Of a DNA stretch of 64,000 bases, positions 1 to 64,000 are shown piece after piece; positions within the stretch are counted from its first letter, which is position 1; each line of letters opens with the position of its first letter. This stretch comes from Phycisphaerae bacterium. GTDB lineage: Bacteria > Planctomycetota > Phycisphaerae > Phycisphaerales > SM1A02. Made by a program: the position numbers and the translations under genes. The notes under the pieces were generated by a model, which was given only the letters and a program-made list of their open reading frames with translations, ran no database searches and was not told the origin of the DNA. The DNA lies in assembly GCA_018701395.1 (NCBI GenBank), contig JABIWU010000051.1, positions 895 to 64,894 on the forward strand. Reading direction: 5' to 3'.

Positions 1-56
1 AAAAACCATGCAAGAAGAAATCGTCTCCGTTGTAATTCAAAGCATGGAATAGCAAC

Positions 57-90
57 AAAAAAGCCAGAGTAACGCAAGCGTTACTCTGGC
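57..90 (-). terminator. Rho-independent terminator downstream of the thioredoxin-fold gene
   Basis: Perfect 12-bp inverted repeat gccagagtaacg / cgttactctggc (63-74 and 79-90) with a 4-nt loop. On the minus strand it is followed by T6 (A-run 57-62 on +). It lies about 20 nt past the stop at 113. Confidence 0.8.
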
Positions 91-112
91 TTTCAATGCG
101 TACTACATTACA

Positions 113-1417
113 TTATTTGCCGAGTGCTTTGGCAACTGCTTCTTTTAAGTCTTTTAGCATTGCTTCGCCGCCAACAAAACCAGAGTGTTGGTTTGCGATA
201 CTACCATCAGTTCCAATGATAACTGTTGTTGGAATACCATTAATACCATAGTTTTCCGTTAGTTTACTATCGGCACTGCCCATGAGAACAGCAGTAGTAA
301 ATTTTTTGTCAGCCCAAAACTTTTTAACTTTATTTAGAACGTCAGCAGATTCGCCACGTTCCCAAACATTCACAGCAAAAACTGTAACTTCAACACCTTC
401 TTTTTCTGCCCAAGCATCAAACTCGTTTAGGAATGGAAGACCTTCGCGACAAGGAGGACACCATGTTGCCCAGAAATCAAGCACCACTACTTTGCCTTTT
501 AGTGAGGAAAGAGTAACATCGCCTGAACCATCCATTCGAGCAAGTGTGAAGTCTGGCGCTACTTTACCTGTAAGATCTTTTTCTTCAGGACCTTCATCTT
601 CTTCAATACCCATAAGATCATCAGGTGAAGCAACTGCTTCGCGGTCACCAGCGTCAAAAGTTACTTTTGGAGCGATCTTTAGAAACTCAACATCAGAAGA
701 CGTTGTAATTTCCATACTTGGCATTCCTGGTTGTTCGATTGTTAGAACACCACCAGTAAGTACACTCTCTTTTGAAACAGTAATGTCTAGCGTGCCCATC
801 ATTGTTTTGCAATTAATGACGTCAACGCTCGCACCATCTGCATCTTTACCTTCAGTAACGCCGAGAATTGTTGCGCCGCCAGGCATACCCATTGTAAAAG
901 TGCTTACCCATACGTTCAACTCATCGCTTTCACGAAGAGCTACAGTCGTTAACCCTGGGATTGCTCCACCTTCGCCTACGCTGCTTAGCCCTTCAAAGAA
1001 ACTAGAAGCCTTTGTTTTAACAAATTTGTCTTCAACGTCTGCAAATTCAAAGTAAAAATTTCCATCTAACCAAGTAGCGGTTATTTCATCTTTAAGTTCA
1101 AGCGAGCCTACTGTATCGCCTACAAGTAATTCGATAATTAGTTTTTCATCGTCTCCACCCATCATTGCTGGTAGTGAAACGGTTATTGTTTCTTTAATGC
1201 CAGTAGCTTTTTTGTACTTCTCTGAAACTTTTTCAAGAATTGCTTTTGCAGCAGCATCAGCACTAACTTCTGCTTTCTTCGCAGGGTGTTCAGGATGGTC
1301 CGAAGGATGCTCAGGATGGTCCGATGGATGATCTGGATGCTCCGGCGGGAAGTGGTCTGGGTGTGCCAATGCGATTGGCGCTATCGCAATAGCAGTAAGT
1401 AATGTGAGGATTTTCAT
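113..1417 (-). CDS. Secreted TlpA/ResA-like thiol-disulfide oxidoreductase with N-terminal His-Pro repeat and a ~270-aa domain of unknown function
   Basis: 434-aa ORF with signal peptide MKILTLLTAIAIAPIALA. The C-terminal thioredoxin fold has VVLDFWATWCPPCREG (CPPC codons at 449-460) and GIPTTVIIG. A terminator lies downstream. Confidence 0.85.
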   Translation of the reverse strand: MKILTLLTAIAIAPIALAHPDHFPPEHPDHPSDHPEHPSDHPEHPAKKAEVSADAAAKAILEKVSEKYKKATGIKETITVSLPAMMGGDDEKLIIELLVGDTVGSLELKDEITATWLDGNFYFEFADVEDKFVKTKASSFFEGLSSVGEGGAIPGLTTVALRESDELNVWVSTFTMGMPGGATILGVTEGKDADGASVDVINCKTMMGTLDITVSKESVLTGGVLTIEQPGMPSMEITTSSDVEFLKIAPKVTFDAGDREAVASPDDLMGIEEDEGPEEKDLTGKVAPDFTLARMDGSGDVTLSSLKGKVVVLDFWATWCPPCREGLPFLNEFDAWAEKEGVEVTVFAVNVWERGESADVLNKVKKFWADKKFTTAVLMGSADSKLTENYGINGIPTTVIIGTDGSIANQHSGFVGGEAMLKDLKEAVAKALGK

Positions 1418-1491
1418 GGTGTTCTCCGTAAAGGGTGTCTAAGTTTTCTCAGGTATGTGTAAATAAAGTCCACATAGAATATCAAAGAACG

Positions 1492-1953
1492 TCACAATAG
1501 TTGCAAAATTGATGAAATTTGCTCATTTAGCACAGGATGATTAAATGATTCTGCTATCTCAGCCATAGGTTTTACTACAAATAACCGACGATGTGCCTCG
1601 GGGTGAGGGATTCGCAATCCATCAATTTCTATGATTTTATTTGAATAAAAAAGAATATCTATGTCAAGTGTTCTGGGACCCCATTTCACCGAACGCACTC
1701 GTCCATTTGATTCCTCAATGGTTAGGCAAAGTTCCAGCAATTCCGGTGGTGGCAAACTTGTTTCAATTTCAACAACCATATTGAGAAAGTTTGGTTGTGC
1801 AATTTCGCCAACTGGGTCTGTGTCATACATTGAACTTCGAGCGAGAATACGTATACATTGGTGCGCATCCAGACTCTGTAGAGCATCTTCCAAGTACCCT
1901 GCCCGATTGCCCAAATTACTTCCAAGGCCAAGAAAGGCGGTAACAAGTTTCAT
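1492..1953 (-). CDS. folK: 2-amino-4-hydroxy-6-hydroxymethyldihydropteridine diphosphokinase (HPPK)
   Basis: AFLGLGSNLGNR..., PNFLNMVVEIET, GPRTLDIDIL, LRIPHPEAHRRLFVVKP are typical HPPK motifs. I prefer the ATG at 1953 (MKLVTAF...) because it overlaps the cinA stop as ATGA. The ORF track extends to 1980. Confidence 0.85.
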   Translation of the reverse strand: MKLVTAFLGLGSNLGNRAGYLEDALQSLDAHQCIRILARSSMYDTDPVGEIAQPNFLNMVVEIETSLPPPELLELCLTIEESNGRVRSVKWGPRTLDIDILFYSNKIIEIDGLRIPHPEAHRRLFVVKPMAEIAESFNHPVLNEQISSILQLL

Positions 1954-3206
1954 AGTTGTATGTCTCTGTGTTGCCAGCACATTGATTCGGCTTCTTTACC
2001 AATCAACAACAGCCGAACCATTTGCAGAGCAGAGTTTGCAGCGCGCCTTCTAATCTCATTTCGAGTACCAGTGAAAATAAATGCCCGAACTTGCGTTTCG
2101 CCATTAATGGTACAACCAATGAATACCGTTCCAACTGGTTTCGATTCTGTTCCGCCCGATGGACCCGCTATACCCGTTGTACTAAGTCCAATCGTAGCGC
2201 CGCTACTTTTTGCTGCACCCTCGCACATCGCTTTTGCAACTTCTGCTGAAACTGCTCCAAATTCCTCAATCAATGCTTTCGCAACTCCGAGTTGACTTGA
2301 CTTGAGAGCATTTGTGTACGTTATCCAGCCGCCGCTGAGCCATGTACTCGATCCTGGCGTGCTAGCAATCAAATCGCCAACCAAACCTGCAGTGCATGAT
2401 TCCGCAATTGCTATCGAACCATCAACAAGTTTACCCAGCGACGAAGAGAGTGTTTCACTTTCAAACCCAAAGACCCACGGTGACCATCGACATTCAATTT
2501 CTTTGGCAACTGCATTTCGTTTCTGCTCATCACTACTTGTTACTCTCGCAGTGATTCCTGAACTTCCCATCAATATAGAAACGCTTGGATCTTCCACTTG
2601 CATAATGTCTTTAATTTTTTCGCCTGCAATTGATTCTGCAATTCCCCATGCGTGCAATTCCACCGTTTGCAATGGGACTGCGCAATCTAGTTGCTCTGTT
2701 ACTTTATTTTTCACACTTTCAAACATCGGCTTCAACTCCGAAGGCGGCTCTGGCAAACAGAGAACCATACAGTTTTCAATCGAGGCGATAAGACCAGGAG
2801 CAGTTCCGTGTTTATTTTCAATCCATGTTGCCGAAACAGGACGCAGGGCTTGGACTGCATTTGGAGATGGCATAGTTAGACCCGCTTTGCTAAACCAATT
2901 CTCAATCGATGCGAGTGCTCCCTCATCCTGCACTAGTGGCTCACCTAGAGCTTTAGCGAGTGCTTTCCGAGTTCGGTCGTCTTCGGTTGGCCCGAGACCC
3001 CCTGTGAGAATGCACACATCGCTTTTCCCCACTACTGCTTGCAACGCTTCGACTATATTTTCTATTCCATCACTTACGCAACGTCGTTCAACTGTTTTAA
3101 TACCGCAAGAAAGCATTGCTCGCGACAACCAAGGACCGTTGGTATCAATACGATCACCAAGAATTAATTCATCGCCAATTGTTAGTATTGAAACGTTCGC
3201 AGACAC
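1950..3206 (-). CDS. cinA: CinA-family protein (MoCF-binding domain plus C-terminal nicotinamide-nucleotide amidase-like domain)
   Basis: N-terminus ILTIGDELILGDRIDTNGPWLS and LTGGLGPTEDDRTR. The C-terminal half has AESCTAGLVG...STTGIAGPSGGT, characteristic of CinA/PncC. Confidence 0.85.
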   Translation of the reverse strand: MSANVSILTIGDELILGDRIDTNGPWLSRAMLSCGIKTVERRCVSDGIENIVEALQAVVGKSDVCILTGGLGPTEDDRTRKALAKALGEPLVQDEGALASIENWFSKAGLTMPSPNAVQALRPVSATWIENKHGTAPGLIASIENCMVLCLPEPPSELKPMFESVKNKVTEQLDCAVPLQTVELHAWGIAESIAGEKIKDIMQVEDPSVSILMGSSGITARVTSSDEQKRNAVAKEIECRWSPWVFGFESETLSSSLGKLVDGSIAIAESCTAGLVGDLIASTPGSSTWLSGGWITYTNALKSSQLGVAKALIEEFGAVSAEVAKAMCEGAAKSSGATIGLSTTGIAGPSGGTESKPVGTVFIGCTINGETQVRAFIFTGTRNEIRRRAANSALQMVRLLLIGKEAESMCWQHRDIQL

Positions 3207-3211
3207 AAGAA

Positions 3212-4750
3212 TTATTTACCAATTACATTCAAGTACTGATTTCTAAAAAATTCGCCAGTAGTTCGCTTTAACGCAGAATTCCCGTGATCTTCAGGGTGCC
3301 ACAAACCGTCTTCAAGCCATTGGTCCCGAAGCCAGCCGTACTTCAATGTTTTTCTATCCTCTGGTGTATCCATTGCAAGTGCTCCGCCATCATTTGTTGG
3401 AATCATAGGCATTGCATCGAATGTTACGAGCATTTCTTTCAATTCGGCATCTTCGACATCATCAGAAGTCACTAAATCAACTGTGTCTGGGAACGCAGGA
3501 TGTGAAACAATTGCTTGCCAAGCATCCATTAGTTCATGATGATTGTCCATTGCCATCGCGCTAAATATTGGCGCAATAAATGCACGCATATTTCGATCTG
3601 GATATGGGGCTGGGCGTGCAGTTTCATACGGGTTTACTTGGTCGACCATTCTGTCCATGTACTTCGCGTACATCTCACGACGAACAGGCATTCGCCGCAA
3701 CTCAAAGGTGTCGGGACCCAAGTCATCGTCAACAGCATCTTCAATTTCAAATTGCCAGAGTGATTGTGCCTCTTTCGTCAAACAATATTCGATAAACAGA
3801 AGCGCTAGTGCTTCATTCGGGGCACCGCGCAATAATGAAATTGGATCTGGGTCAATCATAGTCGCGTTCGGCGGATCAATATAACCAATTCTGTCACCGC
3901 CTCCACTGCTTTTAACTGCTTGGGCTTGGTACCGACCATAAAAGTCGATGCAAATTCCCATTGCTGCATCGCCCTGACTTACATCTGCAGGTGGTTTCAA
4001 ACTACTCGCAGAAAAATAACGAGCGTTCGCTGCAGCTCGTCGTAATACTTGCCATCCTCTTTTCCATCCGAGATTTTTTAACATTGCTTCAAAGGCGGTC
4101 GTAACTGATCCCGATTGCGCGGGGTTCACCAGCGCTAATTTTCCGAATAATTCAGGATTACATAGTGCTTCCCATGTTGTTGGAGGTTCGATTCCTAAAT
4201 CCGCAAGCACTTCGTTGTTGTATACGATTCCAAAACCAGAAAGTGCGAGACCATGCCAATACCCATCTGGATCATAAATTGTGATGTCGCCAATTAAATT
4301 ATCTCCGTAGACTTCTTCCAACTTTGCTTGGTCGATAGTTGCTGGAACACTGATTGTTGTAGACAATTCTTCACCGTTTTCTCTAACAACAATCTTCTTT
4401 TTCAATACATCGTGTTCATACGAACCGCCACCAAACACTAAATCCGCTTCGCCACCAGGTTCTTTCCCAGTTTCTAGCGCATGTGTAAATTGCGATTGCA
4501 ACATTCGTCGAATTTCACTTGTTCCACCGGGTACTGACCAAATAACTTCTGCAAGTTCTCCGTATTTTGCAAGATGCCAACTTGAGAATCCTTGCCCGAA
4601 CTCATGTCGAATTTGTTCATTATGCGGCGAGATAATAATTACTTTTTTGGTGCCATTTGGAACAGAAACAAAATCTCCACGAAAAAACAATGGGACGCCA
4701 AACAAAATTGCTAGGCAAATACCAATACAAATTACTGCAGGTTTATTCAC
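3212..4750 (-). CDS. Periplasmic solute-binding protein (Fe3+/polyamine-type PBP2 fold), orphan
   Basis: The ORF is open to 4813, but the GTG at 4750..4748 overlaps the pyrF stop (GTGA). That start gives a signal anchor NKPAVICIGICLAILFGVPLFF. The body (KVIIISPHNEQIRHEF, LVFGGGS, NPAQSGS) resembles ABC substrate-binding proteins. No permease or ATPase is nearby. Confidence 0.6.
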   Translation of the reverse strand: MNKPAVICIGICLAILFGVPLFFRGDFVSVPNGTKKVIIISPHNEQIRHEFGQGFSSWHLAKYGELAEVIWSVPGGTSEIRRMLQSQFTHALETGKEPGGEADLVFGGGSYEHDVLKKKIVVRENGEELSTTISVPATIDQAKLEEVYGDNLIGDITIYDPDGYWHGLALSGFGIVYNNEVLADLGIEPPTTWEALCNPELFGKLALVNPAQSGSVTTAFEAMLKNLGWKRGWQVLRRAAANARYFSASSLKPPADVSQGDAAMGICIDFYGRYQAQAVKSSGGGDRIGYIDPPNATMIDPDPISLLRGAPNEALALLFIEYCLTKEAQSLWQFEIEDAVDDDLGPDTFELRRMPVRREMYAKYMDRMVDQVNPYETARPAPYPDRNMRAFIAPIFSAMAMDNHHELMDAWQAIVSHPAFPDTVDLVTSDDVEDAELKEMLVTFDAMPMIPTNDGGALAMDTPEDRKTLKYGWLRDQWLEDGLWHPEDHGNSALKRTTGEFFRNQYLNVIGK

Positions 4751-5592
4751 TTTGCGCCCACTTGTAATGCTGCAGAAAGTGCACGCGCTACATTTGCTAC
4801 ATCTGATTGCCAATCTGTTTTAGGTGTTGGGTAAATAACGCTCCTACTTGCTGTAACAAGTGCGCCATGACCTTGAGAAAAACACGCTGAAACATCTTCT
4901 ACAGAAGCACCTTGTGCACCGATTCCAGGCATCAAGAAAATTTGCTTGGGCATTCTTGAACGAAGTTCGATTGCTTCCGCTGGTTTAGTTGCGCCAACGA
5001 CCGCACCCAAACTACTCCAACCAGAATTGCCAATGTATGCATCTCCGCAAACAGCGAGCAAGTCAGCGATTGACTCTGCCACTGTACGATCGTCATTTAA
5101 TTGTTGTTTTTGTATTGCGTCACCGCTTGGATTGGAAGTACGCACCAAGCAAAATACGCCGAGCCCAGCATCTAAAAATGGCGCAATGCCATCAATGCCT
5201 AGATAGGGATTTACGGTAATCCAATCGCACGGTCCCTCCACAGTTGCGGATGCGGCATAATGTTCAGCAGAGATACCTATGTCTCCCCTTTTTGCATCAA
5301 GAATAACTTGAAGCCCTTTACTGCTTGCGTTTTGACGAAGTTTGCCGAGCAGAGTAATGCCGTTTGAACCTAACCGTTCAAAACATGCTGACTGAAATTT
5401 TACACTTGCTGCAATTCCAGCAACAGCCTCAATCACTCCATCGCAAAATACTTGAAATGATTCTATCTCAGGTAAACGTTGTAAGTCAACAGGCATTTTC
5501 TCAAGAACAGGGTCAAGCCCAACGCAAAGCGGGGCTCCAACTTGGTCAACTGATTCACAAAGACGGTCTGCTGGATGATTTGCACTTGTCAT
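4747..5592 (-). CDS. pyrF: Orotidine 5'-phosphate decarboxylase (type 2)
   Basis: Motifs PLCVGLDP, DAKRGDIGISAEHY and MPGIGAQG. The start is uncertain: in-frame ATGs at 5640, 5604, 5601 and 5592. I chose 5592 (MTSANHPADRL...) because it matches the usual distance to the GLDP motif. Confidence 0.8.
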   Translation of the reverse strand: MTSANHPADRLCESVDQVGAPLCVGLDPVLEKMPVDLQRLPEIESFQVFCDGVIEAVAGIAASVKFQSACFERLGSNGITLLGKLRQNASSKGLQVILDAKRGDIGISAEHYAASATVEGPCDWITVNPYLGIDGIAPFLDAGLGVFCLVRTSNPSGDAIQKQQLNDDRTVAESIADLLAVCGDAYIGNSGWSSLGAVVGATKPAEAIELRSRMPKQIFLMPGIGAQGASVEDVSACFSQGHGALVTASRSVIYPTPKTDWQSDVANVARALSAALQVGAK

Positions 5593-5619
5593 TGTGCACA
5601 TCATAGTAGAATCCACGAT

Positions 5620-5937
5620 ATGACTACCGCCCCACTGCATCTAGACCTCCAAAGCGAAGTTGGGCTCCGAATTGATTGGGACTCTAAAGTATCATCTTTT
5701 TACCCCGTAGAGTTCTTGCGAAAAATGTCCCCATCAGCAGATTCAATAGCTACCAGAGAAGAACTAGAGCAGAATCCACTTGCAATTTTACCATCAACAC
5801 ATAATTCGCCTTTGGTCATAAAAGATATCGAACTTGTTGGCAATTACGCAGTGCGATTTGTGTTTTCCGATGGACATTCCGCAGGAATCTATTCTTGGGA
5901 ATACCTTCAAAGTTTAAAGCCACCACCCAATGGATAA
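5620..5937 (+). CDS. DUF971 domain protein (gamma-butyrobetaine hydroxylase-like N-terminal fold)
   Basis: LRIDWDSKVSSFYPVEFLRKMSPSA ... NYAVRFVFSDGHSAGIYSWEYL is the classic DUF971 pattern. The ATG at 5620 is preferred over the Cys/His-rich extension from 5575. Confidence 0.7.
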   Translation: MTTAPLHLDLQSEVGLRIDWDSKVSSFYPVEFLRKMSPSADSIATREELEQNPLAILPSTHNSPLVIKDIELVGNYAVRFVFSDGHSAGIYSWEYLQSLKPPPNG

Positions 5938-6424
5938 ATTGTGCATTGAACCAAACCAAGTACCCGTCCAGCTAGAAGGCGTTGCACATGACTCGCCATT
6001 TCAGTGCACTATTTCCGTGCAACCCCACCAAACTTCAAACGAAGTAAATCACATCAACAATATTGAATATCTACGTTGGATTGACAAAGCATCACAACTA
6101 CATTGCGATGCAAAAGGTTGGACTCGAGAAAAATTGTTAAATGCCAGAGTAATGTGGTTTGTAGCACGACATGAAATTGATTACCGTGCTGAGGCAACAT
6201 CAGAAGATACCCTATTGCTAACGACTTGGATTGACGATATTAGACGTGTGAAATCTTGGAGAACAACCCAAATACATTCCCTTAGTGAAACACCAAAACT
6301 TATCTGCCAATGCAAAACCCTTTGGGTGCTTGTCGACCTTGGAACAAGAAAACCAATCGCAATTCCAAGCGAAATGGCAAATGCGCTAGAACCTTTAAAA
6401 GCTCCACGATTGGCACAACCATGA
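5930..6424 (+). CDS. Acyl-CoA thioesterase, 4HBT/YbgC-like hotdog fold
   Basis: 164 aa with VNHINNIEYLRWIDKASQLH and VARHEIDYRAEA hotdog-fold patterns. It overlaps the upstream stop by 8 nt (ATGGATAA). Confidence 0.65.
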   Translation: MDKLCIEPNQVPVQLEGVAHDSPFQCTISVQPHQTSNEVNHINNIEYLRWIDKASQLHCDAKGWTREKLLNARVMWFVARHEIDYRAEATSEDTLLLTTWIDDIRRVKSWRTTQIHSLSETPKLICQCKTLWVLVDLGTRKPIAIPSEMANALEPLKAPRLAQP

Positions 6425-7440
6425 CTGTTGCAATGGTTATTTCAAAGGATCGGCTTGAGCAAGAACATGCCATGTTTAACCGTTTAGTCGTTGGTTTACT
6501 TGATGCCGGCAATCAAGTCATTCGAGTTGTGCCTGAAACAGAAACTGACGAACTTCCGTACTACGAACAATCAGTTTCTCTTGCAAAACGTATCGCTACA
6601 CCAATGCCAATATCGAGATTGCTTCGTTCAGAACGAAAAGAAACACTCATTGAACAATTTGAAAAAAATGAAGTTAAAACGATCGTTGGCTTCGGCAAGG
6701 ATGCCATACAAGTTGCAATGGATGTTGGCAAAGCAATCGACGTACCGATTATGTGCGAAGTTGTTTCAATGCGTGGCGCGAAAGCAGTCAAGAAGAAAAG
6801 TCCAATTTGGAGATGGCTCGCTGCAACCCCATCCATTGAAAAAGAAATTGAAAGACGTGTCGGAATCGAAAGAGTCGCGCTAGTTCCCCTTGGCGTAACC
6901 GGGTACTCAAATGAAGAAAACATAGATATTTCAAAAAAGAATTGCATAGTTGTTTTAGATGCATCCGGCAATGCAAAACAAACTCGCGCTGTGTTGGAAT
7001 CTTTACGGTCGAATTCAAATGTACATATCTTTCTTGAATTGATTGGCAAACACGAACATCGTATCTGGAAAATTGTTCAGCAACTTGAAATGCACCACTG
7101 TGTCACTTGTTTACGAGACACAAGTGAGTTACGAACACTCATCATGCATTGCGACCTACTCGTAATTCCAAACAACACAATGCCACTTAGAACCATTCTT
7201 CTTGAAGCGATGTTGCAAAGAGTTCCCGTCGTTTGCACTGCACTGCCGGGATTCGATATGCTCATCAATGAAGAAACTGCAATTGTCGTACGCAATGATT
7301 GGAAATCAGCAATCGATACTCTGCTTGATTCTGGTCCAGAAGCATCTGCAATTGGAGATAATGGCGCTACGTTGATTAAAGAAAAATACGCCTCAACGAC
7401 TCAAATAGCCGCACTTGAAGCCGCATTTACCCTAATTTAA
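6421..7440 (+). CDS. Glycosyltransferase (GT-B, family 1/4-like)
   Basis: The C-terminal LVIPNNTMPLRTILLEAMLQRVPVVCTALPGFDMLINEETAIVV matches the GT1 E-x7-E region. The ATG at 6421 overlaps the thioesterase stop as ATGA. The ORF track extends to 6310. Confidence 0.7.
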   Translation: MTVAMVISKDRLEQEHAMFNRLVVGLLDAGNQVIRVVPETETDELPYYEQSVSLAKRIATPMPISRLLRSERKETLIEQFEKNEVKTIVGFGKDAIQVAMDVGKAIDVPIMCEVVSMRGAKAVKKKSPIWRWLAATPSIEKEIERRVGIERVALVPLGVTGYSNEENIDISKKNCIVVLDASGNAKQTRAVLESLRSNSNVHIFLELIGKHEHRIWKIVQQLEMHHCVTCLRDTSELRTLIMHCDLLVIPNNTMPLRTILLEAMLQRVPVVCTALPGFDMLINEETAIVVRNDWKSAIDTLLDSGPEASAIGDNGATLIKEKYASTTQIAALEAAFTLI

Positions 7441-7540
7441 CTTTATCTCATGTATTGGCGGGCAAAAAGTCGAGGAAATTAGAATCTTTCTCCCCTCCGC
7501 CTCGTCGGCTATGCTTTTGTATTGTCGGCGGGGCCTTTTT

Positions 7541-8689
7541 TTATTGAAGAAGTTTCCGAAGAATGTTAAGCCCTTGCTCAAGTTTTACTTCAGGCACTGC
7601 GAAACTAATTCTAAAATGTGTGTCATGCAATGAGAAAACATCGCCTTGAATAACAAGCACATCTTGTTCGATTGCTTTTGAAATGAATTCTATTCCAGTC
7701 AATCCATGCGTAACAGGAATTTTAGGGAACGCATAAAAAGCTCCTTCTGGCACAATCAATTCCGTTACATCACCGAGCAACTCAACAACCATGTTTCTAC
7801 GTTTTGAAAAACGCTCAATGAGTGGAGAAAGATCAATGTCGTACGCGCCAATAAGTGCATGTTGCAAAACAGAAGGTGCACAAACAAATGTTTGCTGTTG
7901 CAATTTCAACATAGCATCAATTAGTGGTTTTGGTCCTGCCGCATACCCCATCCGCCAACCAGTACAACCGTATGTTTTTCCATAACCGCGAATTACCAAA
8001 ACATCTTCATTTATTGATGCTGGGCTTGCGTGTTTCGTTGGCGGAAAAACGAACTCATCGTAAATTTCATCTGTAATTAATAAAATCCCACGATCTTTAC
8101 AGAGCAATGCGATGTCATTGACTTCCGTTTCAGTTAACACTACCCCAGTTGGGTTTGCAGGTGAGTTAAGCAAAACAGCTTTTGTCTTGTCTGTGATACA
8201 TGCCGCAATACGGTCTGCAGTCATTCGAAAATCTGGATAGGTATCGCAAAGGACAGCCTTTGCGTCTGCAATTCGTGCGAGAGTTGGATAGATGACAAAA
8301 TATGGATCGGGGATAATTACTTCATCACCTGGACCAAGAACAGTCAAAAATGCGAGTGTTAACGCTCCTGCTGTGCCCGTGGTTACCATCGCCGCGTGAT
8401 GCGCTGTATCGCCGAACTCCCAATCAAACTGCGAGTGCAGTCTTTTGTAAATTGACTTGAGTAAACCGGCATCCCCTGCTGTCTGGGTGTACCCATTATT
8501 GTCTGCAAGAATTGCATCTATCGCAGCTTGTTTAATTGCATCTGGAACTAAAAAATCTGGTTGACCAATGGATAAATTTACGGGGTCTTCACATGCTTGA
8601 GCTAGTGCCCATGCACGACGAATCCCCGATGTTTCAATCTCTTTAACGCGGTCAGAAAGCAATTGCTCAATGTCAAGCGGAGAAGCCAA
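7541..8689 (-). CDS. PLP-dependent aminotransferase, class I/II (aspartate aminotransferase-like)
   Basis: NLSIGQPDF, NSPANPTG, DEIYDEF, and GYGKTYGCTGWRMGY (PLP lysine context). Confidence 0.85.
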   Translation of the reverse strand: MASPLDIEQLLSDRVKEIETSGIRRAWALAQACEDPVNLSIGQPDFLVPDAIKQAAIDAILADNNGYTQTAGDAGLLKSIYKRLHSQFDWEFGDTAHHAAMVTTGTAGALTLAFLTVLGPGDEVIIPDPYFVIYPTLARIADAKAVLCDTYPDFRMTADRIAACITDKTKAVLLNSPANPTGVVLTETEVNDIALLCKDRGILLITDEIYDEFVFPPTKHASPASINEDVLVIRGYGKTYGCTGWRMGYAAGPKPLIDAMLKLQQQTFVCAPSVLQHALIGAYDIDLSPLIERFSKRRNMVVELLGDVTELIVPEGAFYAFPKIPVTHGLTGIEFISKAIEQDVLVIQGDVFSLHDTHFRISFAVPEVKLEQGLNILRKLLQ

Positions 8690-8691
8690 GA

Positions 8692-8919
8692 TTATTCTTC
8701 GCTTGTTTCAGCGTCACCATCTTCTTCAGTAGATTTACTCGATTTACCAGCAATTTTGATTTTGCGGCTTCCTACTTTTGGCAATCCAATTGGCGAAGCA
8801 TTTTCTTTGTCAAATTTATCTTGACCTGCAAGTTCTTCGATTCGTTCGGCACGAGTAAGAACATTACGGTGTTGGTTAAGACCTGCTGGTTTTGTTTTTA
8901 AACTTCGGTGAAGACTCAT
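8692..8919 (-). CDS. Small basic protein (TIGR04137-like, PVC-typical)
   Basis: MSLHRSLKTKPAGLNQHRNVLTRAERIEELAGQDKFDKENASPIGLPKV resembles the conserved small basic protein of Planctomycetes/Verrucomicrobia. The ATG at 8919 is preceded by AGGA. The ORF track extends to 8946. Confidence 0.65.
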   Translation of the reverse strand: MSLHRSLKTKPAGLNQHRNVLTRAERIEELAGQDKFDKENASPIGLPKVGSRKIKIAGKSSKSTEEDGDAETSEE

Positions 8920-8948
8920 AATTCTAATTCCTAATCTGAAGTGCACTA

Positions 8949-9635
8949 CTATTTGTAGAGACTTTGGTAAGCATCCTTTAGATCGCTTCCGTTAGCGATT
9001 TTAGTTTTGGCCCATTCAGCGCCAATTGCGTAAATCCTAGACCGAACATCTTCCGCGATTGCATCATTTCTGTTCACAGAACCTGGCAAAACAATCACAC
9101 GGTAGAACTCAGTATTATCGCCCGAAAACGCATATGTTTCAAGCCCTTTTTCTCTGCAGAACGACGCTAATTGCATTGCACCCACTTTGGAGGTCTCAAT
9201 CAGCGTGAAATAATTCGAGCCCTTCACCCTTGGGTCACTCTCGACCACACCCCAACCCGCAGGGCCAGCAATTGCTTGCGGCTGTTTCTGAGGTGTTTCT
9301 GGCAGTTTTAGCGAGGAATTGAAGTTTTTAACCTCTGGTTGCGCAGGCGTTTCCACCTCTTCAAACAATCGATTTCCATAATCTTCTCGAGCAATGGCAG
9401 AGCCACGCCTGAAACCCATTGTGTAGGAAACAACTATCAACGCAACGCTGACGGCAAGAATCACGCCAATTGTTCCAATTGACATCCTGACAGAACGCCC
9501 TGGCGTTAGAACGTTTCGTTCTAGATGCTCATCCTGTTCTTGCTCTGGATTACTGCATTCACTACGTAATGCTTTACCCGCTGGTTTATTAGCTGAAATT
9601 AACTCGTACAGTGCTAGACCTTTTTTGCTATTCAT
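8949..9635 (-). CDS. Single-pass membrane protein with C-terminal SPOR-like domain
   Basis: TM helix IGVILAVSVALIVVSYTMGF. The C-terminal NYFTLIETSKVGAMQLASFCREKGLETYAF...FYRVIVLPGSVNRNDA resembles SPOR peptidoglycan-binding repeats. The ATG at 9635 overlaps the acpS stop (ATGA). Confidence 0.5.
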   Translation of the reverse strand: MNSKKGLALYELISANKPAGKALRSECSNPEQEQDEHLERNVLTPGRSVRMSIGTIGVILAVSVALIVVSYTMGFRRGSAIAREDYGNRLFEEVETPAQPEVKNFNSSLKLPETPQKQPQAIAGPAGWGVVESDPRVKGSNYFTLIETSKVGAMQLASFCREKGLETYAFSGDNTEFYRVIVLPGSVNRNDAIAEDVRSRIYAIGAEWAKTKIANGSDLKDAYQSLYK

Positions 9636-10021
9636 AGGTTGCCTCCAATTCCAATAACACTCGCCATTGCCATGCCGCCTGCGTGGGATAAACTTAATCG
9701 CCACTCAGTAATACCTTGCTTTTCTGCTATTTCTGCTGCTCGACCCGAAAGCGCTATCATCGGTGGTCCGTCCTCTCGCCAAACGCCAATATCAGACCAC
9801 GTGATACCTCCTGAAAGCCCCGTTCCAAGCGCTTTAAGAACTGCCTCTTTTGCAGCATAGCGAGCAGCAAATCGTTCGGCTCGAATTTCTTTCGATGAAA
9901 CATCAGCTGCTTCTTGCTCAATTTTTGTAAAGCATCGGTTGATAAAATTATCTCCATGTGATTCAAGCATCGTCGCAACACGTGCCACATCTGTAATGTC
10001 AATGCCATGGGTAAGTATCAT
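9632..10021 (-). CDS. acpS: Holo-[acyl-carrier-protein] synthase
   Basis: 129 aa with MILTHGIDITDV, FAARYAAKEAVLKALGTG and SLSHAGGMAMA. The start overlaps the moaB stop (ATGA). Confidence 0.85.
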   Translation of the reverse strand: MILTHGIDITDVARVATMLESHGDNFINRCFTKIEQEAADVSSKEIRAERFAARYAAKEAVLKALGTGLSGGITWSDIGVWREDGPPMIALSGRAAEIAEKQGITEWRLSLSHAGGMAMASVIGIGGNL

Positions 10022-10533
10022 TCAACCACCTCCAACGTGCTGACTTCAAGTAAATGCCCTAGTTGTGGAGCGATTAATTTTGAAACTGCAAGCGTTACTG
10101 CTTTTGGCGATCCCGGTAATAAAAAGATTGGTGTTCGCTTTGTGCCATTATCAATCCAGCCTGCAACTGCTCTGCTTAACATTGCACTTGCACCAATTTC
10201 TTCATAACTTAATTGTCTAAAGAGTTCACCAAAGCCTGGCAAAACAGATGCCAACAATGGGACGATGGTGTCTGGAGTAATGTCTCTTCGTGCTGGTCCA
10301 GTTCCTCCAGTCACAATTATTGCATCGACGAATTGGTCACTTGACCATGCTGAAACGAGCGTTGCAATCTCTACTGGAACATCTCGAACGATTTCTCGTT
10401 TAACAACCAAATGCCCTGCCGTTTGCAGTTCTGAAATTGCAAGCGAGCCTGAAACATCCTCTTCAAGTGTGCGCGTATCACTTACTGTCAGAAGCGCAAC
10501 CCTTGCATTAGTATGTGATGTTTCATGCGGCAT
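10018..10533 (-). CDS. moaB: Molybdenum cofactor biosynthesis protein B
   Basis: VALLTVSDTR, IIVTGGTGPARRDITPD, LPGFGELFRQLSYEEIG, LLPGSPKAV. The ATG at 10533 (MPHETS...) is preferred; the upstream 60 codons of the ORF look non-coding. Confidence 0.8.
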   Translation of the reverse strand: MPHETSHTNARVALLTVSDTRTLEEDVSGSLAISELQTAGHLVVKREIVRDVPVEIATLVSAWSSDQFVDAIIVTGGTGPARRDITPDTIVPLLASVLPGFGELFRQLSYEEIGASAMLSRAVAGWIDNGTKRTPIFLLPGSPKAVTLAVSKLIAPQLGHLLEVSTLEVVE

Positions 10534-10546
10534 AGTTGTATAGTAC

Positions 10547-11224
10547 CTAAGGACCTGCGACTTGCCATGCCTTGACAAAACTAAGTGTATCGTCGCAATC
10601 GCAATCAAGAATTGCCATAGGATTCCAACGCATCGCGTCGAGAACACCTCGTAACTCGCGAAGCACCATCCTAGTACCTTCATATTCAAGCGATGTTTCA
10701 TCGACAATTTCACCGCGTAATCGAATTGCCAACGGAGCGTGATTTGCCTTTACTAATGCCAATAGTGGATTTTCTTCTTTTGAAAGTAGTGCAAGGGGGA
10801 GATGCCATCCAACTTGCGGGTCTTGCGGTGGATTTGTGCCATGAGACGAAAGCAAAACGCCCGATTGCTGCCCGATTGAAATTGCACTTTCTGTAATTTC
10901 ACTTTCTTTTGCCATTCGTGTTCCAACAGGAACGTTACCAACAACTTCAGCTATTGCAACAGCTCTCGAAAAAGCGTCTAGTGTTCGTTCTGGTGCCTCT
11001 TCCCACATCTCTGGTGACACTAAAAAATCTACACCGCACGCTCGAACACCAAGACCGCGCATTGTTGCCGCTACATCTCGCAATCCAGATTCTGTCATAT
11101 CCACAAAATCATCGTGCAGTGCATCGAGTTGAACGCACCGGACACCGTTGCTTGCAATCTGTTTCAATACTTTTTTTGCGGAACCAGTATTGGTTCTCAT
11201 TGAAACTGCTATCACTTGTTCCAT
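10547..11224 (-). CDS. Hypothetical protein, possibly xylose-isomerase-like TIM-barrel (sugar phosphate isomerase/epimerase family)
   Basis: About 225-aa ORF with TIM-barrel-like alternation (GVRCVQLDA..., GVRACGVDFLV...). No catalytic motif was recognised with certainty and the start is uncertain (11224 or 11242). Confidence 0.4.
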   Translation of the reverse strand: MEQVIAVSMRTNTGSAKKVLKQIASNGVRCVQLDALHDDFVDMTESGLRDVAATMRGLGVRACGVDFLVSPEMWEEAPERTLDAFSRAVAIAEVVGNVPVGTRMAKESEITESAISIGQQSGVLLSSHGTNPPQDPQVGWHLPLALLSKEENPLLALVKANHAPLAIRLRGEIVDETSLEYEGTRMVLRELRGVLDAMRWNPMAILDCDCDDTLSFVKAWQVAGP

Positions 11225-11244
11225 GCGTGTAAGATAGTACATAT

Positions 11245-11691
11245 ATGGTTCAAGAAACGAAGATACAAATAACTTTTGAGCACCAATCAATTGACGTCGA
11301 GAAAGCTAGCGCACTGCCATCTATTGGTTGTGGAGGAGAATGTATCTTTGTCGGCAGGACTCGACCTGAAAAAAACCAAACACACGGAGCGCTTATGGCT
11401 CTTTCCTATGATTGTTACGAAGAAATGGCAGAGCGAGAACTAAGAAAACTAGCGGAAGAAGCAATCAATCGATTTGAAGTTCGGCATGTTCGTATTACCC
11501 ATAGTGTTGCAACAGTTCCAGTAGATGAAGCGAGTGTCGTCATCGCAGTAAGTAGCGACCACCGAGACGATGCTTTTACAGCGTGCAAGTTTTTAATAGA
11601 TTTGCTAAAACAACGAGTACCGATTTGGAAACAAGAAATGTGGGAAGACGGAACCACATGGTCAACAGGAACTCCGCTCGTAACGGCATGA
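11245..11691 (+). CDS. moaE: Molybdopterin synthase catalytic subunit
   Basis: GECIFVGRTR..., VRITHSVATVPVDEASVVIAVSSDHRDDAFTACKFLIDLLKQRVPIWKQE is the typical MoaE C-terminal pattern. Confidence 0.8.
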   Translation: MVQETKIQITFEHQSIDVEKASALPSIGCGGECIFVGRTRPEKNQTHGALMALSYDCYEEMAERELRKLAEEAINRFEVRHVRITHSVATVPVDEASVVIAVSSDHRDDAFTACKFLIDLLKQRVPIWKQEMWEDGTTWSTGTPLVTA

Positions 11692-11960
11692 GCAGAATCA
11701 AATTATTTCAACTACTCGCACTCATTGGTGTCGTAGGTTTCGTTATTGACTTCGCATGGATTGTGCCTAAAGCCAAAGCTCTTTTTGAACAAAGCGCGTT
11801 TCTCGTTGAAGACGGTCTCCCTGAAGAATCTGCGAATTACCGCGACGAGGCAAGGCAGTTAACCAACTTCATTATGCCTATTGCATTACTTGCTACTGCA
11901 TTCATCGCACCTTTAAATGTCTATTTAATTTCAAGAGGTTTAAAAAAGTATGCAAAATAA
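11688..11960 (+). CDS. Small two-TM membrane protein, unknown function
   Basis: MSRIKLFQLLALIGVVGFVIDF... and a second hydrophobic segment IMPIALLATAFIAPLNVYLI. The ATG overlaps the moaE stop (ATGA). Confidence 0.5.
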   Translation: MSRIKLFQLLALIGVVGFVIDFAWIVPKAKALFEQSAFLVEDGLPEESANYRDEARQLTNFIMPIALLATAFIAPLNVYLISRGLKKYAK

Positions 11961-12591
11961 TTCTAAGCGATCGCAAAAAATATTTAAAGAGTTGCAAGAA
12001 CGATATCCCAATGCGCATTGTGCCCTTGATTACAACTCGCCATTAGAATTGTTATTCGCAACTATTCTATCTGCACAGTCGACCGACGTTGGAGTAAATA
12101 AAGCGACACCAAAATTGTTCAAAGCATTCCCTACTGTCCAAGCGTATGCAGAAGCAACCCCCGAAGAAATCGAACCATACATTGCAACGATTGGGCTTTT
12201 TCGCGGGAAGGCAAAATCGCTTCACACTTCAGCAACAATGATCGTGAATGATTTTGACGGAGAGGTCCCTAATAACATGGAAGACCTAATCAAATTACGT
12301 GGGGTAGCAAGAAAGACAGCGAATGTTGTTCTAGGCAATGCATTTAATAAAAATGAAGGCGTTGTTGTCGACACACATGTCGGCAGGCTTGCACAACGAT
12401 TTGGTTTTACTGCAGAAACGAAACCAGATAAAATCGAAAAAGATTTGATGCAATTATTTCCACAAGAAGACTGGACACTGCTCAGTCATTTACTTGTTTG
12501 GCACGGGCGGGCTGTTTGCAAAAAACGAGGCGGTACGTGCAGTGAAGATGCCATCTGCAAAGCCTATTGTTCCAATGCGAACATTTCTTAA
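11950..12591 (+). CDS. nth: Endonuclease III (HhH-GPD DNA glycosylase/AP lyase)
   Basis: ELLFATILSAQSTD, LRGVARKTANVVL, VDTHVGR, and a C-terminal four-Cys cluster CKKRGGTCSEDAICKAYC. Confidence 0.9.
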   Translation: MQNNSKRSQKIFKELQERYPNAHCALDYNSPLELLFATILSAQSTDVGVNKATPKLFKAFPTVQAYAEATPEEIEPYIATIGLFRGKAKSLHTSATMIVNDFDGEVPNNMEDLIKLRGVARKTANVVLGNAFNKNEGVVVDTHVGRLAQRFGFTAETKPDKIEKDLMQLFPQEDWTLLSHLLVWHGRAVCKKRGGTCSEDAICKAYCSNANIS

Positions 12592-13988
12592 CGCATCCCT
12601 ACCACTCCGACATACCCTGCTTCAGAAACAAAAGCGACTGTCCCATTCAGAAGAGGAATTAACTGAAGAACCGGACCAGCAAGATTGAGGCTTGCTAATT
12701 CGATTAATGTGTTTTCTCTTGAAGTACCATAAACCACAATACCATCATCAGTGCCAAACCAAAAATTTCCTGAAATGGCCACGACGGTGCTAGCTCGCGA
12801 TGCTAATTCCAAGATTGTTTCATCACTTGATGTGAACAAATGCACTACTCCGTTCGCTTCATCTATAACCACTTCACTTCCTAACACCACACAATCAAAT
12901 GGCGTTTCTGCACTCTTTACACTCGTAGTACTCGTTGAAATGTTGTCGCCAAAACCGTAATAAACCGAGCCATCTTTTGTTGGTATTTGCACTCCACGGT
13001 TATCAAATTGTCCGGGACCCATTGTTCCATTGGCGGAGACAACTCTAAAAAGAGTTTCGCCAGCACCCCCACTATCGCCTTCGATTCTAAAGATACCTCT
13101 TCCAAAATCACCGCTTAGTGCAAAATAGTTTGATGCAAGCACACCAATAGTATTCACACCGCGTTGCTCAAAAGTTTTCAACAATCGTAATTCTTTTGGA
13201 GCGATTCCCAAAACAAATATGCCTTCTGAAGTTGTAATAAAAACTCGACTGCCACGAACAACTACCTCTGAATAGTCGCCTGGAAGTATTACTTTACTCT
13301 TATTTGTATCAACATCTTTCAATTCGCCAGATAGCAATCCGACTTCGGTTGCATCTTCCAGTTTACGCGTGTATACCAAAGTACCAGTTGGGGCATTTGC
13401 GGATGAATCAAGTAGCGCTAATTCTGTTGCTGAACCTAAAAATGTACCATTAATGCTATCGTATATTTTTCGATTTGAAACATACACAATGCCATTGTTC
13501 AAAGTATTCGAAACACTCGTAATAGTTGCGTCAGAAGAGGCAATAAGACTTCCATCTGTCAATCGCGTTGCCCCTCCATCTCCCATAACCACTGGGGAGC
13601 CACTGACAAGAGCAAGCCTGCGTGGGCGGAAGCCCAGTTCATTCGATGTGACCCTCTGGATAATTGAAGGAGAGTTGCTCTTCGAGATAGAGAGCACTAC
13701 TACTTCTTTTCCATCAATGAGGGCATACAACTGATCGGAATCGAGCAACATATCCGTACATACGCCACCGGCAGCACTGACTAATGAAATTGCAGCAACC
13801 TGATCTCCACCGTTTTTACTCAAGACGAGAAGCTCCTCGCCAACGGCTTGATACCAATAGTCATCACTAATAGCGAGCGCACTAGCTTGTCCGCCTGCGC
13901 TGTGAAGAACGACAAGTCCATCTCCAAAAGATTTTCTAGAGATGAGACATGAAAAAACGAGGCAAATTAGGATACAAATCTTTCGCAT
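12588..13988 (-). CDS. Hypothetical lipoprotein with beta-propeller-like repeats
   Basis: MRKICILICLVFSC is a lipobox-like signal from the ATG at 13988. The body has repeated short beta-strand motifs (VVVLSI, GIFVLGI, VYVSN). No family was assigned. Confidence 0.55.
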   Translation of the reverse strand: MRKICILICLVFSCLISRKSFGDGLVVLHSAGGQASALAISDDYWYQAVGEELLVLSKNGGDQVAAISLVSAAGGVCTDMLLDSDQLYALIDGKEVVVLSISKSNSPSIIQRVTSNELGFRPRRLALVSGSPVVMGDGGATRLTDGSLIASSDATITSVSNTLNNGIVYVSNRKIYDSINGTFLGSATELALLDSSANAPTGTLVYTRKLEDATEVGLLSGELKDVDTNKSKVILPGDYSEVVVRGSRVFITTSEGIFVLGIAPKELRLLKTFEQRGVNTIGVLASNYFALSGDFGRGIFRIEGDSGGAGETLFRVVSANGTMGPGQFDNRGVQIPTKDGSVYYGFGDNISTSTTSVKSAETPFDCVVLGSEVVIDEANGVVHLFTSSDETILELASRASTVVAISGNFWFGTDDGIVVYGTSRENTLIELASLNLAGPVLQLIPLLNGTVAFVSEAGYVGVVGMR

Positions 13989-14006
13989 TCGTATAATGAT
14001 ACACAT

Positions 14007-14330
14007 ATGAGTTCTCCAACAAATGACCGAATAAGCCAATTACGAAATCTTCTCGATAGCGACCCTCACGATGCATTTTGCATGTACGGAATCGCAATGG
14101 AACACGCAAAAGTCGGTTCACACGAAGAAGCCATCGCATGGTTTGATAGAACTATCGAAACAGACCCCGCCTATTGCTACGCTTGGTTCCACAAAGCAAA
14201 AAGTCAAGAATCTACAGGCAACGAAGCTGGCGCAATCAAAACGCTCGAAGAAGGTATTGTTCAAGCAAATACCCTTGGAGATACACATGCAGCAGAAGAA
14301 ATGGGCGGATTTCTACAATCTATAGTATGA
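14007..14330 (+). CDS. Tetratricopeptide-repeat protein
   Basis: 107 aa with a TPR-like pattern (DAFCMYGIAMEHAKVGSHEEAIAWFDRTIETDPAYCYAWFHKAKSQ). Confidence 0.65.
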   Translation: MSSPTNDRISQLRNLLDSDPHDAFCMYGIAMEHAKVGSHEEAIAWFDRTIETDPAYCYAWFHKAKSQESTGNEAGAIKTLEEGIVQANTLGDTHAAEEMGGFLQSIV

Positions 14331-14965
14331 CAGACCTTATTACTGCAATCGAACCATGTGAGGAAGACCCAAATTTTCGAGATATCTTTGTTCAAGGCAA
14401 ACTAGCAATGACATTAACGCTAGCAATGGTGGAACAGTTAGAGTTAACCGTTGAACAACCCTGGGATGATGAAAAAGCAAACGAGCTTAAAGTCTGCACA
14501 GCGATTGAACATGCAAGACATATCGCAATAGATTTAATTTCACGAAGAACTTGGGGCTGCAACGAAATGATTACTCGCCTTGTTAAGCGTGGAGCTGAAA
14601 AAGATATAGCCAAACAAACTGTCGACCAGTTAGTTGAAGATGGCTGGCTCGATGACCATTCATTCGCCTGTGCTTTAATTCGGCAATGGCTCCGCAAAGA
14701 ACCTGCAGGGCGAAGATGGTTATTGCACAAACTATATGAAAAAGAAATCCCTTCTGTTATCTCAAATGGTGCTCTTGACGAAGAATTGGCGGAGCAATCC
14801 GAACAAGATTTAGCAGATGCTTTTGCTAAGAAACGTATCCATAAAATTTCAGCAAGGGACGAAGAAACGCTCAAAAGAAAATTGTTGGCTGCTATGAATC
14901 GAAAGGGCTTTAACATAGATGTTGCCCTTGAAGCGTTCCGCAAAGCACAAAACAACACCGCTTAA
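14327..14965 (+). CDS. recX: RecA regulator RecX
   Basis: Three-helix repeats are typical of RecX (LISRRTWGCNEMITRLVKRGAEKDIAKQTVDQLVEDGWLDDHSFACALIRQ). The ATG at 14327 overlaps the TPR stop (ATGA). Confidence 0.7.
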   Translation: MTDLITAIEPCEEDPNFRDIFVQGKLAMTLTLAMVEQLELTVEQPWDDEKANELKVCTAIEHARHIAIDLISRRTWGCNEMITRLVKRGAEKDIAKQTVDQLVEDGWLDDHSFACALIRQWLRKEPAGRRWLLHKLYEKEIPSVISNGALDEELAEQSEQDLADAFAKKRIHKISARDEETLKRKLLAAMNRKGFNIDVALEAFRKAQNNTA

Positions 14966-14980
14966 TGCTACGATGTCAAT

Positions 14981-15301
14981 ATGACATCGAATGGAACAAA
15001 TCTACCTATTCAAATTACGTACAAAGACGCTCTACAACAACAAAATTCTGTGCTCATTGATTGCAGAACTGTTGAAGAGTTTGAATCAGGACATCTTGAG
15101 AACGCGAGTAATGTCCCTTTACAACATTTAACCATCTGCATTGATGACCTGCCTTGTAATTGTAAAGACACCATTTATGTATATTGCAAATCGGGCAATC
15201 GGTCTGGGACATTCGCGCTTTACCTTCGATCTCTTGGTTATACAAAATGCCAATCGATTGAAGGTGGATTTGAAGAATGGGGAGAACCAGAGCAATGTTA
15301 A
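14981..15301 (+). CDS. Rhodanese-like sulfurtransferase domain protein
   Basis: LIDCRTVEEFESGHLENASNVPL and the active-site loop YVYCKSGNRS. Confidence 0.8.
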   Translation: MTSNGTNLPIQITYKDALQQQNSVLIDCRTVEEFESGHLENASNVPLQHLTICIDDLPCNCKDTIYVYCKSGNRSGTFALYLRSLGYTKCQSIEGGFEEWGEPEQC

Positions 15302-16176
15302 AACATCGACTTATCACGGGGCCCCTGTTAAGTATTGCTCTCATTGCGTTGATGTATTTCGATAACCGTATTGGCGCAATTACATGCGAGTGCGGAACTT
15401 CCGTTCAATGCCTGTTACAACCTGGCTTGCTCATTGCATTACTTGCAATGGTCGCTGCGCCACTTGTAGCGCTTGAATTTGGCGCAATGGCAAATAACGC
15501 ATCCATTCGTTGCAGTATTCCCGCACTTATCCTTTCCATGGAAGCATGGATTATTGCAATGTACCTACTTCCTCCAACTATGCCAGCGACTAAAGCAATC
15601 GCAATGTTTGCAACAATCATGATTGCGAGTGTTGCTCTATCTATCATTTTGTTATCGAAAGGCAAGGATTTACGCGGCGTGATTGCTGGCTCTACCTATA
15701 CCGTTGCAACTGCAGCGTATGTCGCCATGGGCTTTGGCCTTTTATTACTCATCCGCCGTGACCATAGTGCTTGGTGGATCATTGGAATTATTGCAACTGT
15801 AAAAATGTGCGACACTGGGGCGTTTTTCGTTGGATGCAGTATTGGCAAAAGAAAAATGATTCCATGGGTTAGCCCTGCAAAATCGTGGGAAGGATTATTT
15901 GGCGGACTTGCAACAGCTTCCCTAACCGCCGTTGGACTTGCCGCACTCAATAACCAGTACTTGTCAAACGAACCAACAATTACCCTTGGATATGCTGCAT
16001 TTCTGGGAATTCTTTTTGGCGCAGTAGGCCAAATAGGTGACTTACTTATTAGCGTGTTCAAACGAGATAGTGGGATTAAAGACTCGTCTACTGTATTACC
16101 TGGACTAGGCGGAATTTTAGATGTACTTGACTCCCTACTTTTAGTTAGTGCCATTGCATACTGGTTACTCCCCTAG
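15295..16176 (+). CDS. cdsA: Phosphatidate cytidylyltransferase
   Basis: Multi-TM protein with the C-terminal signature SVFKRDSGIKDSSTVLPGLGGILDVLDS. The start is 15295 (MLKHRL) or 15277. Confidence 0.85.
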   Translation: MLKHRLITGPLLSIALIALMYFDNRIGAITCECGTSVQCLLQPGLLIALLAMVAAPLVALEFGAMANNASIRCSIPALILSMEAWIIAMYLLPPTMPATKAIAMFATIMIASVALSIILLSKGKDLRGVIAGSTYTVATAAYVAMGFGLLLLIRRDHSAWWIIGIIATVKMCDTGAFFVGCSIGKRKMIPWVSPAKSWEGLFGGLATASLTAVGLAALNNQYLSNEPTITLGYAAFLGILFGAVGQIGDLLISVFKRDSGIKDSSTVLPGLGGILDVLDSLLLVSAIAYWLLP

Positions 16177-16205
16177 CACGTCATACTCTGCTAGAATTAG
16201 ACACT

Positions 16206-16964
16206 ATGACTTTGATTGATAATCTGCTTACCCTTTACAAAGTTGACCGACAAGTTCGCAGTCTGCGAAGCCGAGTTGAATCAGCGCAAATTTACCTAAA
16301 AGTGCAAAACAGAGAAATGGACTCCATTACTCTTGAACGAACTGAAAACGAAGTACAGACGAAACAACGAAAAGCGAACATCGCAAATATTGAAACTGAA
16401 ATGGGTTCCGTTGATACACGCATCGACTACCTTCGTGAAGAGTTGAAAAAAGCAGTTAATGATAAGCAATACTCCGCTTTACTTGCCGAAGTAAATACCA
16501 TTAAAGAACTTCGAAAATCATTTGAAGAAGAAATTCTTATTGAAATGACTTCTGTCGAAGAGCTTGAACTAGCCGCTGCAGACATTTCGCAGCGAGCAGA
16601 CGAACGAGAAAAAGTTGAACAAGTGGCTGAAAACGAACTCAAAGTTCGAAAATCTGAAATTGCTGAGCAATTAGCGGAACTTGAAACAGAACGATCAACA
16701 GCTGCAGCCGTTATTCCAGAAGAAGCACTAAACGAATTTGATTCTTTAGCGGATGATTATGACGGTGAAGCAATGGCTGCTATCGAAATTATTGACCTCA
16801 AAAGAAAAGAATACTCTTGCACTGCATGCAGTCTTCGTCTCCCTCTTGAGTCAGTCACTTCAATGTTTGGCATTAAAGATAATTTCGTATCATGTGTATC
16901 ATGTGACAGAATTCTCTATCTTGAAGCGGAATCACGCGAAGCAATCGCCCCTACCGAAAAATAA
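16206..16964 (+). CDS. Coiled-coil / C4 zinc-ribbon protein (COG1579/DUF164-like)
   Basis: Long coiled coil followed by YSCTACSLRLP...VSCVSCDRILY (CxxC...CxxC). Confidence 0.7.
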   Translation: MTLIDNLLTLYKVDRQVRSLRSRVESAQIYLKVQNREMDSITLERTENEVQTKQRKANIANIETEMGSVDTRIDYLREELKKAVNDKQYSALLAEVNTIKELRKSFEEEILIEMTSVEELELAAADISQRADEREKVEQVAENELKVRKSEIAEQLAELETERSTAAAVIPEEALNEFDSLADDYDGEAMAAIEIIDLKRKEYSCTACSLRLPLESVTSMFGIKDNFVSCVSCDRILYLEAESREAIAPTEK

Positions 16965-17010
16965 GAAGCCCCCCCCCTAGGGTAATTAAAAGACATACAA
17001 TAATGGCACC

Positions 17011-17508
17011 ATGCTTTGCCCATACTGCGAAAGAGACGACGATAAGGTCATTGACAGCCGAGCATCTGATGTAGGCAAGTCGATTCGACGTCGACGTGAA
17101 TGCCAAAAGTGCAGCCGCAGGTTTACTACATTTGAGCGTGTCGAAAAAACGTCTCGCTTGATGGTCATAAAACGAGACGGTACTCGTACCCCTTTCGATC
17201 CCCAAAAAGTACTTAAAGGTCTGCAAGCAGCTTGTGGCAAGCGGCCAATTTCAGAAGAACAAAAAATTGCACTCGTGCGTGAAGTTGAAGAAGAACTCAT
17301 GCAACAATTTGAACGCGAAGTTCCCAGCAAAGAGGTCGGACTTCGAGTCGCAAGCCTTCTTAAAAATGTTGATCAAATTGTGTACATTAGGTACGCAAGC
17401 GAATATTTCAACTTCCAAGATTTGCAAGCGCTGTCTCGCGAAGTGAATGAACTTCAAGAGCAACCACCTATCATCCCAACCCAATCCGATCTTTTCAACA
17501 AGCAATAA
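17011..17508 (+). CDS. nrdR: Transcriptional repressor NrdR
   Basis: MLCPYCE...RRRECQKCSRRFTTFE zinc ribbon plus an ATP-cone (VIKRDGTRTPFDPQKV). Confidence 0.9.
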   Translation: MLCPYCERDDDKVIDSRASDVGKSIRRRRECQKCSRRFTTFERVEKTSRLMVIKRDGTRTPFDPQKVLKGLQAACGKRPISEEQKIALVREVEEELMQQFEREVPSKEVGLRVASLLKNVDQIVYIRYASEYFNFQDLQALSREVNELQEQPPIIPTQSDLFNKQ

Positions 17509-17510
17509 CT

Positions 17511-19604
17511 ATGCCAACAATTACACTTCCAGATGGTTCGACTCGCTCTTTTGAAGGAGCAACAACACCTTACGAGATTGCGACAAGCATTTCTGAAGGG
17601 CTTGCAGCATGCGCTATTGGCGCCCGAATAAATGGTGAACTGACTGATGTAACCACTCCAATTACAGACGATGCTGAACTCAAAATCGTCACTGCTCGTA
17701 AAGGCGAAAAAGAAAGCGACCCTGATGCGCTCATGCTGATTCGACATAGTTGCGCCCATGTGATGGCAGAAGCAATCCAACGCATTCACCCAAACGCAAA
17801 ACTAGTGTACGGACCAGCACTTGATACTGGTTTTTACTATGACATATTATTTGACGATGGCTCGCCACTTTCCAGCGATGAGTTTGAAGCAATCGAAGCA
17901 GAGATGAAGGCAATCATCAAAGATGATCGACCGTTTGTTAAATATGAATTGCCTTGCGAGGAAGGATTAAAAAAACTGACCAAAGAAGGAAGTAAATTTA
18001 AAATTGACAATGCAGAGAGAGCAATTCAAAATGGTTCGTCTACGCTTTCTTGGTATGTAACTGGCACCCCAAACGAACATTGGGAAGATCTTTGCAAAGG
18101 ACCGCATGTCCCTTCTACGGGTGCAATCGGCGCGTTTAAACTTCAAACTATTGCAAGCAGTTATTGGCACGGCGATTCTGATTCCGACAGATTGACGCGC
18201 GTCTATGGCATTGCCTTCGTACACAAAAAACAATTAAAGAGCCACCTGAAATTACTTGAAGAAGCGAAGAAACGGGACCACCGTGTCATTGGCAAAAAAC
18301 TTGGCTTGTTTCACATAGATGAAATGGTTGGGCAAGGCCTTTTACTTTGGACACCAAACGGAGCAATCGTCCGACAAGAATTACAAAACTTTATTGCTGA
18401 ACAACTAAGACGACAACAGTACAGTCAAGTATTTACACCACATATCGGCAAACTCGATTTGTATCGAACTTCAGGCCATTATCCTTATTACCAAGACAGC
18501 CAATATCCACCACTCATTGATCCAGAACAATTACATGCACTTGCAAAAGATGGTTGTTCCTGTGGTGACCTCGCCAATAGGATGAAAGATGGCGAGATTG
18601 AGGGCTACTTACTCAAGCCAATGAACTGCCCACACCATATTCGCATTTTTGCTAATGGGCAACACAGTTATCGTGATTTACCCATTCGACTTGCAGAGTT
18701 TGGAACGGTTTACCGATGGGAACAGTCTGGTGAAATTAGCGGAATGACTCGGGTGCGCGGGTTCACACAAGATGATGCACACCTCTTTTGCACCGAAGAC
18801 CAAGTAGAAGGCGAAATCATCGGTTGTTTAGAATTGGTGAATATCATTTTCGATACTCTCGGCATGCATGACTTCACCGTTCGTATTGGTTTACGCGACG
18901 CAGACTCAGACAAATATGTAGGCGACGCAGACAATTGGGATAAAGCAGAAAGTGCCTGTCGCATTGCAGCCGGAACGCTTGGCGTTCCATGGATTGAAGA
19001 ACAAGGCGAAGCTGCATTTTACGGTCCCAAAATTGACTTCATCGTAAACGATGTAATTGGAAGACCTTGGCAACTTGGAACAATTCAAGTTGACTACAAC
19101 CTTCCAGAGCGATTTAATCTTTCGTACATTGGGAAAGATGGAAATCAACACCGCCCTGTCATGATTCACCGTGCTCCCTTTGGTTCAATGGAACGATTCA
19201 TTGGCGTATTAATTGAGCATTTTGCAGGAGCATTTCCAACATGGCTTGCTCCTGAACAAGTTCGCGTGCTTGCCATCTCAGAAAAATCGAACGATTACGC
19301 TGATACCGTCCACCAAACACTTTTAGACAAAGATATTCGAGCGTCTGTTGACAAAAGTGACGAGCGAATTCAAGCAAAAATCAGGAATGCCGCCGAGATG
19401 AAAATCCCATGGATTATTGTCGTTGGCCCACGTGATGCTGAAGGAAATAATGTCAGTGTCCGAATGCGTGGCATCTTAGAAGACCTAGGTGCTATTAGTT
19501 TAGACACCTTTGCGGATGCAATTTCTGCCGAAATCAAGTCTCGCGGAAAAGAACTTGCCCTGAAAAGTTGTTTTCCTGATGTCAAGTTACCAGAAGTTAC
19601 TTGA
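17511..19604 (+). CDS. thrS: Threonine--tRNA ligase
   Basis: 697 aa with a TGS domain (MPTITLPDGSTRSF), the editing-domain motif HSCAHVMA, class II motifs (LAEFGTVYRWEQSGEISGMTRVRGFTQDDAH) and a C-terminal anticodon-binding domain. Confidence 0.95.
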   Translation: MPTITLPDGSTRSFEGATTPYEIATSISEGLAACAIGARINGELTDVTTPITDDAELKIVTARKGEKESDPDALMLIRHSCAHVMAEAIQRIHPNAKLVYGPALDTGFYYDILFDDGSPLSSDEFEAIEAEMKAIIKDDRPFVKYELPCEEGLKKLTKEGSKFKIDNAERAIQNGSSTLSWYVTGTPNEHWEDLCKGPHVPSTGAIGAFKLQTIASSYWHGDSDSDRLTRVYGIAFVHKKQLKSHLKLLEEAKKRDHRVIGKKLGLFHIDEMVGQGLLLWTPNGAIVRQELQNFIAEQLRRQQYSQVFTPHIGKLDLYRTSGHYPYYQDSQYPPLIDPEQLHALAKDGCSCGDLANRMKDGEIEGYLLKPMNCPHHIRIFANGQHSYRDLPIRLAEFGTVYRWEQSGEISGMTRVRGFTQDDAHLFCTEDQVEGEIIGCLELVNIIFDTLGMHDFTVRIGLRDADSDKYVGDADNWDKAESACRIAAGTLGVPWIEEQGEAAFYGPKIDFIVNDVIGRPWQLGTIQVDYNLPERFNLSYIGKDGNQHRPVMIHRAPFGSMERFIGVLIEHFAGAFPTWLAPEQVRVLAISEKSNDYADTVHQTLLDKDIRASVDKSDERIQAKIRNAAEMKIPWIIVVGPRDAEGNNVSVRMRGILEDLGAISLDTFADAISAEIKSRGKELALKSCFPDVKLPEVT

Positions 19605-19845
19605 TTATTAGACGCTTTTTGCTTATCCTTAGCACTTACGCCACTTCGGAATTATCAAAGTGGTGCTGGATATAAGAATGAAACTAGTTTTACGCGATTA
19701 CCATTACTCTGAACGAACAACTAAGAGACCGGTACGCACGCATGTTTCAAGCGATACCGCATGACCAATATCCTTACAAACAATTCAATACTTTTATGTT
19801 CGGCATGTCGAGTTGTCATCGACAAGTTTGCTTCCAATCACTTTA

Positions 19846-20502
19846 ATGGAGAAATGTACCATCGCCCGTAGACGTTATATCAAACCGCGTGAAAACGCAC
19901 GTAACCTTCCAAAAATTAATGACCGCATCCGCGCTAATCAAGTTCGACTTATAGACCAAGATGAAAACATGCTTGGCGTCGTAGACAAGACCGAAGGAAT
20001 TCGCCTTGCCCAAGAAGCTGGCCTCGACTTAGTTGAGGTTTCTCCACACTCAGATCCACCTGTATGTCGAATTCTCGATTTTGGTAAGTACCGTTACGAA
20101 CAATCGAAAAAAGAACGCGCAAATCGAGCAAAAACTAAAACAGTTGAAACAAAAGAAGTACGTCTTGGACGCTCAATGAAAATTGACCCACATGACGTTC
20201 AGATTCGAGTTAACCAAGCCAGAAAATTCTTACTTGAAGGGCACAAAGTTCTCATTGTTCAAAACTTCCGCGGAAGAGAAATGATGCACAAAGAGCGTGG
20301 TTCAGTTCGCATGAAGGAAATCATCGACAAACTTTCTGATGTTTCAAAAGTTGAAACGCCACCAAAGTTTGCGGGTCGTCGCCAAACAATGGTTCTTGGT
20401 CCTGACAAATTGAAAATTAAATCATATCTTGACTCTCAACTTGCTGCAGAAAAAGCCCAACAAGTAGAAATTGATTCGCAACAAGAAGATTTCGATTCAT
20501 AA
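19846..20502 (+). CDS. infC: Translation initiation factor IF-3
   Basis: KINDRIRANQVRLIDQDENMLGVV and the C-domain KEVRLGRSMKIDPHDVQ. The frame is open from 19813. There is an in-frame ATG at 19846. GGAGA (19848-19852) followed 8 nt later by an in-frame ATC (19861) would fit the non-AUG start typical of infC. The start is uncertain. Confidence 0.85.
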   Translation: MEKCTIARRRYIKPRENARNLPKINDRIRANQVRLIDQDENMLGVVDKTEGIRLAQEAGLDLVEVSPHSDPPVCRILDFGKYRYEQSKKERANRAKTKTVETKEVRLGRSMKIDPHDVQIRVNQARKFLLEGHKVLIVQNFRGREMMHKERGSVRMKEIIDKLSDVSKVETPPKFAGRRQTMVLGPDKLKIKSYLDSQLAAEKAQQVEIDSQQEDFDS

Positions 20503-20510
20503 GAAGATGC

Positions 20511-21275
20511 ATGTCTAAATACGGCATCATCTCTGACATCCACGCCAACGCACATGCGTTGAAGGCAGTCTATGAACAACTTGGAACAATGGACATCGAC
20601 AGGATTTTATGCCTTGGTGATATAGTCGGCTATGGTCCATCGCCAACAAAATGCCTCGACTTAGTTTTAAGTTACTGCCACGAAATCATCAAAGGCAATC
20701 ATGACGAAGCAGTACTCGACCCCGATCTTGGCAGGTACTTTAATAACGCTGCGCTTGCTGCCCTTAACTGGACACGGGAACAACTTGGCCCCTACCACTT
20801 ACACGCAATCAGCCACATGAAAACAAGAATTCGTCTTGGCGATTCTCTTTTGCTCGTACACGATACACCCATCTTAAATGACTCGGCATATATTCACGAA
20901 TTGCCACATGCGATCGAAGCATTTGAGGGTCTAGAAACTGGCATCTGTTTACACGGACATACGCATTTACCAACCGTCTTTACTTCACAATCCAATGGCA
21001 AAGGCGGCAATGAGGTCACATCACAAATTCCAGTCCCCGGCGAACCAATAATTTTAAAACCAGAGAACAAATACCTTTGCAATCCAGGATCTGTCGGGCA
21101 GCCAAGAGACGCTGACCCACGTGCAAGTTTTGCAACGCTAGAATACACATCTCCAGATGCAGAGGCCATCTTTACGGTGTATCGCATAGAATACGATATC
21201 AAAGCAGCACAAGCAGAAACGCATAATGTTGGTCTTCCAGCAATTCTCGCAGAACGCCTTGAAATCGGGTCGTAA
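20511..21275 (+). CDS. Metallophosphoesterase (calcineurin-like)
   Basis: ISDIHAN, CLGDIVGYGP, GNHDE and HGHTH motifs. Confidence 0.8.
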   Translation: MSKYGIISDIHANAHALKAVYEQLGTMDIDRILCLGDIVGYGPSPTKCLDLVLSYCHEIIKGNHDEAVLDPDLGRYFNNAALAALNWTREQLGPYHLHAISHMKTRIRLGDSLLLVHDTPILNDSAYIHELPHAIEAFEGLETGICLHGHTHLPTVFTSQSNGKGGNEVTSQIPVPGEPIILKPENKYLCNPGSVGQPRDADPRASFATLEYTSPDAEAIFTVYRIEYDIKAAQAETHNVGLPAILAERLEIGS

Positions 21276-21307
21276 CTTTAATCCAAATTACAACCATGTA
21301 TATTTCT

Positions 21308-22846
21308 TCAAATTGCCTTAGCCCATTTTCCATATTTGAAACGCAGGAAAAGCATCAGTCCTCGGATTATCATCTCTCCACAGAGTGCATACCAAATTCC
21401 AATAAGCCCAAGTTCAAGATACACCCCTAAAAACCAAGCAGATGGCAATCGAATACCCCAACTTGAAAACGTCGTAATTGCGAACGTCCACATCGTATCG
21501 CCAACACCTTTAAGCGCTTGACGGATAACCATCATTACTGCGAATCCCATTTGTGTAATTCCAGCAATGAATAGTAATTGGGGAACTAATTCTAAATGCA
21601 TTGGTTCATTCGAGATAAATGAAGTTAAAGAGTGCCCTGCAAACATCATCACAAGACCAAGTGTGCCCATAAACAAAACTGCTATTAAAATACAAGCCAT
21701 TACTGCCTTGCGCGCTTGAGTTTCGTTACTTGCACCTAAGTACTGACCTGCGAGTGTGCCAGCGGCGACGCCTATTGCAAACCCAGGCAAAAAACTAAAC
21801 GATTCCCATTGCACACCAATAACATGTGCTCCCTGGAGACCCTGCACAACGGGTTCATCTGCGTCAACTTTCATTGCCATGTTCGCGGCAATCTGGCCAA
21901 TAAACTGCAACACAAATAAATTCGCAGCCCACATCGAGAGCCCCTCAAAAAAGTTGGGGATTCCAATTTTTGAAATTCGCCAGAACATCGCAAAATCTGG
22001 TAATAAATCTGAAGGGTGCAATTTCAAATCTTTCACACCGCGAACCAAGACCCAAACAATTAGTATACCGCCTACGAAGTATGCGATTGAGGTACCAATC
22101 GCTATTCCAACGACATGTAAATCCCAAGAAAATGGGTTCGAGTAAAAAGAGTCTCCAAACCGAACATCCGCGCCGCTGAGACACCAAGAAAAGAAGACAT
22201 TCACAATGTTTACTACAACTGTTACAAGCGCTGGACGAAATGTGTTCCCGCTGCCGTGCAATGCCATCGATCCCGTCGTCATGAGACTGCAAGCAGGCAT
22301 GCCGATAGCTAGCACTTGAATGTATTGAACCAAATACACTTTTGAGGGTGCTGAAAGTTTACACAAATCGCCAAGAGGCTCTGCGCAGTACCAAAGGACC
22401 ACGGCAACAAAACACCCCCAGACAAAGGCAAGAGTTAATGATTGTCCAAGAACTTTACTACCATCTTTACTAGTACCACTTCCCATCGCTCTAGCGATGA
22501 GGGCTTGTGCGCCAATTCCAACTCCGGAAACTGCGATAGAAATAAACCAGCCAATGTATGAACCAATCCCAATTGCATCCAAAGCAGGCAGGACTACGTC
22601 TTCGGGAAGCGCACCTGCAAATTTTTTGTCAGCAAGACCAACACAGGCAATCAGAATCTGTTGAATTAAAATAGGAATTGCTAAAAACCAAATCGCACCC
22701 CACATTGTTTTACCTGCAAGTGAGCCACTCCGAATTGCACCCGTTGGTTCTGCTAATGGATCTACCAGGTCTTCTGGCGATGGCTGCATCGAAGAAATTC
22801 TCCGTTGCTCCTTTTGATTTATAAAAGGGTCCTTGCCTTTTGTCAC
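21308..22846 (-). CDS. MATE-family efflux transporter
   Basis: 512 aa with about 12 TM segments and a MATE-like duplicated architecture. The GTG start at 22846 overlaps the upstream stop (GTGA). Confidence 0.75.
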   Translation of the reverse strand: MTKGKDPFINQKEQRRISSMQPSPEDLVDPLAEPTGAIRSGSLAGKTMWGAIWFLAIPILIQQILIACVGLADKKFAGALPEDVVLPALDAIGIGSYIGWFISIAVSGVGIGAQALIARAMGSGTSKDGSKVLGQSLTLAFVWGCFVAVVLWYCAEPLGDLCKLSAPSKVYLVQYIQVLAIGMPACSLMTTGSMALHGSGNTFRPALVTVVVNIVNVFFSWCLSGADVRFGDSFYSNPFSWDLHVVGIAIGTSIAYFVGGILIVWVLVRGVKDLKLHPSDLLPDFAMFWRISKIGIPNFFEGLSMWAANLFVLQFIGQIAANMAMKVDADEPVVQGLQGAHVIGVQWESFSFLPGFAIGVAAGTLAGQYLGASNETQARKAVMACILIAVLFMGTLGLVMMFAGHSLTSFISNEPMHLELVPQLLFIAGITQMGFAVMMVIRQALKGVGDTMWTFAITTFSSWGIRLPSAWFLGVYLELGLIGIWYALCGEMIIRGLMLFLRFKYGKWAKAI

Positions 22847-23661
22847 TGAGAAGTTTCAGCATCATCATAGGTTGACATGACTGATGCTTCTTTCAATCCA
22901 ACTGGGAAATCGGGACGTTCGTGAATACGATGTTCCCAGAAAGTCACTTTGTCCCACCAACGAGCCTGGTGTTGGTATGTTGGATATTCATAATCTGATT
23001 TGAAAGCAAACAGACTACCGCCAGCATCTTCCACCAATTCGCTCCAGTCATACCACTCATCCCAATCAATCCCAAAGACCTGACCAGTAAGAACATGCAA
23101 TGATTGGGCCGACGCCAAATTGATTGACAAATTTATTGCACGCAGCCCCTCAATGAGTCCGTTGTACACTCGCTTTTCAGCGTATTGCCCTAATGCAATT
23201 GCAATTGTTGTTCGTACTTGATTTTCTTCATCTTGATTTCTTAGCGATAGTAATAATGCTGGAACAACGCTTGGGTTATGTAATCGTTGCAATGCTCTTC
23301 CTGCTGCCCGACGTACTTGAATACTCTGCGTAGCAGACATGTCCAACCACGGAACAATTAACATCGCATCTTCGCTCGTACCAAAACGAGCCAATGCTTT
23401 AATTGCAGAAGCTCGAACGAGTGGATCATGGTCGTTTTTGATGTAATCTCTATACAATCGAAGATACTCTGGAGCGCCACCAAACGGCGAATTAGACAAA
23501 AGCGTAATGCCTTCTCGGCGCGAGTTTGAATCGTACTGGTTTGATGCCATGATAGCGGCATCGTGGGGAGTAAGCGGAGCGAATCCGTTTGCCAAATTGT
23601 TAAAGTCATCCGCCACACAACACGGCAATAAAAGGAAAAGTAGTAACGCGATCAATTTCAT
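22843..23661 (-). CDS. Secreted HEAT-repeat protein
   Basis: Signal MKLIALLLFLLLPCCVA, then repeated HEAT-like units (VRASAIKALARFG, VRRAAGRALQRL, VRTTIAIALGQY). Confidence 0.65.
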   Translation of the reverse strand: MKLIALLLFLLLPCCVADDFNNLANGFAPLTPHDAAIMASNQYDSNSRREGITLLSNSPFGGAPEYLRLYRDYIKNDHDPLVRASAIKALARFGTSEDAMLIVPWLDMSATQSIQVRRAAGRALQRLHNPSVVPALLLSLRNQDEENQVRTTIAIALGQYAEKRVYNGLIEGLRAINLSINLASAQSLHVLTGQVFGIDWDEWYDWSELVEDAGGSLFAFKSDYEYPTYQHQARWWDKVTFWEHRIHERPDFPVGLKEASVMSTYDDAETSQ

Positions 23662-24731
23662 TATGATGTTTCATCCTCTACAACTCTAACTCGAATAGTT
23701 TCTAGCATTGAATATACTTCTTCCGCCATTTTTGTATTTGGGAATTGATGCATGATGACTTCGCCAAACTCAATTGCTTCTTGCCAACGGTGATCGCCAA
23801 CAGCCATATTAAACCGTACCCTAATCGAATCGCGGTACTTTGTAATAACTTCAGTTGCCGTATCACGAAAACGACGCGCTTCATCAGGCGTGAGGTAACC
23901 ATCAAGTTCGCGAAGCAACAACATTGCTTCTTCAACTTTTTCTAATTCTGCCGCATGAAGAAACTTTGCTTCTAAGTCATGCCTATACTGCGTTCGAACA
24001 TCTGCAATATGCTGTTCGATGCCATGCAACCGGGGCGACTCAGGGAACAACCTTCGCAATCTTGCCGCATCTTGGTACGCTGCAACCCATTCATGTTGGT
24101 CGAGCATTACTTGCAACTTAGCAATTTCATCGCAAATACGTGCATCATGTTGTTCGTGGATAATAACGGTTACTTTTGCACGCAAAATTTCTGCTTCTTC
24201 AACTGCTCCAAACACTGTTGCCATTTGATCGCACAACACTAAAGCAGAATGAAATTCTCCATTTGTAATATCATCTTGCACTGTGCTGCGCAACACACTT
24301 AGCTCTCTGTCTCGAAAAAGAACACGTTTCGCGTTCTCAGACATTTGCACAGCTTCAAGCAATACATCTAATTTAGAAGTTACTAACTCGCCATTGCCAC
24401 TTGTTTGATCACTTCGTTTTGATGTTACTAGTGCTCCTACAACTGCAAGACCTAATACAACTATCGATGCTAAAAGTATGTTTTCATTCGTTGTTGCAGA
24501 TGCAATAACTCCACCAACTGCCAAAATTGCAACTGCATAAAACTCTGCCAATTTAATTTTTAGTGCTATCGAAGAAATTAGCACTGCCAGTGCGGCAATA
24601 GATGCCACCAACATTGACGCTGTCCAAAATGCTTCTGTAGTATTACTGTAATAAAGTGCAGCAAGAAGAATTGCAACCGAGATCGCTAAAGTGAAATAAC
24701 AAGATTCGCTAAGAACTTTATTCGTTTTCAT
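23661..24731 (-). CDS. Membrane protein with N-terminal TM bundle and C-terminal helical (TPR-like) domain
   Basis: The ATG at 24731 (MKTNKVL...) lies 1 nt after the cupin stop. It has four hydrophobic helices followed by an alpha-helical repeat region. No family was recognised. Confidence 0.55.
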   Translation of the reverse strand: MKTNKVLSESCYFTLAISVAILLAALYYSNTTEAFWTASMLVASIAALAVLISSIALKIKLAEFYAVAILAVGGVIASATTNENILLASIVVLGLAVVGALVTSKRSDQTSGNGELVTSKLDVLLEAVQMSENAKRVLFRDRELSVLRSTVQDDITNGEFHSALVLCDQMATVFGAVEEAEILRAKVTVIIHEQHDARICDEIAKLQVMLDQHEWVAAYQDAARLRRLFPESPRLHGIEQHIADVRTQYRHDLEAKFLHAAELEKVEEAMLLLRELDGYLTPDEARRFRDTATEVITKYRDSIRVRFNMAVGDHRWQEAIEFGEVIMHQFPNTKMAEEVYSMLETIRVRVVEDETS

Positions 24732-24732
24732 A

Positions 24733-25101
24733 TTAACTGCCGGGAACGGCTTCTCCACAATCTGATTCGACTGGAACAATACATAAAAATTCTAACGGCT
24801 CAGTGCCCTTATTTCTAAATTGGTGTAAATCATTGGAAGGAATAAACAAACCATCACCTGTTGAAATTGGCAACACTTCACTTCCGCATTCCAACTCCCC
24901 TTCGCCCGAGAGAACAAGAACTTCGTGTTCCCATGGATGTTGGTGCATCGGCGTATAGCCATCAACATTCACTGAAAAATGACGCATGGCAAAAGTAGGC
25001 GCATTATCATCACGCCCGACGAGCAATTTCATCGTTACGCCCTTGATTCCATCACCTTCTATTGGTGTTCCTACTATTTTTTTTACACTGCGTTTAATCA
25101 T
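24733..25101 (-). CDS. Cupin-2 domain protein
   Basis: GYTPMHQHPWEHEVLVLSGEGEL...GDGLFIPSNDLHQFRN is the cupin two-motif pattern. The ATG at 25101 gives about 122 aa. Confidence 0.75.
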   Translation of the reverse strand: MIKRSVKKIVGTPIEGDGIKGVTMKLLVGRDDNAPTFAMRHFSVNVDGYTPMHQHPWEHEVLVLSGEGELECGSEVLPISTGDGLFIPSNDLHQFRNKGTEPLEFLCIVPVESDCGEAVPGS

Positions 25102-25150
25102 TTTGAGTATGCTTCCTCTTTTAGCATTGTATACCCAAGGAGACCCAACC

Positions 25151-25789
25151 ATGCCCATCAAAATTACCCCTTTTGTCCTTGGAGAGTACCAGACGAATTG
25201 CCATGTTGTTACTGAAAGCGAAGACTGCTGGGTTGTGGATTGTGGATATGACCCCGAAGAACTCATTTATTTTCTAGCAGAAGAAGAATTACAGCCAACT
25301 TCTATTCTCCTAACACATTGCCACGCTGATCATATCGCTGGTCTTGACAAATTGCGCAATGCTATTGGGAAAGTGCCTATCTATTGCCATCCAATTGAAC
25401 GTGAATGGAATATGAACCCAACACTGAATTTATCTGAGTTTGGCGGAATGCCAATCACTGTTTCGCCTCCAGATGGCGAGATAAATGTTGGAGATGAACT
25501 TGAACTTGGCGATTCTATCTGGCGAATACTACACACTCCAGGACACAGCCCCGGTAGCATTTGTTTTGTCAATGACAAGGCAAACATCGCAATTGTTGGG
25601 GACACGTTGTTTGCTGGCTCCATCGGAAGGCATGATTTTCCAACGAGCAAGGTCGAAGACCTTCGACATTCAATTACAGACGTATTAATGAAACTGCCGG
25701 ACGAAATGCAGATATTTCCTGGGCACGGACCAAGTTCAACCATCGGACACGAACGTGAATCAAACCCATTCGTCCTTCAAGGCTTTTAA
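25151..25789 (+). CDS. MBL-fold metallo-hydrolase (glyoxalase II-like)
   Basis: LLTHCHADHIAG, HTPGHSPGS and GDTLFAGSIGR. The ATG at 25151 is preceded by GGAG. The ORF track extension to 24986 was rejected. Confidence 0.85.
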   Translation: MPIKITPFVLGEYQTNCHVVTESEDCWVVDCGYDPEELIYFLAEEELQPTSILLTHCHADHIAGLDKLRNAIGKVPIYCHPIEREWNMNPTLNLSEFGGMPITVSPPDGEINVGDELELGDSIWRILHTPGHSPGSICFVNDKANIAIVGDTLFAGSIGRHDFPTSKVEDLRHSITDVLMKLPDEMQIFPGHGPSSTIGHERESNPFVLQGF

Positions 25790-25804
25790 TGTAACCGATT
25801 AAAT

Positions 25805-27862
25805 TTAGTCTTCATCAGTAACAGGTTTAAACGACTTCACAACATCAGCTTGAACATTCGCAGGAGTTCGTTCATCGTGAGAATATTCCATCTCGTACGA
25901 TCCAGTACCACCTGTAATTGATTTCAATTGATTTGTATAGGACATCACCTCTGACAACGGTGCTTCTGCCTCAAGCAACGCTTGGTCACCTGGCATCATT
26001 TCTGTGCCGAGAATTCGCCCACGTCTGCCTGAAAGATCAGACGAAATATCGCCTATCAAATCCACCGGAATTGCAATATGCATTTTGACAAACGGCTCAA
26101 GAAGAACTGGTTTTGCCTTTTTAACTGCTTCAATAAATGCTTTTTTGCCAGCGGTCATAAATGCAATTTCTTTTGAGTCAACCGCATGGTGTTTACCATC
26201 GTAAACAGTCACTTTGATGTTGTACATCGGATAACCAGCAATAGCGCCGTCAGACATGACAGACTTGACGCCTTTTTCAATTGCAGGCATAAATTGTTTT
26301 GGTACTGAGCCGCCAAAAGTATCGTCAACGAATACAAAACCATCTGGCGATGCTTCGGTTTCTTCGCCTACCGCTGGTTCAACACGAAGATACACTTCGC
26401 CGAACTGACCGGAACCGCCTGATTGTTTCTTGTGCTTATGATGCCCCTCAGCACCAGAAGTAATTGTTTCTTTGTAAGCCACTTTAGGTGTTCTAGTATC
26501 AACTTCAACACCGTATCGGTCTTTCATCAATCGAATTTTCACGCGCAAATGAATGTCGCCTAACCCTCGCAGTACGAGGTCGCCGGTTGCAGCAACCCTG
26601 TCTACTTCGAGTGTTGGGTCTTCCGCTTGCAACTTTGTCAACGCCTCGCCAAGTTTTGTCTCAGCATTTCGGTTCGCTGCATCAATTGCAAGACCATACA
26701 TTGGCCTTGGCATTGGCAACGGTTTAATTTTCATTTGTTCACTAATCGAAGCATCGTGCATAACGCTTCCGTAATGCAATTCGTCAACTTTTGCTACCGC
26801 ACCGATATCGCCTGAAATGACTTCTGGGATTTCCAGGTGGTTTTTACCTTGCAATTTAAAGACATGGCTCAATCGTAGCGGTTTCTTGTTGTCACCAACA
26901 CGAGGATGCGTGCTTGGGCTCAATGCACCTTGATGCAATCTGAATACACAAAGTTTTCCAACATAGGGGTCTGCTGAAACTTTAAAGACATGTGCAACTG
27001 GATGTGCTCCATCATTCGTCGCATGCCATTCTTCTTGAAGTTCACCCTCATGAATAATAAATGTTCTTGGGTTTCCTTCAAGTGGATTCGGGCAAAGGCT
27101 CGCTATAAAGTTCATGAATTCCAGTACGCCGATGTTTTCTTTTGCGGACATAAACATTACAGGAACCAAGTGTGCTTGGCGAAGCGCCGCCTCAAATGGC
27201 CCATGAAGTTGTTCGGGACTAACTTCGCCTTGCTCTAAGTATGCTTCCATAAGTGCTTCGTCAACTTCGACAACTTGGTCAACAATACCAGTGTGAAATT
27301 CTGACACGTCTCCGATGTCAGAGTCGCCAGTAGCATTATTGAAACAATTAATAACTGCTTTTCGATCTTCTGCAGGAAGGTTCACTGGGCGACATTCACT
27401 ACCGAATGTTTTTTGTATTTGCTCAAGAAGAATATCAAGATCTGGTGCATGGTCTATTTTGTTGATTAAAATTACTTGGGGCAACTGGCGGTCTTTGCCA
27501 ATTTTAAAAAGTTTTCGTGTTGCAGTCTCAATACCAACACTTGCATCAATCATGATGACCTGCGTTTCAACTGCTGGAAGTGCCGCTACCGCTTTGCCAA
27601 AAAAGCCAGGGCTTCCGGGCGTGTCGACTATATTTACATGTGCACCGTTGTAATCAAAATGCACAATCGCACTATCAATGCCGTGCCCATATTCTTTTTC
27701 TAAATCATCAAAGTCACAAACGGTTGTCCCTTGCTCTACAGTGCCAATACTTCCAATTTCGCCCGCAGCGTGAAGCATCGCTTCAACTAATGTTGTTTTT
27801 CCGACGGCTGCTGCGCCGGTCATTGCAATGTTGCGGATATCAGTCGTTGTGTATTTGGCCAT
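25805..27862 (-). CDS. Elongation factor G-like translational GTPase (paralogue, not in a str-operon context)
   Basis: 685 aa with G1 GAAAVGKTT, G3 DTPGSPGF and G4 NKID. The EF-G domain II-V pattern extends through the C-terminus. Confidence 0.85.
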   Translation of the reverse strand: MAKYTTTDIRNIAMTGAAAVGKTTLVEAMLHAAGEIGSIGTVEQGTTVCDFDDLEKEYGHGIDSAIVHFDYNGAHVNIVDTPGSPGFFGKAVAALPAVETQVIMIDASVGIETATRKLFKIGKDRQLPQVILINKIDHAPDLDILLEQIQKTFGSECRPVNLPAEDRKAVINCFNNATGDSDIGDVSEFHTGIVDQVVEVDEALMEAYLEQGEVSPEQLHGPFEAALRQAHLVPVMFMSAKENIGVLEFMNFIASLCPNPLEGNPRTFIIHEGELQEEWHATNDGAHPVAHVFKVSADPYVGKLCVFRLHQGALSPSTHPRVGDNKKPLRLSHVFKLQGKNHLEIPEVISGDIGAVAKVDELHYGSVMHDASISEQMKIKPLPMPRPMYGLAIDAANRNAETKLGEALTKLQAEDPTLEVDRVAATGDLVLRGLGDIHLRVKIRLMKDRYGVEVDTRTPKVAYKETITSGAEGHHKHKKQSGGSGQFGEVYLRVEPAVGEETEASPDGFVFVDDTFGGSVPKQFMPAIEKGVKSVMSDGAIAGYPMYNIKVTVYDGKHHAVDSKEIAFMTAGKKAFIEAVKKAKPVLLEPFVKMHIAIPVDLIGDISSDLSGRRGRILGTEMMPGDQALLEAEAPLSEVMSYTNQLKSITGGTGSYEMEYSHDERTPANVQADVVKSFKPVTDED

Positions 27863-27938
27863 GGCTTCTCATCTCCGTGTAGAGGCGTTGTAAAAAAATT
27901 GATAGTAGTCGATAACGACTATACCAATTTAAAAGACG

Positions 27939-28406
27939 TTAGGAGGTTGAAGTTTGACGAAATCCTTCATAAACAGCCGCGCAAACTGCTGTAGCAAGGT
28001 TCAAACTTCTCGCTTCACTAACCATCGGCAATGTGAGACGCGCCTTTTTGCCCACAAATTCGTGCACTTCTTTAGGGACGCCATGTTGTTCACTTCCAAA
28101 AAGCAAGTAGTCGCCTTTAGTAAAACTAGCATCCCAAAGCGGTTTCGTTGATTTGGTAGTAAACAACCATAACTTGTTTGGATGTTCTTTTTCTAAGAAC
28201 GCTCTCCAAGATTCGTGCTCTCGGATATCTAGTAAATGCCAATAATCTAAGCCCGCTCTTCGTACTGCCTTTTCATCCATATCAAATGCAATCGGATGAA
28301 TGATGTGCAAACGGCAACCAGTTGCCATCGCAGTACGACCAATATTGCCCGTGTTGTTTGGAATCTGCGGAGCGAGCAATACAATATTAAAAAGTGGTTC
28401 TGCCAT
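27939..28406 (-). CDS. trmL: tRNA (cytidine/uridine-2'-O-)-methyltransferase TrmL (SpoU family)
   Basis: FNIVLLAPQIPNNTGNIGRT and LLFGSEQHGVP...SLNLATAV. The ATG at 28406 shares 1 nt with the glyA stop (TAATG). Confidence 0.85.
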   Translation of the reverse strand: MAEPLFNIVLLAPQIPNNTGNIGRTAMATGCRLHIIHPIAFDMDEKAVRRAGLDYWHLLDIREHESWRAFLEKEHPNKLWLFTTKSTKPLWDASFTKGDYLLFGSEQHGVPKEVHEFVGKKARLTLPMVSEARSLNLATAVCAAVYEGFRQTSTS

Positions 28407-29704
28407 TAATGTCCGTACAAAGGATAGCGTTCGCATAGTTCGCGGACTTCTTTATTAACCCTCTGGCAAACTTGAGCATCGCCACCACTAACAAGAACTC
28501 TATCAATCATCAATGCCACCGTACGCATATCTTCTGCGGTGAGTCCACGAGTGGTCAAAGCCGCTGTGCCCAATCGAAGGCCACTTGTCACCATAGGTTT
28601 ACGAGGGTCATTTGGAATACCATTTTTGTTTACAACTATGCCAGCTGTACCGAGCCAATCTTCAGCATCAGCACCTGTTAAGTTTTCATCCCTAGGTCGC
28701 AAATCGACAAGCATCAAGTGGTTGTCTGTGCCACCACTGCAAAGTCGATACCCTTGCTCGACTAATCCGTCTGCTAGTGCCGTTGCATTCTCAACAATCT
28801 TCCGCGCATACGTTTTAAAAGTCGGCTGAAGCGCTTCACCAAAAGCGACCGCTTTTGCAGCGATAATATGCATCAGTGGACCTCCTTGGCTTCCAGGGAA
28901 TACTTTTCGATCTACTAATTTTGCGACTTCTTCATCATTCGTCATTATTAATCCACCGCGAGGCCCGCGAAGCGTTTTGTGTGTCGTGGTAGTCACAATA
29001 TGTGCATGCGGGAATGGAGACGGGTGTTGCCCACCTGCTACAAGCCCTGCGATGTGCGCAATGTCTGCCATTAAAAAGGCGCCAACAGAATCTGCAATTT
29101 CTCGAAAGCGTTTAAAGTCAATCGTTCGCGAGTAAGCGCTGTAGCCACAAATAATCATGTGTGGTTTTGTTTCAAGAGCACGAGAAGCAATGTGATCATA
29201 GTCCAATGTTTCTGTTTCAGAATCAAGTTCGTAACTTTCAATGTTGTAAAACGTTCCTGAAAAGTTTGGCTTTAAACCATGGCTTAAGTGCCCGCCGGAA
29301 GAAATTGGCAACGAGAGAATCGTGTCGCCAGGTTTGCATAATGCCATGAAGGCAGCAATATTTGCATTTGCTCCACTGTGCGGTTGTACGTTTGCGTATG
29401 TGCATCCAAACAATTCCTTTGCCCTGTCGCGCGCAAGATTTTCAATCGTATCGTGGTGTTCGCAACCGCCATAATATCGCTTGCCTGGATACCCCTCTGC
29501 ATATTTGTTTGTAAGCCACGAGCCCATGGTATGCATAACCGCAGGTGAAACGTGATTTTCAGATGCGATTAACTCAAGCGTATATTGCTGGCGCTGTGCT
29601 TCTGCTGCCATGCTTTCTGCAATGGTTGGATCTGCAGTTTCTAAAGCATTCAATAATTCAATTGAAATTGGGTCAAGAATAGGCAATTCTGTTGTGTTAG
29701 TCAT
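28406..29704 (-). CDS. glyA: Serine hydroxymethyltransferase
   Basis: LIASENHVSPAV, YAEGYPGKRYYGG, and the PLP site TTTTHKTLRGPRGG. The ATG at 29704 (MTNTTEL) is preferred over 29731. Confidence 0.95.
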   Translation of the reverse strand: MTNTTELPILDPISIELLNALETADPTIAESMAAEAQRQQYTLELIASENHVSPAVMHTMGSWLTNKYAEGYPGKRYYGGCEHHDTIENLARDRAKELFGCTYANVQPHSGANANIAAFMALCKPGDTILSLPISSGGHLSHGLKPNFSGTFYNIESYELDSETETLDYDHIASRALETKPHMIICGYSAYSRTIDFKRFREIADSVGAFLMADIAHIAGLVAGGQHPSPFPHAHIVTTTTHKTLRGPRGGLIMTNDEEVAKLVDRKVFPGSQGGPLMHIIAAKAVAFGEALQPTFKTYARKIVENATALADGLVEQGYRLCSGGTDNHLMLVDLRPRDENLTGADAEDWLGTAGIVVNKNGIPNDPRKPMVTSGLRLGTAALTTRGLTAEDMRTVALMIDRVLVSGGDAQVCQRVNKEVRELCERYPLYGH

Positions 29705-29707
29705 AGA

Positions 29708-30862
29708 GTGTATTCTACACAGAGTATGCACTTACTTCCCCTATTATTTCTACTCACTTCACAAATACAAATAGATGGCTCATTCCAAGATTGGCCAGAT
29801 GGTGTCACGCACCAAGAGGACGCCCAATTTGTCTATAAACGCATTGTTCTTGAGGACGCTGCTTGCCTGCAACAATTACCTGAGCAAAAAATAATCCAAC
29901 TCGGACAATACACAATTATTTTTTCGCCGGAAGATAAGGGGTACGGTGTCGCCTGCAAATTAGGTGACAAATCGATTTCTCCGTACGAAGCCGGCGTCAT
30001 TTTTGCGCCGAGTACTGCATCGACTTCTTTTGAGATACGGGCCAATAAACCAAACATTTCATTGCCTACAAAGACGTTTCCCCTTGTGGCAACAGGTGAT
30101 TTTCGGGTTGTAAGTTGGAATGTCCAACTCGGAAATGTTCTCGATGACAGGGACAGAAGTGCTCGAATTTTAAATGCCCTAAAGCCCAATGTCATTTTAT
30201 TCCAAGAACTCGACGGGGATGACACTCCCGAAGAGCTATCCGATTTTTTAACTACTTCCATCGGTGGCTTATGGCTGACCTCTATGTCGGCGGCGCATGG
30301 AACTGCACGTCACCACAAATTACGTAGCGCTATTTCAACAAAGTTCAACGTTAGTAAAGAAGTTGACTATGGCAAACTAAAGGCAGTTCTAAACACAATC
30401 GAGATTAGTAAACAACCCATTCAATTCCTCTCATTACATCTTCGTTGTTGTGGCGGGCCAAAAAGCGAAGCGGAAATGCAACGACAAGAGGAAGCCAATG
30501 TAATTCGAGCGTCAATCGAACAACAGCAAGCGCCAAGTTGGATTATCGCTGGCGACTGGAATTTAGTTGGCACAAACATCCCTTTACAAATAGTAAAAGC
30601 CGACACGCTTTCAATCGTAGATGCATTCCAACCAGATGGGCTTGTCGCAGCAACCTGGTCCGATGCAGATAGTTCCTTCACTCCTGGCAGGTTAGATTGG
30701 ATGTTGTATTCGCCAAAAACTCTTTCACTTACCAACAGTTTTGTTTTTGACACTTTCGACTTAGACGAACAGTCGCTTTTAAAACACAACCTTAGCAGCG
30801 ATGACACCGCACAACTATCAGACCACTTGCCTCTTGTTGCAGATTTCAAAGTACGCAAATGA
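29708..30862 (+). CDS. Secreted endonuclease/exonuclease/phosphatase (EEP) family protein
   Basis: VVSWNVQLGN, ILFQELD, IIAGDWNL and LSDHLPLVADF, plus an N-terminal hydrophobic signal. The start is 29708 or 29726. Confidence 0.75.
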   Translation: MYSTQSMHLLPLLFLLTSQIQIDGSFQDWPDGVTHQEDAQFVYKRIVLEDAACLQQLPEQKIIQLGQYTIIFSPEDKGYGVACKLGDKSISPYEAGVIFAPSTASTSFEIRANKPNISLPTKTFPLVATGDFRVVSWNVQLGNVLDDRDRSARILNALKPNVILFQELDGDDTPEELSDFLTTSIGGLWLTSMSAAHGTARHHKLRSAISTKFNVSKEVDYGKLKAVLNTIEISKQPIQFLSLHLRCCGGPKSEAEMQRQEEANVIRASIEQQQAPSWIIAGDWNLVGTNIPLQIVKADTLSIVDAFQPDGLVAATWSDADSSFTPGRLDWMLYSPKTLSLTNSFVFDTFDLDEQSLLKHNLSSDDTAQLSDHLPLVADFKVRK

Positions 30863-31317
30863 TTTTTGAAACAGAAATTGGTTGCATCTCAATTGGCTAT
30901 ATAAATAACACTCTGTTCTGTGAGTTTGGCAAACATGTTTCAGAGCGTGAACCTTCGAATAGATTACTACAACAACTCGATCGATATTTCAGAGGCAATT
31001 TCACATCAACGTTTGACGCCATGTTGCCAGAAGGACCTCCATTTACGAGGAAATGTTGGGAAGCATGTCGCTCAGTTCCATTTGGTAAAACAATCACATA
31101 CGCCGAACTTGCAAGACGCGCAGGTTCGCCAAAAGCAATGCGAGCTGCGGGACAAGCAATGCGAAAGAACCCACTTACAATTATTACTCCTTGCCATAGA
31201 GTGATTTCTTCCACTGGCTCATTACACGGTTATGCGGGTGCCACCGACCCACAAAGCGAAGAACTTAAACGTAAAAAATACCTTATTGAGCATGAATTGC
31301 GTACAATGTACGTATGA
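30859..31317 (+). CDS. ogt: Methylated-DNA--protein-cysteine methyltransferase
   Basis: TYAELARRAGSPKAMRAAGQA and the active site IITPCHRVI. The start overlaps the upstream stop (ATGA). Confidence 0.85.
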   Translation: MIFETEIGCISIGYINNTLFCEFGKHVSEREPSNRLLQQLDRYFRGNFTSTFDAMLPEGPPFTRKCWEACRSVPFGKTITYAELARRAGSPKAMRAAGQAMRKNPLTIITPCHRVISSTGSLHGYAGATDPQSEELKRKKYLIEHELRTMYV

Positions 31318-32645
31318 ACATTACTGTTGTAGGAACCGGATATGTTGGATTAGTAACAGGAACTTGCTTTGCAAATGCAGGGAATCAAGTTACTTGCCTT
31401 GACATCAATCCACAAAAATTACAAACCCTTCGCTCTGGCGAATCGCCATTTTTTGAACCAGGTCTTTCTGAATTAATGACTCGGTCGATTGATGCCGGCA
31501 GAATTGTTTTTACAGATGACAAAAGCGAAGCATACGACAATCCAGACGTTATCTTTATTTGTGTTGGCACGCCAACAGGCAAAGATAACCGATGCGACAT
31601 ATCGTTTGTAACCGCAGTTGCTCAGGACATTTCGACAGCGCTTACCACAATGTCTAACCCACCAGTTGTTGTCGTAAAGTCGACTGTTCCAGTTGGCACA
31701 ACACAACAAGTTGCACAACTTATTCAAGGCGAATTTCACATTGCCAACAATCCTGAATTCCTGCGAGAAGGAAGTGCAATCGACGATTTCTTACGCCCCG
31801 ACAGAGTGATTTGCGGCGTAGAAGACAATGTCGCAACAAAAGTCTTAACACAACTTTATGCACCATTTGTAGGGCAAGGACGACCTCTTCTTTTCTTCGA
31901 TATTCAGTCTTCAGAGATGGTGAAATATGCATCGAATGCGATGCTCGCCTGCAAAATTAGTTTCATTAATGAAATTGCTTCACTCTGTGAACGCAACGGG
32001 GCTGACATTGACAATGTCCGGACTGGCATGTGCGCAGATAGCCGAATTGGGACAGAATTTTTCCGTCCCGGTTTAGGGTACGGAGGTTCTTGTTTTCCTA
32101 AGGACACCCTCGCAGTTATGGAGATGGGGCAAGACGCAGGCGCACCTTGTTTGGTGAACACCGCTGTCCACGAGATTAATCAAAGACAGCGAAACTGGTT
32201 TGCAAATCGAATCATCAAACACTTTGACAATGATCTTCAAGGTAAAAAAATTGCGATGTGGGGCTTGGCTTTCAAGCCCCGAACGGATGATGTTCGCGAT
32301 GCTCCTTCTATTGACATTGCAAAATCACTTATTCAAGCAGGTGCAGAAATTACTGGTTTCGACCCAGAAGCTGCAGAAACTTTCTCTACTGTTGTTCCAG
32401 AAGTGCAAATTGAAAAAGACATGTACAAAGCTGCTGAAAATGCTGACGCACTTATCATTTGCACAGAGTGGTCCGAGTTTAGTTCCCCCGATTTTTCTAC
32501 TCTACGAAATCTCCTCAATACCCCACTCATTTTTGATGGGCGAAACTTATACAGCCCAGACACAATGGGGAAATTGGGTTTTACGTACTACTCAATCGGC
32601 AGGCCAACTATAGAAAATTCCCCTGTTCCTGCTCAATCGAGTTGA
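31314..32645 (+). CDS. ugd: UDP-glucose 6-dehydrogenase
   Basis: MNITVVGTGYVGLVTG Rossmann motif, the catalytic region GYGGSCFPKD, and the FKPRTDDVRDAP C-domain. Confidence 0.9.
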   Translation: MNITVVGTGYVGLVTGTCFANAGNQVTCLDINPQKLQTLRSGESPFFEPGLSELMTRSIDAGRIVFTDDKSEAYDNPDVIFICVGTPTGKDNRCDISFVTAVAQDISTALTTMSNPPVVVVKSTVPVGTTQQVAQLIQGEFHIANNPEFLREGSAIDDFLRPDRVICGVEDNVATKVLTQLYAPFVGQGRPLLFFDIQSSEMVKYASNAMLACKISFINEIASLCERNGADIDNVRTGMCADSRIGTEFFRPGLGYGGSCFPKDTLAVMEMGQDAGAPCLVNTAVHEINQRQRNWFANRIIKHFDNDLQGKKIAMWGLAFKPRTDDVRDAPSIDIAKSLIQAGAEITGFDPEAAETFSTVVPEVQIEKDMYKAAENADALIICTEWSEFSSPDFSTLRNLLNTPLIFDGRNLYSPDTMGKLGFTYYSIGRPTIENSPVPAQSS

Positions 32646-32672
32646 CAAGCAATACACTTTTCCTGTTATATA
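32642..32672 (+). promoter_or_regulatory. Candidate sigma70-type promoter for the respiratory operon
   Basis: TTGACA at 32642-32647 is followed after 18 nt by TTATAT (32666-32671), or after 19 nt by TATATA. It lies about 35 nt upstream of the ctaC TTG start. This is a pattern match only. Confidence 0.35.
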
Positions 32673-32703
32673 TGCTTATCCGCTTTGAGAGGCAGGCATC
32701 TAC

Positions 32704-33702
32704 TTGGGAAGAATTCCTTTACTACTAATTTTATTCTTTGCTACCAACAGCTCTATTGCTTTGGCAGGCCCAGAAAATTTAAGTATTTTTGACCCTGTTT
32801 CACCCGCCGCTACACCAATTCGAGACTTGTTTATGCTTGTGTTTGGTGTTATTGGCATTATATTTGTCATCACTGAGGGCGCACTTATCTGGTCGATTAT
32901 TCGATACCGAGCAAAAGGCGATGAAACTAAAGAGCCCCCTCAGGTTTATGGCAGTAACCCTATTGAAGTTGCGTGGACTGTCATCCCAATCATCATTGTC
33001 TTCACCCTATTTCTTGTCACAACTAGAAGCATTTATTCATTAGATATGCAAGAAGCCCCTGAAGGCGCTTTAAAAGTCAAAGCAACTGGTCACCAATGGT
33101 GGTGGGAATTTGAGTATGAAGACCTTGGAATTACAACTGCTGGCGAGTTACATGTGCCAGAGGGCATACCTGTCTTTGTTGAACTTCGTTCTGCTGATGT
33201 CATCCACAGTTTCTGGGTACCCCGCCTTGCTGGAAAAATAGATTGTATTCCAAATCGAGAAAATCACTTATGGTTTCAAGCGGATGAAGTTGGCACCTGG
33301 TATGGACAATGTGCCGAGTTTTGCGGAAGCCAGCATGCAAAAATGCTTATCCGAGTAATCTCAGAAAAAGAAGTTGATTTTAATTCGTGGGTTGCAAATC
33401 AACAACTTCAAGCAGCAGAAATTCCCACAGAAGCAAATGGAAAAGAAACATTCCTCTCACTTGCATGCATCAATTGCCACAATATTCAAGGTGTAACAAC
33501 TGTGGGTGGTTTCGGTCCAGACTTAACGCACTTGATGTCACGCGACACGATCGCTTCAGGAGCTGCAAATAATTCAACTGACAATCTTCGTCTTTGGTTG
33601 CAGAATCCAGATTCAATTAAAGAAGGCGCTTTGATGCCAAACATGATGCTTTCAGACAAAGAAATAGATGCACTAATGGAGTATTTACAAACACTCAAAT
33701 GA
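32704..33702 (+). CDS. ctaC: Cytochrome c oxidase subunit II with C-terminal cytochrome c domain (caa3-type)
   Basis: CuA site HSFWVPRLAGKIDC...CAEFCGSQHAKM and a C-terminal haem c motif CINCHN...LMPNM. The start is TTG. Confidence 0.9.
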   Translation: MGRIPLLLILFFATNSSIALAGPENLSIFDPVSPAATPIRDLFMLVFGVIGIIFVITEGALIWSIIRYRAKGDETKEPPQVYGSNPIEVAWTVIPIIIVFTLFLVTTRSIYSLDMQEAPEGALKVKATGHQWWWEFEYEDLGITTAGELHVPEGIPVFVELRSADVIHSFWVPRLAGKIDCIPNRENHLWFQADEVGTWYGQCAEFCGSQHAKMLIRVISEKEVDFNSWVANQQLQAAEIPTEANGKETFLSLACINCHNIQGVTTVGGFGPDLTHLMSRDTIASGAANNSTDNLRLWLQNPDSIKEGALMPNMMLSDKEIDALMEYLQTLK

Positions 33703-35345
33703 CCCGCGAAGCCTACAACCCCCTTTCAAGCAAATTTCACGATTGGGTAGTGACCGTCGATCACAAAAAACTTGGCGTGATGTACATCGTCACTGGCATT
33801 TTGTACCTCATCGTTGCAGGCAGCGAAGCTCTTATGATGCGCTGGCAACTGGCTATTCCAAACAACGACATTCTGTCACCAGATACATTTAATGCCTTTT
33901 TTACAATGCACGGAACAACGATGATTTTCCTCGTTGGCATGCCAATTTTACTCGGGGCAGCAAACTATTTTATCCCTCTGATGATTGGCGCACGAGACAT
34001 GGCGTTTCCAAGGTTAAATGCGTTTGGTTTCTGGCTCTTTTTCTTTGGCGCTCTTTTACTGTACTTCAGTTTCCTTGGAGGACAAGGGCTCTCTGGCGAA
34101 GAGGGTGCTCCAAATGTAGGTTGGTTTGCGTACGCACCATTAACCTCAACAACTTTTTCGCCAGGGTCTGCAACTGACTATTGGGTAATCTCTTTGTTTG
34201 TTGCTGGCCTTGGTTCCATAATGACAGCAATCAATTTGGTTACAACTATTCTCACGATGCGTTGCGATGGCATGACGCTCATGAAGATGCCACTATTCGC
34301 TTGGATGATGCTCGTTGACGCTGCATTAATTCTCATCGTGCTTCCTCCACTTGCGGTAATCCAAATTATGTTGTTATTAGATAGGCAATTTGGAGCGCAC
34401 TTTTTTGACGCACAAGCTGGCGCTGACCCTTTAATTTGGCAACACTTATTCTGGTTTTTCGGGCACCCAGAAGTGTACATATTAATTATTCCTGGCTTTG
34501 CATATATCTCTGAAGTCATACCCGTTTTCTCACGAAAAGTTCTCTTTGGCTATCCACTTATGGTTGCCGCCACTGTCTCAATTGGTTTTATCTCTCTGGG
34601 CGTTTGGGCGCATCACATGTTTGCCGTCGGTCTATCCCCCGCTGTTCTCGCATACTTTTCTGGCGCAACCTTTTTAGTTGGCGTTCCAACTGGCATGAAA
34701 ATTTTTAATTGGATTGCAACCATGTGGGGTGGGCACATTCGATTTGCAACGCCGATGCTTTTTGCAACTGGTTTTGTTTCGATGTTCGTCCTTGGAGGTC
34801 TAACTGGAATCATGCTTGCAGTCGTCCCAATGGATTGGCAACTGTCAGATACGTACTTTGTTGTTGGGCATTTCCACTGGGTACTCTTTGGGGGCTTGCT
34901 GTTTGCAATTTTCTCTGGGTTCTTTTATTGGTTCCCAAAAGTTACTGGCAGACTGCTAAATGAAACGCTTGGCAAATGGCAGTTTTGGTTTTTGTTTGTT
35001 GGCTTCTTAGTAACTTTCGGCCCAATGCATATGGCTGGATTTGAAGGAATGCCAAGAAGAATCTATACCTTTATGCCTGGACGTGGTCTTGAATTATGGA
35101 ACATGCTTTCAAGCATCGGCGCTGCGATTCAAGTAGTTGGCTTTATTCTTTTTGTTATCAATGTGTTTTGGAGTTTACGCAAAGGCAAAATTGCTGGCGA
35201 TGATCCTTGGGATGCTTGGACACTTGAATGGTCCACTACCTCTCCTCCGCCGCCGTGGAATTTTGCTGAAACACCTCAAATTGCAAGCAGAAGACCGCTC
35301 TGGGATTTAAAACACCCAGATGATCCAGATTGGAAATACGAATGA
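33699..35345 (+). CDS. ctaD: Cytochrome c oxidase subunit I
   Basis: 548 aa, 12 TM, with WFFGHPEVYILIIPGF, HHMF and VGHFHWV motifs. The start overlaps the ctaC stop (ATGA). Confidence 0.95.
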   Translation: MTREAYNPLSSKFHDWVVTVDHKKLGVMYIVTGILYLIVAGSEALMMRWQLAIPNNDILSPDTFNAFFTMHGTTMIFLVGMPILLGAANYFIPLMIGARDMAFPRLNAFGFWLFFFGALLLYFSFLGGQGLSGEEGAPNVGWFAYAPLTSTTFSPGSATDYWVISLFVAGLGSIMTAINLVTTILTMRCDGMTLMKMPLFAWMMLVDAALILIVLPPLAVIQIMLLLDRQFGAHFFDAQAGADPLIWQHLFWFFGHPEVYILIIPGFAYISEVIPVFSRKVLFGYPLMVAATVSIGFISLGVWAHHMFAVGLSPAVLAYFSGATFLVGVPTGMKIFNWIATMWGGHIRFATPMLFATGFVSMFVLGGLTGIMLAVVPMDWQLSDTYFVVGHFHWVLFGGLLFAIFSGFFYWFPKVTGRLLNETLGKWQFWFLFVGFLVTFGPMHMAGFEGMPRRIYTFMPGRGLELWNMLSSIGAAIQVVGFILFVINVFWSLRKGKIAGDDPWDAWTLEWSTTSPPPPWNFAETPQIASRRPLWDLKHPDDPDWKYE

Positions 35346-35929
35346 ATACATCTACTTCCAATACATCATTAAATATGCTTCCTCCAGGACATCTTGGAAT
35401 GATTTCCGTCATCGTCACTGAAGTTTTCTTCTTCGCTTCGCTAATTGTTGTTTACCTTGCATACCTTGGCAAGAGCATAAGCGGCCCTATGCCAAGTGAC
35501 ACACTTGAACTTGGTTTAGTCAGCTTCAACACAATCGCTTTACTTGCAAGTTCAGCAACCATTGTCCTTGCACTCAAAGCGTTGCGAACTGGTAACAACG
35601 TTCGTTTTCTAACTTGGTTACTTTGCACAATTGCTTTAGGCGCTTGGTTTTTGATCGGAACTGGAATTGAGTGGAAGGGACTTATAGTCGACGACCACTT
35701 ACGGTTGCAGACGAACCTATTCGGCACAACGTTTTACACGCTTGTTGGGTTCCATGCCTTCCATGTGACGTTTGGCGTTTTTGCACTGTTCGTAATCTGG
35801 TGTTTAGGGTTAAAAGGTTGCATTAAACAAAAGCATCATCAAAATATTGAATATGTATCGTGGTATTGGCACTTTGTCGACACTGTTTGGATAGCAGTTT
35901 TCCTTGTTGTGTACGTGATTGGAAGATAA
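35342..35929 (+). CDS. ctaE: Cytochrome c oxidase subunit III
   Basis: Multi-TM with FYTLVGFHAFHVTFGV and WYWHFVDTVW. The ATG at 35342 overlaps the ctaD stop (ATGA). Confidence 0.85.
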   Translation: MNTSTSNTSLNMLPPGHLGMISVIVTEVFFFASLIVVYLAYLGKSISGPMPSDTLELGLVSFNTIALLASSATIVLALKALRTGNNVRFLTWLLCTIALGAWFLIGTGIEWKGLIVDDHLRLQTNLFGTTFYTLVGFHAFHVTFGVFALFVIWCLGLKGCIKQKHHQNIEYVSWYWHFVDTVWIAVFLVVYVIGR

Positions 35930-36721
35930 ATGACAACAACTAAAACTACAATTAAAGTTCCAAAACCAACTGCGTGGCCTCTCGTTGCAGCATTTGGTCT
36001 CACGCTAACATTTGCAGGTTTTTTAACTTCATACCTAGTTGGAATTATTGGAGGCATTCTCAGTGTAATAGGTTTTATTGGGTGGTTCAAAGACCGTTTC
36101 CCGAACAACCTAGAAATAACTGTTGAAGTTGAGGCGCACCACATCCCCGCTCCAGTTCACTCTACAAAAAGCACACACGAAGAACACCCACATCACCGTG
36201 CAATATTGCCACTTAAAATCCATCGTACTCAGTCAGGACTGATCGGTGGAATCGCAGGTGGCATCGCGATGCTTATTGTTTCAGTGATTGGCAGTTTCAT
36301 CATGCATGGTTCACCTTGGTATCCTTTCAATGTTATGTCTGCGTCAGTCATGCACTCTATAACTGAGCAAAACTTAACCAATTTCAATGCAATTGCATTT
36401 GTTGTTGCCCTTGGAATTCACGCAACACTTTCCATTGGCATTGGCTTAGTGTATGGCGTTGTGCTACCACTCCTACCTAAACACCCTATCATTCTTGGCG
36501 CGCTTATCATCCCCTTCATCTGGAGTTTCTTACTATACGCAACCATGAACACCCTCAATCCTGTCCTGAATGAAACCGTCAACTGGAGTTGGTTCCTCGT
36601 TACGCAATTTGTATTTGGATTTGTTGCAGGAATTGTCGTTTCAAAAAGCGAAAAAATACAAACACTACAATTCAAAGCATTCGCAGAACGCGCAGGCATT
36701 GAGACAGGCAAAAATGATTAA
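35930..36721 (+). CDS. Operon-embedded multi-pass membrane protein of unknown function with a His-rich loop
   Basis: 263 aa with about 6 hydrophobic helices. The loop HHIPAPVHSTKSTHEEHPHHR lies at 36137-36199. The gene starts directly after the ctaE stop (TAAATG). Confidence 0.65.
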   Translation: MTTTKTTIKVPKPTAWPLVAAFGLTLTFAGFLTSYLVGIIGGILSVIGFIGWFKDRFPNNLEITVEVEAHHIPAPVHSTKSTHEEHPHHRAILPLKIHRTQSGLIGGIAGGIAMLIVSVIGSFIMHGSPWYPFNVMSASVMHSITEQNLTNFNAIAFVVALGIHATLSIGIGLVYGVVLPLLPKHPIILGALIIPFIWSFLLYATMNTLNPVLNETVNWSWFLVTQFVFGFVAGIVVSKSEKIQTLQFKAFAERAGIETGKND

Positions 36722-37370
36722 AACAATTCTACTTTCAGTATGTATTTTTCTTTTACTAAGTTGCGGAAAACCCTCTGTTGATGATCGTCCAATACGTCCA
36801 ATCGAAGTCCTTAACTTCGACACACTTTTTGCACAACGCTGTTCGGGTTGCCACGGGAATGAAGGTGCTGGAAGTGCATCAATTGCACTGCACGATTCGG
36901 CGTTTATGCACATCGCAGGGAAGTCAACTATTCGAGACCTAATTGTGAACGGTCGTAAAAATACCTTAATGCCCTCTTTCCAAAGTAATACTGGTAATCC
37001 TTTATCAGATGCACAAATAGACGCGCTTGTCATTGGGATGTCCGAAAACTGGGGAGGAGAGATTCCACCTTGGGCTGAAGGAAGACGATATGAAATTCAA
37101 AAAGGCGATGCCGGAAGAGGCCGAGGAGCATTTGCCGATTTATGTGCAAGTTGCCACGGCCCTGATGGCACCGGTGCAGTTGCCGGCTCTGTAGTCAATG
37201 CCTCCTACTTACGACTAGTGAGTGAACAATATTTACGAAGCGTCATTCTTTTCGGAAGACCAGAACTTGGCATGCCAAATTTTGCCTGCAAAACAGATGA
37301 CAAAACAATAGACGACATCGTTGCATGGCTTTTAACGCATAAAGAAAATTGGAGTAATGCCAATGACTAG
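36714..37370 (+). CDS. Dihaem c-type cytochrome (lipoprotein-like signal)
   Basis: MIKTILLSVCIFLLLSCGK signal, two CxxCH motifs (CSGCH, CASCH) and distal Met motifs (LMPSF, GMPNF). The ATG at 36714 overlaps the upstream stop by 8 nt. Confidence 0.8.
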   Translation: MIKTILLSVCIFLLLSCGKPSVDDRPIRPIEVLNFDTLFAQRCSGCHGNEGAGSASIALHDSAFMHIAGKSTIRDLIVNGRKNTLMPSFQSNTGNPLSDAQIDALVIGMSENWGGEIPPWAEGRRYEIQKGDAGRGRGAFADLCASCHGPDGTGAVAGSVVNASYLRLVSEQYLRSVILFGRPELGMPNFACKTDDKTIDDIVAWLLTHKENWSNAND

Positions 37371-37848
37371 ACGCACCTTATTAAATAGACTTGCACTTGG
37401 AATAAATGCACTTGCGGCTCTACTTGTTGGAGTGCCTCTCGTTGGTTTTGTATTTGCTCCTGCAGTTGACAAAGCAAAGAATAAATGGATCTCCATTGGC
37501 AAACTTGAAGAATTCACTGCAGGACAAACCAAACTTGCAACGTATATAAATCCTTATCTAGTTCCGTGGGATAACGAAGTTGCGAAAGTTCCATGTTGGG
37601 TTCGACGAATTGACGAAACCACATTTCAAGTGTTCGCAATTAATTGCGCACATCTTGGTTGCCCAGTAAAGTGGTTTGCAGAATCACAACTTTTCATGTG
37701 TCCTTGCCATGGTGGTGTGTATTACGCAGATGGTTCAAGAGCATCTGGGCCTCCACCTCGAGGGCTTTTTGAATACCAATATCGTTTAGAAAACGGACAT
37801 CTAGAAGTTCGTGGTGGCCGCCTTCCAACAATTCAGGAGAGCGTCTAA
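37357..37848 (+). CDS. Rieske [2Fe-2S] subunit of a cytochrome bc/b6c-type complex
   Basis: Tat-like N-terminus MPMTRRTLLNRLALG and the cluster boxes CAHLGCPV and CPCHGGVY. Confidence 0.9.
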   Translation: MPMTRRTLLNRLALGINALAALLVGVPLVGFVFAPAVDKAKNKWISIGKLEEFTAGQTKLATYINPYLVPWDNEVAKVPCWVRRIDETTFQVFAINCAHLGCPVKWFAESQLFMCPCHGGVYYADGSRASGPPPRGLFEYQYRLENGHLEVRGGRLPTIQESV

Positions 37849-38949
37849 GTGTCAAACCCATTCAAAACAATTGCCACGTGGGTCAACGAGCGAATGCAAT
37901 TGCAATCGTCGATCGGTCCAATCATGTCGCATCGAGTTCCGCTTCGCGCTCGATGGTTTTACGTTTTTGGATCCGCAACACTCACTTGCTTCTTGATGCA
38001 AATTCTAACCGGCATTCTGCTTTCAACCGTTTATGTTCCCAGCGCAGGGGAAGCGTACCAATCTCTTGAATACTTAAATTATGTACAACCCTTAGGCTGG
38101 TACCTTCGAGCGCTGCATGCGTTCTTTGGAAATGCCATGGTGTTTATGCTTCTTTGCCATCTTGTACAAGTCGTTATTTTCGCATCGTATAAATACCCAA
38201 GGGAATTAACGTGGGTATTTGGCGTAGTTTTGTTTTTGTGTGTACTTGCAATGGCATTCTCTGGGCAAATTCTTCGTTGGGACCAAGATGCTTACTGGGG
38301 ACTAGGAATCGGCGCTTCTATGGCTGGAAGGATTCCGATTCTTGGGCCATACGTGGTGCACTTAATGTTAGGCGGTCCGATTATTGGCGGCGAAACTCTT
38401 TCGCGCTTCTTCGCACTCCACGTTTTCGTTTTGCCACTAACCATTGCAGGAGTTATTTTTATTCATGTAATGCTTGTTCTAAAAAATGGCATTTCTGATC
38501 CACCAAGATCAGGCGTTGTTGTTAATCCAAAAACCGAACGAGAGGATTACAAAAAGAGAATTTCTGGTGATGAAGGAACCACTTTTTTCCCAACGCCAAT
38601 TGCACGAGATGCTATTTTCAGTGGCGGACTTGTCATTGTAGTTGCCTTACTTGCCGCAATGCTCGGACCAACTGGACCAAACGGTATTCCAGACCCCACC
38701 ATTATTGACACTTCACCAAAACCAGACATTTGGTTCATGTTCCTCTTTTCTTCTCTTGCTCTCCTGCCCCCAGCAATTGAAACGTTTCTTATTCTTACCG
38801 CTCCTGCCGTGTTAATTCTCGCGCTGTTTTCAGTTCCATTCCTCAGCAACAGCGGTCAACGGCACATTAGTAAACGCCCAGTAACTGCACTTCTTCTTAT
38901 ATTTATTTTCACCGTGTATTTCGTATTAACTTGGCTTGGTTACCAATAA
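37849..38949 (+). CDS. Cytochrome b (fused b6 plus subunit IV-like)
   Basis: GTG start immediately after the Rieske stop. Bis-His helix pairs RALHAFFGNAMVFMLLCHL and FFALHVFVLPLTIAGVIFIHV. 366 aa, multi-TM. Confidence 0.9.
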   Translation: MSNPFKTIATWVNERMQLQSSIGPIMSHRVPLRARWFYVFGSATLTCFLMQILTGILLSTVYVPSAGEAYQSLEYLNYVQPLGWYLRALHAFFGNAMVFMLLCHLVQVVIFASYKYPRELTWVFGVVLFLCVLAMAFSGQILRWDQDAYWGLGIGASMAGRIPILGPYVVHLMLGGPIIGGETLSRFFALHVFVLPLTIAGVIFIHVMLVLKNGISDPPRSGVVVNPKTEREDYKKRISGDEGTTFFPTPIARDAIFSGGLVIVVALLAAMLGPTGPNGIPDPTIIDTSPKPDIWFMFLFSSLALLPPAIETFLILTAPAVLILALFSVPFLSNSGQRHISKRPVTALLLIFIFTVYFVLTWLGYQ

Positions 38950-38964
38950 CCTTGGTCACCAAAA

Positions 38965-39309
38965 ATGCAAGCATGGAGCAGTGACGAAACGCCCATCCAT
39001 TTCATAGAAGGAAGAACACCATTGGAATTAGCTGGTGCCGCTGCCTTTCAATATAAACAGTGCAGAAACTGTCATCAACTTGGTGGCATAGGCGGTGAAC
39101 GTGGACCTGAACTTGATTCGATTGCAACTCGAAAAACAACAAACGAACTTATCCGTCAGGCAATACAAGGCGGAGGAAATATGCCAACATATGGACATAA
39201 TCTTTCTCCGGAAGAGCTAATCTCAATCGTTGCCTTTTTATCCACCCTGCATCCTGAAAATGAAAGCCCAGCTCAAACTGCTGATGTTTCATTGAATCCA
39301 ACAAACTAA
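38965..39309 (+). CDS. Monohaem class I c-type cytochrome
   Basis: CRNCHQLGG haem-binding motif and GGGNMPTYG distal Met region. 114 aa. Confidence 0.8.
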   Translation: MQAWSSDETPIHFIEGRTPLELAGAAAFQYKQCRNCHQLGGIGGERGPELDSIATRKTTNELIRQAIQGGGNMPTYGHNLSPEELISIVAFLSTLHPENESPAQTADVSLNPTN

Positions 39310-39318
39310 ACTACGTCT

Positions 39319-41508
39319 ATGTCTGATTCATTCCAAGCAGCATTGCGTTTATGGACACTTGATTGGTGGACATTACTCGGGGCTGCACTAACATGTGCCT
39401 TGTACTATCGCGGCTGGAGTGGACTACACCGAAGACAACCGACAAAATACACCAAGGCAAGATTAGTCTCATTCATCGCAGGTATTGCGATTCTCGTAAT
39501 TGCAATTGTTTCACCTCTTGATACGCTTGCCGGTGTCTTGTTACAAGTACACATGGCACAACATGTGTTGCTAATGATGGTCATCCCACCACTGCTTTGG
39601 TTGAGTTGGCCAGCTCTTCCTCTTCTCTGTGGCTTGCCATTTACAATTCAAAAATATTGGATCGGTCCATTTTTAATTTCCAAGGGAATGCATTCGTTCG
39701 GTCGATTTCTTGTGCATCCTATTGTTGCATTGACATTATTTGTTTGCACCACTTGGATATGGCATTACCCTCGTGCTTACCAACTGGCACTTGTTAGTGA
39801 CACGTGGCATTCCATCGAGCATGCTTGTTTCCTATGCACAGCATTGTTATTTTGGTTTCCAATTATTGCGCCACAACCTTCAAAACCGGCTTGGCCACAG
39901 TGGGCAATGATTCCATACTTACTGGTAGCGGACATTCAAAACACTATTTTTTCAGCTTTCTTTAGTTTTGCAAGCGAGCCAATTTATTCTTTCTACCCAG
40001 ACCTTGGCTTGTTCGGAACTACGCTACTTCGAGATCAAGCCGCTGCAGGCGGACTTATGTGGGTTGCTAGTTCTGCTATTTTCTTAATACCTGTAGCAAT
40101 CATTTTGAAGAACATGCTTACGAATAAGGAAATGCTTGAGAAACCAACACCTTCAATTCAAAGTACACGTGTACCTCAAACCAAAGCATCTCGTTCGCGT
40201 TGGTTATATTCGATAAAAACAAGAAGAGCCGCACAACTTTTCATGTTTACACTAGCAGTTTTTACAATTGCAGATGGTCTGCTAGGACCAGAACTAGCGC
40301 CAATAAATTTGGCTGGAATATTACCCTGGATTTGGTGGAGAGGTCTTGTAATAATCGCCATACTTGTTGCTGGAAACTTTTTTTGTTATGCCTGTCCGTT
40401 TATGTTTGTTCGCGATCTAGCAAAACTGTTGCCTATTCCTAAAACTCGTTGGCCTCAAACCTTTCGCTCAAAGTGGCTAGCCGTTGCACTGTTTGTTGTT
40501 TGGCTTATGGTGTACGAAGTAATTTCTCCATGGTCATCACCTGCTTTTACAGCGTGGATCATTATCGGTTATTTTATTACTGCATTTTGCGTTGACGCTT
40601 TTTTTACTGGCGCAGCATTTTGCAAATGGGTTTGCCCTATTGGCCAATTTCATTTTGTTCTTTCTATATTTTCTCCATTTGAAATCAAAGCAATTTCAAA
40701 ATCAACTTGCGATACTTGTACAACTCAAGAATGTATTCGCGGGAATGGTTCGCCTATTGCTAGTAGAGGTTGCGAATTAGAACTTTTCGTTCCAACAAAA
40801 CAAGGAAACTTAGATTGCACGTTTTGCCTTGATTGTGTCCGAGCTTGCCCTCATGACAATGTTGCTCTTACTACTTCTTTCCCAGGCATCGACTTAGTCA
40901 ATGGAACATTCCGAGGCTCCATTGGTTCACTTCAACGTTCTGACTACACCGCACTCATGCTAGTTGTCGTCTTTGGAGCATTTGCAAATGCTGCCGGCAT
41001 GATTACGCCAGTTACTAACGCAATTAATAATACATCGCAATGGGTCGGCGCACCTTCAACGGCGCTCATAACTGCTATTTTCATTCTTTCTGCTTCTTTT
41101 ATTATTCCGAGTTTACTTTGCCTTTTGTGTAAGCGATTTGCTCGCACAACTTTTCAGGTCGCGTGGTCACTTGTTCCACTTGGCGTTGCAATGTGGGCAG
41201 CGCATTTGCTTTTTCATTTTTTCTCTTCGTACAAAACAATATTACCAGTTACAAAACGTGCCTTGTACGATATCGGGCTTACGAATATACCCGAAACAAT
41301 GTGGGAAATTACTTCGCCCCCAACTTGGCTTCTGCAAGGCGAACTCTTTTTGATAGTTATTGGTTTCCTTGCTTCTATTGCAATTTGTATTAGGCTTACG
41401 AACACGTTCCGCGAAAGAGCGCCGTGGTGTTTGCTTTCTATATTGTTATTTGTTTCAGGTGCTTGGATTCTTCTTCAGCCTATGCAAATGCGAGGAATGA
41501 TTGGATGA
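39319..41508 (+). CDS. Fusion protein: caa3-type oxidase assembly factor CtaG (COG3336-like) plus FixG/CcoG/NapH-like polyferredoxin membrane domain
   Basis: The N-terminal ~270 aa has VHMAQHVLLMMVIPPLLWLSWP, HPIVALTLF..WHYP and WHSIEHACFLCTALLFWFPII (Caa3_CtaG pattern). The C-terminal ~430 aa has CYACP (40384-40398), CKWVCP (40621-40638), CDTCTTQEC and CTFCLDCVRACP (40816-40851). Confidence 0.75.
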   Translation: MSDSFQAALRLWTLDWWTLLGAALTCALYYRGWSGLHRRQPTKYTKARLVSFIAGIAILVIAIVSPLDTLAGVLLQVHMAQHVLLMMVIPPLLWLSWPALPLLCGLPFTIQKYWIGPFLISKGMHSFGRFLVHPIVALTLFVCTTWIWHYPRAYQLALVSDTWHSIEHACFLCTALLFWFPIIAPQPSKPAWPQWAMIPYLLVADIQNTIFSAFFSFASEPIYSFYPDLGLFGTTLLRDQAAAGGLMWVASSAIFLIPVAIILKNMLTNKEMLEKPTPSIQSTRVPQTKASRSRWLYSIKTRRAAQLFMFTLAVFTIADGLLGPELAPINLAGILPWIWWRGLVIIAILVAGNFFCYACPFMFVRDLAKLLPIPKTRWPQTFRSKWLAVALFVVWLMVYEVISPWSSPAFTAWIIIGYFITAFCVDAFFTGAAFCKWVCPIGQFHFVLSIFSPFEIKAISKSTCDTCTTQECIRGNGSPIASRGCELELFVPTKQGNLDCTFCLDCVRACPHDNVALTTSFPGIDLVNGTFRGSIGSLQRSDYTALMLVVVFGAFANAAGMITPVTNAINNTSQWVGAPSTALITAIFILSASFIIPSLLCLLCKRFARTTFQVAWSLVPLGVAMWAAHLLFHFFSSYKTILPVTKRALYDIGLTNIPETMWEITSPPTWLLQGELFLIVIGFLASIAICIRLTNTFRERAPWCLLSILLFVSGAWILLQPMQMRGMIG

Positions 41509-41936
41509 TTCGATTCCTACTTTTTTGCATACTCTTTGTTTCGCCTTGCTTCGCAGACAATGGACATTTGATTAGTACTTTCAAAACAGATACGTACAAC
41601 GTCGCTATCTTTGCTGAACCATGGCCACTACGAGTTGGTGACATTCAATTTCGCGCAATCGTGACCGACCATGCTGGGAATTTACATATTGACCCCGATA
41701 TTGTGCCATTTGATGGGCAAATACTCACAATCAACATCGCTGAGCCAAGCACGTACACGCTTGAATATTTCCTTGCGGGACTACCTCAAAAGCCCATTCA
41801 ACTTGCAATAGCGCCGAAGGCGTCAATCTTTTCTTTGTATTGGGAAGTGTGGGCATCCTTGATTATTGGGCTAATATTCATCATTTTAAGAGAAATACTC
41901 GCCAAAAACCAAGCCCGTAGGTATCCTAATAGGTAA
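41505..41936 (+). CDS. FixH/YtkA-like small secreted/membrane-anchored protein
   Basis: Signal MIRFLLFCILFVSPCFA, an Ig-like pattern EPWPLRVGDIQFRAIVTDHAGNLHIDPDI and a C-terminal TM WASLIIGLIFIIL. The ATG overlaps the upstream stop (ATGA). The family call is tentative. Confidence 0.45.
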   Translation: MIRFLLFCILFVSPCFADNGHLISTFKTDTYNVAIFAEPWPLRVGDIQFRAIVTDHAGNLHIDPDIVPFDGQILTINIAEPSTYTLEYFLAGLPQKPIQLAIAPKASIFSLYWEVWASLIIGLIFIILREILAKNQARRYPNR

Positions 41937-41948
41937 GGAACACCATTT

Positions 41949-42221
41949 ATGGCAAAAGCAATAGCAGACCCAGAAGAAATCAGACGATTTGCACACGACT
42001 TAAAGCGTTTCAACGATGACTTAACGCATCAGTTGCAACTCATGCGCTCTCGCATGTCATCCCTGTCCCAAAGTTGGCGAGACCAAGAGCAACGAAAGTT
42101 TGAAGAAGAATTCGACTTTACCGTCAAGGCAATGGATCGCTTCGCAAAATCATCCGCCGAACAGATTCCGTTCCTTCTTCGTAAGGCCCAGCGCATCGAA
42201 GAATATTTACAACAACGGTAA
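41949..42221 (+). CDS. WXG100-like helical-hairpin protein (W-R-D variant)
   Basis: 90 aa with no signal peptide. Two predicted helices flank a central SQSWRDQEQRKFEEEF (W at 42075-42077), matching the W-x-G-x5-F layout of ESAT-6/WXG100 proteins with G replaced by D. AAGGA lies upstream of the ATG. Confidence 0.6.
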   Translation: MAKAIADPEEIRRFAHDLKRFNDDLTHQLQLMRSRMSSLSQSWRDQEQRKFEEEFDFTVKAMDRFAKSSAEQIPFLLRKAQRIEEYLQQR

Positions 42222-42224
42222 CAC

Positions 42225-42833
42225 ATGTCACAAGCCGCAAATGTCCGTTCTCTTGAATCGCTAGTTGAGTTTCGTACAGCGCTTGTTAAATATATCGATA
42301 AAGCGAAGCGTTCAATTTCAACAGCAGATTCTGAAGTTTCTCGAACACAAATATGGCTTCAATCTACACAGCCGCTACATTGGAAACATGAAATCAGAAG
42401 AAGCGAGGAAAAACTCGCCCAAGCAAAAAGTGAATTATTTCGTGCAACTATTTCTCAACCCGACAATCCAAGAGGTCCAACTGATCAAATTCGGCTTGTA
42501 AAAAAACGGCAAGATGAAATAAAATTTGCTGAAGAAAAACTTGAACGAACCAAACGATGTTCAAGACATCTTGAACATGAACTCAATGAATATCGAGGGG
42601 CTATGACTCCATTAAGCAGTTCGCTTGACGGTGACATGAACAAAGCCGTAAGCATTTTAGAACGCGCAATAAGTTCACTCGAAGCATACATCGCGACTAC
42701 TTCGACCTCTGCAGACGAACTACTCGGCGACGCACAACAAGTCAAATCCATCGCACGAAAAGGTAAAGACCAAACAAAGGAGGTCGACGATGAGCATGCC
42801 GACAGCGACAGCGCAACTGACAAAAGCAACTAA
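42225..42833 (+). CDS. Coiled-coil protein of unknown function with acidic C-terminal tail
   Basis: 202 aa, heptad-rich (EEKLAQAKSELFRA, EIKFAEEKLERTK), ending in KEVDDEHADSDSATDKSN. It starts 3 nt after the preceding stop. Confidence 0.6.
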   Translation: MSQAANVRSLESLVEFRTALVKYIDKAKRSISTADSEVSRTQIWLQSTQPLHWKHEIRRSEEKLAQAKSELFRATISQPDNPRGPTDQIRLVKKRQDEIKFAEEKLERTKRCSRHLEHELNEYRGAMTPLSSSLDGDMNKAVSILERAISSLEAYIATTSTSADELLGDAQQVKSIARKGKDQTKEVDDEHADSDSATDKSN

Positions 42834-43002
42834 AGCCATGCTGTATCAATGGCAAGTGGCTAACGAGCATTGGAATGACCCCGTGAGCAAACGGCTTGAA
42901 GAGAAACACATCGAGCCCCTTCTCCTAGCTGTTCGTAGTGCTATCGGAGCGATGGATTCAATGGGCGAAACTATCGCCAAAGCGCAGAATGAGTGTTCCT
43001 GA
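42790..43002 (+). CDS. Second small WXG100-like protein (W-N-D variant), paralogous to 41949-42221
   Basis: 70 aa. NEHWNDPVSKRLEEKH (W at 42871-42873) aligns with SQSWRDQEQRKFEEEF of the first protein. A perfect AAGGAGG (42777-42783) sits 6 nt before the ATG at 42790, even though this start overlaps the upstream gene by 44 nt. Confidence 0.6.
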   Translation: MSMPTATAQLTKATKAMLYQWQVANEHWNDPVSKRLEEKHIEPLLLAVRSAIGAMDSMGETIAKAQNECS

Positions 43003-43029
43003 GTGCTACAATGCTAATGCATAACTTCT

Positions 43030-46000
43030 ATGACTAAATCATCACTTCAACATCAAAAAAAGCAGATTGCCTTTGTTCGCTCATTAATTCGAGAAACAAC
43101 TTCTAGCGAGCTAGAACTACAAAATCGAATCAAAATTGAACGTGCCTCTGCTATTGAATTGCAAAAACAAAACCTTGAAGCATGTGTAGAGAAATTTAAG
43201 CAAAAGCGTGAAACTGCTGGGCAACGCAAAGAGGGAACGATAACCGAGGTTCAAGATCGACGCGAACTTGAACCTGAATTACTCAAGCAAAAAAACGATC
43301 AACGAATCGTTGAAATTAATTCACAAGCTGAAGATTTAACTGAAGATACAGAAACTAAATTAGGCGAAGCAATCTGGCTTGCAGAATCTGTTTTCGAAGG
43401 TGCTATTTCAGTTCCAAGAGAGCGCGCTCAAGAAGAACAAAATGCATTAGAAGATTGCAAAGAAGCTCTCCACTTACTCATTGAGGAAGCACCGAAGACG
43501 CTATCTAAATTACGTCAAAAGCAAGACACTCATCTAACCGAATGTACAAAAACCGCAGATGACACCATGGCAAATTATGTCAAAGGCGCAACTGAAGCCC
43601 TAGGCGCTATTCAAAATGATCCTAAAGCAAAATGGTGTTCTGGTTTTAGGCCAGTATTAGTTGTTGGAATTGCCGCAGCAGCTGGAGTTGGCGTCGGAGG
43701 AGCGTATACAAATTGGGCTCTTACGTTGCCATTTTTTGCATTCGCAATTGGAGCAATATTAATCTCAGTACTAGCAATTATTTTCACTTTTGCTTCTGGT
43801 CGTAATTCCGTCAAGAAAAAGTATGCGCAGTTCTCATCATGCATTCAATCAGCAAAACTCTCCTACGAGACTTCTCGTAATTCAATCGACGTAAAGCGAC
43901 GCGCAGAAGAAAAAGGGATCACTACTACTCGTGATATTGAAATCAAAAAAGCGGAAGACAAATACAAACCAAGACTAGACAACGTTGAAAGGCTTCTCAA
44001 AAAAGACATTGATAAAGAGAAAGTGAAATTCAAAAGTGTCGGAGCCAAACTAGCTACTAAAATTGAAACCGACTTAGCCGAAGCATCCTCAACCTTTGAA
44101 GCAAGTATTGTCAAATGCAACAGTGACGAACAAGCCGAGATTGATCAAATAAAAACCACTTTCACAGAGACGATGCAGTCCATTGATAATGAAGAACGTG
44201 ACACAATGGAAGCGTTGTCAAACCGTTGGAACTCCAACTTTGCATCGTTTCACGCAGACACAGACAGCCAAATACAGAGTGCGATTTCTAATCACCCCAC
44301 TTGGGATTCTAGTTGGGACGCTTGGGAACCCCCAGCGCAATCTATCATGGATGTTCCCGTCGGCGCATTCGAAGTAGACCTTGCCAACATTGCTGGCAAT
44401 TTACCATGCAGTGAATCCTTCCAATTACAAGAGGCGACTGTGATTTCGCTTCCGCTGAATGCTACGCTTCCAAATCACACATCCGTACTTGTATCTTCAA
44501 CAGGAAAGCGTCGAAGCGACTCAATTGCTTTTTTACAAAGCACAGTGTTGCGAATGCTCACTTCTATTCCACCTGGAAAAGTGAAATTCACATTGATTGA
44601 CCCCGTTGGTCTTGGCCAAAGTTTTGCGAGCGTGCTTCATCTATCGGATTACGAAGAGTCTCAGTTACTCGATCGCGCTTGGACTGAACCAAGACATATC
44701 GAAACGCAACTCGCACGACTTACTGAGCACATGGAAACTGTTATTCAAAAGTATCTACGAAATGAATTTGAATCGATTGATGCGTACAACGAACAAGCGG
44801 GAGAAATTGCAGAGCCCTATCGCTTTTTAGTAATCGCTGATTTACCGAACAACTTTTCTGAAACAGCGGCAAAGCGCTTAACCAGCATTATTACCAGCGG
44901 TGCTCGTTGTGGCGTGCATGTCATTATACATCGAGATATTTCACTACCTCTTCCTGCTGGTATAGACGAGGACACATTACGAAGAATTTCCGTACGCATT
45001 GTTGAAGATGATGCCAGATTCTGCATTGACGAAGAAGAACTTCGAGACTTGCCACTTACAATTGAATCTCCGCCAGCTGAAGATATTGCTTCAGCAATCG
45101 TTAAGCAAGTTGGCGAAACTGCTGACAGCACGCATCGAGTCGAGGTTCCGTTCAGTGTCATTTCTCCAGCAGCCGATAAAATTTGGTCGCGGTCAACAAA
45201 AGATAAGGTTGAAATTCCACTTGGAAAATCTGGCGCTACAAGACTTCAAAACTTAACGCTTGGCAGAGGAACTGCACAGCACGCACTTATTGCCGGAAAA
45301 ACTGGCTCAGGCAAATCAACACTCTTACATGTTTTAATTACGAACCTTGCGCTTTGGTATAGCCCAGACGAAATAGAATTTTATCTAGTCGACTTTAAAA
45401 AAGGCGTCGAATTCAAAACCTACGCAACACATAAATTGCCGCACGCACGAGTCGTCGCCGTCGAAAGCGACCGTGAATTCGGCATAAGTGTTTTACAAAG
45501 AATTGATGCTGAATTAAAACGTCGCGGTGAATTATTTCGAGAGTTAGGCGTGCAAGATATTGCTGGGTTTAGAGACAAATCCACAGAACGAATGCCACGA
45601 ATTCTTCTTATCATTGATGAGTTTCAAGAACTTTTCGTTGACGATGACAGAGTTGCACAAGAAGCGAGCTTATTACTTGACCGCTTAGTTCGGCAAGGCC
45701 GAGCGTTTGGAATCCACGCAATCATGGGTTCTCAAACTCTAGACGGTGCCTATACCTTGAGTCGTTCAACTATGGGGCAGATGGCTGTACGCGTTGCGTT
45801 GCAGTGTTCAGAACAAGACAGTTACATTATTCTAAATGAAGACAATGCAGCCGCTCGTCTTCTTTCAAGGCCCGGCGAAGCCATTTACAACGATGCCGCA
45901 GGTAATATTGAAGGCAATAGTCCATTCCAAGTTGTTTGGTTGAATGACAAAGAGCGTGAAATGTTCATCAAAGATTTAATCACGCGTGACAAAGGCAACG

Positions 46001-46827
46001 CGCGCGATATGGTTGTGTACGAAGGAAATCAACCAGTCCATCTTGCAGAAAACCCGGCGTACAAAGCAGCGAGCAATACTGAAAAACCACTCGCATCCAA
46101 AGCGTGGCTTGGTGGGGCGATGGCGATTAAAGAAGACACGTCAGCCACGTTCCGTACTGCCTCTGCAAGCAATTTGCTGATTGTCGGTCAACAAGATGAA
46201 ACAACAACTTGCATGTTATCGAGTGTATTGCAATCGCTTGATAAGCAGTTCCCAAAAGGGGATGCTACGTTCTACTTGCTTGATGGCACCCCGCAAGATC
46301 AACCACATGCTTCAATTCTTCCAGATACTGTTCATTCGATGTCGATTCCCCCAACGCTCGTTGGCGTGCGAGATATTGAAGGAGCAATGGCAACACTCTA
46401 CGCTGAGTTACAAAAAAGACTTTCAGATGGAGTAAGTGATTCACCAACTGTTTTCCTTTGCATCAATGCACTGCATCGCTTCAGAGACATGCGCCGCAAC
46501 GAAGATGATTACGGATTTTCAACGGGCGATGAAGAAAAGCAAAAAACACCTGCTCAGGTGCTTGCTGAATTACTCAAGGAAGGCCCGACGCTCGACATGC
46601 ATGTCATCGTTTCAACCGATACTCTCTCCAACCTGAACAGAGCGTTCGATAGACAGTCGTTGCGAGAGTTTGATATGCGCGTCCTCTTGCAGATGGGTGC
46701 GAACGATTCCACAAATCTTATCGATATGCCAGATGCTTCGAAACTTGGCATGCACCGTGCTCTTCTCTATAGTGAAGAAACTGGTACAATAGAACCCTTC
46801 AGGCCGTATGCTTATCCCGAAAGTTAA
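43030..46827 (+). CDS. Membrane-anchored FtsK/SpoIIIE-family ATPase with three P-loop domains (EssC/EccC-like)
   Basis: 1265 aa. It has a ~200-aa N-terminal coiled coil, a TM hairpin (about 43654-43800) and a second coiled-coil region. Three FtsK-like domains follow. D-a is degenerate (STGKRRSDS; RFLVIADLP). D-b is canonical, with Walker A GKTGSGKST (45295-45321) and Walker B LLIIDEFQEL (45601-45630). D-c is degenerate (LLIVGQQDETTT; VFLCINALHRF). Confidence 0.85.
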   Translation: MTKSSLQHQKKQIAFVRSLIRETTSSELELQNRIKIERASAIELQKQNLEACVEKFKQKRETAGQRKEGTITEVQDRRELEPELLKQKNDQRIVEINSQAEDLTEDTETKLGEAIWLAESVFEGAISVPRERAQEEQNALEDCKEALHLLIEEAPKTLSKLRQKQDTHLTECTKTADDTMANYVKGATEALGAIQNDPKAKWCSGFRPVLVVGIAAAAGVGVGGAYTNWALTLPFFAFAIGAILISVLAIIFTFASGRNSVKKKYAQFSSCIQSAKLSYETSRNSIDVKRRAEEKGITTTRDIEIKKAEDKYKPRLDNVERLLKKDIDKEKVKFKSVGAKLATKIETDLAEASSTFEASIVKCNSDEQAEIDQIKTTFTETMQSIDNEERDTMEALSNRWNSNFASFHADTDSQIQSAISNHPTWDSSWDAWEPPAQSIMDVPVGAFEVDLANIAGNLPCSESFQLQEATVISLPLNATLPNHTSVLVSSTGKRRSDSIAFLQSTVLRMLTSIPPGKVKFTLIDPVGLGQSFASVLHLSDYEESQLLDRAWTEPRHIETQLARLTEHMETVIQKYLRNEFESIDAYNEQAGEIAEPYRFLVIADLPNNFSETAAKRLTSIITSGARCGVHVIIHRDISLPLPAGIDEDTLRRISVRIVEDDARFCIDEEELRDLPLTIESPPAEDIASAIVKQVGETADSTHRVEVPFSVISPAADKIWSRSTKDKVEIPLGKSGATRLQNLTLGRGTAQHALIAGKTGSGKSTLLHVLITNLALWYSPDEIEFYLVDFKKGVEFKTYATHKLPHARVVAVESDREFGISVLQRIDAELKRRGELFRELGVQDIAGFRDKSTERMPRILLIIDEFQELFVDDDRVAQEASLLLDRLVRQGRAFGIHAIMGSQTLDGAYTLSRSTMGQMAVRVALQCSEQDSYIILNEDNAAARLLSRPGEAIYNDAAGNIEGNSPFQVVWLNDKEREMFIKDLITRDKGNARDMVVYEGNQPVHLAENPAYKAASNTEKPLASKAWLGGAMAIKEDTSATFRTASASNLLIVGQQDETTTCMLSSVLQSLDKQFPKGDATFYLLDGTPQDQPHASILPDTVHSMSIPPTLVGVRDIEGAMATLYAELQKRLSDGVSDSPTVFLCINALHRFRDMRRNEDDYGFSTGDEEKQKTPAQVLAELLKEGPTLDMHVIVSTDTLSNLNRAFDRQSLREFDMRVLLQMGANDSTNLIDMPDASKLGMHRALLYSEETGTIEPFRPYAYPES

Positions 46828-46957
46828 CATTAGTCGACCGACGAAAAAAGCAAAAAAATACACCTGAAAAACTAAGGGCCATTAGCTCAGTTGGCTAGAG
46901 CGCTTCGTTTACACCGAAGAAGTCACAGGTTCGAGTCCTGTATGGCCCATTAGTCGA
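46828..46957. repeat. 10-bp exact direct repeat CATTAGTCGA flanking tRNA-Val
   Basis: Copy 1 is at 46828-46837, directly after the ATPase stop codon. Copy 2 is at 46948-46957, starting with the last two nt of the tRNA. The tRNA 5' end also contains CCATTAG. Confidence 0.7.
46876..46949 (+). tRNA. tRNA-Val (anticodon UAC)
   Basis: Hand-folded cloverleaf, 74 nt: acceptor GGGCCAT/ATGGCCC, D stem GCTC/GAGC, anticodon stem CTTCG/CGAAG with loop TTTACAC, 5-nt variable loop, T stem ACAGG/CCTGT with loop TTCGAGT, discriminator A. CCA is not encoded. Confidence 0.9.
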
Positions 46958-47230
46958 GTTGCTAGAAGTAACCAACTTCCTGCAACTACTTGCAACAAAA
47001 GGAACTACATCTTTCGGGTTGTGTGACGTTTCCGCTCGTTTACCCCTATTTCCGCTACCTACTGCAACGCTCGCATAGTCATCTTCAGTCACTTGCAAGT
47101 AATGTTCGTTTGCAACCTTTGGCGAGTTTCCCATCCAGCATGCAACAACATGTACAGGCAATTCACGAGTAAGTTCAGTCTGTCGAGTTGAACGTAGGTT
47201 CTGCTTGAACAGTTGACGGCATTGTGTTTT
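46950..47230 (-). pseudogene. Tyrosine recombinase (phage-type integrase) C-terminal remnant
   Basis: The minus-strand translation LFKQNLRSTRQTELTRELPVHVVACWMGNSPKVANEHYLQVTEDDY (about 47063-47221) matches the C-terminal catalytic region (R...H...Y) of planctomycete-type integrases. The ~300 N-terminal residues are missing, and the frame runs on into the tRNA antisense. Confidence 0.7.
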
Positions 47231-47273
47231 TCTGTTCAATCTGATGCATAATGCACAGTGAAGGTGCATCGAA

Positions 47274-47522
47274 GTGGCAGATAAAAAATACGAACAACTG
47301 AAAAGTAAAACTATCCTAACAATTCTATGTTCACTACTTTTCTCCTGCGTTAATCTTGGTGAGAAGTATGTCACGATACGATTGCCTCATCCAGAAAAAA
47401 TAAAAGTAGTCAAGATTTCAGATGTAGAGTGGAGTGAATCAGAAAATGGATATCGCACAGACGGTTGGTGCATTATGAGTCTAGAGGACTATGAAAAGGT
47501 TGATGCATATATGAATAAATAA
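47274..47522 (+). CDS. Small hypothetical lipoprotein
   Basis: 82 aa from a GTG start, with lipobox-like LLFSC after a hydrophobic stretch. A hairpin plus T-run lies 10 nt after the stop. No homologue was recognised. Confidence 0.45.
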   Translation: MADKKYEQLKSKTILTILCSLLFSCVNLGEKYVTIRLPHPEKIKVVKISDVEWSESENGYRTDGWCIMSLEDYEKVDAYMNK

Positions 47523-47531
47523 TCCTCAACT

Positions 47532-47566
47532 CAACCCCTCTGTCCTCGCAGTGGGGTTGGATTTTT
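47532..47566 (+). terminator. Candidate intrinsic terminator
   Basis: CAACCCC (47532-47538) pairs with GGGGTTG (47553-47559) around a 14-nt loop, followed by GATTTTTG. Confidence 0.5.
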
Positions 47567-47690
47567 GTGAAAAAAAAATAAATCTGTTTTTTTCAGAATA
47601 ATCGTATTTAGTTTTGGATTCGGCACTCCTATATCAACAGAGTAGTTAAATCAACAAGAAATCCGAATCACACACATAGAGGAGCTAGTA

Positions 47691-49154
47691 ATGAAACACC
47701 TTATTTGCAATTTAGTACTCGTGGTTGGATTTACAGCCCAAATTGCTTCGGGGCAGTTCTTAGACTGCATAGCATCAGGGCCAACTTTTGTAGGGGATAG
47801 GGTTGAATTGGTCACGAGTGTAAGCAGTAATACTCAACTTATCGCTGGCTCAACAGGTACTGTCGTTTGCGGTGGGGTCGGCACAATGGTTATGGTTGAG
47901 TGGGATAATGTAAACAATGGCAGTGATGGAAGCGGTATTTGCCAATGTGGTGATCTTGACGGCATCCAAGGAAGTACACAGTGTTGGGGTGTGAGTATAT
48001 ATAACATCGTAATCGCCAACCAATTTAATCGATGGACTGTCAATGGCAGTGGCGGTATTGCCGATTTCGACACAATTCAAGAAGCAATTGATTTCGCCTC
48101 CGGTGGTGATGAGGTTGCTGTTTACCCCGGCACATACACTAGCACTAGAAATAATGTCGTTAATATCGAAAATCCAATTCGATTATTCAGTATTGGCGGA
48201 CCGAGCGAGACGATAATTAGTGGAGGCAATAGGAGGCGGGGCATTGCCTGTAGCGCTGAAGCCTCAATTGAGGGGTTTAACATTTCCAATTGCGAAGCTG
48301 CAGGTCTTGTGGGTGGTGGAATCCGGACCAATGAACCAATTACAGTAGTAAATTGTATTTTTGAATACAATCTCGCTGATTCGGGTGGTGGAATCTTCAG
48401 CAGTGGTGGAAATGTGTATGTAAGTGATTGTGTCTTCAGAAACAACTCCGCAGATATTGGTGCGGGAATGTTCTTATTAAACGGAACGCAAGAAATTATT
48501 AATTGTTCGTTTGAAACCAACATCGCGAATTTTGATGGCGGTGGTGCATTGGTCATGAGTGGGAATGCGTCCATTACTGATTGCGTATTCGTCAACAATT
48601 TATCGTATAGAAATGGTGGTGGGCTTGCGGTATATAGTTGTCTCCCTACAAGCACTTTTTTTGGTACAGAATTCATAAATAACGCCGCAAAAAATATTGG
48701 TGGAGGTTGCTATTTAAATAATTCCTCACCTACCATGTTGAATGGTGATTTCACTTCAAACGACGCTCAGAGCGTTGGTGGTGGCATTGGAATCGAAAAT
48801 TTTAGTTTCCCCAACATTAATCAACACGCCATCACCCAAAACACCGCAAGCGCAGGAGGAGGTATATATGTCGAAATGAACAGTATCGCTTCCCTTGAAA
48901 ATACGACTGTTTGCAATAACATTCCAGACCAAATACTTGGGGATTGGGTAGACATCGGCGGAAACTGGGTGGATGATGTTTGCCTACCAAACTGTCCTTG
49001 TGATTTCGATGGAAACAATGTTGTGGATATTTATGACATCCTTATCGTAGTGGGGCAATATGGTGGAACCGGTCCGCTCGGTGACTGCAATGGCGATGGC
49101 GTTGTTAATGTAGTTGACATCGTTCTTACCATTTCCGATCTGGGTCCCTGTTAA
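47691..49154 (+). CDS. Secreted right-handed beta-helix (PbH1-repeat) protein with C-terminal dockerin-like Ca-binding module
   Basis: AGGAG lies upstream and the signal is MKHLICNLVLVVGFTAQIASG. There are at least 8 tandem ~22-25-aa repeats with G-G-G-I/A cores (SGGGIFSSGGNV, DGGGALVMSGNA, NGGGLAVYS, IGGGCYLNN, VGGGIGIEN, AGGGIYVEM). The C-terminus has DFDGNNVVDIYD and DCNGDGVVNVVD (about 48993-49151). Confidence 0.8.
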   Translation: MKHLICNLVLVVGFTAQIASGQFLDCIASGPTFVGDRVELVTSVSSNTQLIAGSTGTVVCGGVGTMVMVEWDNVNNGSDGSGICQCGDLDGIQGSTQCWGVSIYNIVIANQFNRWTVNGSGGIADFDTIQEAIDFASGGDEVAVYPGTYTSTRNNVVNIENPIRLFSIGGPSETIISGGNRRRGIACSAEASIEGFNISNCEAAGLVGGGIRTNEPITVVNCIFEYNLADSGGGIFSSGGNVYVSDCVFRNNSADIGAGMFLLNGTQEIINCSFETNIANFDGGGALVMSGNASITDCVFVNNLSYRNGGGLAVYSCLPTSTFFGTEFINNAAKNIGGGCYLNNSSPTMLNGDFTSNDAQSVGGGIGIENFSFPNINQHAITQNTASAGGGIYVEMNSIASLENTTVCNNIPDQILGDWVDIGGNWVDDVCLPNCPCDFDGNNVVDIYDILIVVGQYGGTGPLGDCNGDGVVNVVDIVLTISDLGPC

Positions 49155-49179
49155 TTTACTTCCGAAAGGACAATAACAA

Positions 49180-49473
49180 ATGACTCGTGACAACAAACGA
49201 GCCCATGAGATTTTTTAAGCTGCAAAGGTATTACCTTCAGCTGAGCGTGAACCGTTCCTTGATAGAGAATGCGGCGAGGGCGACGAGTTGCGTGCTGAAG
49301 TTGAATCGTTGCTTGAACAGCACTTCACCTCTGCACAAACAGTTCAATCCAGTGAACAATCAAGTGACACCACATTCCAAATGGTGGGAGTGTTGACAAC
49401 TTCCTGGTGTTGCGGAGGCAGTGTTGACAATACATTCCAGATGATGTGGGTGTTGACAACACAATTCGTCTGA
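49180..49473 (+). pseudogene. Fragment of a Ser/Thr-kinase-type N-terminal domain, disrupted by an in-frame TAA
   Basis: Hand translation: MTRDNKRAHEIF*AAKVLPSAEREPFLDRECGEGDELRAEVESLLEQH... This is the conserved N-terminal helix pair of PVC/Acidobacteria protein kinases. The stop at 49216-49218 sits where a Leu (TTA) is expected, and no kinase domain follows. Confidence 0.6.
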
Positions 49474-50250
49474 TCGTGCTGGAGCATTGGATGTAACTTC
49501 ACCTTTGTCGTTTACGGCAATAATTTCACCTCCATAATTTTTAGTATTCTCAACTACTAAATTTGGAAGTATTGCATCCGCCCAAAGTTGATAACCCGCT
49601 TCACTCAAGTGCAAATAATCAGGCATAATGGATGTGCTGATTTCGCCGTTTGATTCCGTAAACAAATGTCCAATCTGCAAAACATGAACATCTTCGTCTT
49701 CAGCAAATTTTGATTGTAAAATTTGATTAACTTGAAGAATTGAACCTCGCATTGCATTAAATGTTTTTCCCCTTGGAAAAATGTCCAATAATACTATTTT
49801 CATTGCAGGAAACAGTTCTTTTAATTTTTCTACAACTGCAACTACACCAAGAAGAACTTCGCCCTCATCATCAGGATTGGATTGACCAAAATTATTTGTC
49901 CCAATCATAACAACTGCAAAATCTGGGCAAACTCCGCCAAAATTAGTTTTCTCTAATCGCCAAAGTACATGTTCGGTGCGATCTCCACCAATTCCAAAAT
50001 TCAAAGCTCCAAGTGGTGCAATCATTTCTTTCCAGACTGCACTTCCAGCGCCTTCCCAACCTTGAGTTATTGAATCACCCACAAAAAGTACATGCGAATC
50101 ATCCCCAGCCTTATCAATTTCAGTTTGAATTTTTGAACAACGTTGCACCCACCATTGGTCACCTCTACTAACTGGCGTAACTGAAGATGAATCATTAGCG
50201 AAGCAAACAAGTGCAATAAGAAGTAGTTTGAACATACTCGAAGTATACAC
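49360..50250 (-). CDS. SGNH/GDSL hydrolase (PAF-acetylhydrolase-like) with Cys/His-rich repeated C-terminal tail
   Basis: Signal MFKLLLIALVCFA, block I VLFVGDSITQGW, GIGGDRTEH and MIGTNN. The tail is CCQHPHHLEC...CQHSHHLEC, encoded by the 49370-49460 repeat. Confidence 0.8.
   Translation of the reverse strand: MYTSSMFKLLLIALVCFANDSSSVTPVSRGDQWWVQRCSKIQTEIDKAGDDSHVLFVGDSITQGWEGAGSAVWKEMIAPLGALNFGIGGDRTEHVLWRLEKTNFGGVCPDFAVVMIGTNNFGQSNPDDEGEVLLGVVAVVEKLKELFPAMKIVLLDIFPRGKTFNAMRGSILQVNQILQSKFAEDEDVHVLQIGHLFTESNGEISTSIMPDYLHLSEAGYQLWADAILPNLVVENTKNYGGEIIAVNDKGEVTSNAPARSDELCCQHPHHLECIVNTASATPGSCQHSHHLECGVT
49370..49460. repeat. Imperfect 30-bp direct repeat containing GTGTTGACAA(C/T) three times
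   Basis: cacattccaaatggtgggagtgttgacaac (49370-49399) and tacattccagatgatgtgggtgttgacaac (49431-49460) match at 25/30 positions. A third gtgttgacaa lies at 49421-49430. Confidence 0.7.
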
Positions 50251-50255
50251 TATTG

Positions 50256-52103
50256 TTATTTGTTTTTACGTGCAATCTGCTTTCGTCTAGTTTCGCTCAG
50301 TTCTCTTTTTCGAACTCGAATTGCATCTGGTGTTATTTCAACAAGTTCATCATCTTGAATATATTCAAGAGCAGATTCAAGCGTAATATCTCGAGAGGAT
50401 TTAAGCACAGTGGTCGCTTCTTTGTTTGCTTCTCGGACATTGGAGAATGCTTTCCCTTTGACGATATTCACTTCAAGATCATTATCGCGAGAGTTTTCGC
50501 CAACAATTTGACCGCCATAAATAACCTCTTGCGGCTCAACAAACAAAACTCCTCGTTGAGAAATATTCAACATCGCATAGGTCGTCGCTTGCCCAGGAGC
50601 AGTTGCAATTAGAACGCCAGTTGGTCTTCGATACATAGTTGTTCGTGATGGTGCATATTTCTGAAAACAGTGGTACATCACCGCTTCACCTGCCGTTGCT
50701 GTCAACATATGACTCCGCAATCCAATCAATCCACGAGCTGGAATTTCGCACTCAATATGCATTCGATCGCCACGCTGTTCAAGCGATTGGACTTCCCCAC
50801 CACGAAGGCCTAGCAATTCCATCGCTGCGCCAACATGGGAATCGTCAACATCAATGGTCAACAACTCAATTGGCTCACAATTCACGCCATCAATTATTTT
50901 TTCAATAACTTGAGGACGCCCGACCGTTAATTCATATCCTTCACGTCGCATATTCTCAAGAAGAATGCCTAGGTGTAATAGCCCCCTGCCAGATACTTTG
51001 AATTCTTCCGAACTATCGCCCGCTTCAACACGAAGTGCCAAGTTGCTTCGTAATTCTCGTTGCAAACGATCAGAAATTTGACGAGAGGTCACAAACTTTC
51101 CCGAAGTACCCGCATTTGGCGAATCGTTTACGCGAAAGAGCATGTGCAATGTTGGTTCATCAACGGCAATACGAGCAATCGGATTTGGTTGCTCTGGGCA
51201 AGCAATAGTATCCCCAATTTCAAAATCACCAATGCCTTCAACAGCGCATAAATCTCCTACAGAAACAAGTTCGGCTGGAACTTTTCCTAAATCCTTAAAA
51301 CGATACACTTTTTGCGCTCTTGCTTGTCGATGCTTATGTTCATGACAAATAGTAACTGCTTGACCTGCTGAAAGTGCACCTGCCATAATTCTTCCGATTG
51401 CAATTCGTCCTGCATACGGAGAGTAGTCCGAACTTGCAATAAGCATTTGCAATGGAACGTCAGCATACCCAACTGGTGATGGCAAATACTTCAATACTGC
51501 ATCAAGCAAGGGCTGCATATCTCCTTCGTGCACGCCTCCTTCTTCGCTTGACCAACCATCGCGACCTGATGCATAAATAACGTGAAAATCTAATCGTTCG
51601 TCGCTTGCGTTGAGTGCCACGAGCAAGTCAAAAACTTCGTTAACTACTTCATCAACCCGAGCATTTGGGCGATCGCATTTATTAACTACAACTATGATTG
51701 GATGGTCTAGTTCAAGTGCTTTGCCAAGAACGAATCTTGTTTGTGGCATTGGCCCTTCAAAAGCATCAACCAATAACAAAACTCCATCTGCCATTTTCAA
51801 AACTCGTTCAACTTCACCGCCAAAATCTGCGTGCCCTGGTGTATCAATAATATTAATCCGACAAGTTTTATTCGCGTGTTCACCGGAACTTGGCCTGTAC
51901 GTAACTGCACAGTTTTTCGAAGTAATCGTGATGCCCCGCTCTTTTTCAAGTGGATCAGAGTCAAGAATGCAATCGGATTCGACTCTGTTTAAAGACATAG
52001 CACCACAAAAAGCAAGCAATGAATCAACGAGGGTTGTCTTGCCATGGTCAACGTGTGCAACAATTGCAACATTTCGTAAGTTTGGATCAGCAGTGTGGAG
52101 CAT
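50256..52103 (-). CDS. typA: Translational GTPase TypA/BipA
   Basis: AIVAHVDHGKTT, DTPGHADFGGEVER and NKCDR. 615 aa with the BipA-type C-terminal domain. Confidence 0.95.
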   Translation of the reverse strand: MLHTADPNLRNVAIVAHVDHGKTTLVDSLLAFCGAMSLNRVESDCILDSDPLEKERGITITSKNCAVTYRPSSGEHANKTCRINIIDTPGHADFGGEVERVLKMADGVLLLVDAFEGPMPQTRFVLGKALELDHPIIVVVNKCDRPNARVDEVVNEVFDLLVALNASDERLDFHVIYASGRDGWSSEEGGVHEGDMQPLLDAVLKYLPSPVGYADVPLQMLIASSDYSPYAGRIAIGRIMAGALSAGQAVTICHEHKHRQARAQKVYRFKDLGKVPAELVSVGDLCAVEGIGDFEIGDTIACPEQPNPIARIAVDEPTLHMLFRVNDSPNAGTSGKFVTSRQISDRLQRELRSNLALRVEAGDSSEEFKVSGRGLLHLGILLENMRREGYELTVGRPQVIEKIIDGVNCEPIELLTIDVDDSHVGAAMELLGLRGGEVQSLEQRGDRMHIECEIPARGLIGLRSHMLTATAGEAVMYHCFQKYAPSRTTMYRRPTGVLIATAPGQATTYAMLNISQRGVLFVEPQEVIYGGQIVGENSRDNDLEVNIVKGKAFSNVREANKEATTVLKSSRDITLESALEYIQDDELVEITPDAIRVRKRELSETRRKQIARKNK

Positions 52104-52210
52104 TTTATCTTCCTACAAAAAAAGGGTAGCCCCATATTCTACCTGAACAACGTGTACCAGGTACAGAATCGTCTGATACACTTACACCCAACCATAACTG
52201 GGGAACTCAC

Positions 52211-52873
52211 ATGGCAAACCAACCTTTACAACTCACAAAAGACATGCATTCATGGCTACAGGAACATGCCTGCAGGCCCTCTCCAGCAATGTCTGCACTC
52301 TGCAAAACAACGATGGAATTAGAAAATGGCGAAATGCTCACTTCCCTAGTGCAGCTCCAATTTCTCGCATTCCTTGCTCATTCAATTGGCGCAAAAAATG
52401 CCATCGAAGTTGGCGTATATACAGGGGCAAGTGCGCTTGCAATCGCTGAAGTTCTGCCAAAGGATGGAATCATCGTCGCCTGTGATTTGACCAAAGATTA
52501 CTGCCCTATTGCATCGACTGCATGGAAAGACGGTGGCGTGTTCGACAAAGTTGATTTGCGAATCGGACCAGCGGTTGAAACTCTTACTTCGTTGCTCGAC
52601 GAAGGAAAAGCAAATTCGTTCGACTTCATGTACATCGATGCTGATAAAACGAACAGTAAAAATTACTACGAACTTGGCTTGCAACTCCTCTCAACTGGTG
52701 GCATTATCGCGATTGATAATATGTTCTATGGTGGCCAAGTTATTGACTCAGAAACGACCGATGCAAACACCATTGCGACCCGTGAACTTGCCTCGTTTCT
52801 TGTTACTGACCACCGCATTGATTACTCACTTTTACCCCTAGGTGATGGTTTAGCACTCGCTAGAGTACTCTAG
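52211..52873 (+). CDS. Class I SAM-dependent O-methyltransferase (caffeoyl-CoA OMT-like, family 3)
   Basis: AIEVGVYTGASALAIAE, FDFMYIDADKTN and GGIIAIDN. Confidence 0.8.
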   Translation: MANQPLQLTKDMHSWLQEHACRPSPAMSALCKTTMELENGEMLTSLVQLQFLAFLAHSIGAKNAIEVGVYTGASALAIAEVLPKDGIIVACDLTKDYCPIASTAWKDGGVFDKVDLRIGPAVETLTSLLDEGKANSFDFMYIDADKTNSKNYYELGLQLLSTGGIIAIDNMFYGGQVIDSETTDANTIATRELASFLVTDHRIDYSLLPLGDGLALARVL

Positions 52874-52916
52874 TACTCGTATTCATCACAAGAACATTAA
52901 AAACTGCCTTTCAGGG

Positions 52917-52931
52917 TATAATTAACCTATA
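52917..52931 (+). promoter_or_regulatory. Possible -10 box (TATAAT) giving a leaderless or near-leaderless transcript for the FlgI-like gene
   Basis: TATAAT at 52917-52922 ends 8 nt before the ATG at 52931. No Shine-Dalgarno is visible in between, and no good -35 was found. Confidence 0.25.
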
Positions 52932-54772
52932 TGCGTACAGTCATTTTTATATTGTTGATTACTGTTAGTACCAGTTGCAGTTCAGTCGAACGAGTTGGTG
53001 ATCAAAAACGTGCCAAGAGATCAAACTCTCGTTACGTTGGTGAAGTTCCAAACATGCTCAAAGGAACGGTCAAACACCATGTCGCATTGATGGGATATGA
53101 CTCCACCTATAGCGATACCTACGAACCATCTGTAAGTTCAGGATATGGCTTGGTCGTTGGTTTGAATGGAACTGGTTCAAGCGAAATCCCGCCTCAAGTC
53201 CGTGCACATATGATTGCTGACTTAGCGCGAAGAGGCGTTGGACAATCCACTCAGGGTTTTGGGAGTATGACACCCGATGAATTAATAAATTCGGATGACA
53301 CCTCAGTCGTTATTGTTGAAGCGATTATCCCAAAAGCGGCAACTGGTCGAAAACCACCACGGTCGAATATGAAACCCGACCACCCTTCTCTTCGAGGTAC
53401 AACATTTGATGTACATGTTTTTGCAGAACCGAGCAGTTCTACTTCTAGTTTAGAAGGAGGCTTGCTCCTTCCGACATACTTACGGCTTGGGCAACTCACT
53501 ACAGGCAAGGGGCAAGCTAGAGAAGTTGCTGTTGCATCTGGACCACTATTTATTAACCCTTTTGCAGACCCAGAATCAGTTGGTAAAGATTATGTCAGTC
53601 GCACATCAGGAAGAATTCTTGATGGTGGCGAAGTAATGGTAAACATGCCAATGCGTCTCATCCTTCTTGACCCAAGCCATGCTCGAGCGTCGATGATTCA
53701 AACAGCCATTAACCGAGTTTTCCCAGAGCAACAAGGGCAAGATGGACCAACTGCTCGAGGCATTAATGACGAACAAATTGAAATCCGAGTACCCCCGTCT
53801 TGGAAATACGATATCAACTCATTCATGGAAATCATGACGCACATTACGCTTCGAGTGCAAAACCATGAAACTGTTGCGGTACAAGTTAAACGAATGATTG
53901 AACAAGACCCAAGCCCAAGAAATGCTGATGCCGCAATTTGGCGTTGGAGATCACTAGGCGATCGTGCACTTCCAATCATCAGACCACTCTACGAATACCC
54001 TGATGAAATTCCTCGACTTGCTGCCCTTCGCGCAGGAGGTGGGCTCAAGGATCCGATGTGTGTACCGCATCTAATCGATATGGCCAACGATGATATCGGT
54101 TTGGGCAATCGACTTGATGCGCTCGATTTATTACAAGAAATGCCTGCAGATTTCCGCATCGAAATTGGACTTCGCCCACTTCTCAACTCGCCCGATTTAG
54201 AAATTCGATTACATGCTACCGAAACTCTCGTAGCACGCAATGACCCTGCAATCGACAAATACACCATTGGAAATAAATTTGATTTAATTGTTGTTGATTC
54301 AGACCACAATACAATTTACGTTACCCAAACTGGCGTGCCAAGAATAATTTTGACTGGCAACATCAATATAACACGTCCTTTGACAATGCAAACATGGGGC
54401 TCTGACTTGCTTATCAAAGAATCGAAAACGAACGAACAAGCACTTGAAGTTAAATACAGAAACAACACCGGACACTCGTATCGATACGATAATATTTCTC
54501 CTAGTTTACCTACCTTCACAATGTTCCTTTCTCACGTTACTACACCAGAAGCACCCGCCCCGGGTTTAGACTTGACGTACAGCCGGACAATTGGTGCTAT
54601 TCATTCTCTTTGGCGCCAGCAATACCTCAATGCTGACTTTAAAGTAGAACAAGACCGCCTTCTAGCTGCAATTCAACGGTTGACATCTGAAACAACCTAC
54701 ACCCCAAGACCTGAGTTTGGCACTGAAGAAACCGAAGAAGGCGAAGAGTTAGATTCTCGTTTCCTAAAATAA
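52931..54772 (+). CDS. FlgI (flagellar P-ring)-family protein, enlarged (613 aa), lipoprotein-type signal, with HEAT-like insertion
   Basis: The signal is LLITVSTSCSS. SSGYGLVVGLNGTGS (53141-53179) is the FlgI hallmark, and SLEGGLLLPTYL resembles FlgI SLRGGTLL. An internal HEAT-like segment lies at about 53935-54250. No other flagellar genes are in the window. Confidence 0.65.
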   Translation: MRTVIFILLITVSTSCSSVERVGDQKRAKRSNSRYVGEVPNMLKGTVKHHVALMGYDSTYSDTYEPSVSSGYGLVVGLNGTGSSEIPPQVRAHMIADLARRGVGQSTQGFGSMTPDELINSDDTSVVIVEAIIPKAATGRKPPRSNMKPDHPSLRGTTFDVHVFAEPSSSTSSLEGGLLLPTYLRLGQLTTGKGQAREVAVASGPLFINPFADPESVGKDYVSRTSGRILDGGEVMVNMPMRLILLDPSHARASMIQTAINRVFPEQQGQDGPTARGINDEQIEIRVPPSWKYDINSFMEIMTHITLRVQNHETVAVQVKRMIEQDPSPRNADAAIWRWRSLGDRALPIIRPLYEYPDEIPRLAALRAGGGLKDPMCVPHLIDMANDDIGLGNRLDALDLLQEMPADFRIEIGLRPLLNSPDLEIRLHATETLVARNDPAIDKYTIGNKFDLIVVDSDHNTIYVTQTGVPRIILTGNINITRPLTMQTWGSDLLIKESKTNEQALEVKYRNNTGHSYRYDNISPSLPTFTMFLSHVTTPEAPAPGLDLTYSRTIGAIHSLWRQQYLNADFKVEQDRLLAAIQRLTSETTYTPRPEFGTEETEEGEELDSRFLK

Positions 54773-54953
54773 TACCTATGAAACATTCGCTTTTTGAGGG
54801 CGTATTCGCTGTTTTTTACTTGGCAAAAGCGTAATTTTCGCTACTATGTGCAATGTAAACCCAAATTGGGTACCCACAAGGGCTACGGTTGCCCTTGGTA
54901 CATGGGATGGCTTTAGGATGAAGCCTTGACAAATGACAGGAGGTCTTTTTTTC

Positions 54954-57900
54954 ATGCGGTTATCAAAAATTACAATTGCTGGTTTCAAGTCATTTGCCGA
55001 TACAACGGAGTTTGTTTTTGATGCACCCATCATCGGAATTGTCGGACCAAATGGTTGTGGCAAATCTAATGTAGTTGATGCAATTAAATGGGTACTTGGG
55101 GAACGCTCTGCTAAAAGTCTACGCGGTGAAGCAATGCTCGATGTAATTTTTGCTGGCTCGGCTGTTCGCAAACCATTAGGAGCTGCAACTGTCACACTCA
55201 CTTTCGATAACCCCGTCACGAATAAAAGTGCTTCGGACCCTTCCGAGCGCCGTTTCCTTTCTGTAGATACAGATGAAGTCGGAGTAACAAGACGACTTTA
55301 CCGCGATGGTAGAAGTGAATATTTAATCAACGGTAACAAAGTTAGATTAAAAGATATTCGAGAACTTTTTCTCGACACTGGCATTGGAACAAATGCCTAT
55401 TCAATTATTGAACAGGGTCGTGTTGCAGCGATGCTGCAAGCTAACCCCAGTGAGCGAAGAGGCATACTCGAAGAAGCCGCTGGAGTAGCGCGATTTAAAA
55501 CACGCCGAAAAGAGGCAGAACGAAAACTTGAACGCACCGAAGTTAACTTAGTTCGTGTTCGCGAACAACTTGCTTCAACAGAAAGACGGTTACGGATCGT
55601 CAGAGCCCAAGCAGAAAAAGCGCGCAAGTTTACGGCCCTTGATGAACGATTCCGTTCAATAAGAACAGACGTTGCGCTTGACCAATTCCACGAGCTTTAC
55701 ACACAATTACATGGGTTAACGAGCAGACTTTCTTCACTCGAAAAAGAACGTCAGCAGGTTGCCTCCGTCATTATTGACCAAGAAGATGCGAAACGACAAG
55801 CAGAAGTTGATCGACATACATTGCAGTCAAGCCATCAAACACTTATCCAAGAATCAACCGAACACGAATCTACAATTCGCCATTCCCAACAACGAGTTGA
55901 AATGATGGACCGTTCGAGTAACGAATCGAAACAACAAGTTGATGATGAACGAAACCGACTTCTTGAAATGCAAAATAGAGAAAACGCTCTCTCAGGCCAA
56001 CGAGAAGGTGCTTCAGAACAAATCGCTGCATCTGGAGAACGTTTGGCTGAAATTGACCGAACAGTCGAAACGATTTCAAGCGAACATGCTTCATTCCAAC
56101 AAAAAGTTGTCGAACTGCAAGATTTACTTTCAGCAATTCAAGATACCCTTGAAGAGGAAACAGGCAAACAATCTCGGTTGCATGCTATTGCCCAATCTGC
56201 AAAAGAGCGATTGAACAGCCAAATTGAGCAGCAAGTACGAACAGAAAAAAATAAACTAACTGCAGAATCAGAACTCGAAACGCTTCAGAAAAATCGCGAG
56301 TCCACGGCTGCATTAATTAATGAAGCGACAAGAACATCGCAACAACATGAAGCAGTTTTGAAGTCACATGATAGTGCTGCGCATTCTCTTGGCGAACTCG
56401 CAGAAGAATTAACCAGCGATTTAGAAATAATGCGCCACCAACGTGCAAGTTCTGGGTCGCGATTGCATCTTCTAGAAGAAATGCAACACGCTCGCGAAGG
56501 TTTGACCGATGCTGTCAAATATGTTCTGGATAATCCAGATCAATTCCCGCAAGTCAAAGGGATGCTCGGCGATGCTATAGATGCAAACCACGCGGATGCG
56601 AACTTAGTTGAAATTGCACTTGGGCAAAATGTGCAACTTCTATTAGTTGATTCAAACGAAGCAGTGACACAAGTGGAATCAGCACTTGACAATGTCAATG
56701 GTCGGATTGGATTAATCCCAATGGATGCCACAAATGATAATGCGAGTATTGCGCACTCCCCTGCGACAGCGTTGCTTACTTTAATACAAATTGCAGAGTA
56801 TGCAAAGGATGCCGCCGCGAAAATACTCGGCCAAACTGCTGTTGTAAAGAACATGCAAACAGCAATTGAAATGCAAAGCAAAATGCCCGGTTGGCGATTT
56901 GTAACGCATGACGCTGAATTAATTGAAGCTGATGGAAGAATGTTCGTAGGCAAGTCTACAGCAGGCGACCAGAAAGGCTGGCTCACTCGAAGAATTGAAA
57001 TCAATGCTCTAACCGTTGAAGTTTCAGCACTCGACCAACAAATCGATCAGAGGCAATCACAATTAAGTGAATTGCTTGACGAAAGCGAACAAGCAAAACA
57101 ACAACAACGAGACTCGGCAGCGAGAGTGCGTGATGCACGAAATTCAGTTGTCGAACATGAGTACCAACTACAACGAATCGATGATGACACGCATCGTTGC
57201 ACCCGGCAAGTACACGTCCTTACTGAAGAACATGATGAGCTCAGTCAACGAATTTCGCAGAGTAACACACAGCTCGCAACTGCTGAAAACGAAGCGACCG
57301 AGCTCACAACCAAAATTATATTGCTCACAACCAATCGTTCTACAGAACGGGACAATCTCGACCAAGCTTTATCGCATTCGGAAACTACAACCGAAACACT
57401 TACTGCTGCTCGAGTTGACCTTGGACAGGTTGGAGAAAAACACGAAGCAGACAGGCGTGAACTACGTCATATCGATGCGGCACTTGAAGAATCTGTTCGT
57501 CAACGAACGTTACTTCAAGATCAAATCGCAAGACGACTAGGTCAACTTGAACAATTCGAAGCTTCAAAACAAGAAAGTCGAGAAGAAATAGACCGTTGTA
57601 AAGTTGTAGCAGAACAATGCAGAATCGGACTTGAAGCGTTCAATGAAAAAATGCGTATTGCGGACGGGGTGGTTGAAACTGCTGGAACAACACTACAAAA
57701 CACTCGTGAGCTGGGTGAACGACTCGTGCGAGACTTCCATGCACTTGAACTAAGTCGTCGAGAAGCAGAAATCAACAGGGAAAACCTTGAAGACCGCACC
57801 ATTGAAGAACTTGAACTTGATGTCAGCAGTGCGTACAGCACATGGCGCGCGACCAAAGGTGAATCAGAGCGCCCAACAGAGAACCGTGAAGAAATGGACG

Positions 57901-58694
57901 AAGAAAGCACACTTCTTCGAAATGAAATCAAGAAACTCGGCAATGTTAATCTGGATGCGATTGAAGAAGAAAGCAATCTTGAAGAACGCAATGTAGATTT
58001 AGCACAACAAGTCATTGACATTGACTCTTCCGTCGAATCGCTCACTTCACTTATTGATGAACTTGAAGTACTAAGCAAAACAAAGTTTGAGGAAACATTT
58101 AACTTAATCCGTGAACACTTCGCGGGACCACAAGGGATGTTCAGAAAAATGTTCGGTGGCGGTAGTGCAGATATTATGATGTTGCCCGACGAAGATGGAA
58201 ATGTCGACCTTCTTGAAGCAGGCATTGAAATCAAAGCAAAACCGCCCGGAAAACAACCTCGAGTAATTTCGCAATTAAGTGGAGGCGAACAAGCAATGAC
58301 CGCTGTTGCTCTTCTACTCAGTATTTTCAAGGCAAAACCATCGCCGTTTTGCATCCTTGACGAAGTTGACGCGGCACTTGATGAAGCAAATACCCACCGC
58401 TTCGTCCGTTCACTTCACCACTTCCTCGTCAACAGTCACTTCATTGTCATTACGCACCATAAACGTACAATGATTGAATGTGACAAATTGTACGGCGTAA
58501 CAATGCAAGAACGAGGTGTTTCAAAACACGTTGCTGTTACAGTAGATGACGTTGGAAATAAAGGCGAAATTGCAGCATCAGTGCTTTCCAAGCCAGCTAA
58601 TGTAGAGCAAGGTACTCCTGAAATGACTACAAAAATAGTCGACGAGGTACCAATCGTTGAAACACCAACTTCTGAACCTGCAAATGTAGAGTAA
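54954..58694 (+). CDS. smc: Chromosome segregation protein SMC
   Basis: [14 protein letters not shown], Walker [10 protein letters not shown], long coiled coils with a central hinge, signature [14 protein letters not shown] and Walker [18 protein letters not shown] lies 9 nt upstream of the ATG at 54954. Confidence 0.95.
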
Positions 58695-58700
58695 TTGCCT

Positions 58701-59504
58701 CTATAACCAATTTGCTATTGCATTCCAGACTTCTTGAAGTTGCACTGAAGGCGCATCATCAACAGGGAATGGATTTTGTGTATTAAACACATGGTCGCCA
58801 CCGGGAATAGGTTTCATTGTTGAAGCAGGCAAAACTGCATGTATCGCGTGTGCTGCTGCAACTGGAACAGTGGGGTCCTCTTCACCATGGATAAGAAGAA
58901 CATTGTTTTTATTTGTTTTCAAAAGTGCAAGTAGGTCATGCCCCTCAGGGTCATCAAGTTGTTCTTGCAGAAAATTAGTCCCGACTCGAAGTACTTGATT
59001 TGTGCGTGAGGATGGAGACTCAATAAAACCGTCTTGCAATAGCGCTTGCTGCGATTCCGCTGTGAGTTGGTTGCACTGGGATGGCGCACTGAGGGAAATA
59101 ATTCCATCGACTTCGACTGTACCTCTACCAAGTGCTAAGAGCGAAGCTAGTCCGCCTCTTGAATGCCCAAGGATAATCATTGGAATGCCCTCAACTTGCA
59201 ACGCCTTCGTCAAAATTTCCAAATCTTCTACTTGCGTATTCCACGATGCCGCTTCGAATAAATCGGGGCGAACGAAAGGACCGTCTTCGGCGAGCATGCC
59301 AGAGTGTGAAAAGTTGAATCGGTGTGCAATCCACCCCCTCTTTACAAACTGCTCAGCAAGCCATGGAAGCATACCGTAGTCTTTGTATCCTTTGAATCCG
59401 TGGCCAATAAGCACAACTCCAACCGTAACGCTTTCAGGCTCATGCGTTGTTCCATGTATACATTGCCCGCGACTTCCTTCTATTTTCCAATCAGTGCAAC
59501 TCAT
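58701..59504 (-). CDS. Alpha/beta-fold hydrolase
   Basis: Nucleophile elbow GHSRGG. The C-terminal LIHGEEDPTV and GGDHVF are consistent with the Ser-Asp-His triad. Confidence 0.75.
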   Translation of the reverse strand: MSCTDWKIEGSRGQCIHGTTHEPESVTVGVVLIGHGFKGYKDYGMLPWLAEQFVKRGWIAHRFNFSHSGMLAEDGPFVRPDLFEAASWNTQVEDLEILTKALQVEGIPMIILGHSRGGLASLLALGRGTVEVDGIISLSAPSQCNQLTAESQQALLQDGFIESPSSRTNQVLRVGTNFLQEQLDDPEGHDLLALLKTNKNNVLLIHGEEDPTVPVAAAHAIHAVLPASTMKPIPGGDHVFNTQNPFPVDDAPSVQLQEVWNAIANWL

Positions 59505-59550
59505 TCATGCATAGTACTCGACAAAGCTGACAAAATTTGGTGTCTACGCG

Positions 59551-60270
59551 TTAACGAGGCGGAATTACTAATACCATTCCAATTTGTAAACTTGCTGGGT
59601 CGATACTTGGATTTTCCTGTGCGATTAGAAAATACTTGTTGACATCGTCATAGTAATCACCAGCAATGGAACTCATCGTTTCACCTTCAAGCACTCTGTG
59701 TGTCTTGCCATTTGCAATTGGAGTGCTAACTGGAGTAGTCGCTTTCACAGGAATACTCTTCTTTACAGTCGCTCTTGCGGGTAACCGAAGTGTCCTGCCT
59801 GACGAAATCCTTGATGGATCATCGATACCATTGAGGGTTGCAATTTCACGCCATGAACGATAGCTTCCTAATTCACGAGATGCAATTTCTCCGAGGGTTT
59901 CACCTTCTTTTACAATGTATGTCCGTATTACTGTTTCATGTAATGCAACAGGCTGTGGCTTTTCTATTTCAACTATCTCAACTGGCCCTTGGACAACTGG
60001 CGCAGATAACTCCCCATCGATAACTACAGGTTCAGGACTCTTTATTGGTGCATGCACAGGTTCAGCATCCGGATTGACGATTTCCACAACAATAGGAGGA
60101 AAACCAAGCTTAATTAATTTTTCTTCAGCATCCCCACCAAACATACTAGGTCTTGGATTATCTACTAATTGTGCTGTGCTTTGTTGCGGAGGCGCCATTC
60201 CATAATAAACGACAAGTGACGCGAGCAGAAGAACACAAATTGAAACAACAGCTTTGCTTGTACCTGACAT
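59551..60270 (-). CDS. Membrane-anchored protein with two LysM domains
   Basis: N-terminal TM AVVSICVLLLASLVVYY. LysM 1 is YIVKEGETLGEIAS...LNGI...GRTLRLP. LysM 2 is HRVLEGETMSSIAGDYY...GMVLVIP. Confidence 0.8.
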   Translation of the reverse strand: MSGTSKAVVSICVLLLASLVVYYGMAPPQQSTAQLVDNPRPSMFGGDAEEKLIKLGFPPIVVEIVNPDAEPVHAPIKSPEPVVIDGELSAPVVQGPVEIVEIEKPQPVALHETVIRTYIVKEGETLGEIASRELGSYRSWREIATLNGIDDPSRISSGRTLRLPARATVKKSIPVKATTPVSTPIANGKTHRVLEGETMSSIAGDYYDDVNKYFLIAQENPSIDPASLQIGMVLVIPPR

Positions 60271-60347
60271 AAGTAAGAAGCCCTCCTTGGCACCTATCTA
60301 TATGTTCGGCTGTTACCTGTAATTTTCTTGAAATTAGCGTGTTTTTC

Positions 60348-63300
60348 CTAAAGTTCTAACTGGTTCTTCTTTGGTGAGTGGCTTTTGAAGACAAGCGGTG
60401 CTGCAATTGCAACAGAACTGTACGTCCCGACAAAGATACCAATCAATAGTGCAAATGCAAATGGGCGAATTCCGCCACCGCCAGTCCAATAGATGATTAT
60501 GACAGCAATTAATGTTGTCAGTGATGTCAGAACCGTACGGCTAATTGTTTGGTTAATTGAAGCGTTCACAATTGCTTGCGTTGGTAGCGGACGCTTGCCA
60601 CGGTTTTCACGGATACGATCAAGAATCACAATGGTATCGTTCAACGAATAACCAATAACAGTCAGCAACGCAGCAATGACGCCGAGGTCAATTTGGAATG
60701 CTTCAATCTTCAGTGCTTGACTGAAAAACGTAATATTTGCAACGTACCCTGCCAGCGCAAGTGCGCCTAGGGTTACTAAAACATCGTGCAACAAAGCGAC
60801 AATTGCAGCGAGCGAGTAGCGTAATGAACCAAATCTAAACCAAATATATGCAAGAATCCCAAGCAGTGACAAAATAACCGCGACGATTGCATTTGCCTTC
60901 ATGGTTTCTGCTATTTGCGAGGAGAAACTACTTACTTGATCGAGCGATTGCGGTTGTGACAATGCAGTTGAAACAAGTTCCCATTCGTTTGATGCTACGC
61001 GTTCATCAACAACTTCAGGATTGTTCTTGAAGTAATTCATGTCAGGGTCATACACCGCGACTGCTACCGAAGCGTATCCGTCACCAGCGCCTCGTTTCAC
61101 GCCAAACACTTCTGTTTCACGGCCACCAGCATCACGGGCATACTCTGGTTGTTGTCGCATACGTTCGATTCTTTTCTGAATATCTTCAAGCGTAGCCGAC
61201 GGCTCTATATTTTCGATGATGAGTAAAACGCCACCGCGATAATCTGACAAATCGCCTCGGGCACTTGTGCCGAGAATTTGACCTACGGTTGTTGCGTTTT
61301 GTGGAATCTGATTTGTGTATTTTTCAAATGAAGTTGTGCCAATTCCAGCAAAAGATAAAGCAGGCGGAAGATCAAGATCATTGCCAAACGCTTCGGTAAT
61401 TGCTTCTACCACTGTTTCAGTGACAACGGCATCATCTTCGATGCCTGGCGGGTTGGATACTTTAATTTGGAAACCGTCAGAAACCACTCTGCCATTTGCA
61501 TCAACTTGCCCCTCACCTATGGTGAGAACCGTAGCGCCAGCAAGTTCAGCGAGAATTTGATCCATGTTGGAATCGCCTGTTATTGCTAAACCAATTGCAT
61601 GCACGCGAGATTCCACAGAGTCTTCGCCAGTATGCGCTAGGAGTAATCGTTCATCTTCAACAACACGCGTACGCATTGTCATTGAAACACCGCCACGGAA
61701 TTCCGTGTCGAGCATCGTAACTCCACGATCTAAGAGCAAGAAGATTGACATGCCACAAACGACAAAACTTAGTACCCAGAACATTTTCCTCATGCTAACC
61801 CAGTCAACAGCAGGATGCAACATTTTTGCAATTGCAGGAACAACTGTGGGAAGCATTGGAAGTTTCCTCACGCCAAATACGTCTATGTAAATCTTAAAGA
61901 TAACTCTCGTCACAAATAGCGATGTAAAGAGTGTCGCAATAATGCCAATCGAAAGCGTAACAGCAAAACCTTTGACTTCAGTCGTGGCAGTGCGATACAA
62001 AACAAAACAAACAATCAAGTTCGTCAAGTTTGCGTCGATAATTGTGGAGTACACCTTGTTGTACCCTTCACGCACCGCTACACGTAAATCTTTTGCGCCT
62101 GCATTTATTTCTTCTCGAATACGTTCGTAAATCAAAACATTCGCATCAACTGCCATACCCATCGTCAAGACAACCCCTGCTAAACCTGGAAGAGTGAAAG
62201 TGCCATCGATGAGTGCCATCGTTCCAAAAATCAAAAGCCCATTTGCAAGAAGTGCGAAGTCAGCGATGAGCCCTGCTGCCATGTAATAAAACAACATAAA
62301 CGCCATGACTGCAATAATTGACCAACCAAGCGCGCTCATGCCACGGTTTAAGTTATCAACACCGATTGAAGGACCAATGATGTTTACAGCAATTGGGTCA
62401 CTACTTAAACGTGCCTCGAGAGAGCCAGCGGCGAGTGTTCGTAACAAGTATTGAATTTCGCTTTGCGAGAAACTACCTGTAATTTGCCCTTGGCCATTTA
62501 TTTGCGAATTGAGATTTGGTGCTGTATACACTTGGCCGTCAAGCACAATTGCCATCGCTTCATTGACGTGGGGGCCAGTCATGCGTCCCATTTTTCCACC
62601 GCCTGCACCGTCAAGTCGGAAAGCAATCGCTGGTCGACCAAACTGGTCTGAAGTTTGGTATGCACTTGTCACGGACCATTTGTTGCCGTTTTTGTGCGTC
62701 ATGCTACGTGAATCATCGTTGTACAGAAGCAAGTAAACGTCGCCATCGTACTCAGCCGCCTCAAGTGAACGGGAAGCAAGATACGCTTGTGGGCTTGCAA
62801 GAAGCGATGCCAGTTGCGCAGGAGTTTCTACCCATTGCTCGACATTGTTGATTGGGAACCAACCCGCAATTGGAGAATCCGTATTGTCTGGCCCTACTGA
62901 AGCCAATTGTGAACGCAATTCAAGAATATCAAGGCCTTCTGCCTTTCCTATTTGAACTGCAATGCGGAAATCTAAAACACCCGCTCCACGAAGCATTCGA
63001 ATTAAATCTTCTGGATCATCAAAACCAGTTCGTTTTTCTTGATACTCATTAAAGGAATCAATCAACAACCCGAGTTCATTTGAAAGATGTGGGTAACCAC
63101 TTTCAAGTTCAGCAAACGCAACATCGCGTGGTGCAATGCCTCGTAACACTTCGTCTGTATTTTCATCTCGTAGTACTCGACCTGCGTCATCTCGAAGAGG
63201 GTCGCCCATCGGAGAAAGTTGAAGCAACCGTGCAATTTCGTTTCTATCAAGGCTCATCGAAAGCAATTGCTCACGAGTATCTTCAAAATCAATTTCAGAA

Positions 63301-63830
63301 TCTGCGACTTGTTGTTCAAGTGGGCCATTTGATGGTTCTTGAGCTAACTGTGCAGATGAAGATTCTAGTTCGTCGTACATCCGTTGCAAGTCACTCACGA
63401 GTGTTCCGCGGGCGCCTTCACCACCAAAGACTTCAACCGCTTTTCCGTCTGCAAGTGCAAGATCTAGTGAACCCGGACGAATTTGTGCCCCATCAAGCAA
63501 TGCATCAAGAAATCCACGATGCACACTGGCAAGTTCTTTCACTTCGGAACTTGGCATAGGCATTACCACTTCAATTCGGTCTGTGCCAAGCGGTGTCATT
63601 TGAATATCAAAAACACCGTCAGGATTGACGCGTTCTTTAAGAACTTCGATTGTCTGAGATAGAACTGCTTGCCTGTCAACACCTTCATCCATTCTGACTG
63701 AATAAATCAAACTGACCCCGCCGCTTAGGTCGCGACCGAGCCGGATTTTTTTGTCAGGAGGTGTAATTGCAAATACACAACCGATGAGAAGTAGAACAAT
63801 GAGGATGATCTTCCAGAGGAGATTCTGCAT
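60348..63830 (-). CDS. secDF: Fused protein-export membrane protein SecDF (enlarged periplasmic domains)
   Basis: 1160 aa. The SecD start motif is LGRDLSGGVSLIY. There are two RND-like 6-TM bundles: GMAVDANVLIYERIREE for SecD, and GYSLNDTIVILDRIREN for SecF. Confidence 0.9.
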   Translation of the reverse strand: MQNLLWKIILIVLLLIGCVFAITPPDKKIRLGRDLSGGVSLIYSVRMDEGVDRQAVLSQTIEVLKERVNPDGVFDIQMTPLGTDRIEVVMPMPSSEVKELASVHRGFLDALLDGAQIRPGSLDLALADGKAVEVFGGEGARGTLVSDLQRMYDELESSSAQLAQEPSNGPLEQQVADSEIDFEDTREQLLSMSLDRNEIARLLQLSPMGDPLRDDAGRVLRDENTDEVLRGIAPRDVAFAELESGYPHLSNELGLLIDSFNEYQEKRTGFDDPEDLIRMLRGAGVLDFRIAVQIGKAEGLDILELRSQLASVGPDNTDSPIAGWFPINNVEQWVETPAQLASLLASPQAYLASRSLEAAEYDGDVYLLLYNDDSRSMTHKNGNKWSVTSAYQTSDQFGRPAIAFRLDGAGGGKMGRMTGPHVNEAMAIVLDGQVYTAPNLNSQINGQGQITGSFSQSEIQYLLRTLAAGSLEARLSSDPIAVNIIGPSIGVDNLNRGMSALGWSIIAVMAFMLFYYMAAGLIADFALLANGLLIFGTMALIDGTFTLPGLAGVVLTMGMAVDANVLIYERIREEINAGAKDLRVAVREGYNKVYSTIIDANLTNLIVCFVLYRTATTEVKGFAVTLSIGIIATLFTSLFVTRVIFKIYIDVFGVRKLPMLPTVVPAIAKMLHPAVDWVSMRKMFWVLSFVVCGMSIFLLLDRGVTMLDTEFRGGVSMTMRTRVVEDERLLLAHTGEDSVESRVHAIGLAITGDSNMDQILAELAGATVLTIGEGQVDANGRVVSDGFQIKVSNPPGIEDDAVVTETVVEAITEAFGNDLDLPPALSFAGIGTTSFEKYTNQIPQNATTVGQILGTSARGDLSDYRGGVLLIIENIEPSATLEDIQKRIERMRQQPEYARDAGGRETEVFGVKRGAGDGYASVAVAVYDPDMNYFKNNPEVVDERVASNEWELVSTALSQPQSLDQVSSFSSQIAETMKANAIVAVILSLLGILAYIWFRFGSLRYSLAAIVALLHDVLVTLGALALAGYVANITFFSQALKIEAFQIDLGVIAALLTVIGYSLNDTIVILDRIRENRGKRPLPTQAIVNASINQTISRTVLTSLTTLIAVIIIYWTGGGGIRPFAFALLIGIFVGTYSSVAIAAPLVFKSHSPKKNQLEL

Positions 63831-63890
63831 AACTTTTAGTGATCCATAAAGGGGTCAGTGAACGAGGGAAAAATGAATAATTTCAAGAAA

Positions 63891-64000
63891 TTAACTAGTG
63901 GTATCGGCTGTTACTTGTTCGATGCTTTCGCGAAGAACGGTGATTCGTGTATTTGATGATTCATCAACTTTCAACACAACTCGGTCAGGTTTTATTTCAA
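63891..64000 (-). CDS. yajC: Preprotein translocase subunit YajC, C-terminal part (truncated by window edge)
   Basis: Hand translation of the minus strand gives EIKPDRVVLKVDESSNTRITVLRESIEQVTADTTS* with the stop at 63891-63893. This is a YajC-like C-terminal pattern in the classic position upstream of secDF. Confidence 0.55.
   Translation of the reverse strand, partial: EIKPDRVVLKVDESSNTRITVLRESIEQVTADTTS

What the first reader, a model, noticed from the sequence alone, without database searches (positions are those of the whole stretch)
39319..41508. Single-polypeptide fusion of the caa3 oxidase assembly factor CtaG with a FixG/CcoG-like polyferredoxin
The N-terminal third carries the Caa3_CtaG histidine motifs (HMAQH, WHSIEH). 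The remainder carries the membrane CxxCP/CxxxCP motifs (CYACP, CKWVCP) and two ferredoxin-type Cys clusters (CDTCTTQEC..., CTFCLDCVRACP), typical of FixG/CcoG/NapH proteins. CcoG has been described as a cupric reductase feeding Cu(I) to cbb3 oxidase, and CtaG is implicated in copper-centre assembly of caa3 oxidases. A covalent fusion sitting at the end of a caa3 operon suggests a dedicated module that reduces copper and inserts it into an aa3-type enzyme. I do not recognise this as a described protein.
Basis: partly seen in the sequence, partly recalled or inferred. Interest (0 to 1): 0.6.

Follow-up and report, generated by a model that had tools for sequence, protein, structure and literature searches.

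The report
CtaG fused to membrane iron-sulfur protein
The last large gene of a cytochrome bc-caa3 oxidase operon really does encode one 729-residue membrane protein that joins the copper-site assembly factor CtaG to an iron-sulfur electron-transfer module. The fusion is conserved in hundreds of genomes from at least three phyla, no study of it was found, and it probably reduces copper and hands it to the oxidase.

Summary

- **Domains.** Residues 27-266 are a clear Caa3_CtaG domain (Pfam E 2e-53). Residues ~299-530 form a four-helix membrane core with two membrane-face Cys motifs and eight Cys for two [4Fe-4S] clusters.
A conserved five-helix C-terminal domain carries invariant Met/His residues (M561, M625, H629, H633, M722, M724).
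- **Fusion is real.** The two halves share one frame with no stop in all 80 species-level loci examined (Planctomycetota, Verrucomicrobiota, Acidobacteriota, Binatia). All 12 Cys and 5 CtaG His are invariant.
- **Interpretation needs correcting.** The iron-sulfur half is nearest NapH/MauN and "FesM-like" polyferredoxins. The window protein does not hit the CcoG model at all.
- **Gene position.** It is followed by a translationally coupled YtkA/FixH-like anchored gene, homologous in 64 of 69 loci.
- **Genome background.** The genome has no cbb3 oxidase, Cox11, PCuAC or CcoG.

Best reading (about 0.55): a copper-reducing and copper-delivering assembly module for the A-type oxidase. Databases auto-annotate it as "CtaG/polyferredoxin", but I found no paper describing it.

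The parts
39319..41508 (+). Whole fusion gene, 729 aa, predicted 16 TM helices with N-terminus and C-terminus on the outer side
   Evidence: AlphaFold2 model has pLDDT 86.6 and pTM 0.71. Positive-inside count over 81 homologues gives about 40 K+R in the 'in' loops against about 7 in the 'out' loops.
39397..40116 (+). Caa3_CtaG domain (aa 27-266), seven TM helices. Invariant H78, M79, H82, H149, H164, H168, D239 lie near the outer membrane face.
   Evidence: Pfam PF09678, E 2.2e-53. Residues invariant in 81 of 81 sequences. Topology.
40123..40212 (+). Cytoplasmic linker (aa 269-298), rich in Lys/Arg, variable in length, predicted disordered
   Evidence: pLDDT below 50 at aa 271-291. Length varies across the alignment. 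Mean of 8.1 K+R.
40213..40677 (+). NapH-type four-helix membrane core (aa 299-453) with C356xxC359P and C435xxxC439P at the cytoplasmic membrane face
   Evidence: NCBIfam TIGR02163 NapH/MauN, E 2.5e-12, below its cut-off. Cys invariant in 81 of 81. Topology.
40678..40908 (+). Cytoplasmic ferredoxin domain (aa 454-530). Eight invariant Cys (464, 467, 472, 485, 500, 503, 506, 510) are enough for two [4Fe-4S] clusters.
40915..41505 (+). C-terminal five-helix domain (aa 533-729). Conserved residues are M561, a one-face helix ladder M625-H629-H633, and the terminal motif Q720-P-M722-Q-M724-R-G on the outer side. Candidate Cu(I) site or conduit.
   Evidence: Invariance. The domain profile finds 1282 clusters (E<=1e-3); in the intact-looking proteins among the best 150 it lies at the C-terminus. 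It is shared with the Deinococcus and cyanobacterial polyferredoxins, including H629.
41505..41936 (+). Coupled downstream gene, 143 aa: signal peptide, six-strand beta sandwich, C-terminal TM anchor. Belongs to a YtkA/FixH-like family.
   Evidence: ATGA overlap with the fusion's stop. Homologous in 64 of 69 loci by jackhmmer. Relatives hit Pfam YtkA, L081 at 30.9 bits against a cut-off of 25.9, and FixH weakly. Model pLDDT 88.1.
32704..39309 (+). Upstream operon: coxB (with fused cyt c), coxA, coxC, conserved 263-aa membrane protein, dihaem cyt c, Rieske, cyt b, cyt c
   Evidence: The same order lies directly upstream of the fusion in about 55-61 of 80 loci.

Best explanation
The gene encodes a dedicated biogenesis factor for the A-type (caa3) cytochrome c oxidase encoded upstream. 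It combines three activities in one membrane protein.
1. The cytoplasmic 2x[4Fe-4S] domain takes electrons from an unknown cytoplasmic donor. It passes them to the two Cys pairs (CxxCP, CxxxCP) at the inner membrane face, where Cu(II) is bound and reduced to Cu(I). This is inferred from CcoG.
2. Cu(I) is kept protein-bound. It moves towards the outer face along the Met/His ladder of the C-terminal five-helix domain (M625-H629-H633, then M561, M722, M724). This step is inferred.
3. Cu(I) is handed to the His cluster of the CtaG domain (H78, H82, H149, H164, H168) and to the co-translated YtkA/FixH-like anchored protein. These load CuB, and perhaps CuA, of the oxidase. This step is also inferred.

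Shown here: the architecture, the topology by the positive-inside rule, the invariance of the ligand candidates, the conserved pairing with the downstream gene and with the oxidase operon, and the genome's lack of alternative factors. Not shown: any activity, copper binding, or the direction of copper flow.
For: - **CtaG domain.** Well above the Pfam threshold. It is the only CtaG in the genome.
- **Conservation.** The fusion is in one frame in 80 of 80 loci from several phyla. All 12 Cys, all 5 His and the Met/His set are invariant or nearly so.
- **Topology.** Fe-S domain, Cys motifs and linker lie inside. His motifs, the Met/His ladder and the C-terminal PMQM tail lie outside.
- **Synteny.** The bc-caa3 genes lie directly upstream in about three quarters of loci.
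- **Partner gene.** A YtkA/FixH-like gene follows in 64 of 69 loci, often overlapping the stop codon. YtkA (CtaK) is implicated in CuA assembly in B. subtilis (PMC13344008).
- **Genome background.** No Cox11, PCuAC, CcoG or cbb3 oxidase. One Sco and two A-type oxidases are present.
- **Relatives without CtaG.** They still sit beside anchored periplasmic proteins that look metal-binding: a His-rich protein in Deinococcus ficus and a YtkA-like lipoprotein with an MNHAGM motif in L090.
- **Precedent.** CcoG, in the same superfamily, is an experimentally shown cupric reductase with two [4Fe-4S] clusters and two Cu sites (PMC7558416). Whether A-type oxidase assembly needs an enzymatic cupric reductase is stated as open (PMC13344008).
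Against: - There is no biochemical evidence at all.
- By sequence the iron-sulfur half is closer to NapH/MauN, which is a quinol dehydrogenase and not known to reduce copper, than to CcoG.
- NCBI labels fragments of the family 'FesM'. FesM was linked to cyclic electron flow, not to copper (title cited in PMC9324425).
- The downstream Ig-like family has no conserved His, Met or Cys. That fits a FixH-like scaffold better than a copper chaperone.
- No redox cofactor is evident that could carry electrons across the membrane. Reduction must therefore happen at the inner face, and Cu must then be moved outwards. That step is conjecture.
- About 15-20% of loci lack the oxidase genes next to the module.
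Confidence: 0.55

Rival explanations
1. The polyferredoxin plus five-helix half is a respiratory electron-input module: a ferredoxin (or other cytoplasmic donor):quinone oxidoreductase, or a NapH-like quinol dehydrogenase. It would feed or tap the quinone pool for the adjacent bc-caa3 chain. Its fusion to CtaG would only reflect co-assembly in one supercomplex.
For: The nearest named models are NapH/MauN, hit by 24 of 24 homologues, and NapH in plasmids. [quoted passage not shown] The gene lies in an operon of electron-transfer proteins.
Against: All matches are far below the family cut-offs (46.8 against 213 bits). No NapG-like periplasmic partner is in the cluster. A covalent fusion to an assembly factor, kept across several phyla, is hard to explain for a catalytic subunit. 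The module keeps its YtkA-like partner when it is away from the respiratory genes. The invariant Met/His set is typical of Cu(I) ligands, not of quinone sites (general knowledge).
Confidence: 0.13
2. The iron-sulfur module supplies reducing power for something other than copper during oxidase maturation. Candidates are keeping the CuA-site or Sco cysteines reduced, or donating electrons to haem A synthase.
For: CxxC-type motifs can act as thiol-disulfide centres. One locus has a thioredoxin-like gene just upstream of the module (L077). Haem A synthesis needs an electron donor (general knowledge).
Against: The Cys motifs and Fe-S clusters are predicted to be cytoplasmic, whereas the CuA and Sco cysteines are periplasmic. 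The module is fused to CtaG, not to CtaA or Sco. Sco is encoded elsewhere, beside the second oxidase.
Confidence: 0.1
3. The Fe-S clusters are a redox or oxygen sensor that gates a CtaG-dependent copper channel. They would regulate copper insertion rather than carry out catalysis.
For: Cyanobacterial relatives carry cNMP-binding and sigma-54-type AAA domains in front of the same polyferredoxin plus TM module, which suggests signalling uses of the module.
Against: Two clusters plus two membrane Cys pairs, all invariant, resemble an electron wire more than a sensor. There is no output domain here.
Confidence: 0.07
4. The single ORF is an artefact (a frameshift or assembly error) that joins two separate genes.
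For: Some database entries show separate 'CtaG' and 'polyferredoxin' proteins.
Against: All 80 loci have the halves in one frame. Of the four apparently split entries I re-examined, three (L002, L089, L091) come from assemblies in which the same gene is broken across frames; the fourth (L090) has no CtaG part at all. More than 3400 full-length clusters exist.
Confidence: 0.01

Closest known systems
Caa3_CtaG (Bacillus subtilis CtaG; Pfam PF09678, TIGR02737)
   Same: The N-terminal 270 residues match the Pfam model over its full length. They carry the conserved His motifs and lie in a caa3-type oxidase cluster. The genome lacks Cox11, as Bacillus does (the control gives no B. subtilis hit).
   Different: The protein scores far below the NCBIfam equivalog cut-off (63 against 279 bits). 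It is covalently joined to about 430 further residues that B. subtilis CtaG lacks. Even for B. subtilis CtaG the function (CuA or CuB) is not settled (PMC13344008).
CcoG/FixG/RdxA, cupric reductase of cbb3 oxidase biogenesis (Rhodobacter capsulatus; TIGR02745)
   Same: A membrane polyferredoxin with two cytoplasmic [4Fe-4S] motifs and two Cys motifs at the membrane. It is encoded next to a haem-copper oxidase and next to an Ig-like anchored protein (compare CcoH/FixH). It is the only member of the superfamily with a shown copper-reducing activity.
   Different: There is no significant match to the CcoG model and no FixG_C Ig domain. Instead there is a five-helix Met/His domain. The gene is associated with an A-type, not a C-type, oxidase, and no ccoGHIS context is present (the genome lacks ccoN and any CcoG hit; CcoH, CcoI and CcoS were not searched).
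NapH/MauN/NosH quinol-dehydrogenase-type ferredoxins (TIGR02163)
   Same: This is the best HMM match. It has the identical core layout: four TM helices, two CxxCP-type motifs and a C-terminal di-cluster domain, all cytoplasmic.
   Different: The score is well below the family cut-off. No NapG/MauM-type partner and no nitrate reductase are present in the window (the rest of the genome was not searched for them). The protein has an extra C-terminal domain and an N-terminal CtaG.
'FesM-like' polyferredoxins (NCBI label; Synechococcus PCC 7002 FesM, Plant Physiol 2005) and the 452-aa Deinococcus ficus '4Fe-4S binding protein'
   Same: They align with the window's C-terminal half through the ferredoxin domain and into the extra TM helices. 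This includes the A-H-x-x-F/x-H motif, and in Deinococcus a terminal P-M-V-H-R.
   Different: Identity is only about 25%. These proteins have no CtaG domain. The cyanobacterial ones carry cNMP/AAA domains. I could not obtain the type FesM sequence or paper, so the label is untested.
Corynebacterium glutamicum CtaG-CopD fusion
   Same: It is another natural fusion of Caa3_CtaG to a copper-handling membrane module, and it has been used as Rosetta-stone evidence for CtaG's partners (PMC13344008).
   Different: The partner there is a CopD-type putative importer, not an iron-sulfur protein.

Membership tests
Caa3_CtaG (PF09678) | Match to the Pfam model above its gathering score | tested here: met
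   181.5 bits against 27.7, model positions 1-234 of 237
Caa3_CtaG (PF09678) | Conserved histidine motifs in the TM helices | tested here: met
   H78, H82, H149, H164 and H168 are invariant in 81 of 81 sequences
Caa3_CtaG (PF09678) | Equivalog of B. subtilis CtaG (TIGR02737 cut-off) | tested here: not met
   63.3 bits against a cut-off of 279.35
Caa3_CtaG (PF09678) | Required for active caa3 oxidase | not testable with these tools
   Only genomic linkage to coxBAC is shown
CcoG/FixG (TIGR02745) | Match to the CcoG family model | tested here: not met
   No hit in the window's genome at E<=0.01. It is not listed for P0001 at E<=1. It is weak in 4 of 24 homologues, best E 2e-5.
CcoG/FixG (TIGR02745) | C-terminal periplasmic Ig-like FixG_C domain | tested here: not met
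   No FixG_C hit. The C-terminus is five TM helices.
CcoG/FixG (TIGR02745) | Two [4Fe-4S] motifs plus two membrane Cys motifs | tested here: met
   Twelve invariant Cys in the expected pattern
CcoG/FixG (TIGR02745) | Cu(II) reductase activity | not testable with these tools
   Needs biochemistry
CcoG/FixG (TIGR02745) | Association with cbb3 oxidase and ccoGHIS | tested here: not met
   No ccoN in the genome. The neighbours are A-type oxidase and bc genes.
NapH/MauN (TIGR02163) | Match above the family cut-off | tested here: not met
   46.8 bits against 213. The hit is consistent in 24 of 24 homologues.
NapH/MauN (TIGR02163) | Four TM helices, two CxxCP motifs and a di-cluster domain, all cytoplasmic | tested here: met
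NapH/MauN (TIGR02163) | Periplasmic ferredoxin partner (NapG/MauM) and cognate enzyme nearby | tested here: not met
   None among the operon genes
FesM-like polyferredoxin | NapH-like core followed by an extra TM domain with a conserved His | tested here: met
   Alignments to the Deinococcus and Pseudanabaena proteins over about 380-400 residues include H629
FesM-like polyferredoxin | Homology to the type FesM of Synechococcus PCC 7002 | not tested
   The paper and sequence are not held. The only basis is the NCBI label on fragments. A search from the cyanobacterial relative returned no protein named FesM.
YtkA/FixH-like (downstream gene) | Match to PF13115 or PF05751 | tested here: inconclusive
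   The window's own copy gives no hit. A homologue linked by jackhmmer passes the YtkA threshold (L081, 30.9 against 25.9 bits). Others hit weakly, and FixH hits weakly.
YtkA/FixH-like (downstream gene) | Conserved copper ligands | tested here: not met
   No conserved His, Met or Cys. Only a conserved A-D-G-G after the signal peptide.

The most novel reading that the evidence does not exclude
The fusion and its small partner form a self-contained copper import-reduce-export loop. No soluble chaperone and no P-type ATPase would be needed. The CopD-related CtaG domain would take up periplasmic Cu(II). The Fe-S and Cys module would reduce it at the inner membrane face. The Met/His five-helix domain would return Cu(I) to the outer face, directly into the nascent oxidase. 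This would be a new kind of redox-driven metal relay. It would also explain the so far unknown role of Caa3_CtaG.
Probability: 0.2. Interest if true: 0.8.

Novelty: new variant of a known kind. Interest (0 to 1): 0.6.

Why it matters
How copper reaches the CuB and CuA sites of A-type oxidases in bacteria that lack Cox11 is unresolved. Even for B. subtilis CtaG it is not known which site it serves. A 2026 study states that it is unknown whether Cu(II) reduction during oxidase assembly is enzymatic, and that Firmicutes have no CcoG homologue (PMC13344008).

A natural fusion conserved across phyla ties CtaG to an iron-sulfur electron-transfer module and to a YtkA-like protein. This is Rosetta-stone evidence that redox chemistry is part of CtaG-dependent copper insertion. 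It also offers one polypeptide on which reduction, binding and hand-over of copper can be tested.

The fusion further defines a large uncharacterised polyferredoxin subfamily (NapH-type core plus Met/His TM domain, at least 1282 clusters at 50% identity). Its members seem to work with anchored periplasmic proteins that look metal-binding.

Tried and rejected
1. **Structure search.** Foldseek of the full model against the PDB gave nothing significant (best E 0.15). A profile search of PDB sequences gave no hit. No solved relative exists. Model coordinates are not exposed, so I could not measure distances between the candidate ligands.
2. **Unfused pairs.** I looked for genuinely separate CtaG and polyferredoxin genes. 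Three of the four 'stand-alone' hits on long contigs that I re-examined are the fused gene broken by frame changes (L002, L089, L091). Only L090 looks like a real CtaG-less version, and it too has one frame change.
3. **Fusions to the downstream protein.** Longer proteins in the representative search with sequence after the C-terminal domain are out-of-frame read-throughs, not fusions.
4. **FesM.** The 2005 paper is not held. Searching from the cyanobacterial relative returned 504 proteins, none of the 120 best (listed) named FesM. The label stays untested.
5. **Marckmann et al. 2019 (CcoG).** Not held. CcoG facts are taken from the review PMC7558416.
6. **The Deinococcus gene upstream of the FesM-like gene.** I tested whether it is a CtaG. 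It is not. It is a His-rich anchored periplasmic protein.
7. **Fold of the small downstream protein.** Only generic Ig-like matches appeared.
Full report
**1. The observation**

The window has a single ORF at 39319-41508 on the + strand. It has an ATG start, encodes 729 aa and has no internal stop.

Pfam places a full-length Caa3_CtaG domain at residues 27-266 (E 2.2e-53, 181.5 bits against a cut-off of 27.7). It gives only weak Fer4 hits around residue 500. NCBIfam adds NapH/MauN (TIGR02163) at residues 344-517 with E 2.5e-12, and the NapH equivalog at E 9e-9. Both are far below their cut-offs.

**2. Is the fusion real?**

Yes.
- A search of the 5.8-billion-protein collection returned more than 3400 clusters. 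Most of the 120 best (listed) cover essentially the whole length, at 40-71% identity. Several are already labelled by JGI as 'cytochrome c oxidase assembly factor CtaG/ferredoxin' or '/polyferredoxin'.
- A scan of one genome per species found at least 567 genomes with a relative. The best 80 loci come from Planctomycetota (Phycisphaerae, Isosphaeraceae, Gemmataceae, Pirellulales, Planctomycetaceae), Verrucomicrobiota, Acidobacteriota (including the cultured Acidobacteriaceae bacterium KBS 96) and Binatia.
- In all 80 loci the CtaG part and the iron-sulfur part lie in the same reading frame with no stop between them.
- Database entries that look like separate polyferredoxins on long contigs proved, for three of the four I re-examined, to be the same gene broken by frame changes (L002, L089, L091).
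- Within the window's own phylum the gene is rare. Only 5 of 151 sampled genomes have any Caa3_CtaG, and 2 of those are fused. Yet the whole cluster is syntenic across phyla, which suggests lateral spread.

**3. Anatomy**

An AlphaFold2 model built from 103 homologues is confident (mean pLDDT 86.6, pTM 0.71). It has one disordered stretch at residues 271-291, which is the linker. Sixteen TM helices are predicted.

I counted Lys+Arg per loop over 81 homologues. Loops on one side carry about 40 and loops on the other about 7. This fixes the topology as follows.
- **Outer side:** the N-terminus and the C-terminus.
- **Cytoplasm:** the linker, both Cys motifs (C356xxC359P and C435xxxC439P) and the ferredoxin domain.
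- **Near the outer face:** the CtaG histidines (H78, H82, H149, H164, H168).

Residues 299-530 reproduce the NapH layout: four helices, two CxxCP-type motifs and a di-cluster domain. Eight invariant Cys (464, 467, 472, 485, 500, 503, 506, 510) are enough for two [4Fe-4S] clusters.

They form five further TM helices with strongly conserved residues: R540, D542, M561, W626, H629 and H633 invariant, M625 in 78/81, and the terminal motif Q-P-M722-Q-M724-R-G in 77-80/81. M625, H629 and H633 are spaced i, i+4, i+8, so they lie on one face of a helix that runs from inside to outside. M561 and the terminal Met pair are on the outer side by the topology. This pattern is typical of Cu(I) ligands. Whether they cluster in space could not be checked, because model coordinates are not exposed.

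A profile of this domain finds 1282 clusters (50% identity level) at E<=1e-3 and 249 at E<=1e-30. In the intact-looking proteins among the best 150 listed, the domain lies at the C-terminus.

**4. Neighbours**

Upstream, with overlaps or gaps of at most 15 nt, lie eight genes:
- coxB with a fused cytochrome c domain
- coxA
- coxC
- a conserved 263-aa membrane protein
- a dihaem cytochrome c
- a Rieske protein
- cytochrome b
- a monohaem cytochrome c

The same order directly precedes the fusion in about 55-61 of 80 loci. In the remainder the fusion lies in unrelated contexts.

Downstream, overlapping the stop codon (ATGA), is a 143-aa gene at 41505-41936. It encodes a signal peptide, a six-strand beta sandwich and a C-terminal TM anchor (model pLDDT 88.1). 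A gene in this position is present in nearly all loci, and 64 of 69 are homologous by iterative search. The window's own copy hits no Pfam family. Relatives hit YtkA (L081 at 30.9 bits, above the 25.9 cut-off) and hit FixH weakly. The family has a conserved A-D-G-G right after the signal peptide but no conserved His, Met or Cys. Foldseek gives only generic Ig-like matches.

**5. Which polyferredoxin family?**

The evidence points away from CcoG/FixG in the strict sense.
- The CcoG model does not hit the window's genome at E<=0.01.
- Over 24 homologues, NapH/MauN is hit by 24, NosR by 5 and CcoG by 4.
- A tblastn of the C-terminal half against 72,556 annotated plasmids returned three kinds of hit and no FixG: a Deinococcus ficus 452-aa '4Fe-4S binding protein', cyanobacterial proteins with cNMP-binding and sigma-54-type AAA domains in front of a polyferredoxin, and then NapH.
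- The first two of these align with the window protein through the ferredoxin domain and on into the extra helices. The alignments include H629, and in Deinococcus also H633 and a terminal P-M-V-H-R.
- NCBI labels fragments of the fused family 'FesM', after a cyanobacterial membrane iron-sulfur protein (reference in PMC9324425). I could not obtain that paper or sequence, so 'FesM-like' is a borrowed label.

In short, the half belongs to the NapH/MauN/NosR/CcoG superfamily. It forms a separate subfamily defined by the added Met/His TM domain.

**6. Genome background**

The assembly is 1.94 Mb and 97.7% complete. Its relevant content is listed below.

| Feature | Result |
|---|---|
| Caa3_CtaG | one, the fused gene |
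| Sco | one, on another contig beside a second coxB/coxA |
| PCuAC | none |
| Cox11 | none |
| cbb3 oxidase (ccoN) | none |
| Other polyferredoxin of this kind | none |
| P1B-type ATPases | two |

The iron-sulfur module therefore cannot be serving a cbb3 oxidase. The copper toolkit resembles that of Bacillus (Sco, CtaG, YtkA-like) with a redox module added.

**7. How it most likely works**

Shown here: the architecture, the topology (by rule, not experiment), the invariant ligand candidates, the conserved operon and the conserved partner.

Inferred: electrons enter the cytoplasmic clusters and reach the Cys pairs at the inner membrane face, where Cu(II) is reduced. This follows CcoG, which has two [4Fe-4S] clusters and two Cu sites and reduces Cu(II) but not Fe(III) (PMC7558416). 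Cu(I) then stays protein-bound and moves via the Met/His domain to the outer face. There the CtaG His cluster and the Ig-like partner deliver it to the oxidase.

Support from relatives that lack CtaG: the Deinococcus gene is preceded by an overlapping gene for a His-rich, anchored periplasmic protein, near DUF305 and DUF3105 genes. In L090 a 45%-identical CtaG-less version lies next to a YtkA-like lipoprotein with an MNHAGM motif. The constant partner of the polyferredoxin is thus an anchored periplasmic protein that looks metal-binding. CtaG is the lineage-specific addition that ties it to the oxidase.

I put about 0.55 on this reading. I put about 0.85 on the broader statement that it is an oxidase biogenesis factor.

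**8. Rivals**

- **A respiratory electron-input module** (ferredoxin:quinone or NapH-like). This fits the best HMM match and the FesM label. It does not explain the fusion to an assembly factor, the Met/His set or the YtkA-like partner.
- **A reductant supplier for thiols or haem A synthesis.** This conflicts with the cytoplasmic position of the Cys motifs.
- **A redox sensor.** This is possible but unparsimonious.
- **An artefact.** This is excluded.

**9. Novelty**

Both halves belong to known kinds, and annotation pipelines already see both domains. I found no paper that describes or tests the fusion. A 2026 study of copper routing in B. subtilis discusses CtaG-CopD and Sco-CtaM fusions as clues but does not mention this one. 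It states that the need for an enzymatic cupric reductase in A-type oxidase assembly is open (PMC13344008).

I class the finding as a new variant of a known kind, with moderate to high interest. Earlier notes of this scan on other genomes describe the same family. I treated them as leads and re-derived the points here.

Noticed in passing
window 41949-46827: Only 12 nt after the small gene come a WXG100-family protein (41949-42221, Pfam E 1e-7), a 202-aa coiled-coil-like protein and a 1265-aa protein that looks like an FtsK/EssC-type ATPase (my reading of its sequence, not scanned). All are on the same strand. Together they resemble a type VII-like secretion set in a Planctomycetota-like genome. 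The WXG100 gene also lies a few hundred bases to about 1.2 kb downstream of the module in 8 related loci.
   Followed up: partly
window 35930-36721: A 263-aa multi-helix membrane protein with a His-rich stretch (HEEHPHH) lies between coxC and the dihaem cytochrome c. It is conserved at this position in 57 of 80 loci across phyla. Its only Pfam hit is a weak one to DUF6789. It may be an extra subunit or assembly factor of the bc-caa3 unit.
   Followed up: partly
L086 (own genome, contig C64, about 141-144 kb): A second A-type oxidase locus holds a 287-aa Sco/SenC-domain protein followed directly by another coxB with a fused cytochrome c, and then coxA. The genome therefore has two A-type oxidases but only one CtaG, the fused one.
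   Followed up: partly
L084 5934-8215 (Deinococcus ficus plasmid pDFI1): A stand-alone FesM-like polyferredoxin (452 aa) overlaps by 4 nt the end of a gene for a signal-peptide protein. That protein has a long His-rich insert and a C-terminal anchor. DUF305 and DUF3105 genes are nearby, so this looks like a metal-handling pair without CtaG.
   Followed up: partly
L090 3472-6089 (Planctomycetota MAG): A CtaG-less version of the polyferredoxin (45% identical) lies between a YtkA-like lipoprotein (motif MNHAGM) and a secreted protein whose predicted mature end starts H-D-G. There is a LysR regulator upstream and no oxidase genes.
   Followed up: partly
L085 4555-7248: Cyanobacteria commonly encode proteins that put a cNMP-binding domain and a sigma-54-type AAA domain in front of the same polyferredoxin plus TM module. 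They are annotated as transcription regulators although most of the protein is membrane-embedded.
   Followed up: no
own phylum: Only 5 of 151 sampled genomes of the window's phylum have any Caa3_CtaG, and none of the same order does. Yet the ten-gene bc-caa3-CtaG cluster is syntenic in Verrucomicrobiota and Acidobacteriota. This suggests the whole cluster moves between phyla.
   Followed up: no

Follow-up and report, generated by a model that had tools for sequence, protein, structure and literature searches.

Background

A WXG100 protein and an FtsK-family ATPase together form the minimal type VII secretion system (T7SS) signature used in the literature (PMC4978471; PMC11217815). The closest known counterparts of the locus described here are the Gram-negative modules of a solo WXG protein and a distinct YueA-like ATPase, including H. 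pylori HP0062/HP0066 (Zhang, de Souza, Anantharaman, Iyer & Aravind 2012, Biol Direct 7:18; PMC3482391). Table 1, footnote 6 of that paper lists planctomycetes and verrucomicrobia explicitly among organisms with "solo WXG" genes beside a triple-FtsK ATPase in which the middle domain alone is active. The hairpin-dimer structure of HP0062 is described in PMC3397514. For Bacillota and Actinomycetota only, a survey (Garrett, Higginson & Palmer 2024, PMC11217815) defined T7SSc-j by a core pair, TsxC ATPase and TsxA WXG100 protein, to which varying accessory genes are added; kinases, phosphatases and FHA proteins are often associated. Outside Gram-positives, WXG100/FtsK pairs are known bioinformatically only, as the original prediction had assumed and a 2023 review agrees (PMC10765036); no experiments on any member of the present module were found in the literature (PMC10765036).

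Locus organisation

The window (the whole stretch of DNA analysed, 64,000 nt) carries an operon of four genes, here named A to D (Table 1). They had been predicted as co-directional and tightly packed, and their coordinates and order were confirmed exactly. Genes A and B are separated by 3 nt, B and C overlap by 44 nt, and C and D are separated by 27 nt; the median spacings among related loci are 18, -4 and 27 nt, respectively. An AGGAGG ribosome-binding site (42778-42783) lies 6 nt upstream of the ATG of C. A-B-C-D are translationally coupled, and the GC content of the locus is not atypical.

The A-B-C-D order was kept in 53 of 59 related loci with enough upstream sequence, across Planctomycetota and some Verrucomicrobiota, and therefore recurs far beyond chance; orthologues of the ATPase gene are thus syntenic with the small genes. 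Around the related loci, no neighbour apart from these four genes was conserved. In agreement with the original prediction, no EssA/EssB/EsaA- or EccB/D/E/MycP-like gene adjoins the cassette. Since the 2012 footnote (PMC3482391) already contains this exact architecture as a computational description, with B and C unmentioned, the novelty of the locus is smaller than first assumed.

Table 1. Positions of the four genes and of the features of protein D in the window.
Feature	Position	Strand	Remarks
Gene A	41949-42221	+	90 aa
Gene B	42225-42833	+	202 aa
Gene C	42790-43002	+	70 aa
Gene D	43030-46827	+	1265 aa
D aa 1-200, predicted cytoplasmic coiled-coil region	43030..43629	+	charged heptad-like stretches
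D aa 205-255 (approx.), two-helix transmembrane hairpin	43642..43794	+	hydropathy scan of translation
D aa 441-680, FtsK-like alpha/beta domain 1	44350..45069	+	degenerate; AF2 model
D aa 720-970, ATPase domain with Walker motifs	45187..45939	+	middle fold
Walker A GKTGSGKS, D aa 756-763	45295-45318	+	
Walker B ILLIIDEF, D aa 858-865	45601-45624	+	
D aa 1020-1265, FtsK-like domain 3	46087..46824	+	degenerate; AF2 model

Proteins A, B and C

A is a bona fide WXG100-family helical hairpin protein, homologous to the small partner of the T7SS core pair. It matched Pfam PF06013 (WXG100) with 32.6 bits (gathering score 27.3), as did all 38 A homologues scanned. The central turn W43-R-D45 is invariant, and the C-terminus carries a conserved LLRKAxRIEEYLxQR. 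The A profile aligned over its full length with the H. pylori HP0062 crystal structures 3FX7/2GTS (E = 4e-13), followed by B. anthracis EsxB (1e-10); HP0062 is the closest solved relative and has the same W-R-D turn. Mean column identity in the A alignment was 61%. Compared with one same Phycisphaerales locus, A was ~54% and D ~43% identical. A is thus more conserved than the motor, as would be expected of a structural or regulatory subunit no less than of a cargo.

Two small helical proteins with a central W-x-[G/D] turn had been predicted, and W-x-D is invariant in both A and C. In C it is W28-x-D30 (W28-N-D30 in the window copy), and a C-terminal Cys69 is nearly invariant. Using an alignment of 49 C sequences, hhalign related C to the A family with E = 2.5e-4 and with the W-x-D motifs aligned; the C profile found A of the window at 1.2e-5 and plasmid WXG100 proteins with up to 27.6 bits. 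Seven of the 49 sequences matched Pfam WXG100 weakly. C is therefore probably a shorter, divergent WXG100 relative, at profile level only. Of the two WXG100-like proteins originally proposed, A stands above the Pfam threshold and C at this profile level, and WXG100 similarity was found in both.

B is a signal-less, long, three-helix coiled coil outside any known family. Its conserved core of ~165 aa contains invariant W53 and Y155 and is followed by a disordered, acidic tail (aa ~168-202). The AlphaFold2 model (pLDDT 81.9) has helices at residues 3-77, 86-135 and 137-169, with a coiled coil of roughly 75 residues. No family was matched in Pfam, NCBIfam or PADLOC, and Foldseek searches of the PDB returned generic coiled coils only (best E 0.013); neither an enzymatic domain nor LXG homology was detected. 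The B family comprises 2604 clusters at 50% identity; its long variants, which make up about a quarter of the homologues, have an Imm33-like domain at the C-terminus.

Protein D

D is a membrane-anchored FtsK/SpoIIIE-family ATPase of the EccC/EssC type and a homologue of the T7SS core ATPase. It matched Pfam FtsK_SpoIIIE at 1e-38 and, among the NCBIfam models, scored best with EssC (122 bits), EccCa (122) and EccCb (105.5), against 42 for FtsK. All curated EssC/EccC equivalog cut-offs were missed widely (122 against 509-778 bits), including TIGR03928 (cut-off 778) and those of EccCa and EccCb. The best PDB sequence matches were T. curvata EccC, EccC5 and YukB. With the modelled cytoplasmic part of D, Foldseek gave EccC 4NH0 as top match (2.5e-28, all three domains, ~900 columns), ahead of FtsK (4e-11) and TcpA (2.8e-9). 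By sequence and predicted fold, D is thus nearer to EccC/EssC, as originally predicted, than to FtsK or TcpA, which speaks against a grouping with FtsK or TraB/TcpA-type translocases.

The predicted membrane anchor was confirmed as a two-helix hairpin, which was kept in 24 of 24 close homologues (P0001-P0024). Its loop comprises 3-4 residues, and because basic residues flank both sides, both ends of D are predicted to lie in the cytoplasm. The region preceding the hairpin matched no domain family and, from its sequence, is probably a coiled coil; it occurs in all planctomycete homologues and is missing from plasmid relatives.

A triple-P-loop ATPase had been proposed. This was not borne out, as D has a single Walker A and a single Walker B motif, both in the middle fold, and degenerate P-loop positions in the flanking folds; three FtsK-like folds, one active, is the correct wording. 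Domain 1, the equivalent of the EccC DUF domain or D1, has SSTGKRRS (aa 490-497) at the P-loop position, conserved only as S-x-S-G-K-x-R; TIGR03924 (EccCa) aligned to aa 464-958 of D. Of 22 homologues, 20 shared the middle-domain Walker A unchanged and two carried GRTGSGKS. The best pairwise matches of this domain were EccC D1 (62-66 bits) and YukB (74 bits), and its Walker motifs mark it as probably the only catalytically competent domain of D. Domain 3 has VGQQDETTT (aa 1052-1060), which lacks the lysine, and aligned in Foldseek with the C-terminal ATPase domains of EccC/EssC. By analogy with EccC D3, which binds the EsxB signal (PDB 4N1A description), it is a candidate substrate-receptor domain.

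Distribution

A PVC-type origin of the cassette is supported by the taxonomy of its relatives, nearly all of which are Planctomycetota with a few Verrucomicrobiota. The D tree follows PVC taxonomy and so points to vertical inheritance; the cassette sits among housekeeping genes, apparently in single copy. The nearest non-PVC relatives of D, on Caballeronia, Helicobacter and Deinococcus plasmids, have no membrane segment. Gene order on the plasmids is WXG100, larger helical protein, (immunity), ~76 aa protein and ATPase. One D paralogue is fused to a kinase and has FHA neighbours; another D relative (P0029) bears FHA and three Walker A motifs.

Comparison with known systems

The PVC cassette shares with the solo WXG modules the full-length match of A to HP0062 and, with their plasmid versions, the gene order. 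It differs in a ~440 aa additional N-terminal region of the ATPase with a coiled-coil-flanked hairpin, whereas the plasmid versions examined lack transmembrane segments. The PVC cassette also lacks a toxin/immunity gene, its B protein having an acidic tail or Imm33-like domain at the end instead, and in contrast to these "mobile" modules the PVC clade appears vertically inherited.

As in the T7SSb of Bacillota, the module pairs a conserved WXG100 protein with an FtsK-family ATPase anchored in the membrane, and the genes directly upstream of the ATPase code for signal-less, all-helical proteins. EssC/YukB rank among the best matches of D in both sequence and fold. The combination of a larger helical protein with small helical partners may be analogous to LXG-Lap pre-secretion complexes (PMC9600955). 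In contrast to T7SSb, the PVC module has no FHA domains, EsaA, EssA, EssB or EsaB/YukD; D has a single Walker A where the T7SSb ATPase has three, only three folds where that enzyme has four, and a score far under the TIGR03928 cut-off; B lacks detectable LXG homology, and the host is a diderm.

With T7SSa/ESX of Actinomycetota, D shares its best structural match (the T. curvata EccC cytoplasmic region), an active domain most similar to EccC D1 and a two-TM anchor, and the WXG100 partners may bind the last ATPase-like domain, as 4N1A suggests. However, EccB, EccD, EccE and MycP are missing, B separates A and C instead of a bicistronic EsxBA-like pair, A ends in ...EEYLQQR without a YxxxD/E signal, and D falls under the EccCa and EccCb cut-offs. 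Compared with EccC/EssC (DUF plus three ATPase domains), D has one ATPase-like fold fewer. T7SSc-j have the same core pair, and their kinase/FHA associations are echoed by the kinase-fused D paralogue, but all subtypes retain the canonical ATPase and, in most cases, a ubiquitin-like TsxB; the PVC module has neither.

Interpretation

The best-supported reading, given an even chance, is that the module is a stripped-down type VII-like machine exporting into the periplasm. D would be held in the cytoplasmic membrane by its hairpin with both ends cytoplasmic, presumably as a ring, as FtsK-family ATPases form. The single live, EccC D1-like domain would power the module, with domain 1 as scaffold and domain 3 as candidate substrate receptor. 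The signal-less hairpins A and C may join the coiled coil B in an elongated all-helical complex that would resemble EsxA dimers, or an LXG protein together with its small helical partners. This complex would be recognised via a conserved C-terminal helix, e.g. ...RIEEYLxQR of A, and might be pushed through the inner membrane to the periplasm. This reading is favoured by the homology of A and D to the T7SS core pair, the relation of C to A, the conserved hairpin, the translational coupling, the synteny without other conserved neighbours, the agreement of the D tree with PVC taxonomy and the unremarkable GC content. In the polymorphic-toxin framework (PMC3482391), the toxin and immunity layout of the Helicobacter relative is that of an export-cargo locus, which also favours export. 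Against export, all T7SSa/T7SSb membrane partners are missing, and with so short a hairpin loop the channel would have to be built entirely from the 12 helices of a hexamer. D also falls short of EccC/EssC, with a single active ATPase fold against three and one fold fewer in total, misses the cut-offs widely, and has nearest non-PVC relatives without membrane segment; the ~95-99 bits of its ATPase domain alone on defence proteins and the stronger conservation of A than of D likewise speak against export.

Unlikely, in our estimate, is a non-secretory conflict or signalling system. In it, D would act from the cytoplasmic face as an FtsK/HerA-type sensor or motor tethered to the membrane, A, B and C would be helical adaptors or regulators, e.g. 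of an effector whose gene lies elsewhere, and what planctomycetes carry would be the domesticated remains of a defence or toxin-immunity cassette. The TM-less Caballeronia plasmid version lies among VWA (TerY-like), PP2C, Ser/Thr kinase, CARF (DUF1887) and AAA genes, and the Helicobacter plasmid relative has a WHH nuclease toxin at the B position, followed by a SUKH immunity gene. The ATPase domain of D alone matched the FtsK-like domains of PADLOC SspH (98.6 bits) and mad8 (95 bits), while A, B and C had no PADLOC match. The Imm33-like, immunity-type ends of B homologues and the kinase-fused paralogue with its FHA neighbours also fit such a system. However, no nuclease, other effector or immunity gene was found in the PVC cassette, its phylum-wide vertical inheritance amid housekeeping genes is unlike typical defence islands, the hairpin is strictly conserved within the PVC clade, and the multi-domain fold is far nearer to EccC than to any PDB defence ATPase. 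The original prediction had allowed for a non-secretory ATPase with helical adaptors, and this caveat becomes somewhat weightier because the nearest non-PVC relatives are TM-less and lie in toxin-immunity or TerY-P/CARF contexts.

Still less probable is a PVC-specific envelope or cell-biology machine without export, in which D would spend ATP to assemble or remodel a B scaffold with A and C at the cytoplasmic membrane, for example in budding, FtsZ-less division or membrane invagination. The phylum-wide, apparently single-copy, vertically inherited module would suit this, as would the unusual conservation of A, a B coiled coil without enzymatic domain, and the extra coiled coil (~380 residues) that surrounds the D hairpin and is unique to the PVC clade. 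However, no known cytoskeletal or division family was matched, direct evidence is absent, and no division or envelope genes are consistently linked to the cassette. It also occurs in Verrucomicrobiota, a group in which FtsZ is generally reported for many members.

It is highly improbable that D translocates DNA, whether as a chromosomal FtsK paralogue or as a conjugative TraB/TcpA-type coupling protein, with the small genes as unrelated passengers: although D belongs to the FtsK/SpoIIIE superfamily and FtsK and TcpA structures are among its weaker matches, it reached 41.8 against an FtsK equivalog cut-off of 1566, lacks FtsK alpha and gamma (DNA-recognition) domains and a multi-pass N-terminal anchor, matched FtsK in Foldseek over one domain with an E-value 17 orders of magnitude worse than EccC, and has no relaxase, Rep or T4SS genes nearby, and passenger status is ruled out by the strict A-B-C-D synteny.

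For the type VII-like export module, the diderm host is a further point against: export, if true, would end in the periplasm only.

Organization of the cassette and its neighbourhood

Four co-directional, tightly packed genes had been predicted in the window, and all four open reading frames were confirmed at the positions given (Table): A (WXG100 protein), B (coiled-coil protein), C (small WXG100-like protein) and D (FtsK/SpoIIIE-family ATPase). A and B are separated by 3 nt, B and C overlap by 44 nt, and C and D are separated by 27 nt; AGGAGG lies 6 nt ahead of the ATG of C. The WXG100 gene A lies 0.8 kb upstream of D in the same operon. GC content of the cassette is about 43-44%, the same as in the remainder of the window, and no GC anomaly was found. 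A scan for promoters and terminators gave counts no better than shuffled sequence and was therefore uninformative.

Upstream lies a respiratory cluster with a Rieske protein, cytochrome b, cytochrome c and a 729-aa protein. The N-terminal third of the latter is a Caa3_CtaG domain and the remainder is polytopic with Cys-rich CxxC motifs; a 170-aa membrane protein of no known family comes after it. On the 3' side follow tRNA-Val (anticodon TAC, 49 nt 3' of D), a 487-aa repeat protein, a GDSL lipase and BipA. The repeat protein has a signal-peptide-like start and Gly/Asn-rich repeats, and matched no family at threshold (weak Chlam_PMP match, E 0.13; weak dockerin-like C-terminus, E 0.003). None of these neighbours is related to secretion. 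An antisense ORF overlapping the tRNA resembled a tyrosine recombinase C-terminus by eye and was dropped, as Pfam was blank even at E <= 1; no island boundary was established near the tRNA (window 46876-47374).

As originally predicted, no EccB, EccD, EccE or MycP and no EsaA, EssA, EssB or EsaB gene adjoins the cassette in the window, these being the accessory membrane components of a complete T7SSa or T7SSb locus. In the related loci, all-against-all clustering of flanking ORFs found no further gene common to more than 6 of 82 loci. The module is exactly A, B, C and D.

Table. Coordinates of the cassette, its neighbours and features of related loci.
Feature	Sequence	Coordinates	Strand	Description
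Respiratory cluster	window	37357-41936		upstream of A
A	window	41949-42221	+	90 aa
B	window	42225-42833	+	202 aa
C	window	42790-43002	+	70 aa
Cys69 of C	window	42994-42996		penultimate residue
D	window	43030-46827	+	1265 aa
Walker A of D	window	45295-45318	+	GKTGSGKS, aa 756-763, middle domain
Walker B of D	window	45601-45624	+	ILLIIDEF, middle domain
tRNA-Val	window	46876-46949		3' of D
Antisense ORF	window	46895-47374		overlaps tRNA-Val; dropped
Repeat protein	window	47691-49154		487 aa
Long B variant	L005	4545-5609		Imm33-like C-terminus
Long B variant	L008	4254-5387		Imm33-like C-terminus
Long B variant	L081	4716-5753		Imm33-like C-terminus
Kinase-fused D paralogue	L083	7001-11980		P0023, ~1660 aa
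Plasmid cassette	L084, Caballeronia plasmid pSBC2-5	3659-8596		WXG100, 436-, 113- and 76-aa proteins, 927-aa ATPase
Plasmid cassette	L085, Helicobacter sp. NHP19-012 plasmid	4134-8536		HP0062-like 89-aa protein (A profile 5e-18), 340-aa protein, SUKH (SMI1/KNR4) immunity protein, 77-aa protein, 823-aa ATPase
D relative	L087, Rhodococcus plasmid	3706-7674		1322 aa

Domain structure of the ATPase

A Pfam search of D returned a single FtsK_SpoIIIE domain (PF01580, 1e-38, 133.5 bits), confirming the predicted ATPase. Its three best NCBIfam matches were EssC, EccCa and EccCb, all far below the equivalog cut-offs (TIGR03928 EssC, 122.1 vs 778.4 bits; TIGR03924 EccCa, 122.1 vs 509.15; TIGR03925 EccCb, 105.5 vs 346.55); the FtsK model NF007615 scored 41.8 against a cut-off of 1566. 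Among PDB sequences, the active domain of D matched B. subtilis YukB with 74 bits, EccC5 D1 with 66 bits, and D1, D2 and D3 of T. curvata EccC with 62, 51 and 12 bits, respectively. FtsK (48-52 bits) and TcpA (46 bits) ranked lower.

Structure prediction was performed for B and for aa 441-1265 of D. The AlphaFold2 model of D (pLDDT 79.6) contains three alpha/beta domains. With Foldseek it was aligned to the three ATPase domains of EccC (4NH0) over 909 columns at 2.5e-28, to EccC D2-D3 (4N1A) at 8e-22 and to EssC D2-D3 (4LYA) at 1.3e-16, followed by FtsK (4e-11) and TcpA (3e-9). The cytoplasmic part is accordingly modelled as a tandem multi-domain fold like that of EccC/EssC, and D sided with EssC/EccC ahead of FtsK in NCBIfam and ahead of FtsK and TcpA in Foldseek, as had been proposed.

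The description of D as a triple-P-loop enzyme was incorrect, since Walker A and Walker B occur only in the middle one of the three FtsK-like folds. The structurally corresponding strand-helix junctions carry SSTGKRRS in domain 1 and VGQQDETTT in domain 3. This pattern holds across the family, and exactly one Walker A was found in each of the 24 close homologues of D (P0001-P0024). In EccC/EssC, by contrast, D1-D3 each carry a Walker A and are preceded by a DUF domain, so that D has one fold fewer and one live site.

Hydropathy analysis predicted a pair of neighbouring hydrophobic helices at aa ~205-255, flanked by basic residues on either side. This hairpin, retained in 24/24 close homologues, agrees with the membrane anchor of the original prediction. 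By the positive-inside rule, its basic flanks should place residues 1-200 and the whole of the sequence C-terminal to the hairpin in the cytoplasm. FtsK has a multi-pass N-terminal anchor, whereas D has two transmembrane helices only; EssC has N-terminal FHA domains, whereas the N-terminus of D reads as a coiled coil with no Pfam match to FHA.

WXG100 protein A and WXG100-like protein C

A had been described as WXG100-like, and it reached the Pfam gathering threshold for WXG100 (PF06013; 32.6 vs 27.3 bits); this family was also matched by 38/38 homologues from related loci (best 2.4e-12). The narrower TIGR03930 model ("WXG100 family type VII secretion target") was missed (30.0 vs 44.85 bits). 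The turn of A is W43-R-D45 with invariant W and D, and not W-x-G. Mean column identity of the A family is 61% across classes of Planctomycetota and Verrucomicrobiota; both the turn and the C-terminal LLRKAxRIEEYLxQR are invariant or almost so.

Among known structures, the family profile of A matched Helicobacter pylori HP0062 (3FX7, 2GTS) best, over its full length and with E 4e-13, followed by Bacillus anthracis EsxB at about 1e-10. HP0062 is a solved helical hairpin whose dimer forms an antiparallel four-helix bundle (3FX7). Two features led to an earlier comparison of HP0062 with ESAT-6: a WRD turn, the same as in A, and a linked FtsK/SpoIIIE gene (PMC3397514). By homology to the HP0062 and EsxB/EsxA structures, A is predicted to be a signal-less helix-turn-helix hairpin with a four-helix-bundle dimer, in line with the hairpin fold expected of it.

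For C, the WXG100 assignment was sustained at profile level and not by Pfam. C alone matched no family in Pfam or NCBIfam and missed the Pfam WXG100 gathering threshold; 7/49 homologues matched WXG100 weakly (best 4.3e-4). W28-x-D30 is invariant in the family of 49 sequences. In hhalign, the C and A families were matched with E 2.5e-4 (probability 43%) and with their W-x-D motifs aligned. The C profile also detected A of the window at 1.2e-5 among 473 ORFs, and the WXG100 proteins of the Caballeronia and Helicobacter plasmids with 27.6 and 14.6 bits. With moderate confidence, these similarities suggest that C is a shortened, divergent WXG100 relative. Cys69 of C, a lone cysteine near the C-terminus, is conserved in at least 90% of the 49 homologues (consensus ...ARRxC) and might form a disulfide if C gets to the periplasm.

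Coiled-coil protein B

No known family was detected for B in Pfam, NCBIfam or PADLOC, and a Pfam scan of 52 members gave nothing consistent. In the alignment, ~165 residues make up a conserved core, in which W53 and Y155 are invariant, and a variable acidic, proline-rich tail comes next. In the AlphaFold2 model (pLDDT 81.9), helices span residues 3-77, 86-135 and 137-169 at high confidence and the tail is disordered. A family could not be assigned from the fold, as Foldseek against the PDB returned generic coiled coils only (EmrA, 0.013; chemoreceptors; SMC arms). YscO was among the matches (TM-score 0.6 on the target); a FliJ/YscO-like "stalk" role for B would be pure speculation. A relationship to WXG100 or LXG proteins was likewise rejected (hhalign against A, E 0.069, probability 0.8%; inconsistent Pfam scans).

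In a library of 1.84 billion proteins, the B family comprised 2604 clusters at 50% identity. The best 150 matches were short forms of ~170-260 aa, long forms of ~330-370 aa (~37 representatives, about a quarter), a single 411-aa protein and a repetitive artefact of 4853 aa; no toxin-fused homologue was found among them. The homologues at 55-66% identity carry the labels of Planctomycetes or Phycisphaerales MAGs, of which several derive from Tara Oceans samples. Nine long variants were present in the related loci (345-377 aa, with a GDSGW motif; L005, L008, L081 and six others), and they extend at the C-terminus into an Imm33-like domain (PF24719), which reached or exceeded the gathering score in 8/9. 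Imm33 is given as an immunity partner of HNH-type toxins by Zhang et al. 2012 (PMC3482391).

Conservation and inheritance in Planctomycetota and Verrucomicrobiota

At least 584 related stretches were found in a search of one genome per GTDB species, and nearly all of the best 80 came from Planctomycetota (Phycisphaerales, Tepidisphaerales, Sedimentisphaerales, Pirellulales, Planctomycetales, Gemmatales and Isosphaerales), with three from Verrucomicrobiota and one from an unclassified genome. In the 59 loci with at least 2.5 kb of upstream sequence, family profiles found A, B and C in order ahead of D in 51 and inspection added two, so that the predicted four-gene neighbourhood, including the linkage of A to D, is conserved in 53/59. 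Median spacings of 18 nt (A-B), -4 nt (B-C) and 27 nt (C-D) fit a translationally coupled operon.

When the C-terminal 800 residues of D were used for a neighbour-joining tree, sequences clustered according to order and phylum, with Verrucomicrobia, Tepidisphaerales, Gemmatales, Isosphaerales, Pirellulales and Sedimentisphaerales each apart. The upstream respiratory genes are shared by the window and its closest relatives, L001 and L002, where the cluster also lies immediately upstream of A. Judged from these sequences, inheritance within the Planctomycetota/Verrucomicrobiota (PVC) group looks mainly vertical. In planctomycetes and verrucomicrobia, Zhang et al. 2012 noted solo WXG genes beside a triple-FtsK ATPase of which the middle domain alone is active, and A and D of the window fit this definition and lineage; that module was described as mobile, whereas the D tree, shared flanks and normal GC content set the PVC cassette apart from a mobile element.

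L001-L003, the nearest genome relatives of the window and labelled "uncultured Isosphaeraceae", branch together with it in the D tree as a deep clade of their own, away from Singulisphaera-type Isosphaerales (L020, L029, L070). L020 is the cassette of Singulisphaera sp. Ch08. Together with the labels of the B homologues, the tree suggests that a marine PVC lineage is the probable source of the window. A paralogue of D in L083 (P0023; also P0022) carries an N-terminal Ser/Thr kinase domain. It is flanked by genes for an FHA protein and an FHA-kinase protein, with a muramidase gene nearby and without genes A, B and C, which suggests that this branch is a phosphorylation-regulated variant.

Plasmid-borne relatives

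Searches of plasmids with tblastn returned a few distant full-length relatives, among them the Helicobacter and Caballeronia cassettes (Table). Each ATPase lacks a transmembrane segment and carries its single Walker A in the middle. The position of B is taken by a polymorphic toxin or a large helical protein; the 340-aa Helicobacter protein terminates in a WHH/HNH nuclease. The Caballeronia cassette is surrounded by VWA, PP2C, Ser/Thr kinase, CARF (DUF1887) and AAA genes. B was considered as the N-terminal carrier domain of such toxins. Similarity to the N-terminal half of the 436-aa Caballeronia protein was weak (hhalign E 1.5e-4, probability 51%; profile 13.5 bits) and there was none between the B core and the Helicobacter WHH toxin (hhalign E 0.085), so that positional equivalence alone was retained.

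The Rhodococcus protein, which is related to D in the last two domains (E 7e-84), adjoins TerD-family and DUF475 genes on a conjugative plasmid and is another link of D-type ATPases to Ter-type stress or conflict loci.

Functional interpretation

The best-supported reading of the cassette is a minimal type VII-like exporter, to which we give about an even chance. As far as the original prediction saw a type VII-like module, the homology of A and D to the core pair and the synteny speak for it; the single live ATPase site and the missed equivalog cut-offs speak against it. We infer that D would assemble into a ring and act as an inner-membrane motor with a single, D1-like active site, that A, B and C would associate into a helical complex free of signal sequences, which the degenerate C-terminal domain of D would recognise, and that D would move this complex into the periplasm. 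Conservation is higher in A than in the motor, and the cassette contains no toxin; from both facts we argue that the cargo, if export occurs, is structural or housekeeping rather than antagonistic.

A non-secretory conflict or signalling module appears unlikely, though it is the strongest alternative. Relatives without transmembrane segments are associated with toxin and TerY-P contexts, and D has PADLOC matches to the FtsK-like domains of SspH and mad8; these matches come from the generic FtsK-like ATPase domain only, and A, B and C are unmatched in PADLOC. From comparison with the plasmid ATPases, the membrane anchor and the surrounding coiled coils are specific to the PVC clade; that the cassette is a membrane or envelope scaffold machine peculiar to this group is less probable still. 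A DNA translocase is very improbable, as D matches neither FtsK alpha nor gamma domains in Pfam (PF17854, PF09397) and resembles FtsK far less than EccC/EssC.

A more specific form of the exporter reading is tentative and we consider it rather doubtful: PVC bacteria would keep a type VII system cut down to one membrane protein, as a vertically inherited housekeeping device. A D hexamer would be motor and channel at once, the channel being formed from 12 hairpin helices with one live ATPase domain per subunit, and would export the toxin-less A/B/C complex to the periplasm. There the complex may have an envelope-related role in the large planctomycete periplasm, where Cys69 of C could make a disulfide. 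The cassette would then be a domesticated toxin-export module with B in the place of the former toxin carrier.

Relation to known systems and significance

[quoted passage not shown] In these systems the ATPase acts alongside several further membrane proteins, and the channel-forming parts are debated.

Our literature search found no experimental work on any PVC member, no paper joining WXG100 with named planctomycete genera, and no functional work on HP0066. HP0062/HP0066 were described as a minimal type VII set in an H. pylori pan-genome paper (PMC4978471), a 2024 survey defining T7SSc-j covers Gram-positive phyla only (PMC11217815), and a 2023 review treats such pairs outside Gram-positive bacteria as known from bioinformatics only, with reference to Sutcliffe 2011 and Unnikrishnan 2017 (PMC10765036). 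That WXG and FtsK genes are associated in this way had been recognised by computation in 2012 (Zhang et al. 2012). New here are B and C as extra conserved partners, the PVC-specific membrane anchor, the link between the position of B and the toxin carriers of mobile relatives, the Imm33-like B variants, and the evidence of vertical, phylum-wide inheritance.

The module connects the characterised Gram-positive systems with the toxin-associated WXG/FtsK modules of Proteobacteria and Helicobacter plasmids, which are without transmembrane segments. Built from a single membrane protein, which has one live ATPase domain, and three small helical proteins, the cassette is a natural minimal system, kept across a whole diderm phylum. 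It makes testable whether an EccC/EssC-type ATPase alone can translocate a folded helical bundle, what the degenerate C-terminal domain recognises, and what purpose such a machine serves in outer-membrane bacteria without obvious toxin cargo. If the cassette is indeed a type VII system cut down to one membrane protein, it would define the minimal type VII translocon and be the first native to LPS-type diderms.

Follow-up and report, generated by a model that had tools for sequence, protein, structure and literature searches.

Background

Work on type VII secretion systems (T7SS) has been confined almost entirely to Actinomycetota and Bacillota, with interest directed mostly at toxins and virulence, and the motors studied so far work with several other membrane proteins. 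The motor EccC has a short stalk and gives 12 membrane helices to the ESX pore; its DUF is without canonical ATPase motifs, and its D2 and D3 domains still bind nucleotide. Another arrangement, a solo WXG protein with a three-domain YueA-like ATPase of which only the middle domain is active, was noted computationally by Zhang et al. (2012, Biol Direct 7:18, Table 1 footnote 6, PMC3482391), who name planctomycetes and verrucomicrobia among its carriers and call the class "mobile versions of T7SS". Their description is a single sentence, without the helix-hairpin-helix module, the other two small genes, the distribution or an experiment.

Judged from its sequence, the ATPase gene described here is a member of that class, with which it shares the middle-active three-domain pattern, the lone adjoining WXG gene and the phyla. 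Its nearest named relatives are from Planctomycetota and Verrucomicrobiota. It lies in a 64,000-nucleotide stretch of DNA (the window) from a Phycisphaerae bacterium, and the coordinates of its parts and of the small genes before it are given in Table 1. New relative to the 2012 description are the fixed lengths of two long helices, the hydrophobic period of 3.65 that they have in common and the conserved blocks in them that face each other (below).

Table 1. Features of the cassette, with positions in the window and residue numbers in the ATPase
Feature	Residues	Position	Strand	Basis
WXG100-like 90-aa protein, gene 1		41949..42221	+	Pfam WXG100, 32.6 bits vs cut-off 27.3
202-aa helical coiled-coil protein, gene 2		42225..42833	+	Conserved position, no family match
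70-aa helical protein with conserved W..(6)..W-x-D motif, gene 3		42790..43002	+	Conservation, hhalign
ATPase, 1265 aa, EccC/EssC-like three-domain FtsK/SpoIIIE, gene 4		43030..46827	+	Fourth gene of the cassette
N-terminal long helix, putative descending stalk strand	5-160	43042..43509	+	AF2, periodicity, length conservation
Variable loop and short helices	161-206	43510..43647	+	AF2, length comparison
Membrane hairpin	207-256	43648..43797	+	Kyte-Doolittle, AF2, conservation
Post-membrane long helix, putative ascending stalk strand	257-421	43798..44292	+	AF2, periodicity, length conservation
Trp/Pro-rich linker, including the first beta-strands into D0	422-468	44293..44433	+	
D0, degenerate FtsK-like/DUF-like domain	469-715	44434..45174	+	Pfam FtsK_SpoIIIE 27 bits, EccCa alignment, model
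D1, sole P-loop domain predicted to be catalytically competent	716-1000	45175..46029	+	Pfam FtsK_SpoIIIE E 1e-38
D2, degenerate FtsK-like domain	1001-1265	46030..46824	+	EccCb/EssC alignments, hhalign, Foldseek

Overall architecture and the three FtsK-like domains

The open reading frame has exactly the limits and strand that the earlier note had given it, with just 4 open codons upstream. Along the protein run a 156-residue helix, a two-helix membrane hairpin, a 165-residue helix and three FtsK/EccC-like domains; all main elements of the architecture that had been called unusual are real, and thousands of database proteins, from at least 593 species genomes, share it at full length, which is far beyond chance and makes it the norm for a sizeable family rather than a peculiarity of this one gene. 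Membership in the FtsK/SpoIIIE (HerA-FtsK) superfamily is shown by a match to Pfam PF01580 of 133.5 bits (cut-off 24) and by both Walker motifs. Pfam searches of the ATPase found none of the FtsK_4TM, FtsK_alpha and FtsK_gamma domains that mark an FtsK translocase, and also found no FHA domain, in agreement with the absence claimed before.

The Walker A string GKTGSGKST of D1 is at residues 756–764 (nt 45295–45321), as had been claimed, and the Walker B string LLIIDEFQEL is present at residues 859–868, although at nt 45604–45633, 3 nt from its claimed position. The core residues of these motifs (G756-K-T-G-S-G-K762-S and LLIID863-E864-FQE) are extremely well kept: G756, T758, G759, S760, G761, K762, S763, D863, E864, F865, Q866 and E867 are the same in all 75 homologues. 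The strings that had been read as degenerate counterparts were all found, STGKRRSDS (490–498) and RFLVIADLP (598–606) in D0 and GQQDETTT (1053–1060) and VFLCINALHRF (1141–1151) in D2, and the claim that these domains have lost their catalytic residues holds family-wide, with Walker A and B absent from both in the same 75 homologues. In D0 the Walker A lysine is missing throughout the family, whereas R495 is kept, as is D604 (D or N). In D2, G1053-Q1054-[QR]-[DE]-[ED] stands in place of the P-loop, whose lysine is absent, ..[NHY]-G-L-[QH]-R1150-F-R1152-x-L-R1155 occupies the Walker B position, and a C-terminal E-x-F-R-P-Y motif is conserved. D1 is thus the only domain predicted from these residues to bind and hydrolyse ATP. 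The linker that precedes D0 has its own conserved residues, W425, W429, W432 and P434.

D0 alone reaches the Pfam FtsK_SpoIIIE cut-off (27 bits) and is modelled by AF2 with a beta-alpha-beta pattern, and profile-to-profile comparison with hhalign relates D0 to D2 and D1 to D2 (probability ~96%, E about 8e-9; 95.8% for D1 with D2). In the AF2 model of residues 430–1265 (pLDDT 83), 961 columns align to the three-ATPase cytoplasmic part of EccC from T. curvata (4nh0, Foldseek E 2e-33); EccC D1-D3 ranks best, followed by two-domain EccC/EssC structures and only later by FtsK, and the matches of this head also include structures of the FtsK motor and the TcpA coupling protein. Because the model and its matches give three FtsK/EccC-like folds, rather than fewer than three RecA-like domains or flanking domains of unrelated fold, the earlier reading of the domain order stands.

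By sequence, the PDB matches of the ATPase are EccC, EccC5 and YukB, and profiles of D0 only and of D2 only had no PDB match. The NCBIfam EccCa model, which comprises DUF plus D1, aligns in one stretch to residues 464–958 (D0 plus D1), which bears out the "DUF plus D1" analogy drawn before; EccCb aligns to 747–1250 and EssC to 718–1232, and all three scores are far under the T7SS equivalog cut-offs (EccCa 122 vs 509, EccCb 105 vs 347 and EssC 122 vs 778 bits).

Comparison with described motors

EccC (T. curvata 4nh0/4n1a; M. tuberculosis EccC5 7np7) is the best match in both fold and sequence. In both, two membrane helices lead into a helical stalk and then tandem FtsK-like domains, and a WXG100 gene is linked. 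The EssC/YukB proteins (G. thermodenitrificans 4lya, 5fv0; B. subtilis YukB 9qks), which also match in fold and sequence, likewise have a cytoplasmic N-terminal module before two membrane helices and tandem FtsK-like domains, and go with a single co-encoded WXG100 protein (EsxA-like). The N-terminus of EssC, however, consists of two FHA domains where this ATPase has one long helix, and no gene recognised as EssA, EssB, EsaA or EsaB is linked to the cassette and there are no LXG toxins.

As in T7SS motors, several tandem FtsK-like domains (three) are present in one chain, and as in EccC the first of them is without canonical motifs. EccC, however, has four domains (DUF, D1, D2 and D3) whereas this protein has three, the last without the P-loop lysine, so that the canonical set (EccC DUF+D1+D2+D3, or EssC FHA-FHA...D1-D3, with nucleotide-binding D2 and D3) is not present. 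Its stalk helix has ~165 residues, and it carries in addition a 156-residue N-terminal helix that EccC lacks.

Membrane hairpin and long helices

The claimed membrane hairpin is borne out by two hydrophobic segments, TM1 (207–226) and TM2 (233–256), with Kyte-Doolittle maxima of 1.8 and 2.7, separated by an uncharged 6-residue outside loop with a conserved W229; AF2 places helices across the region, and the hairpin is present in 76 of 76 locus ORFs and 75 of 75 aligned homologues (151 sequences). Positive residues flank it on both sides (K199, K201 and R207 before; R258 and K262–264 after), so both termini of the ATPase should be cytoplasmic. The protein thus has, like T7SS motors, two membrane helices N-terminal to its ATPase domains and a head that is predicted to be cytoplasmic.

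The AF2 model of the N-terminal part (pLDDT 87) has single helices at 5–160 (pLDDT about 90–97) and 233–421 (85–97), the latter continuous with TM2. Two long helical regions around the hairpin had been claimed, and they are there, but the post-membrane helix, since the modelled helix is 233–421 and residues 422–468 are linker, has ~165 residues rather than ~220. The lengths are near-invariant although identity is only ~20%. From residue 20 to 116 there are 96 residues in 61 of 76 sequences and from 116 to 160 there are 44 in 73 of 76; after the membrane, 257 to 312 measures 55 residues in 70 of the 76, 312 to 400 measures 88 in 74, and 400 to 425 measures 25 in 66. Only the 161–206 region varies in length within this module (44–70 residues).

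Both helices have a hydrophobic period of 3.65 (hendecad-like) and not the heptad 3.5, with a power of 82 against a shuffle maximum of 44 in the N-terminal helix and 68 against 33 in the post-membrane helix. Each contains one conserved block, 113–129 (E113, A114, W116, A118, E119, V121, Y122, E123 and P129) and 301–316 (R301, D302, A308, Y312, P314 and L316), and these face each other at an antiparallel register of i+j = 430, a modest signal (r 0.43; the best parallel control reaches 0.31). From these features and the model we infer that helices 5–160 and about 270–421 form one fixed-length antiparallel rod of ~23 nm with the hairpin at its tip; the "coiled coils" of the earlier note are indeed long helices, and are best read as two strands of one stalk and not as separate coils. 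Such a rod would bring the N-terminus and the ATPase head together at its far end, and one relative with a Ser/Thr kinase domain fused at the N-terminus of the ATPase fits this placement; that kinase also loosely echoes the FHA/pseudokinase theme of T7SSb.

In a library of 1.84 billion proteins the helix-hairpin-helix module is confined to the ATPase's own family, and it has no match to EssC, EccC or FtsK, as had been suspected. The Foldseek neighbours of its model are weak and generic (best E 2e-3) and are all long antiparallel hairpins (Rad50, MukB, chemoreceptors, AhlB). Rad50/SMC arms, chemoreceptor cytoplasmic domains and AhlB/SmhB (ClyA-family) share with the predicted stalk a two-helix antiparallel rod of ~20 nm, and the AhlB type has a hydrophobic helical hairpin at the rod tip as well, but none has a sequence relationship to it or an FtsK-type ATPase head.

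The small proteins and the genome

In 58 of 58 related loci the genes follow the same order, WXG100-like, 202-aa, 70-aa, ATPase, and carriers include culturable bacteria such as Singulisphaera and Phycisphaera mikurensis. As in T7SS loci, a WXG100-family protein is co-encoded; this 90-aa protein is the genome's one Pfam WXG100 match, has W-R-D in place of W-x-G and a C-terminal tail that is conserved (..riEeYLxQR), and of 80 related loci 64 have its gene upstream of the one for the ATPase. The 202-aa gene (67 of 80 loci) always has the WXG gene before it and the 70-aa gene (63 of 80) after it, and the latter overlaps it by 44 nt; residues 1–160 of the 202-aa protein are conserved, and its acidic tail, where the overlap falls, is not. 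Neither of these two proteins matches a Pfam or NCBIfam family above cut-off. Comparison of the 70-aa protein with the WXG family by hhalign (probability 77.6%, E 1.9e-5) points to a probable second WXG100-like hairpin, a short one.

The host genome is streamlined (1.94 Mb), and because it encodes a homologue of the FlgI P-ring (52931–54772 of the window) the host is taken to be diderm. Profile searches for T7SS accessory proteins covered EccB, YukD (EccD/EsaB type) and YukC/EssB; EccB and YukD/EccD-type proteins, two of the partners of EccC, are absent from the genome, and YukC/EssB gave only sub-threshold kinase-like matches of 16–17 bits elsewhere in it. Neither toxin-type substrates nor further WXG/LXG ones are encoded in the genome, and the cassette is not linked to any outer-membrane component.

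Proposed role and alternatives

In PVC bacteria, this gene probably supplies the motor ATPase for a type VII secretion-like cassette that is minimal and lacks toxins. By analogy with EccC and EssC, the ATPase would form a ring (a hexamer) with D1 as its engine and the DUF-like D0 coupling that engine to the stalk. The dead D2 may be a docking and regulatory module that switches D1 on upon recognising the small helical hairpin proteins, with the conserved tail of the WXG protein as a possible point of recognition. The ring's 12 membrane helices would then give the small proteins passage to or across the cytoplasmic membrane and so into the periplasm. Export of the co-encoded proteins is the least secure step, and a ~23-nm rod between ring and membrane does not sit easily with the way EccC works, in which the ring is just beneath the pore.

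A long fixed stalk that keeps the ring away from the membrane would suit a different kind of machine, one tethered ~23 nm inside the cell that assembles, remodels or disassembles small-protein complexes in signalling, as a membrane-associated scaffold or in a stress response, with the hairpin a mere anchor and nothing exported. The lack of the other T7SS membrane components searched for, of an outer-membrane partner and of further substrates agrees with this, as do the retention of the cassette amid housekeeping genes in so small a genome and the kinase of the one relative. However, all characterised pairs of a WXG100 protein with a multi-domain FtsK-like ATPase export, the hairpin is kept in every one of the 151 sequences with a conserved Trp in its outside loop, and a hexamer would have 12 membrane helices, as EccC has in the ESX pore, and we give a purely cytoplasmic machine a limited chance. 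It is improbable that both long helices instead rest along the membrane's cytoplasmic surface in the manner of amphipathic helices with 11-residue repeats (compare apolipoproteins and perilipins), with the ATPase at the membrane as in EccC. A period of 3.65 (about 11/3) is a hallmark of lipid-surface 11-mer helices, and residues 304–417 have a weak Pfam Apolipoprotein match (E 5e-4, far under cut-off); yet the hydrophobic stripe is narrow (21–22% large hydrophobic residues, with E+K+R about 35%), unlike broad lipid-binding faces, and the near-fixed lengths, the antiparallel register of the blocks and the hairpins found as nearest structures all speak for a rod.

An FtsK/SpoIIIE/TraB-like pump for DNA, acting in chromosome segregation or moving DNA by conjugation or with mobile elements, would explain the strong FtsK_SpoIIIE match, the FtsK motor and TcpA among the fold matches, the term "mobile versions" of the 2012 paper (PMC3482391) and a patchy distribution (39 of 301 genomes of the phylum, and a few in Verrucomicrobiota). 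FtsK/SpoIIIE translocases, although of the same P-loop superfamily, combine a single motor domain with a 4TM anchor, a disordered linker and alpha and gamma domains, none of which features is present here, and EccC/EssC are nearer in sequence and fold. Because the same genome encodes a canonical FtsK elsewhere (4TM + alpha + motor + gamma; a second alpha+motor+gamma copy is cut by a contig end), the ATPase is not expected to be the chromosome pump. Against the "mobile" label and DNA transfer, the genes next to the cassette are for the respiratory chain and translation, with no integrase, relaxase or transposase among them, GC is even around it, its adjacency to WXG100-like genes is fixed, and the family tree is clustered by class and not scattered; a DNA pump is very improbable.

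If the gene is indeed an export motor, a system cut to a single membrane protein with three small helical partners, in two-membrane bacteria and with no linked toxins, would define a minimal T7SS core and raise the matter of where its cargo goes in a diderm; if it is not, the WXG100/EccC pair serves some purpose other than secretion. The fixed ~23-nm stalk is the unexpected part and offers a concrete structural prediction. It could conceivably be the transport path itself, with six two-helix hairpins forming a 12-helix tube of ~23 nm, a cytoplasmic counterpart of the TolC alpha-barrel that leads from the ring to a 12-helix membrane pore, and its exact length might then reflect a tunnel or molecular ruler matched to stacked helical-hairpin cargo (the WXG-like, 70-aa and 200-aa proteins). 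We hold this to be a long shot; if true, bacteria would have a protein translocase of a design not seen before, and diderm PVC bacteria a type VII-like way across their inner membrane. The dead-live-dead order of the three domains also offers a naturally occurring test of how a live ATPase domain may be gated by degenerate ones, as has been asked for EccC and EssC.

One canonical ATPase domain between two degenerate ones

The ATPase gene of the window encodes a 1265-amino-acid protein, P0001, and just four open codons lie 5′ of its ATG. An earlier note on this DNA described it as carrying degenerate, canonical and degenerate FtsK-like domains in that order (here D0, D1 and D2, residues 469–715, 716–1000 and 1001–1265), and examination of the motif columns in 75 homologues (41–76% identity) shows this description to be correct; the observation as a whole stands with minor corrections. 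The Walker A motif (GKTGSGKST, residues 756–764) lies at nucleotides 45295–45321 as claimed, the Walker B motif (LLIIDEFQEL, residues 859–868) is present but had been placed 3 nt away from its true position at 45604–45633, and the degenerate strings occur at residues 490–498 and 598–606 of D0 and 1053–1060 and 1141–1151 of D2. The D1 motifs are invariant across the 75 homologues. D0 never has the Walker A lysine in this set and retains R495 and D/N604. In D2 the P-loop position is taken by an invariant G1053-Q1054 plus [QR][DE][ED], and the Walker B position by an invariant R1150/R1152/R1155 cluster. The dead-live-dead pattern is a property of the whole ATPase family, beyond P0001.

The Pfam model FtsK_SpoIIIE gives one strong match in P0001 (residues 723–902, E = 1e-38), and when the whole genome was scanned with this model D0 also exceeded the cut-off (27 bits, residues ~501–636). 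The NCBIfam T7SS models EccCa (DUF+D1), EccCb and EssC each cover two domains of P0001 (residues 464–958, 747–1250 and 718–1232, respectively), all with scores far under their equivalog cut-offs. The AlphaFold2 model of residues 430–1265 (pLDDT 83, 75 homologues as input) repeats an identical strand-helix order three times, which bears out the claim of three domains; in DSSP assignments the loop from the first strand to the "P-loop helix" is ~5 residues long in D1, 1 in D0 and 2 in D2. Its best Foldseek match in the PDB is the cytoplasmic portion of T. curvata EccC with its three ATPases (4nh0, E = 2e-33, 961 columns); two-domain structures of EccC and EssC rank next, ahead of TcpA and the FtsK motor. 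When slices of the ATPase family alignment were compared as profiles, D0 proved related to D2 and D1 to D2 (probability 96%, E about 8e-9); the same slices gave no direct link between D0 and D1. Searched against PDB sequences, D0-only and D2-only profiles matched nothing at E ≤ 1 apart from a D2 match to EccC5 of 11.8 bits, so both domains are very diverged. They are too diverged for assignment by sequence alone, and their identity comes from the Foldseek fold match, the Pfam match on D0 and the internal profile comparisons.

A membrane hairpin on a proposed long, fixed-length stalk

Two hydrophobic segments, residues 207–226 and 233–256, are linked by an uncharged six-residue loop and flanked by positive residues (K199, K201 and R207 before; R258 and K262–264 after), so both termini of P0001 should be cytoplasmic. 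In the AlphaFold2 model of residues 1–467 (pLDDT 87), residues 5–160 form a single unbroken helix, which is followed by a low-confidence loop (161–179), two short helices, TM1 (207–226) and a second unbroken helix (233–421) in which TM2 continues directly as a 165-residue cytoplasmic helix. The nearest PDB structures are weak matches (best E = 2e-3, about 400–460 columns aligned), all of them long antiparallel two-helix shafts, among them AhlB/SmhB, chemoreceptor cytoplasmic domains and the arms of Rad50 and MukB.

Segment lengths were compared in 76 ORFs from other genomes whose N-terminal regions are only about 17–20% identical. The spacing from residue 20 to 116 is 96 residues in 61 of the 76 sequences, from 116 to 160 it is 44 residues in 73, from 257 to 312 it is 55 in 70, from 312 to 400 it is 88 in 74, and from 400 to 425 it is 25 in 66; the sole piece of variable length is the loop 160–205 (44 to 70 residues). 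Since both long helices are essentially constant in length, covariation of N-helix and stalk lengths carries no pairing signal. Both have a hydrophobic period of 3.65 residues (power 82 in the first helix against a shuffle maximum of 44, and 68 against 33 in the second) and little power at 3.5. The coiled coils that had been claimed here are thus indeed long helices, but hendecad-like ones, not classical heptad coiled coils. They are highly charged, with a narrow hydrophobic stripe (21–22% large hydrophobic residues), and their only conserved blocks, residues 113–129 in the first and 301–316 in the second, each end in a conserved proline. The best antiparallel register, i + j = 430, sets these blocks face to face (conservation correlation 0.43; the best parallel control reaches 0.31) and places the N-terminus opposite residue ~421, the start of the ATPase part.

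Five independent observations, namely the shaft-like PDB matches, fixed lengths, shared period, facing blocks and narrow stripe, point to antiparallel pairing of the two long helices. Such a rod would be ~23 nm long (~152 paired residues at 1.5 Å each); the membrane hairpin would form its tip, and its base would carry the N-terminus and ATPase head. When residues 1–440 were compared with 1.84 billion representative proteins by phmmer, all 71 matches were collinear family members or their fragments; the N-terminal module is therefore exclusive to this ATPase family and no generic coiled coil, in agreement with the original remark that the coiled-coil residues after the hairpin were not recognised from EssC, EccC or FtsK. 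Comparison of the N-helix with the stalk by hhalign gave a probability of 94.9% (E = 4e-8), values that charged helices of equal period can reach, and we do not claim a duplication.

The small genes and their surroundings

Three small genes stand directly upstream of the ATPase gene and form a cassette with it (table below).

Features of the cassette and its surroundings (window coordinates).
Feature	Position	Strand	Remarks
Respiratory gene row	35330–41508	+	COX3-like protein, 263-aa membrane protein, dihaem c-type cytochrome, Rieske protein, cytochrome b, small c-type cytochrome, 729-aa protein
WXG100-like 90-aa protein	41949–42221	+	Above Pfam WXG100 cut-off
202-aa coiled-coil protein	42225–42833	+	In the set directly upstream
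70-aa protein	42790–43002	+	Directly upstream of the ATPase gene
ATPase (P0001)	43030–46827	+	1265 aa
FlgI (flagellar P-ring) domain protein	52931–54772	+	613 aa; weak HEAT repeats after the FlgI domain

By tblastn, the WXG-like, 202-aa and 70-aa genes were found upstream of the ATPase gene at 64, 67 and 63 of 80 related loci, respectively, many of the loci without all three being truncated by contig ends, and their order is identical in 58 of the 58 loci that have them all. The WXG-like protein has W-R-D at its turn and a conserved C-terminal ..IEEYLxQR; a W-x-D motif occurs in the 70-aa protein, which is weakly related to the WXG family (probability 78%, E = 2e-5). The 70-aa gene begins 44 nt within the 202-aa gene in another frame; this overlap (42790–42833) falls in the acidic tail of the 202-aa protein, which is not conserved, and related loci share the start of the 70-aa protein. 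A promoter and terminator scan of 41300–47500 found sites no more frequently than in shuffled sequence, so for transcription units the tight spacing alone is informative.

Except in the closest relatives, conservation at the related loci does not extend beyond the three small genes. The neighbours are housekeeping genes, with COX3, c-type cytochromes, Rieske protein, cytochrome b and CtaG upstream and a GDSL lipase and BipA downstream. A mobile-element reading was rejected, as no mobility genes lie nearby and GC is even over the cassette region. Similarity of the 729-aa protein to the caa3 assembly factor CtaG is confined to its first 270 residues; the other ~460 are Cys-rich (CPxC and CxxC motifs) and include many membrane segments, and the fusion is retained in the two closest relatives (L001 and L002). 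The FlgI-domain protein, almost double the usual FlgI length, marks the host as having an outer membrane.

Distribution and host genome

Full-length ATPase homologues number thousands in metagenomes and are present in at least 593 species genomes, nearly all labelled Planctomycetota, with the classes Phycisphaerae and Planctomycetia both represented and a small Verrucomicrobiota clade nested within them in the tree. In 301 evenly drawn genomes of the phylum, two independent searches (with the whole protein and with a family-specific D0 profile) found the gene in the same 39, which include 36 of the 284 high-quality genomes and span 30 of the 217 genera; this rules out a phylum-wide core gene, and within the window's own order only a few genomes carry it. 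Singulisphaera sp. (L019) and Phycisphaera mikurensis (L033) are culturable candidates among the carriers of the cassette. Two sampled genomes, G266 and G070, hold two ATPase copies each (e.g., G266:C2 and G266:C3), which shows that one genome can contain a duplicated cassette. A FastTree phylogeny of 76 sequences is clustered by class (8–9 label changes against ~22 with shuffled labels) and not cleanly congruent with taxonomy; the labels of metagenome-assembled genomes are unreliable. The window's closest relatives, L001–L003, are labelled Isosphaeraceae (class Planctomycetia) and fall with it in a clade dominated by Phycisphaerae; either these labels are wrong or the cassette was transferred.

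The window's genome (1.94 Mb, 97.7% estimated completeness) is far below the 3–7 Mb of the other sampled genomes and has nonetheless kept the four-gene cassette. Genome-wide, no further WXG100 gene, EccB or YukD/EccD was found, and YukC/EssB gave only sub-threshold kinase-like matches. Two gamma-domain FtsK genes are present, a canonical one with 4TM, alpha and gamma domains (C64, 795 aa) and a second with alpha, motor and gamma domains that is interrupted by a contig end (C41).

A putative motor of a minimal T7SS-like cassette

The best-supported reading casts the ATPase as the motor in a minimal T7SS-like cassette, in general support of the earlier note's interpretation; taken whole, export included, we lean towards it. 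Direct support goes to the ATPase as the predicted motor of such a cassette and to D1 as its probable only engine. D0, beside the stalk, might take the role of the EccC DUF domain. The ATPase domains of EccC and EssC bind the C-terminal signal sequence of WXG100 proteins, and by analogy D2 could be a regulatory module at which the co-encoded helical hairpins dock. Export would proceed via a ring of 12 membrane helices, and this is the weakest step of the proposal because the host is diderm, the accessory membrane proteins searched for (EccB, YukD/EccD and YukC/EssB) gave no match above threshold and the ring would be ~23 nm from the membrane.

An alternative that we regard as unlikely but worth keeping in mind is a cytoplasmic machine, tethered to the membrane, that would remodel the small proteins. 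That the long helices instead lie on the membrane is improbable, since their narrow stripe and high charge suit a lipid-surface helix less well than a paired rod. A DNA pump is hardly credible: the ATPase is without alpha, gamma and 4TM domains and the genome has its canonical FtsK, and the DNA-translocase reading was rejected on these grounds.

With respect to the favoured motor reading, the class itself is not new. The dead-live-dead pattern is known from one sentence of a 2012 paper, a table footnote describing a solo WXG protein with a three-domain ATPase whose middle domain is active (Zhang et al. 2012, Biol Direct 7:18, Table 1 footnote 6, PMC3482391), beyond which our literature search found nothing on planctomycete, diderm or Gram-negative T7SS-like systems; a 2024 survey of T7SS variants was restricted to Gram-positive bacteria. 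The gene is thus a member of an uncharacterised, computationally noted family, and relative to studied systems its product appears from its sequence to be a new variant of T7SS motor. No published description of a long fixed-length paired stalk was found, and the predicted ~23 nm stalk and minimal gene set yield sharp, testable structural and cell-biological predictions.

One relative of the ATPase in the representative library, P0173 (1092 aa, incomplete at its C-terminal end), carries a complete Ser/Thr protein kinase domain (Pfam Pkinase, residues 99–351, E = 3e-52), preceded by a Cys/His-rich stretch and followed by the helix-hairpin-stalk module (449–858) and D0. This fusion suggests phosphorylation control in some lineages and is reminiscent of the FHA and pseudokinase elements in T7SSb.
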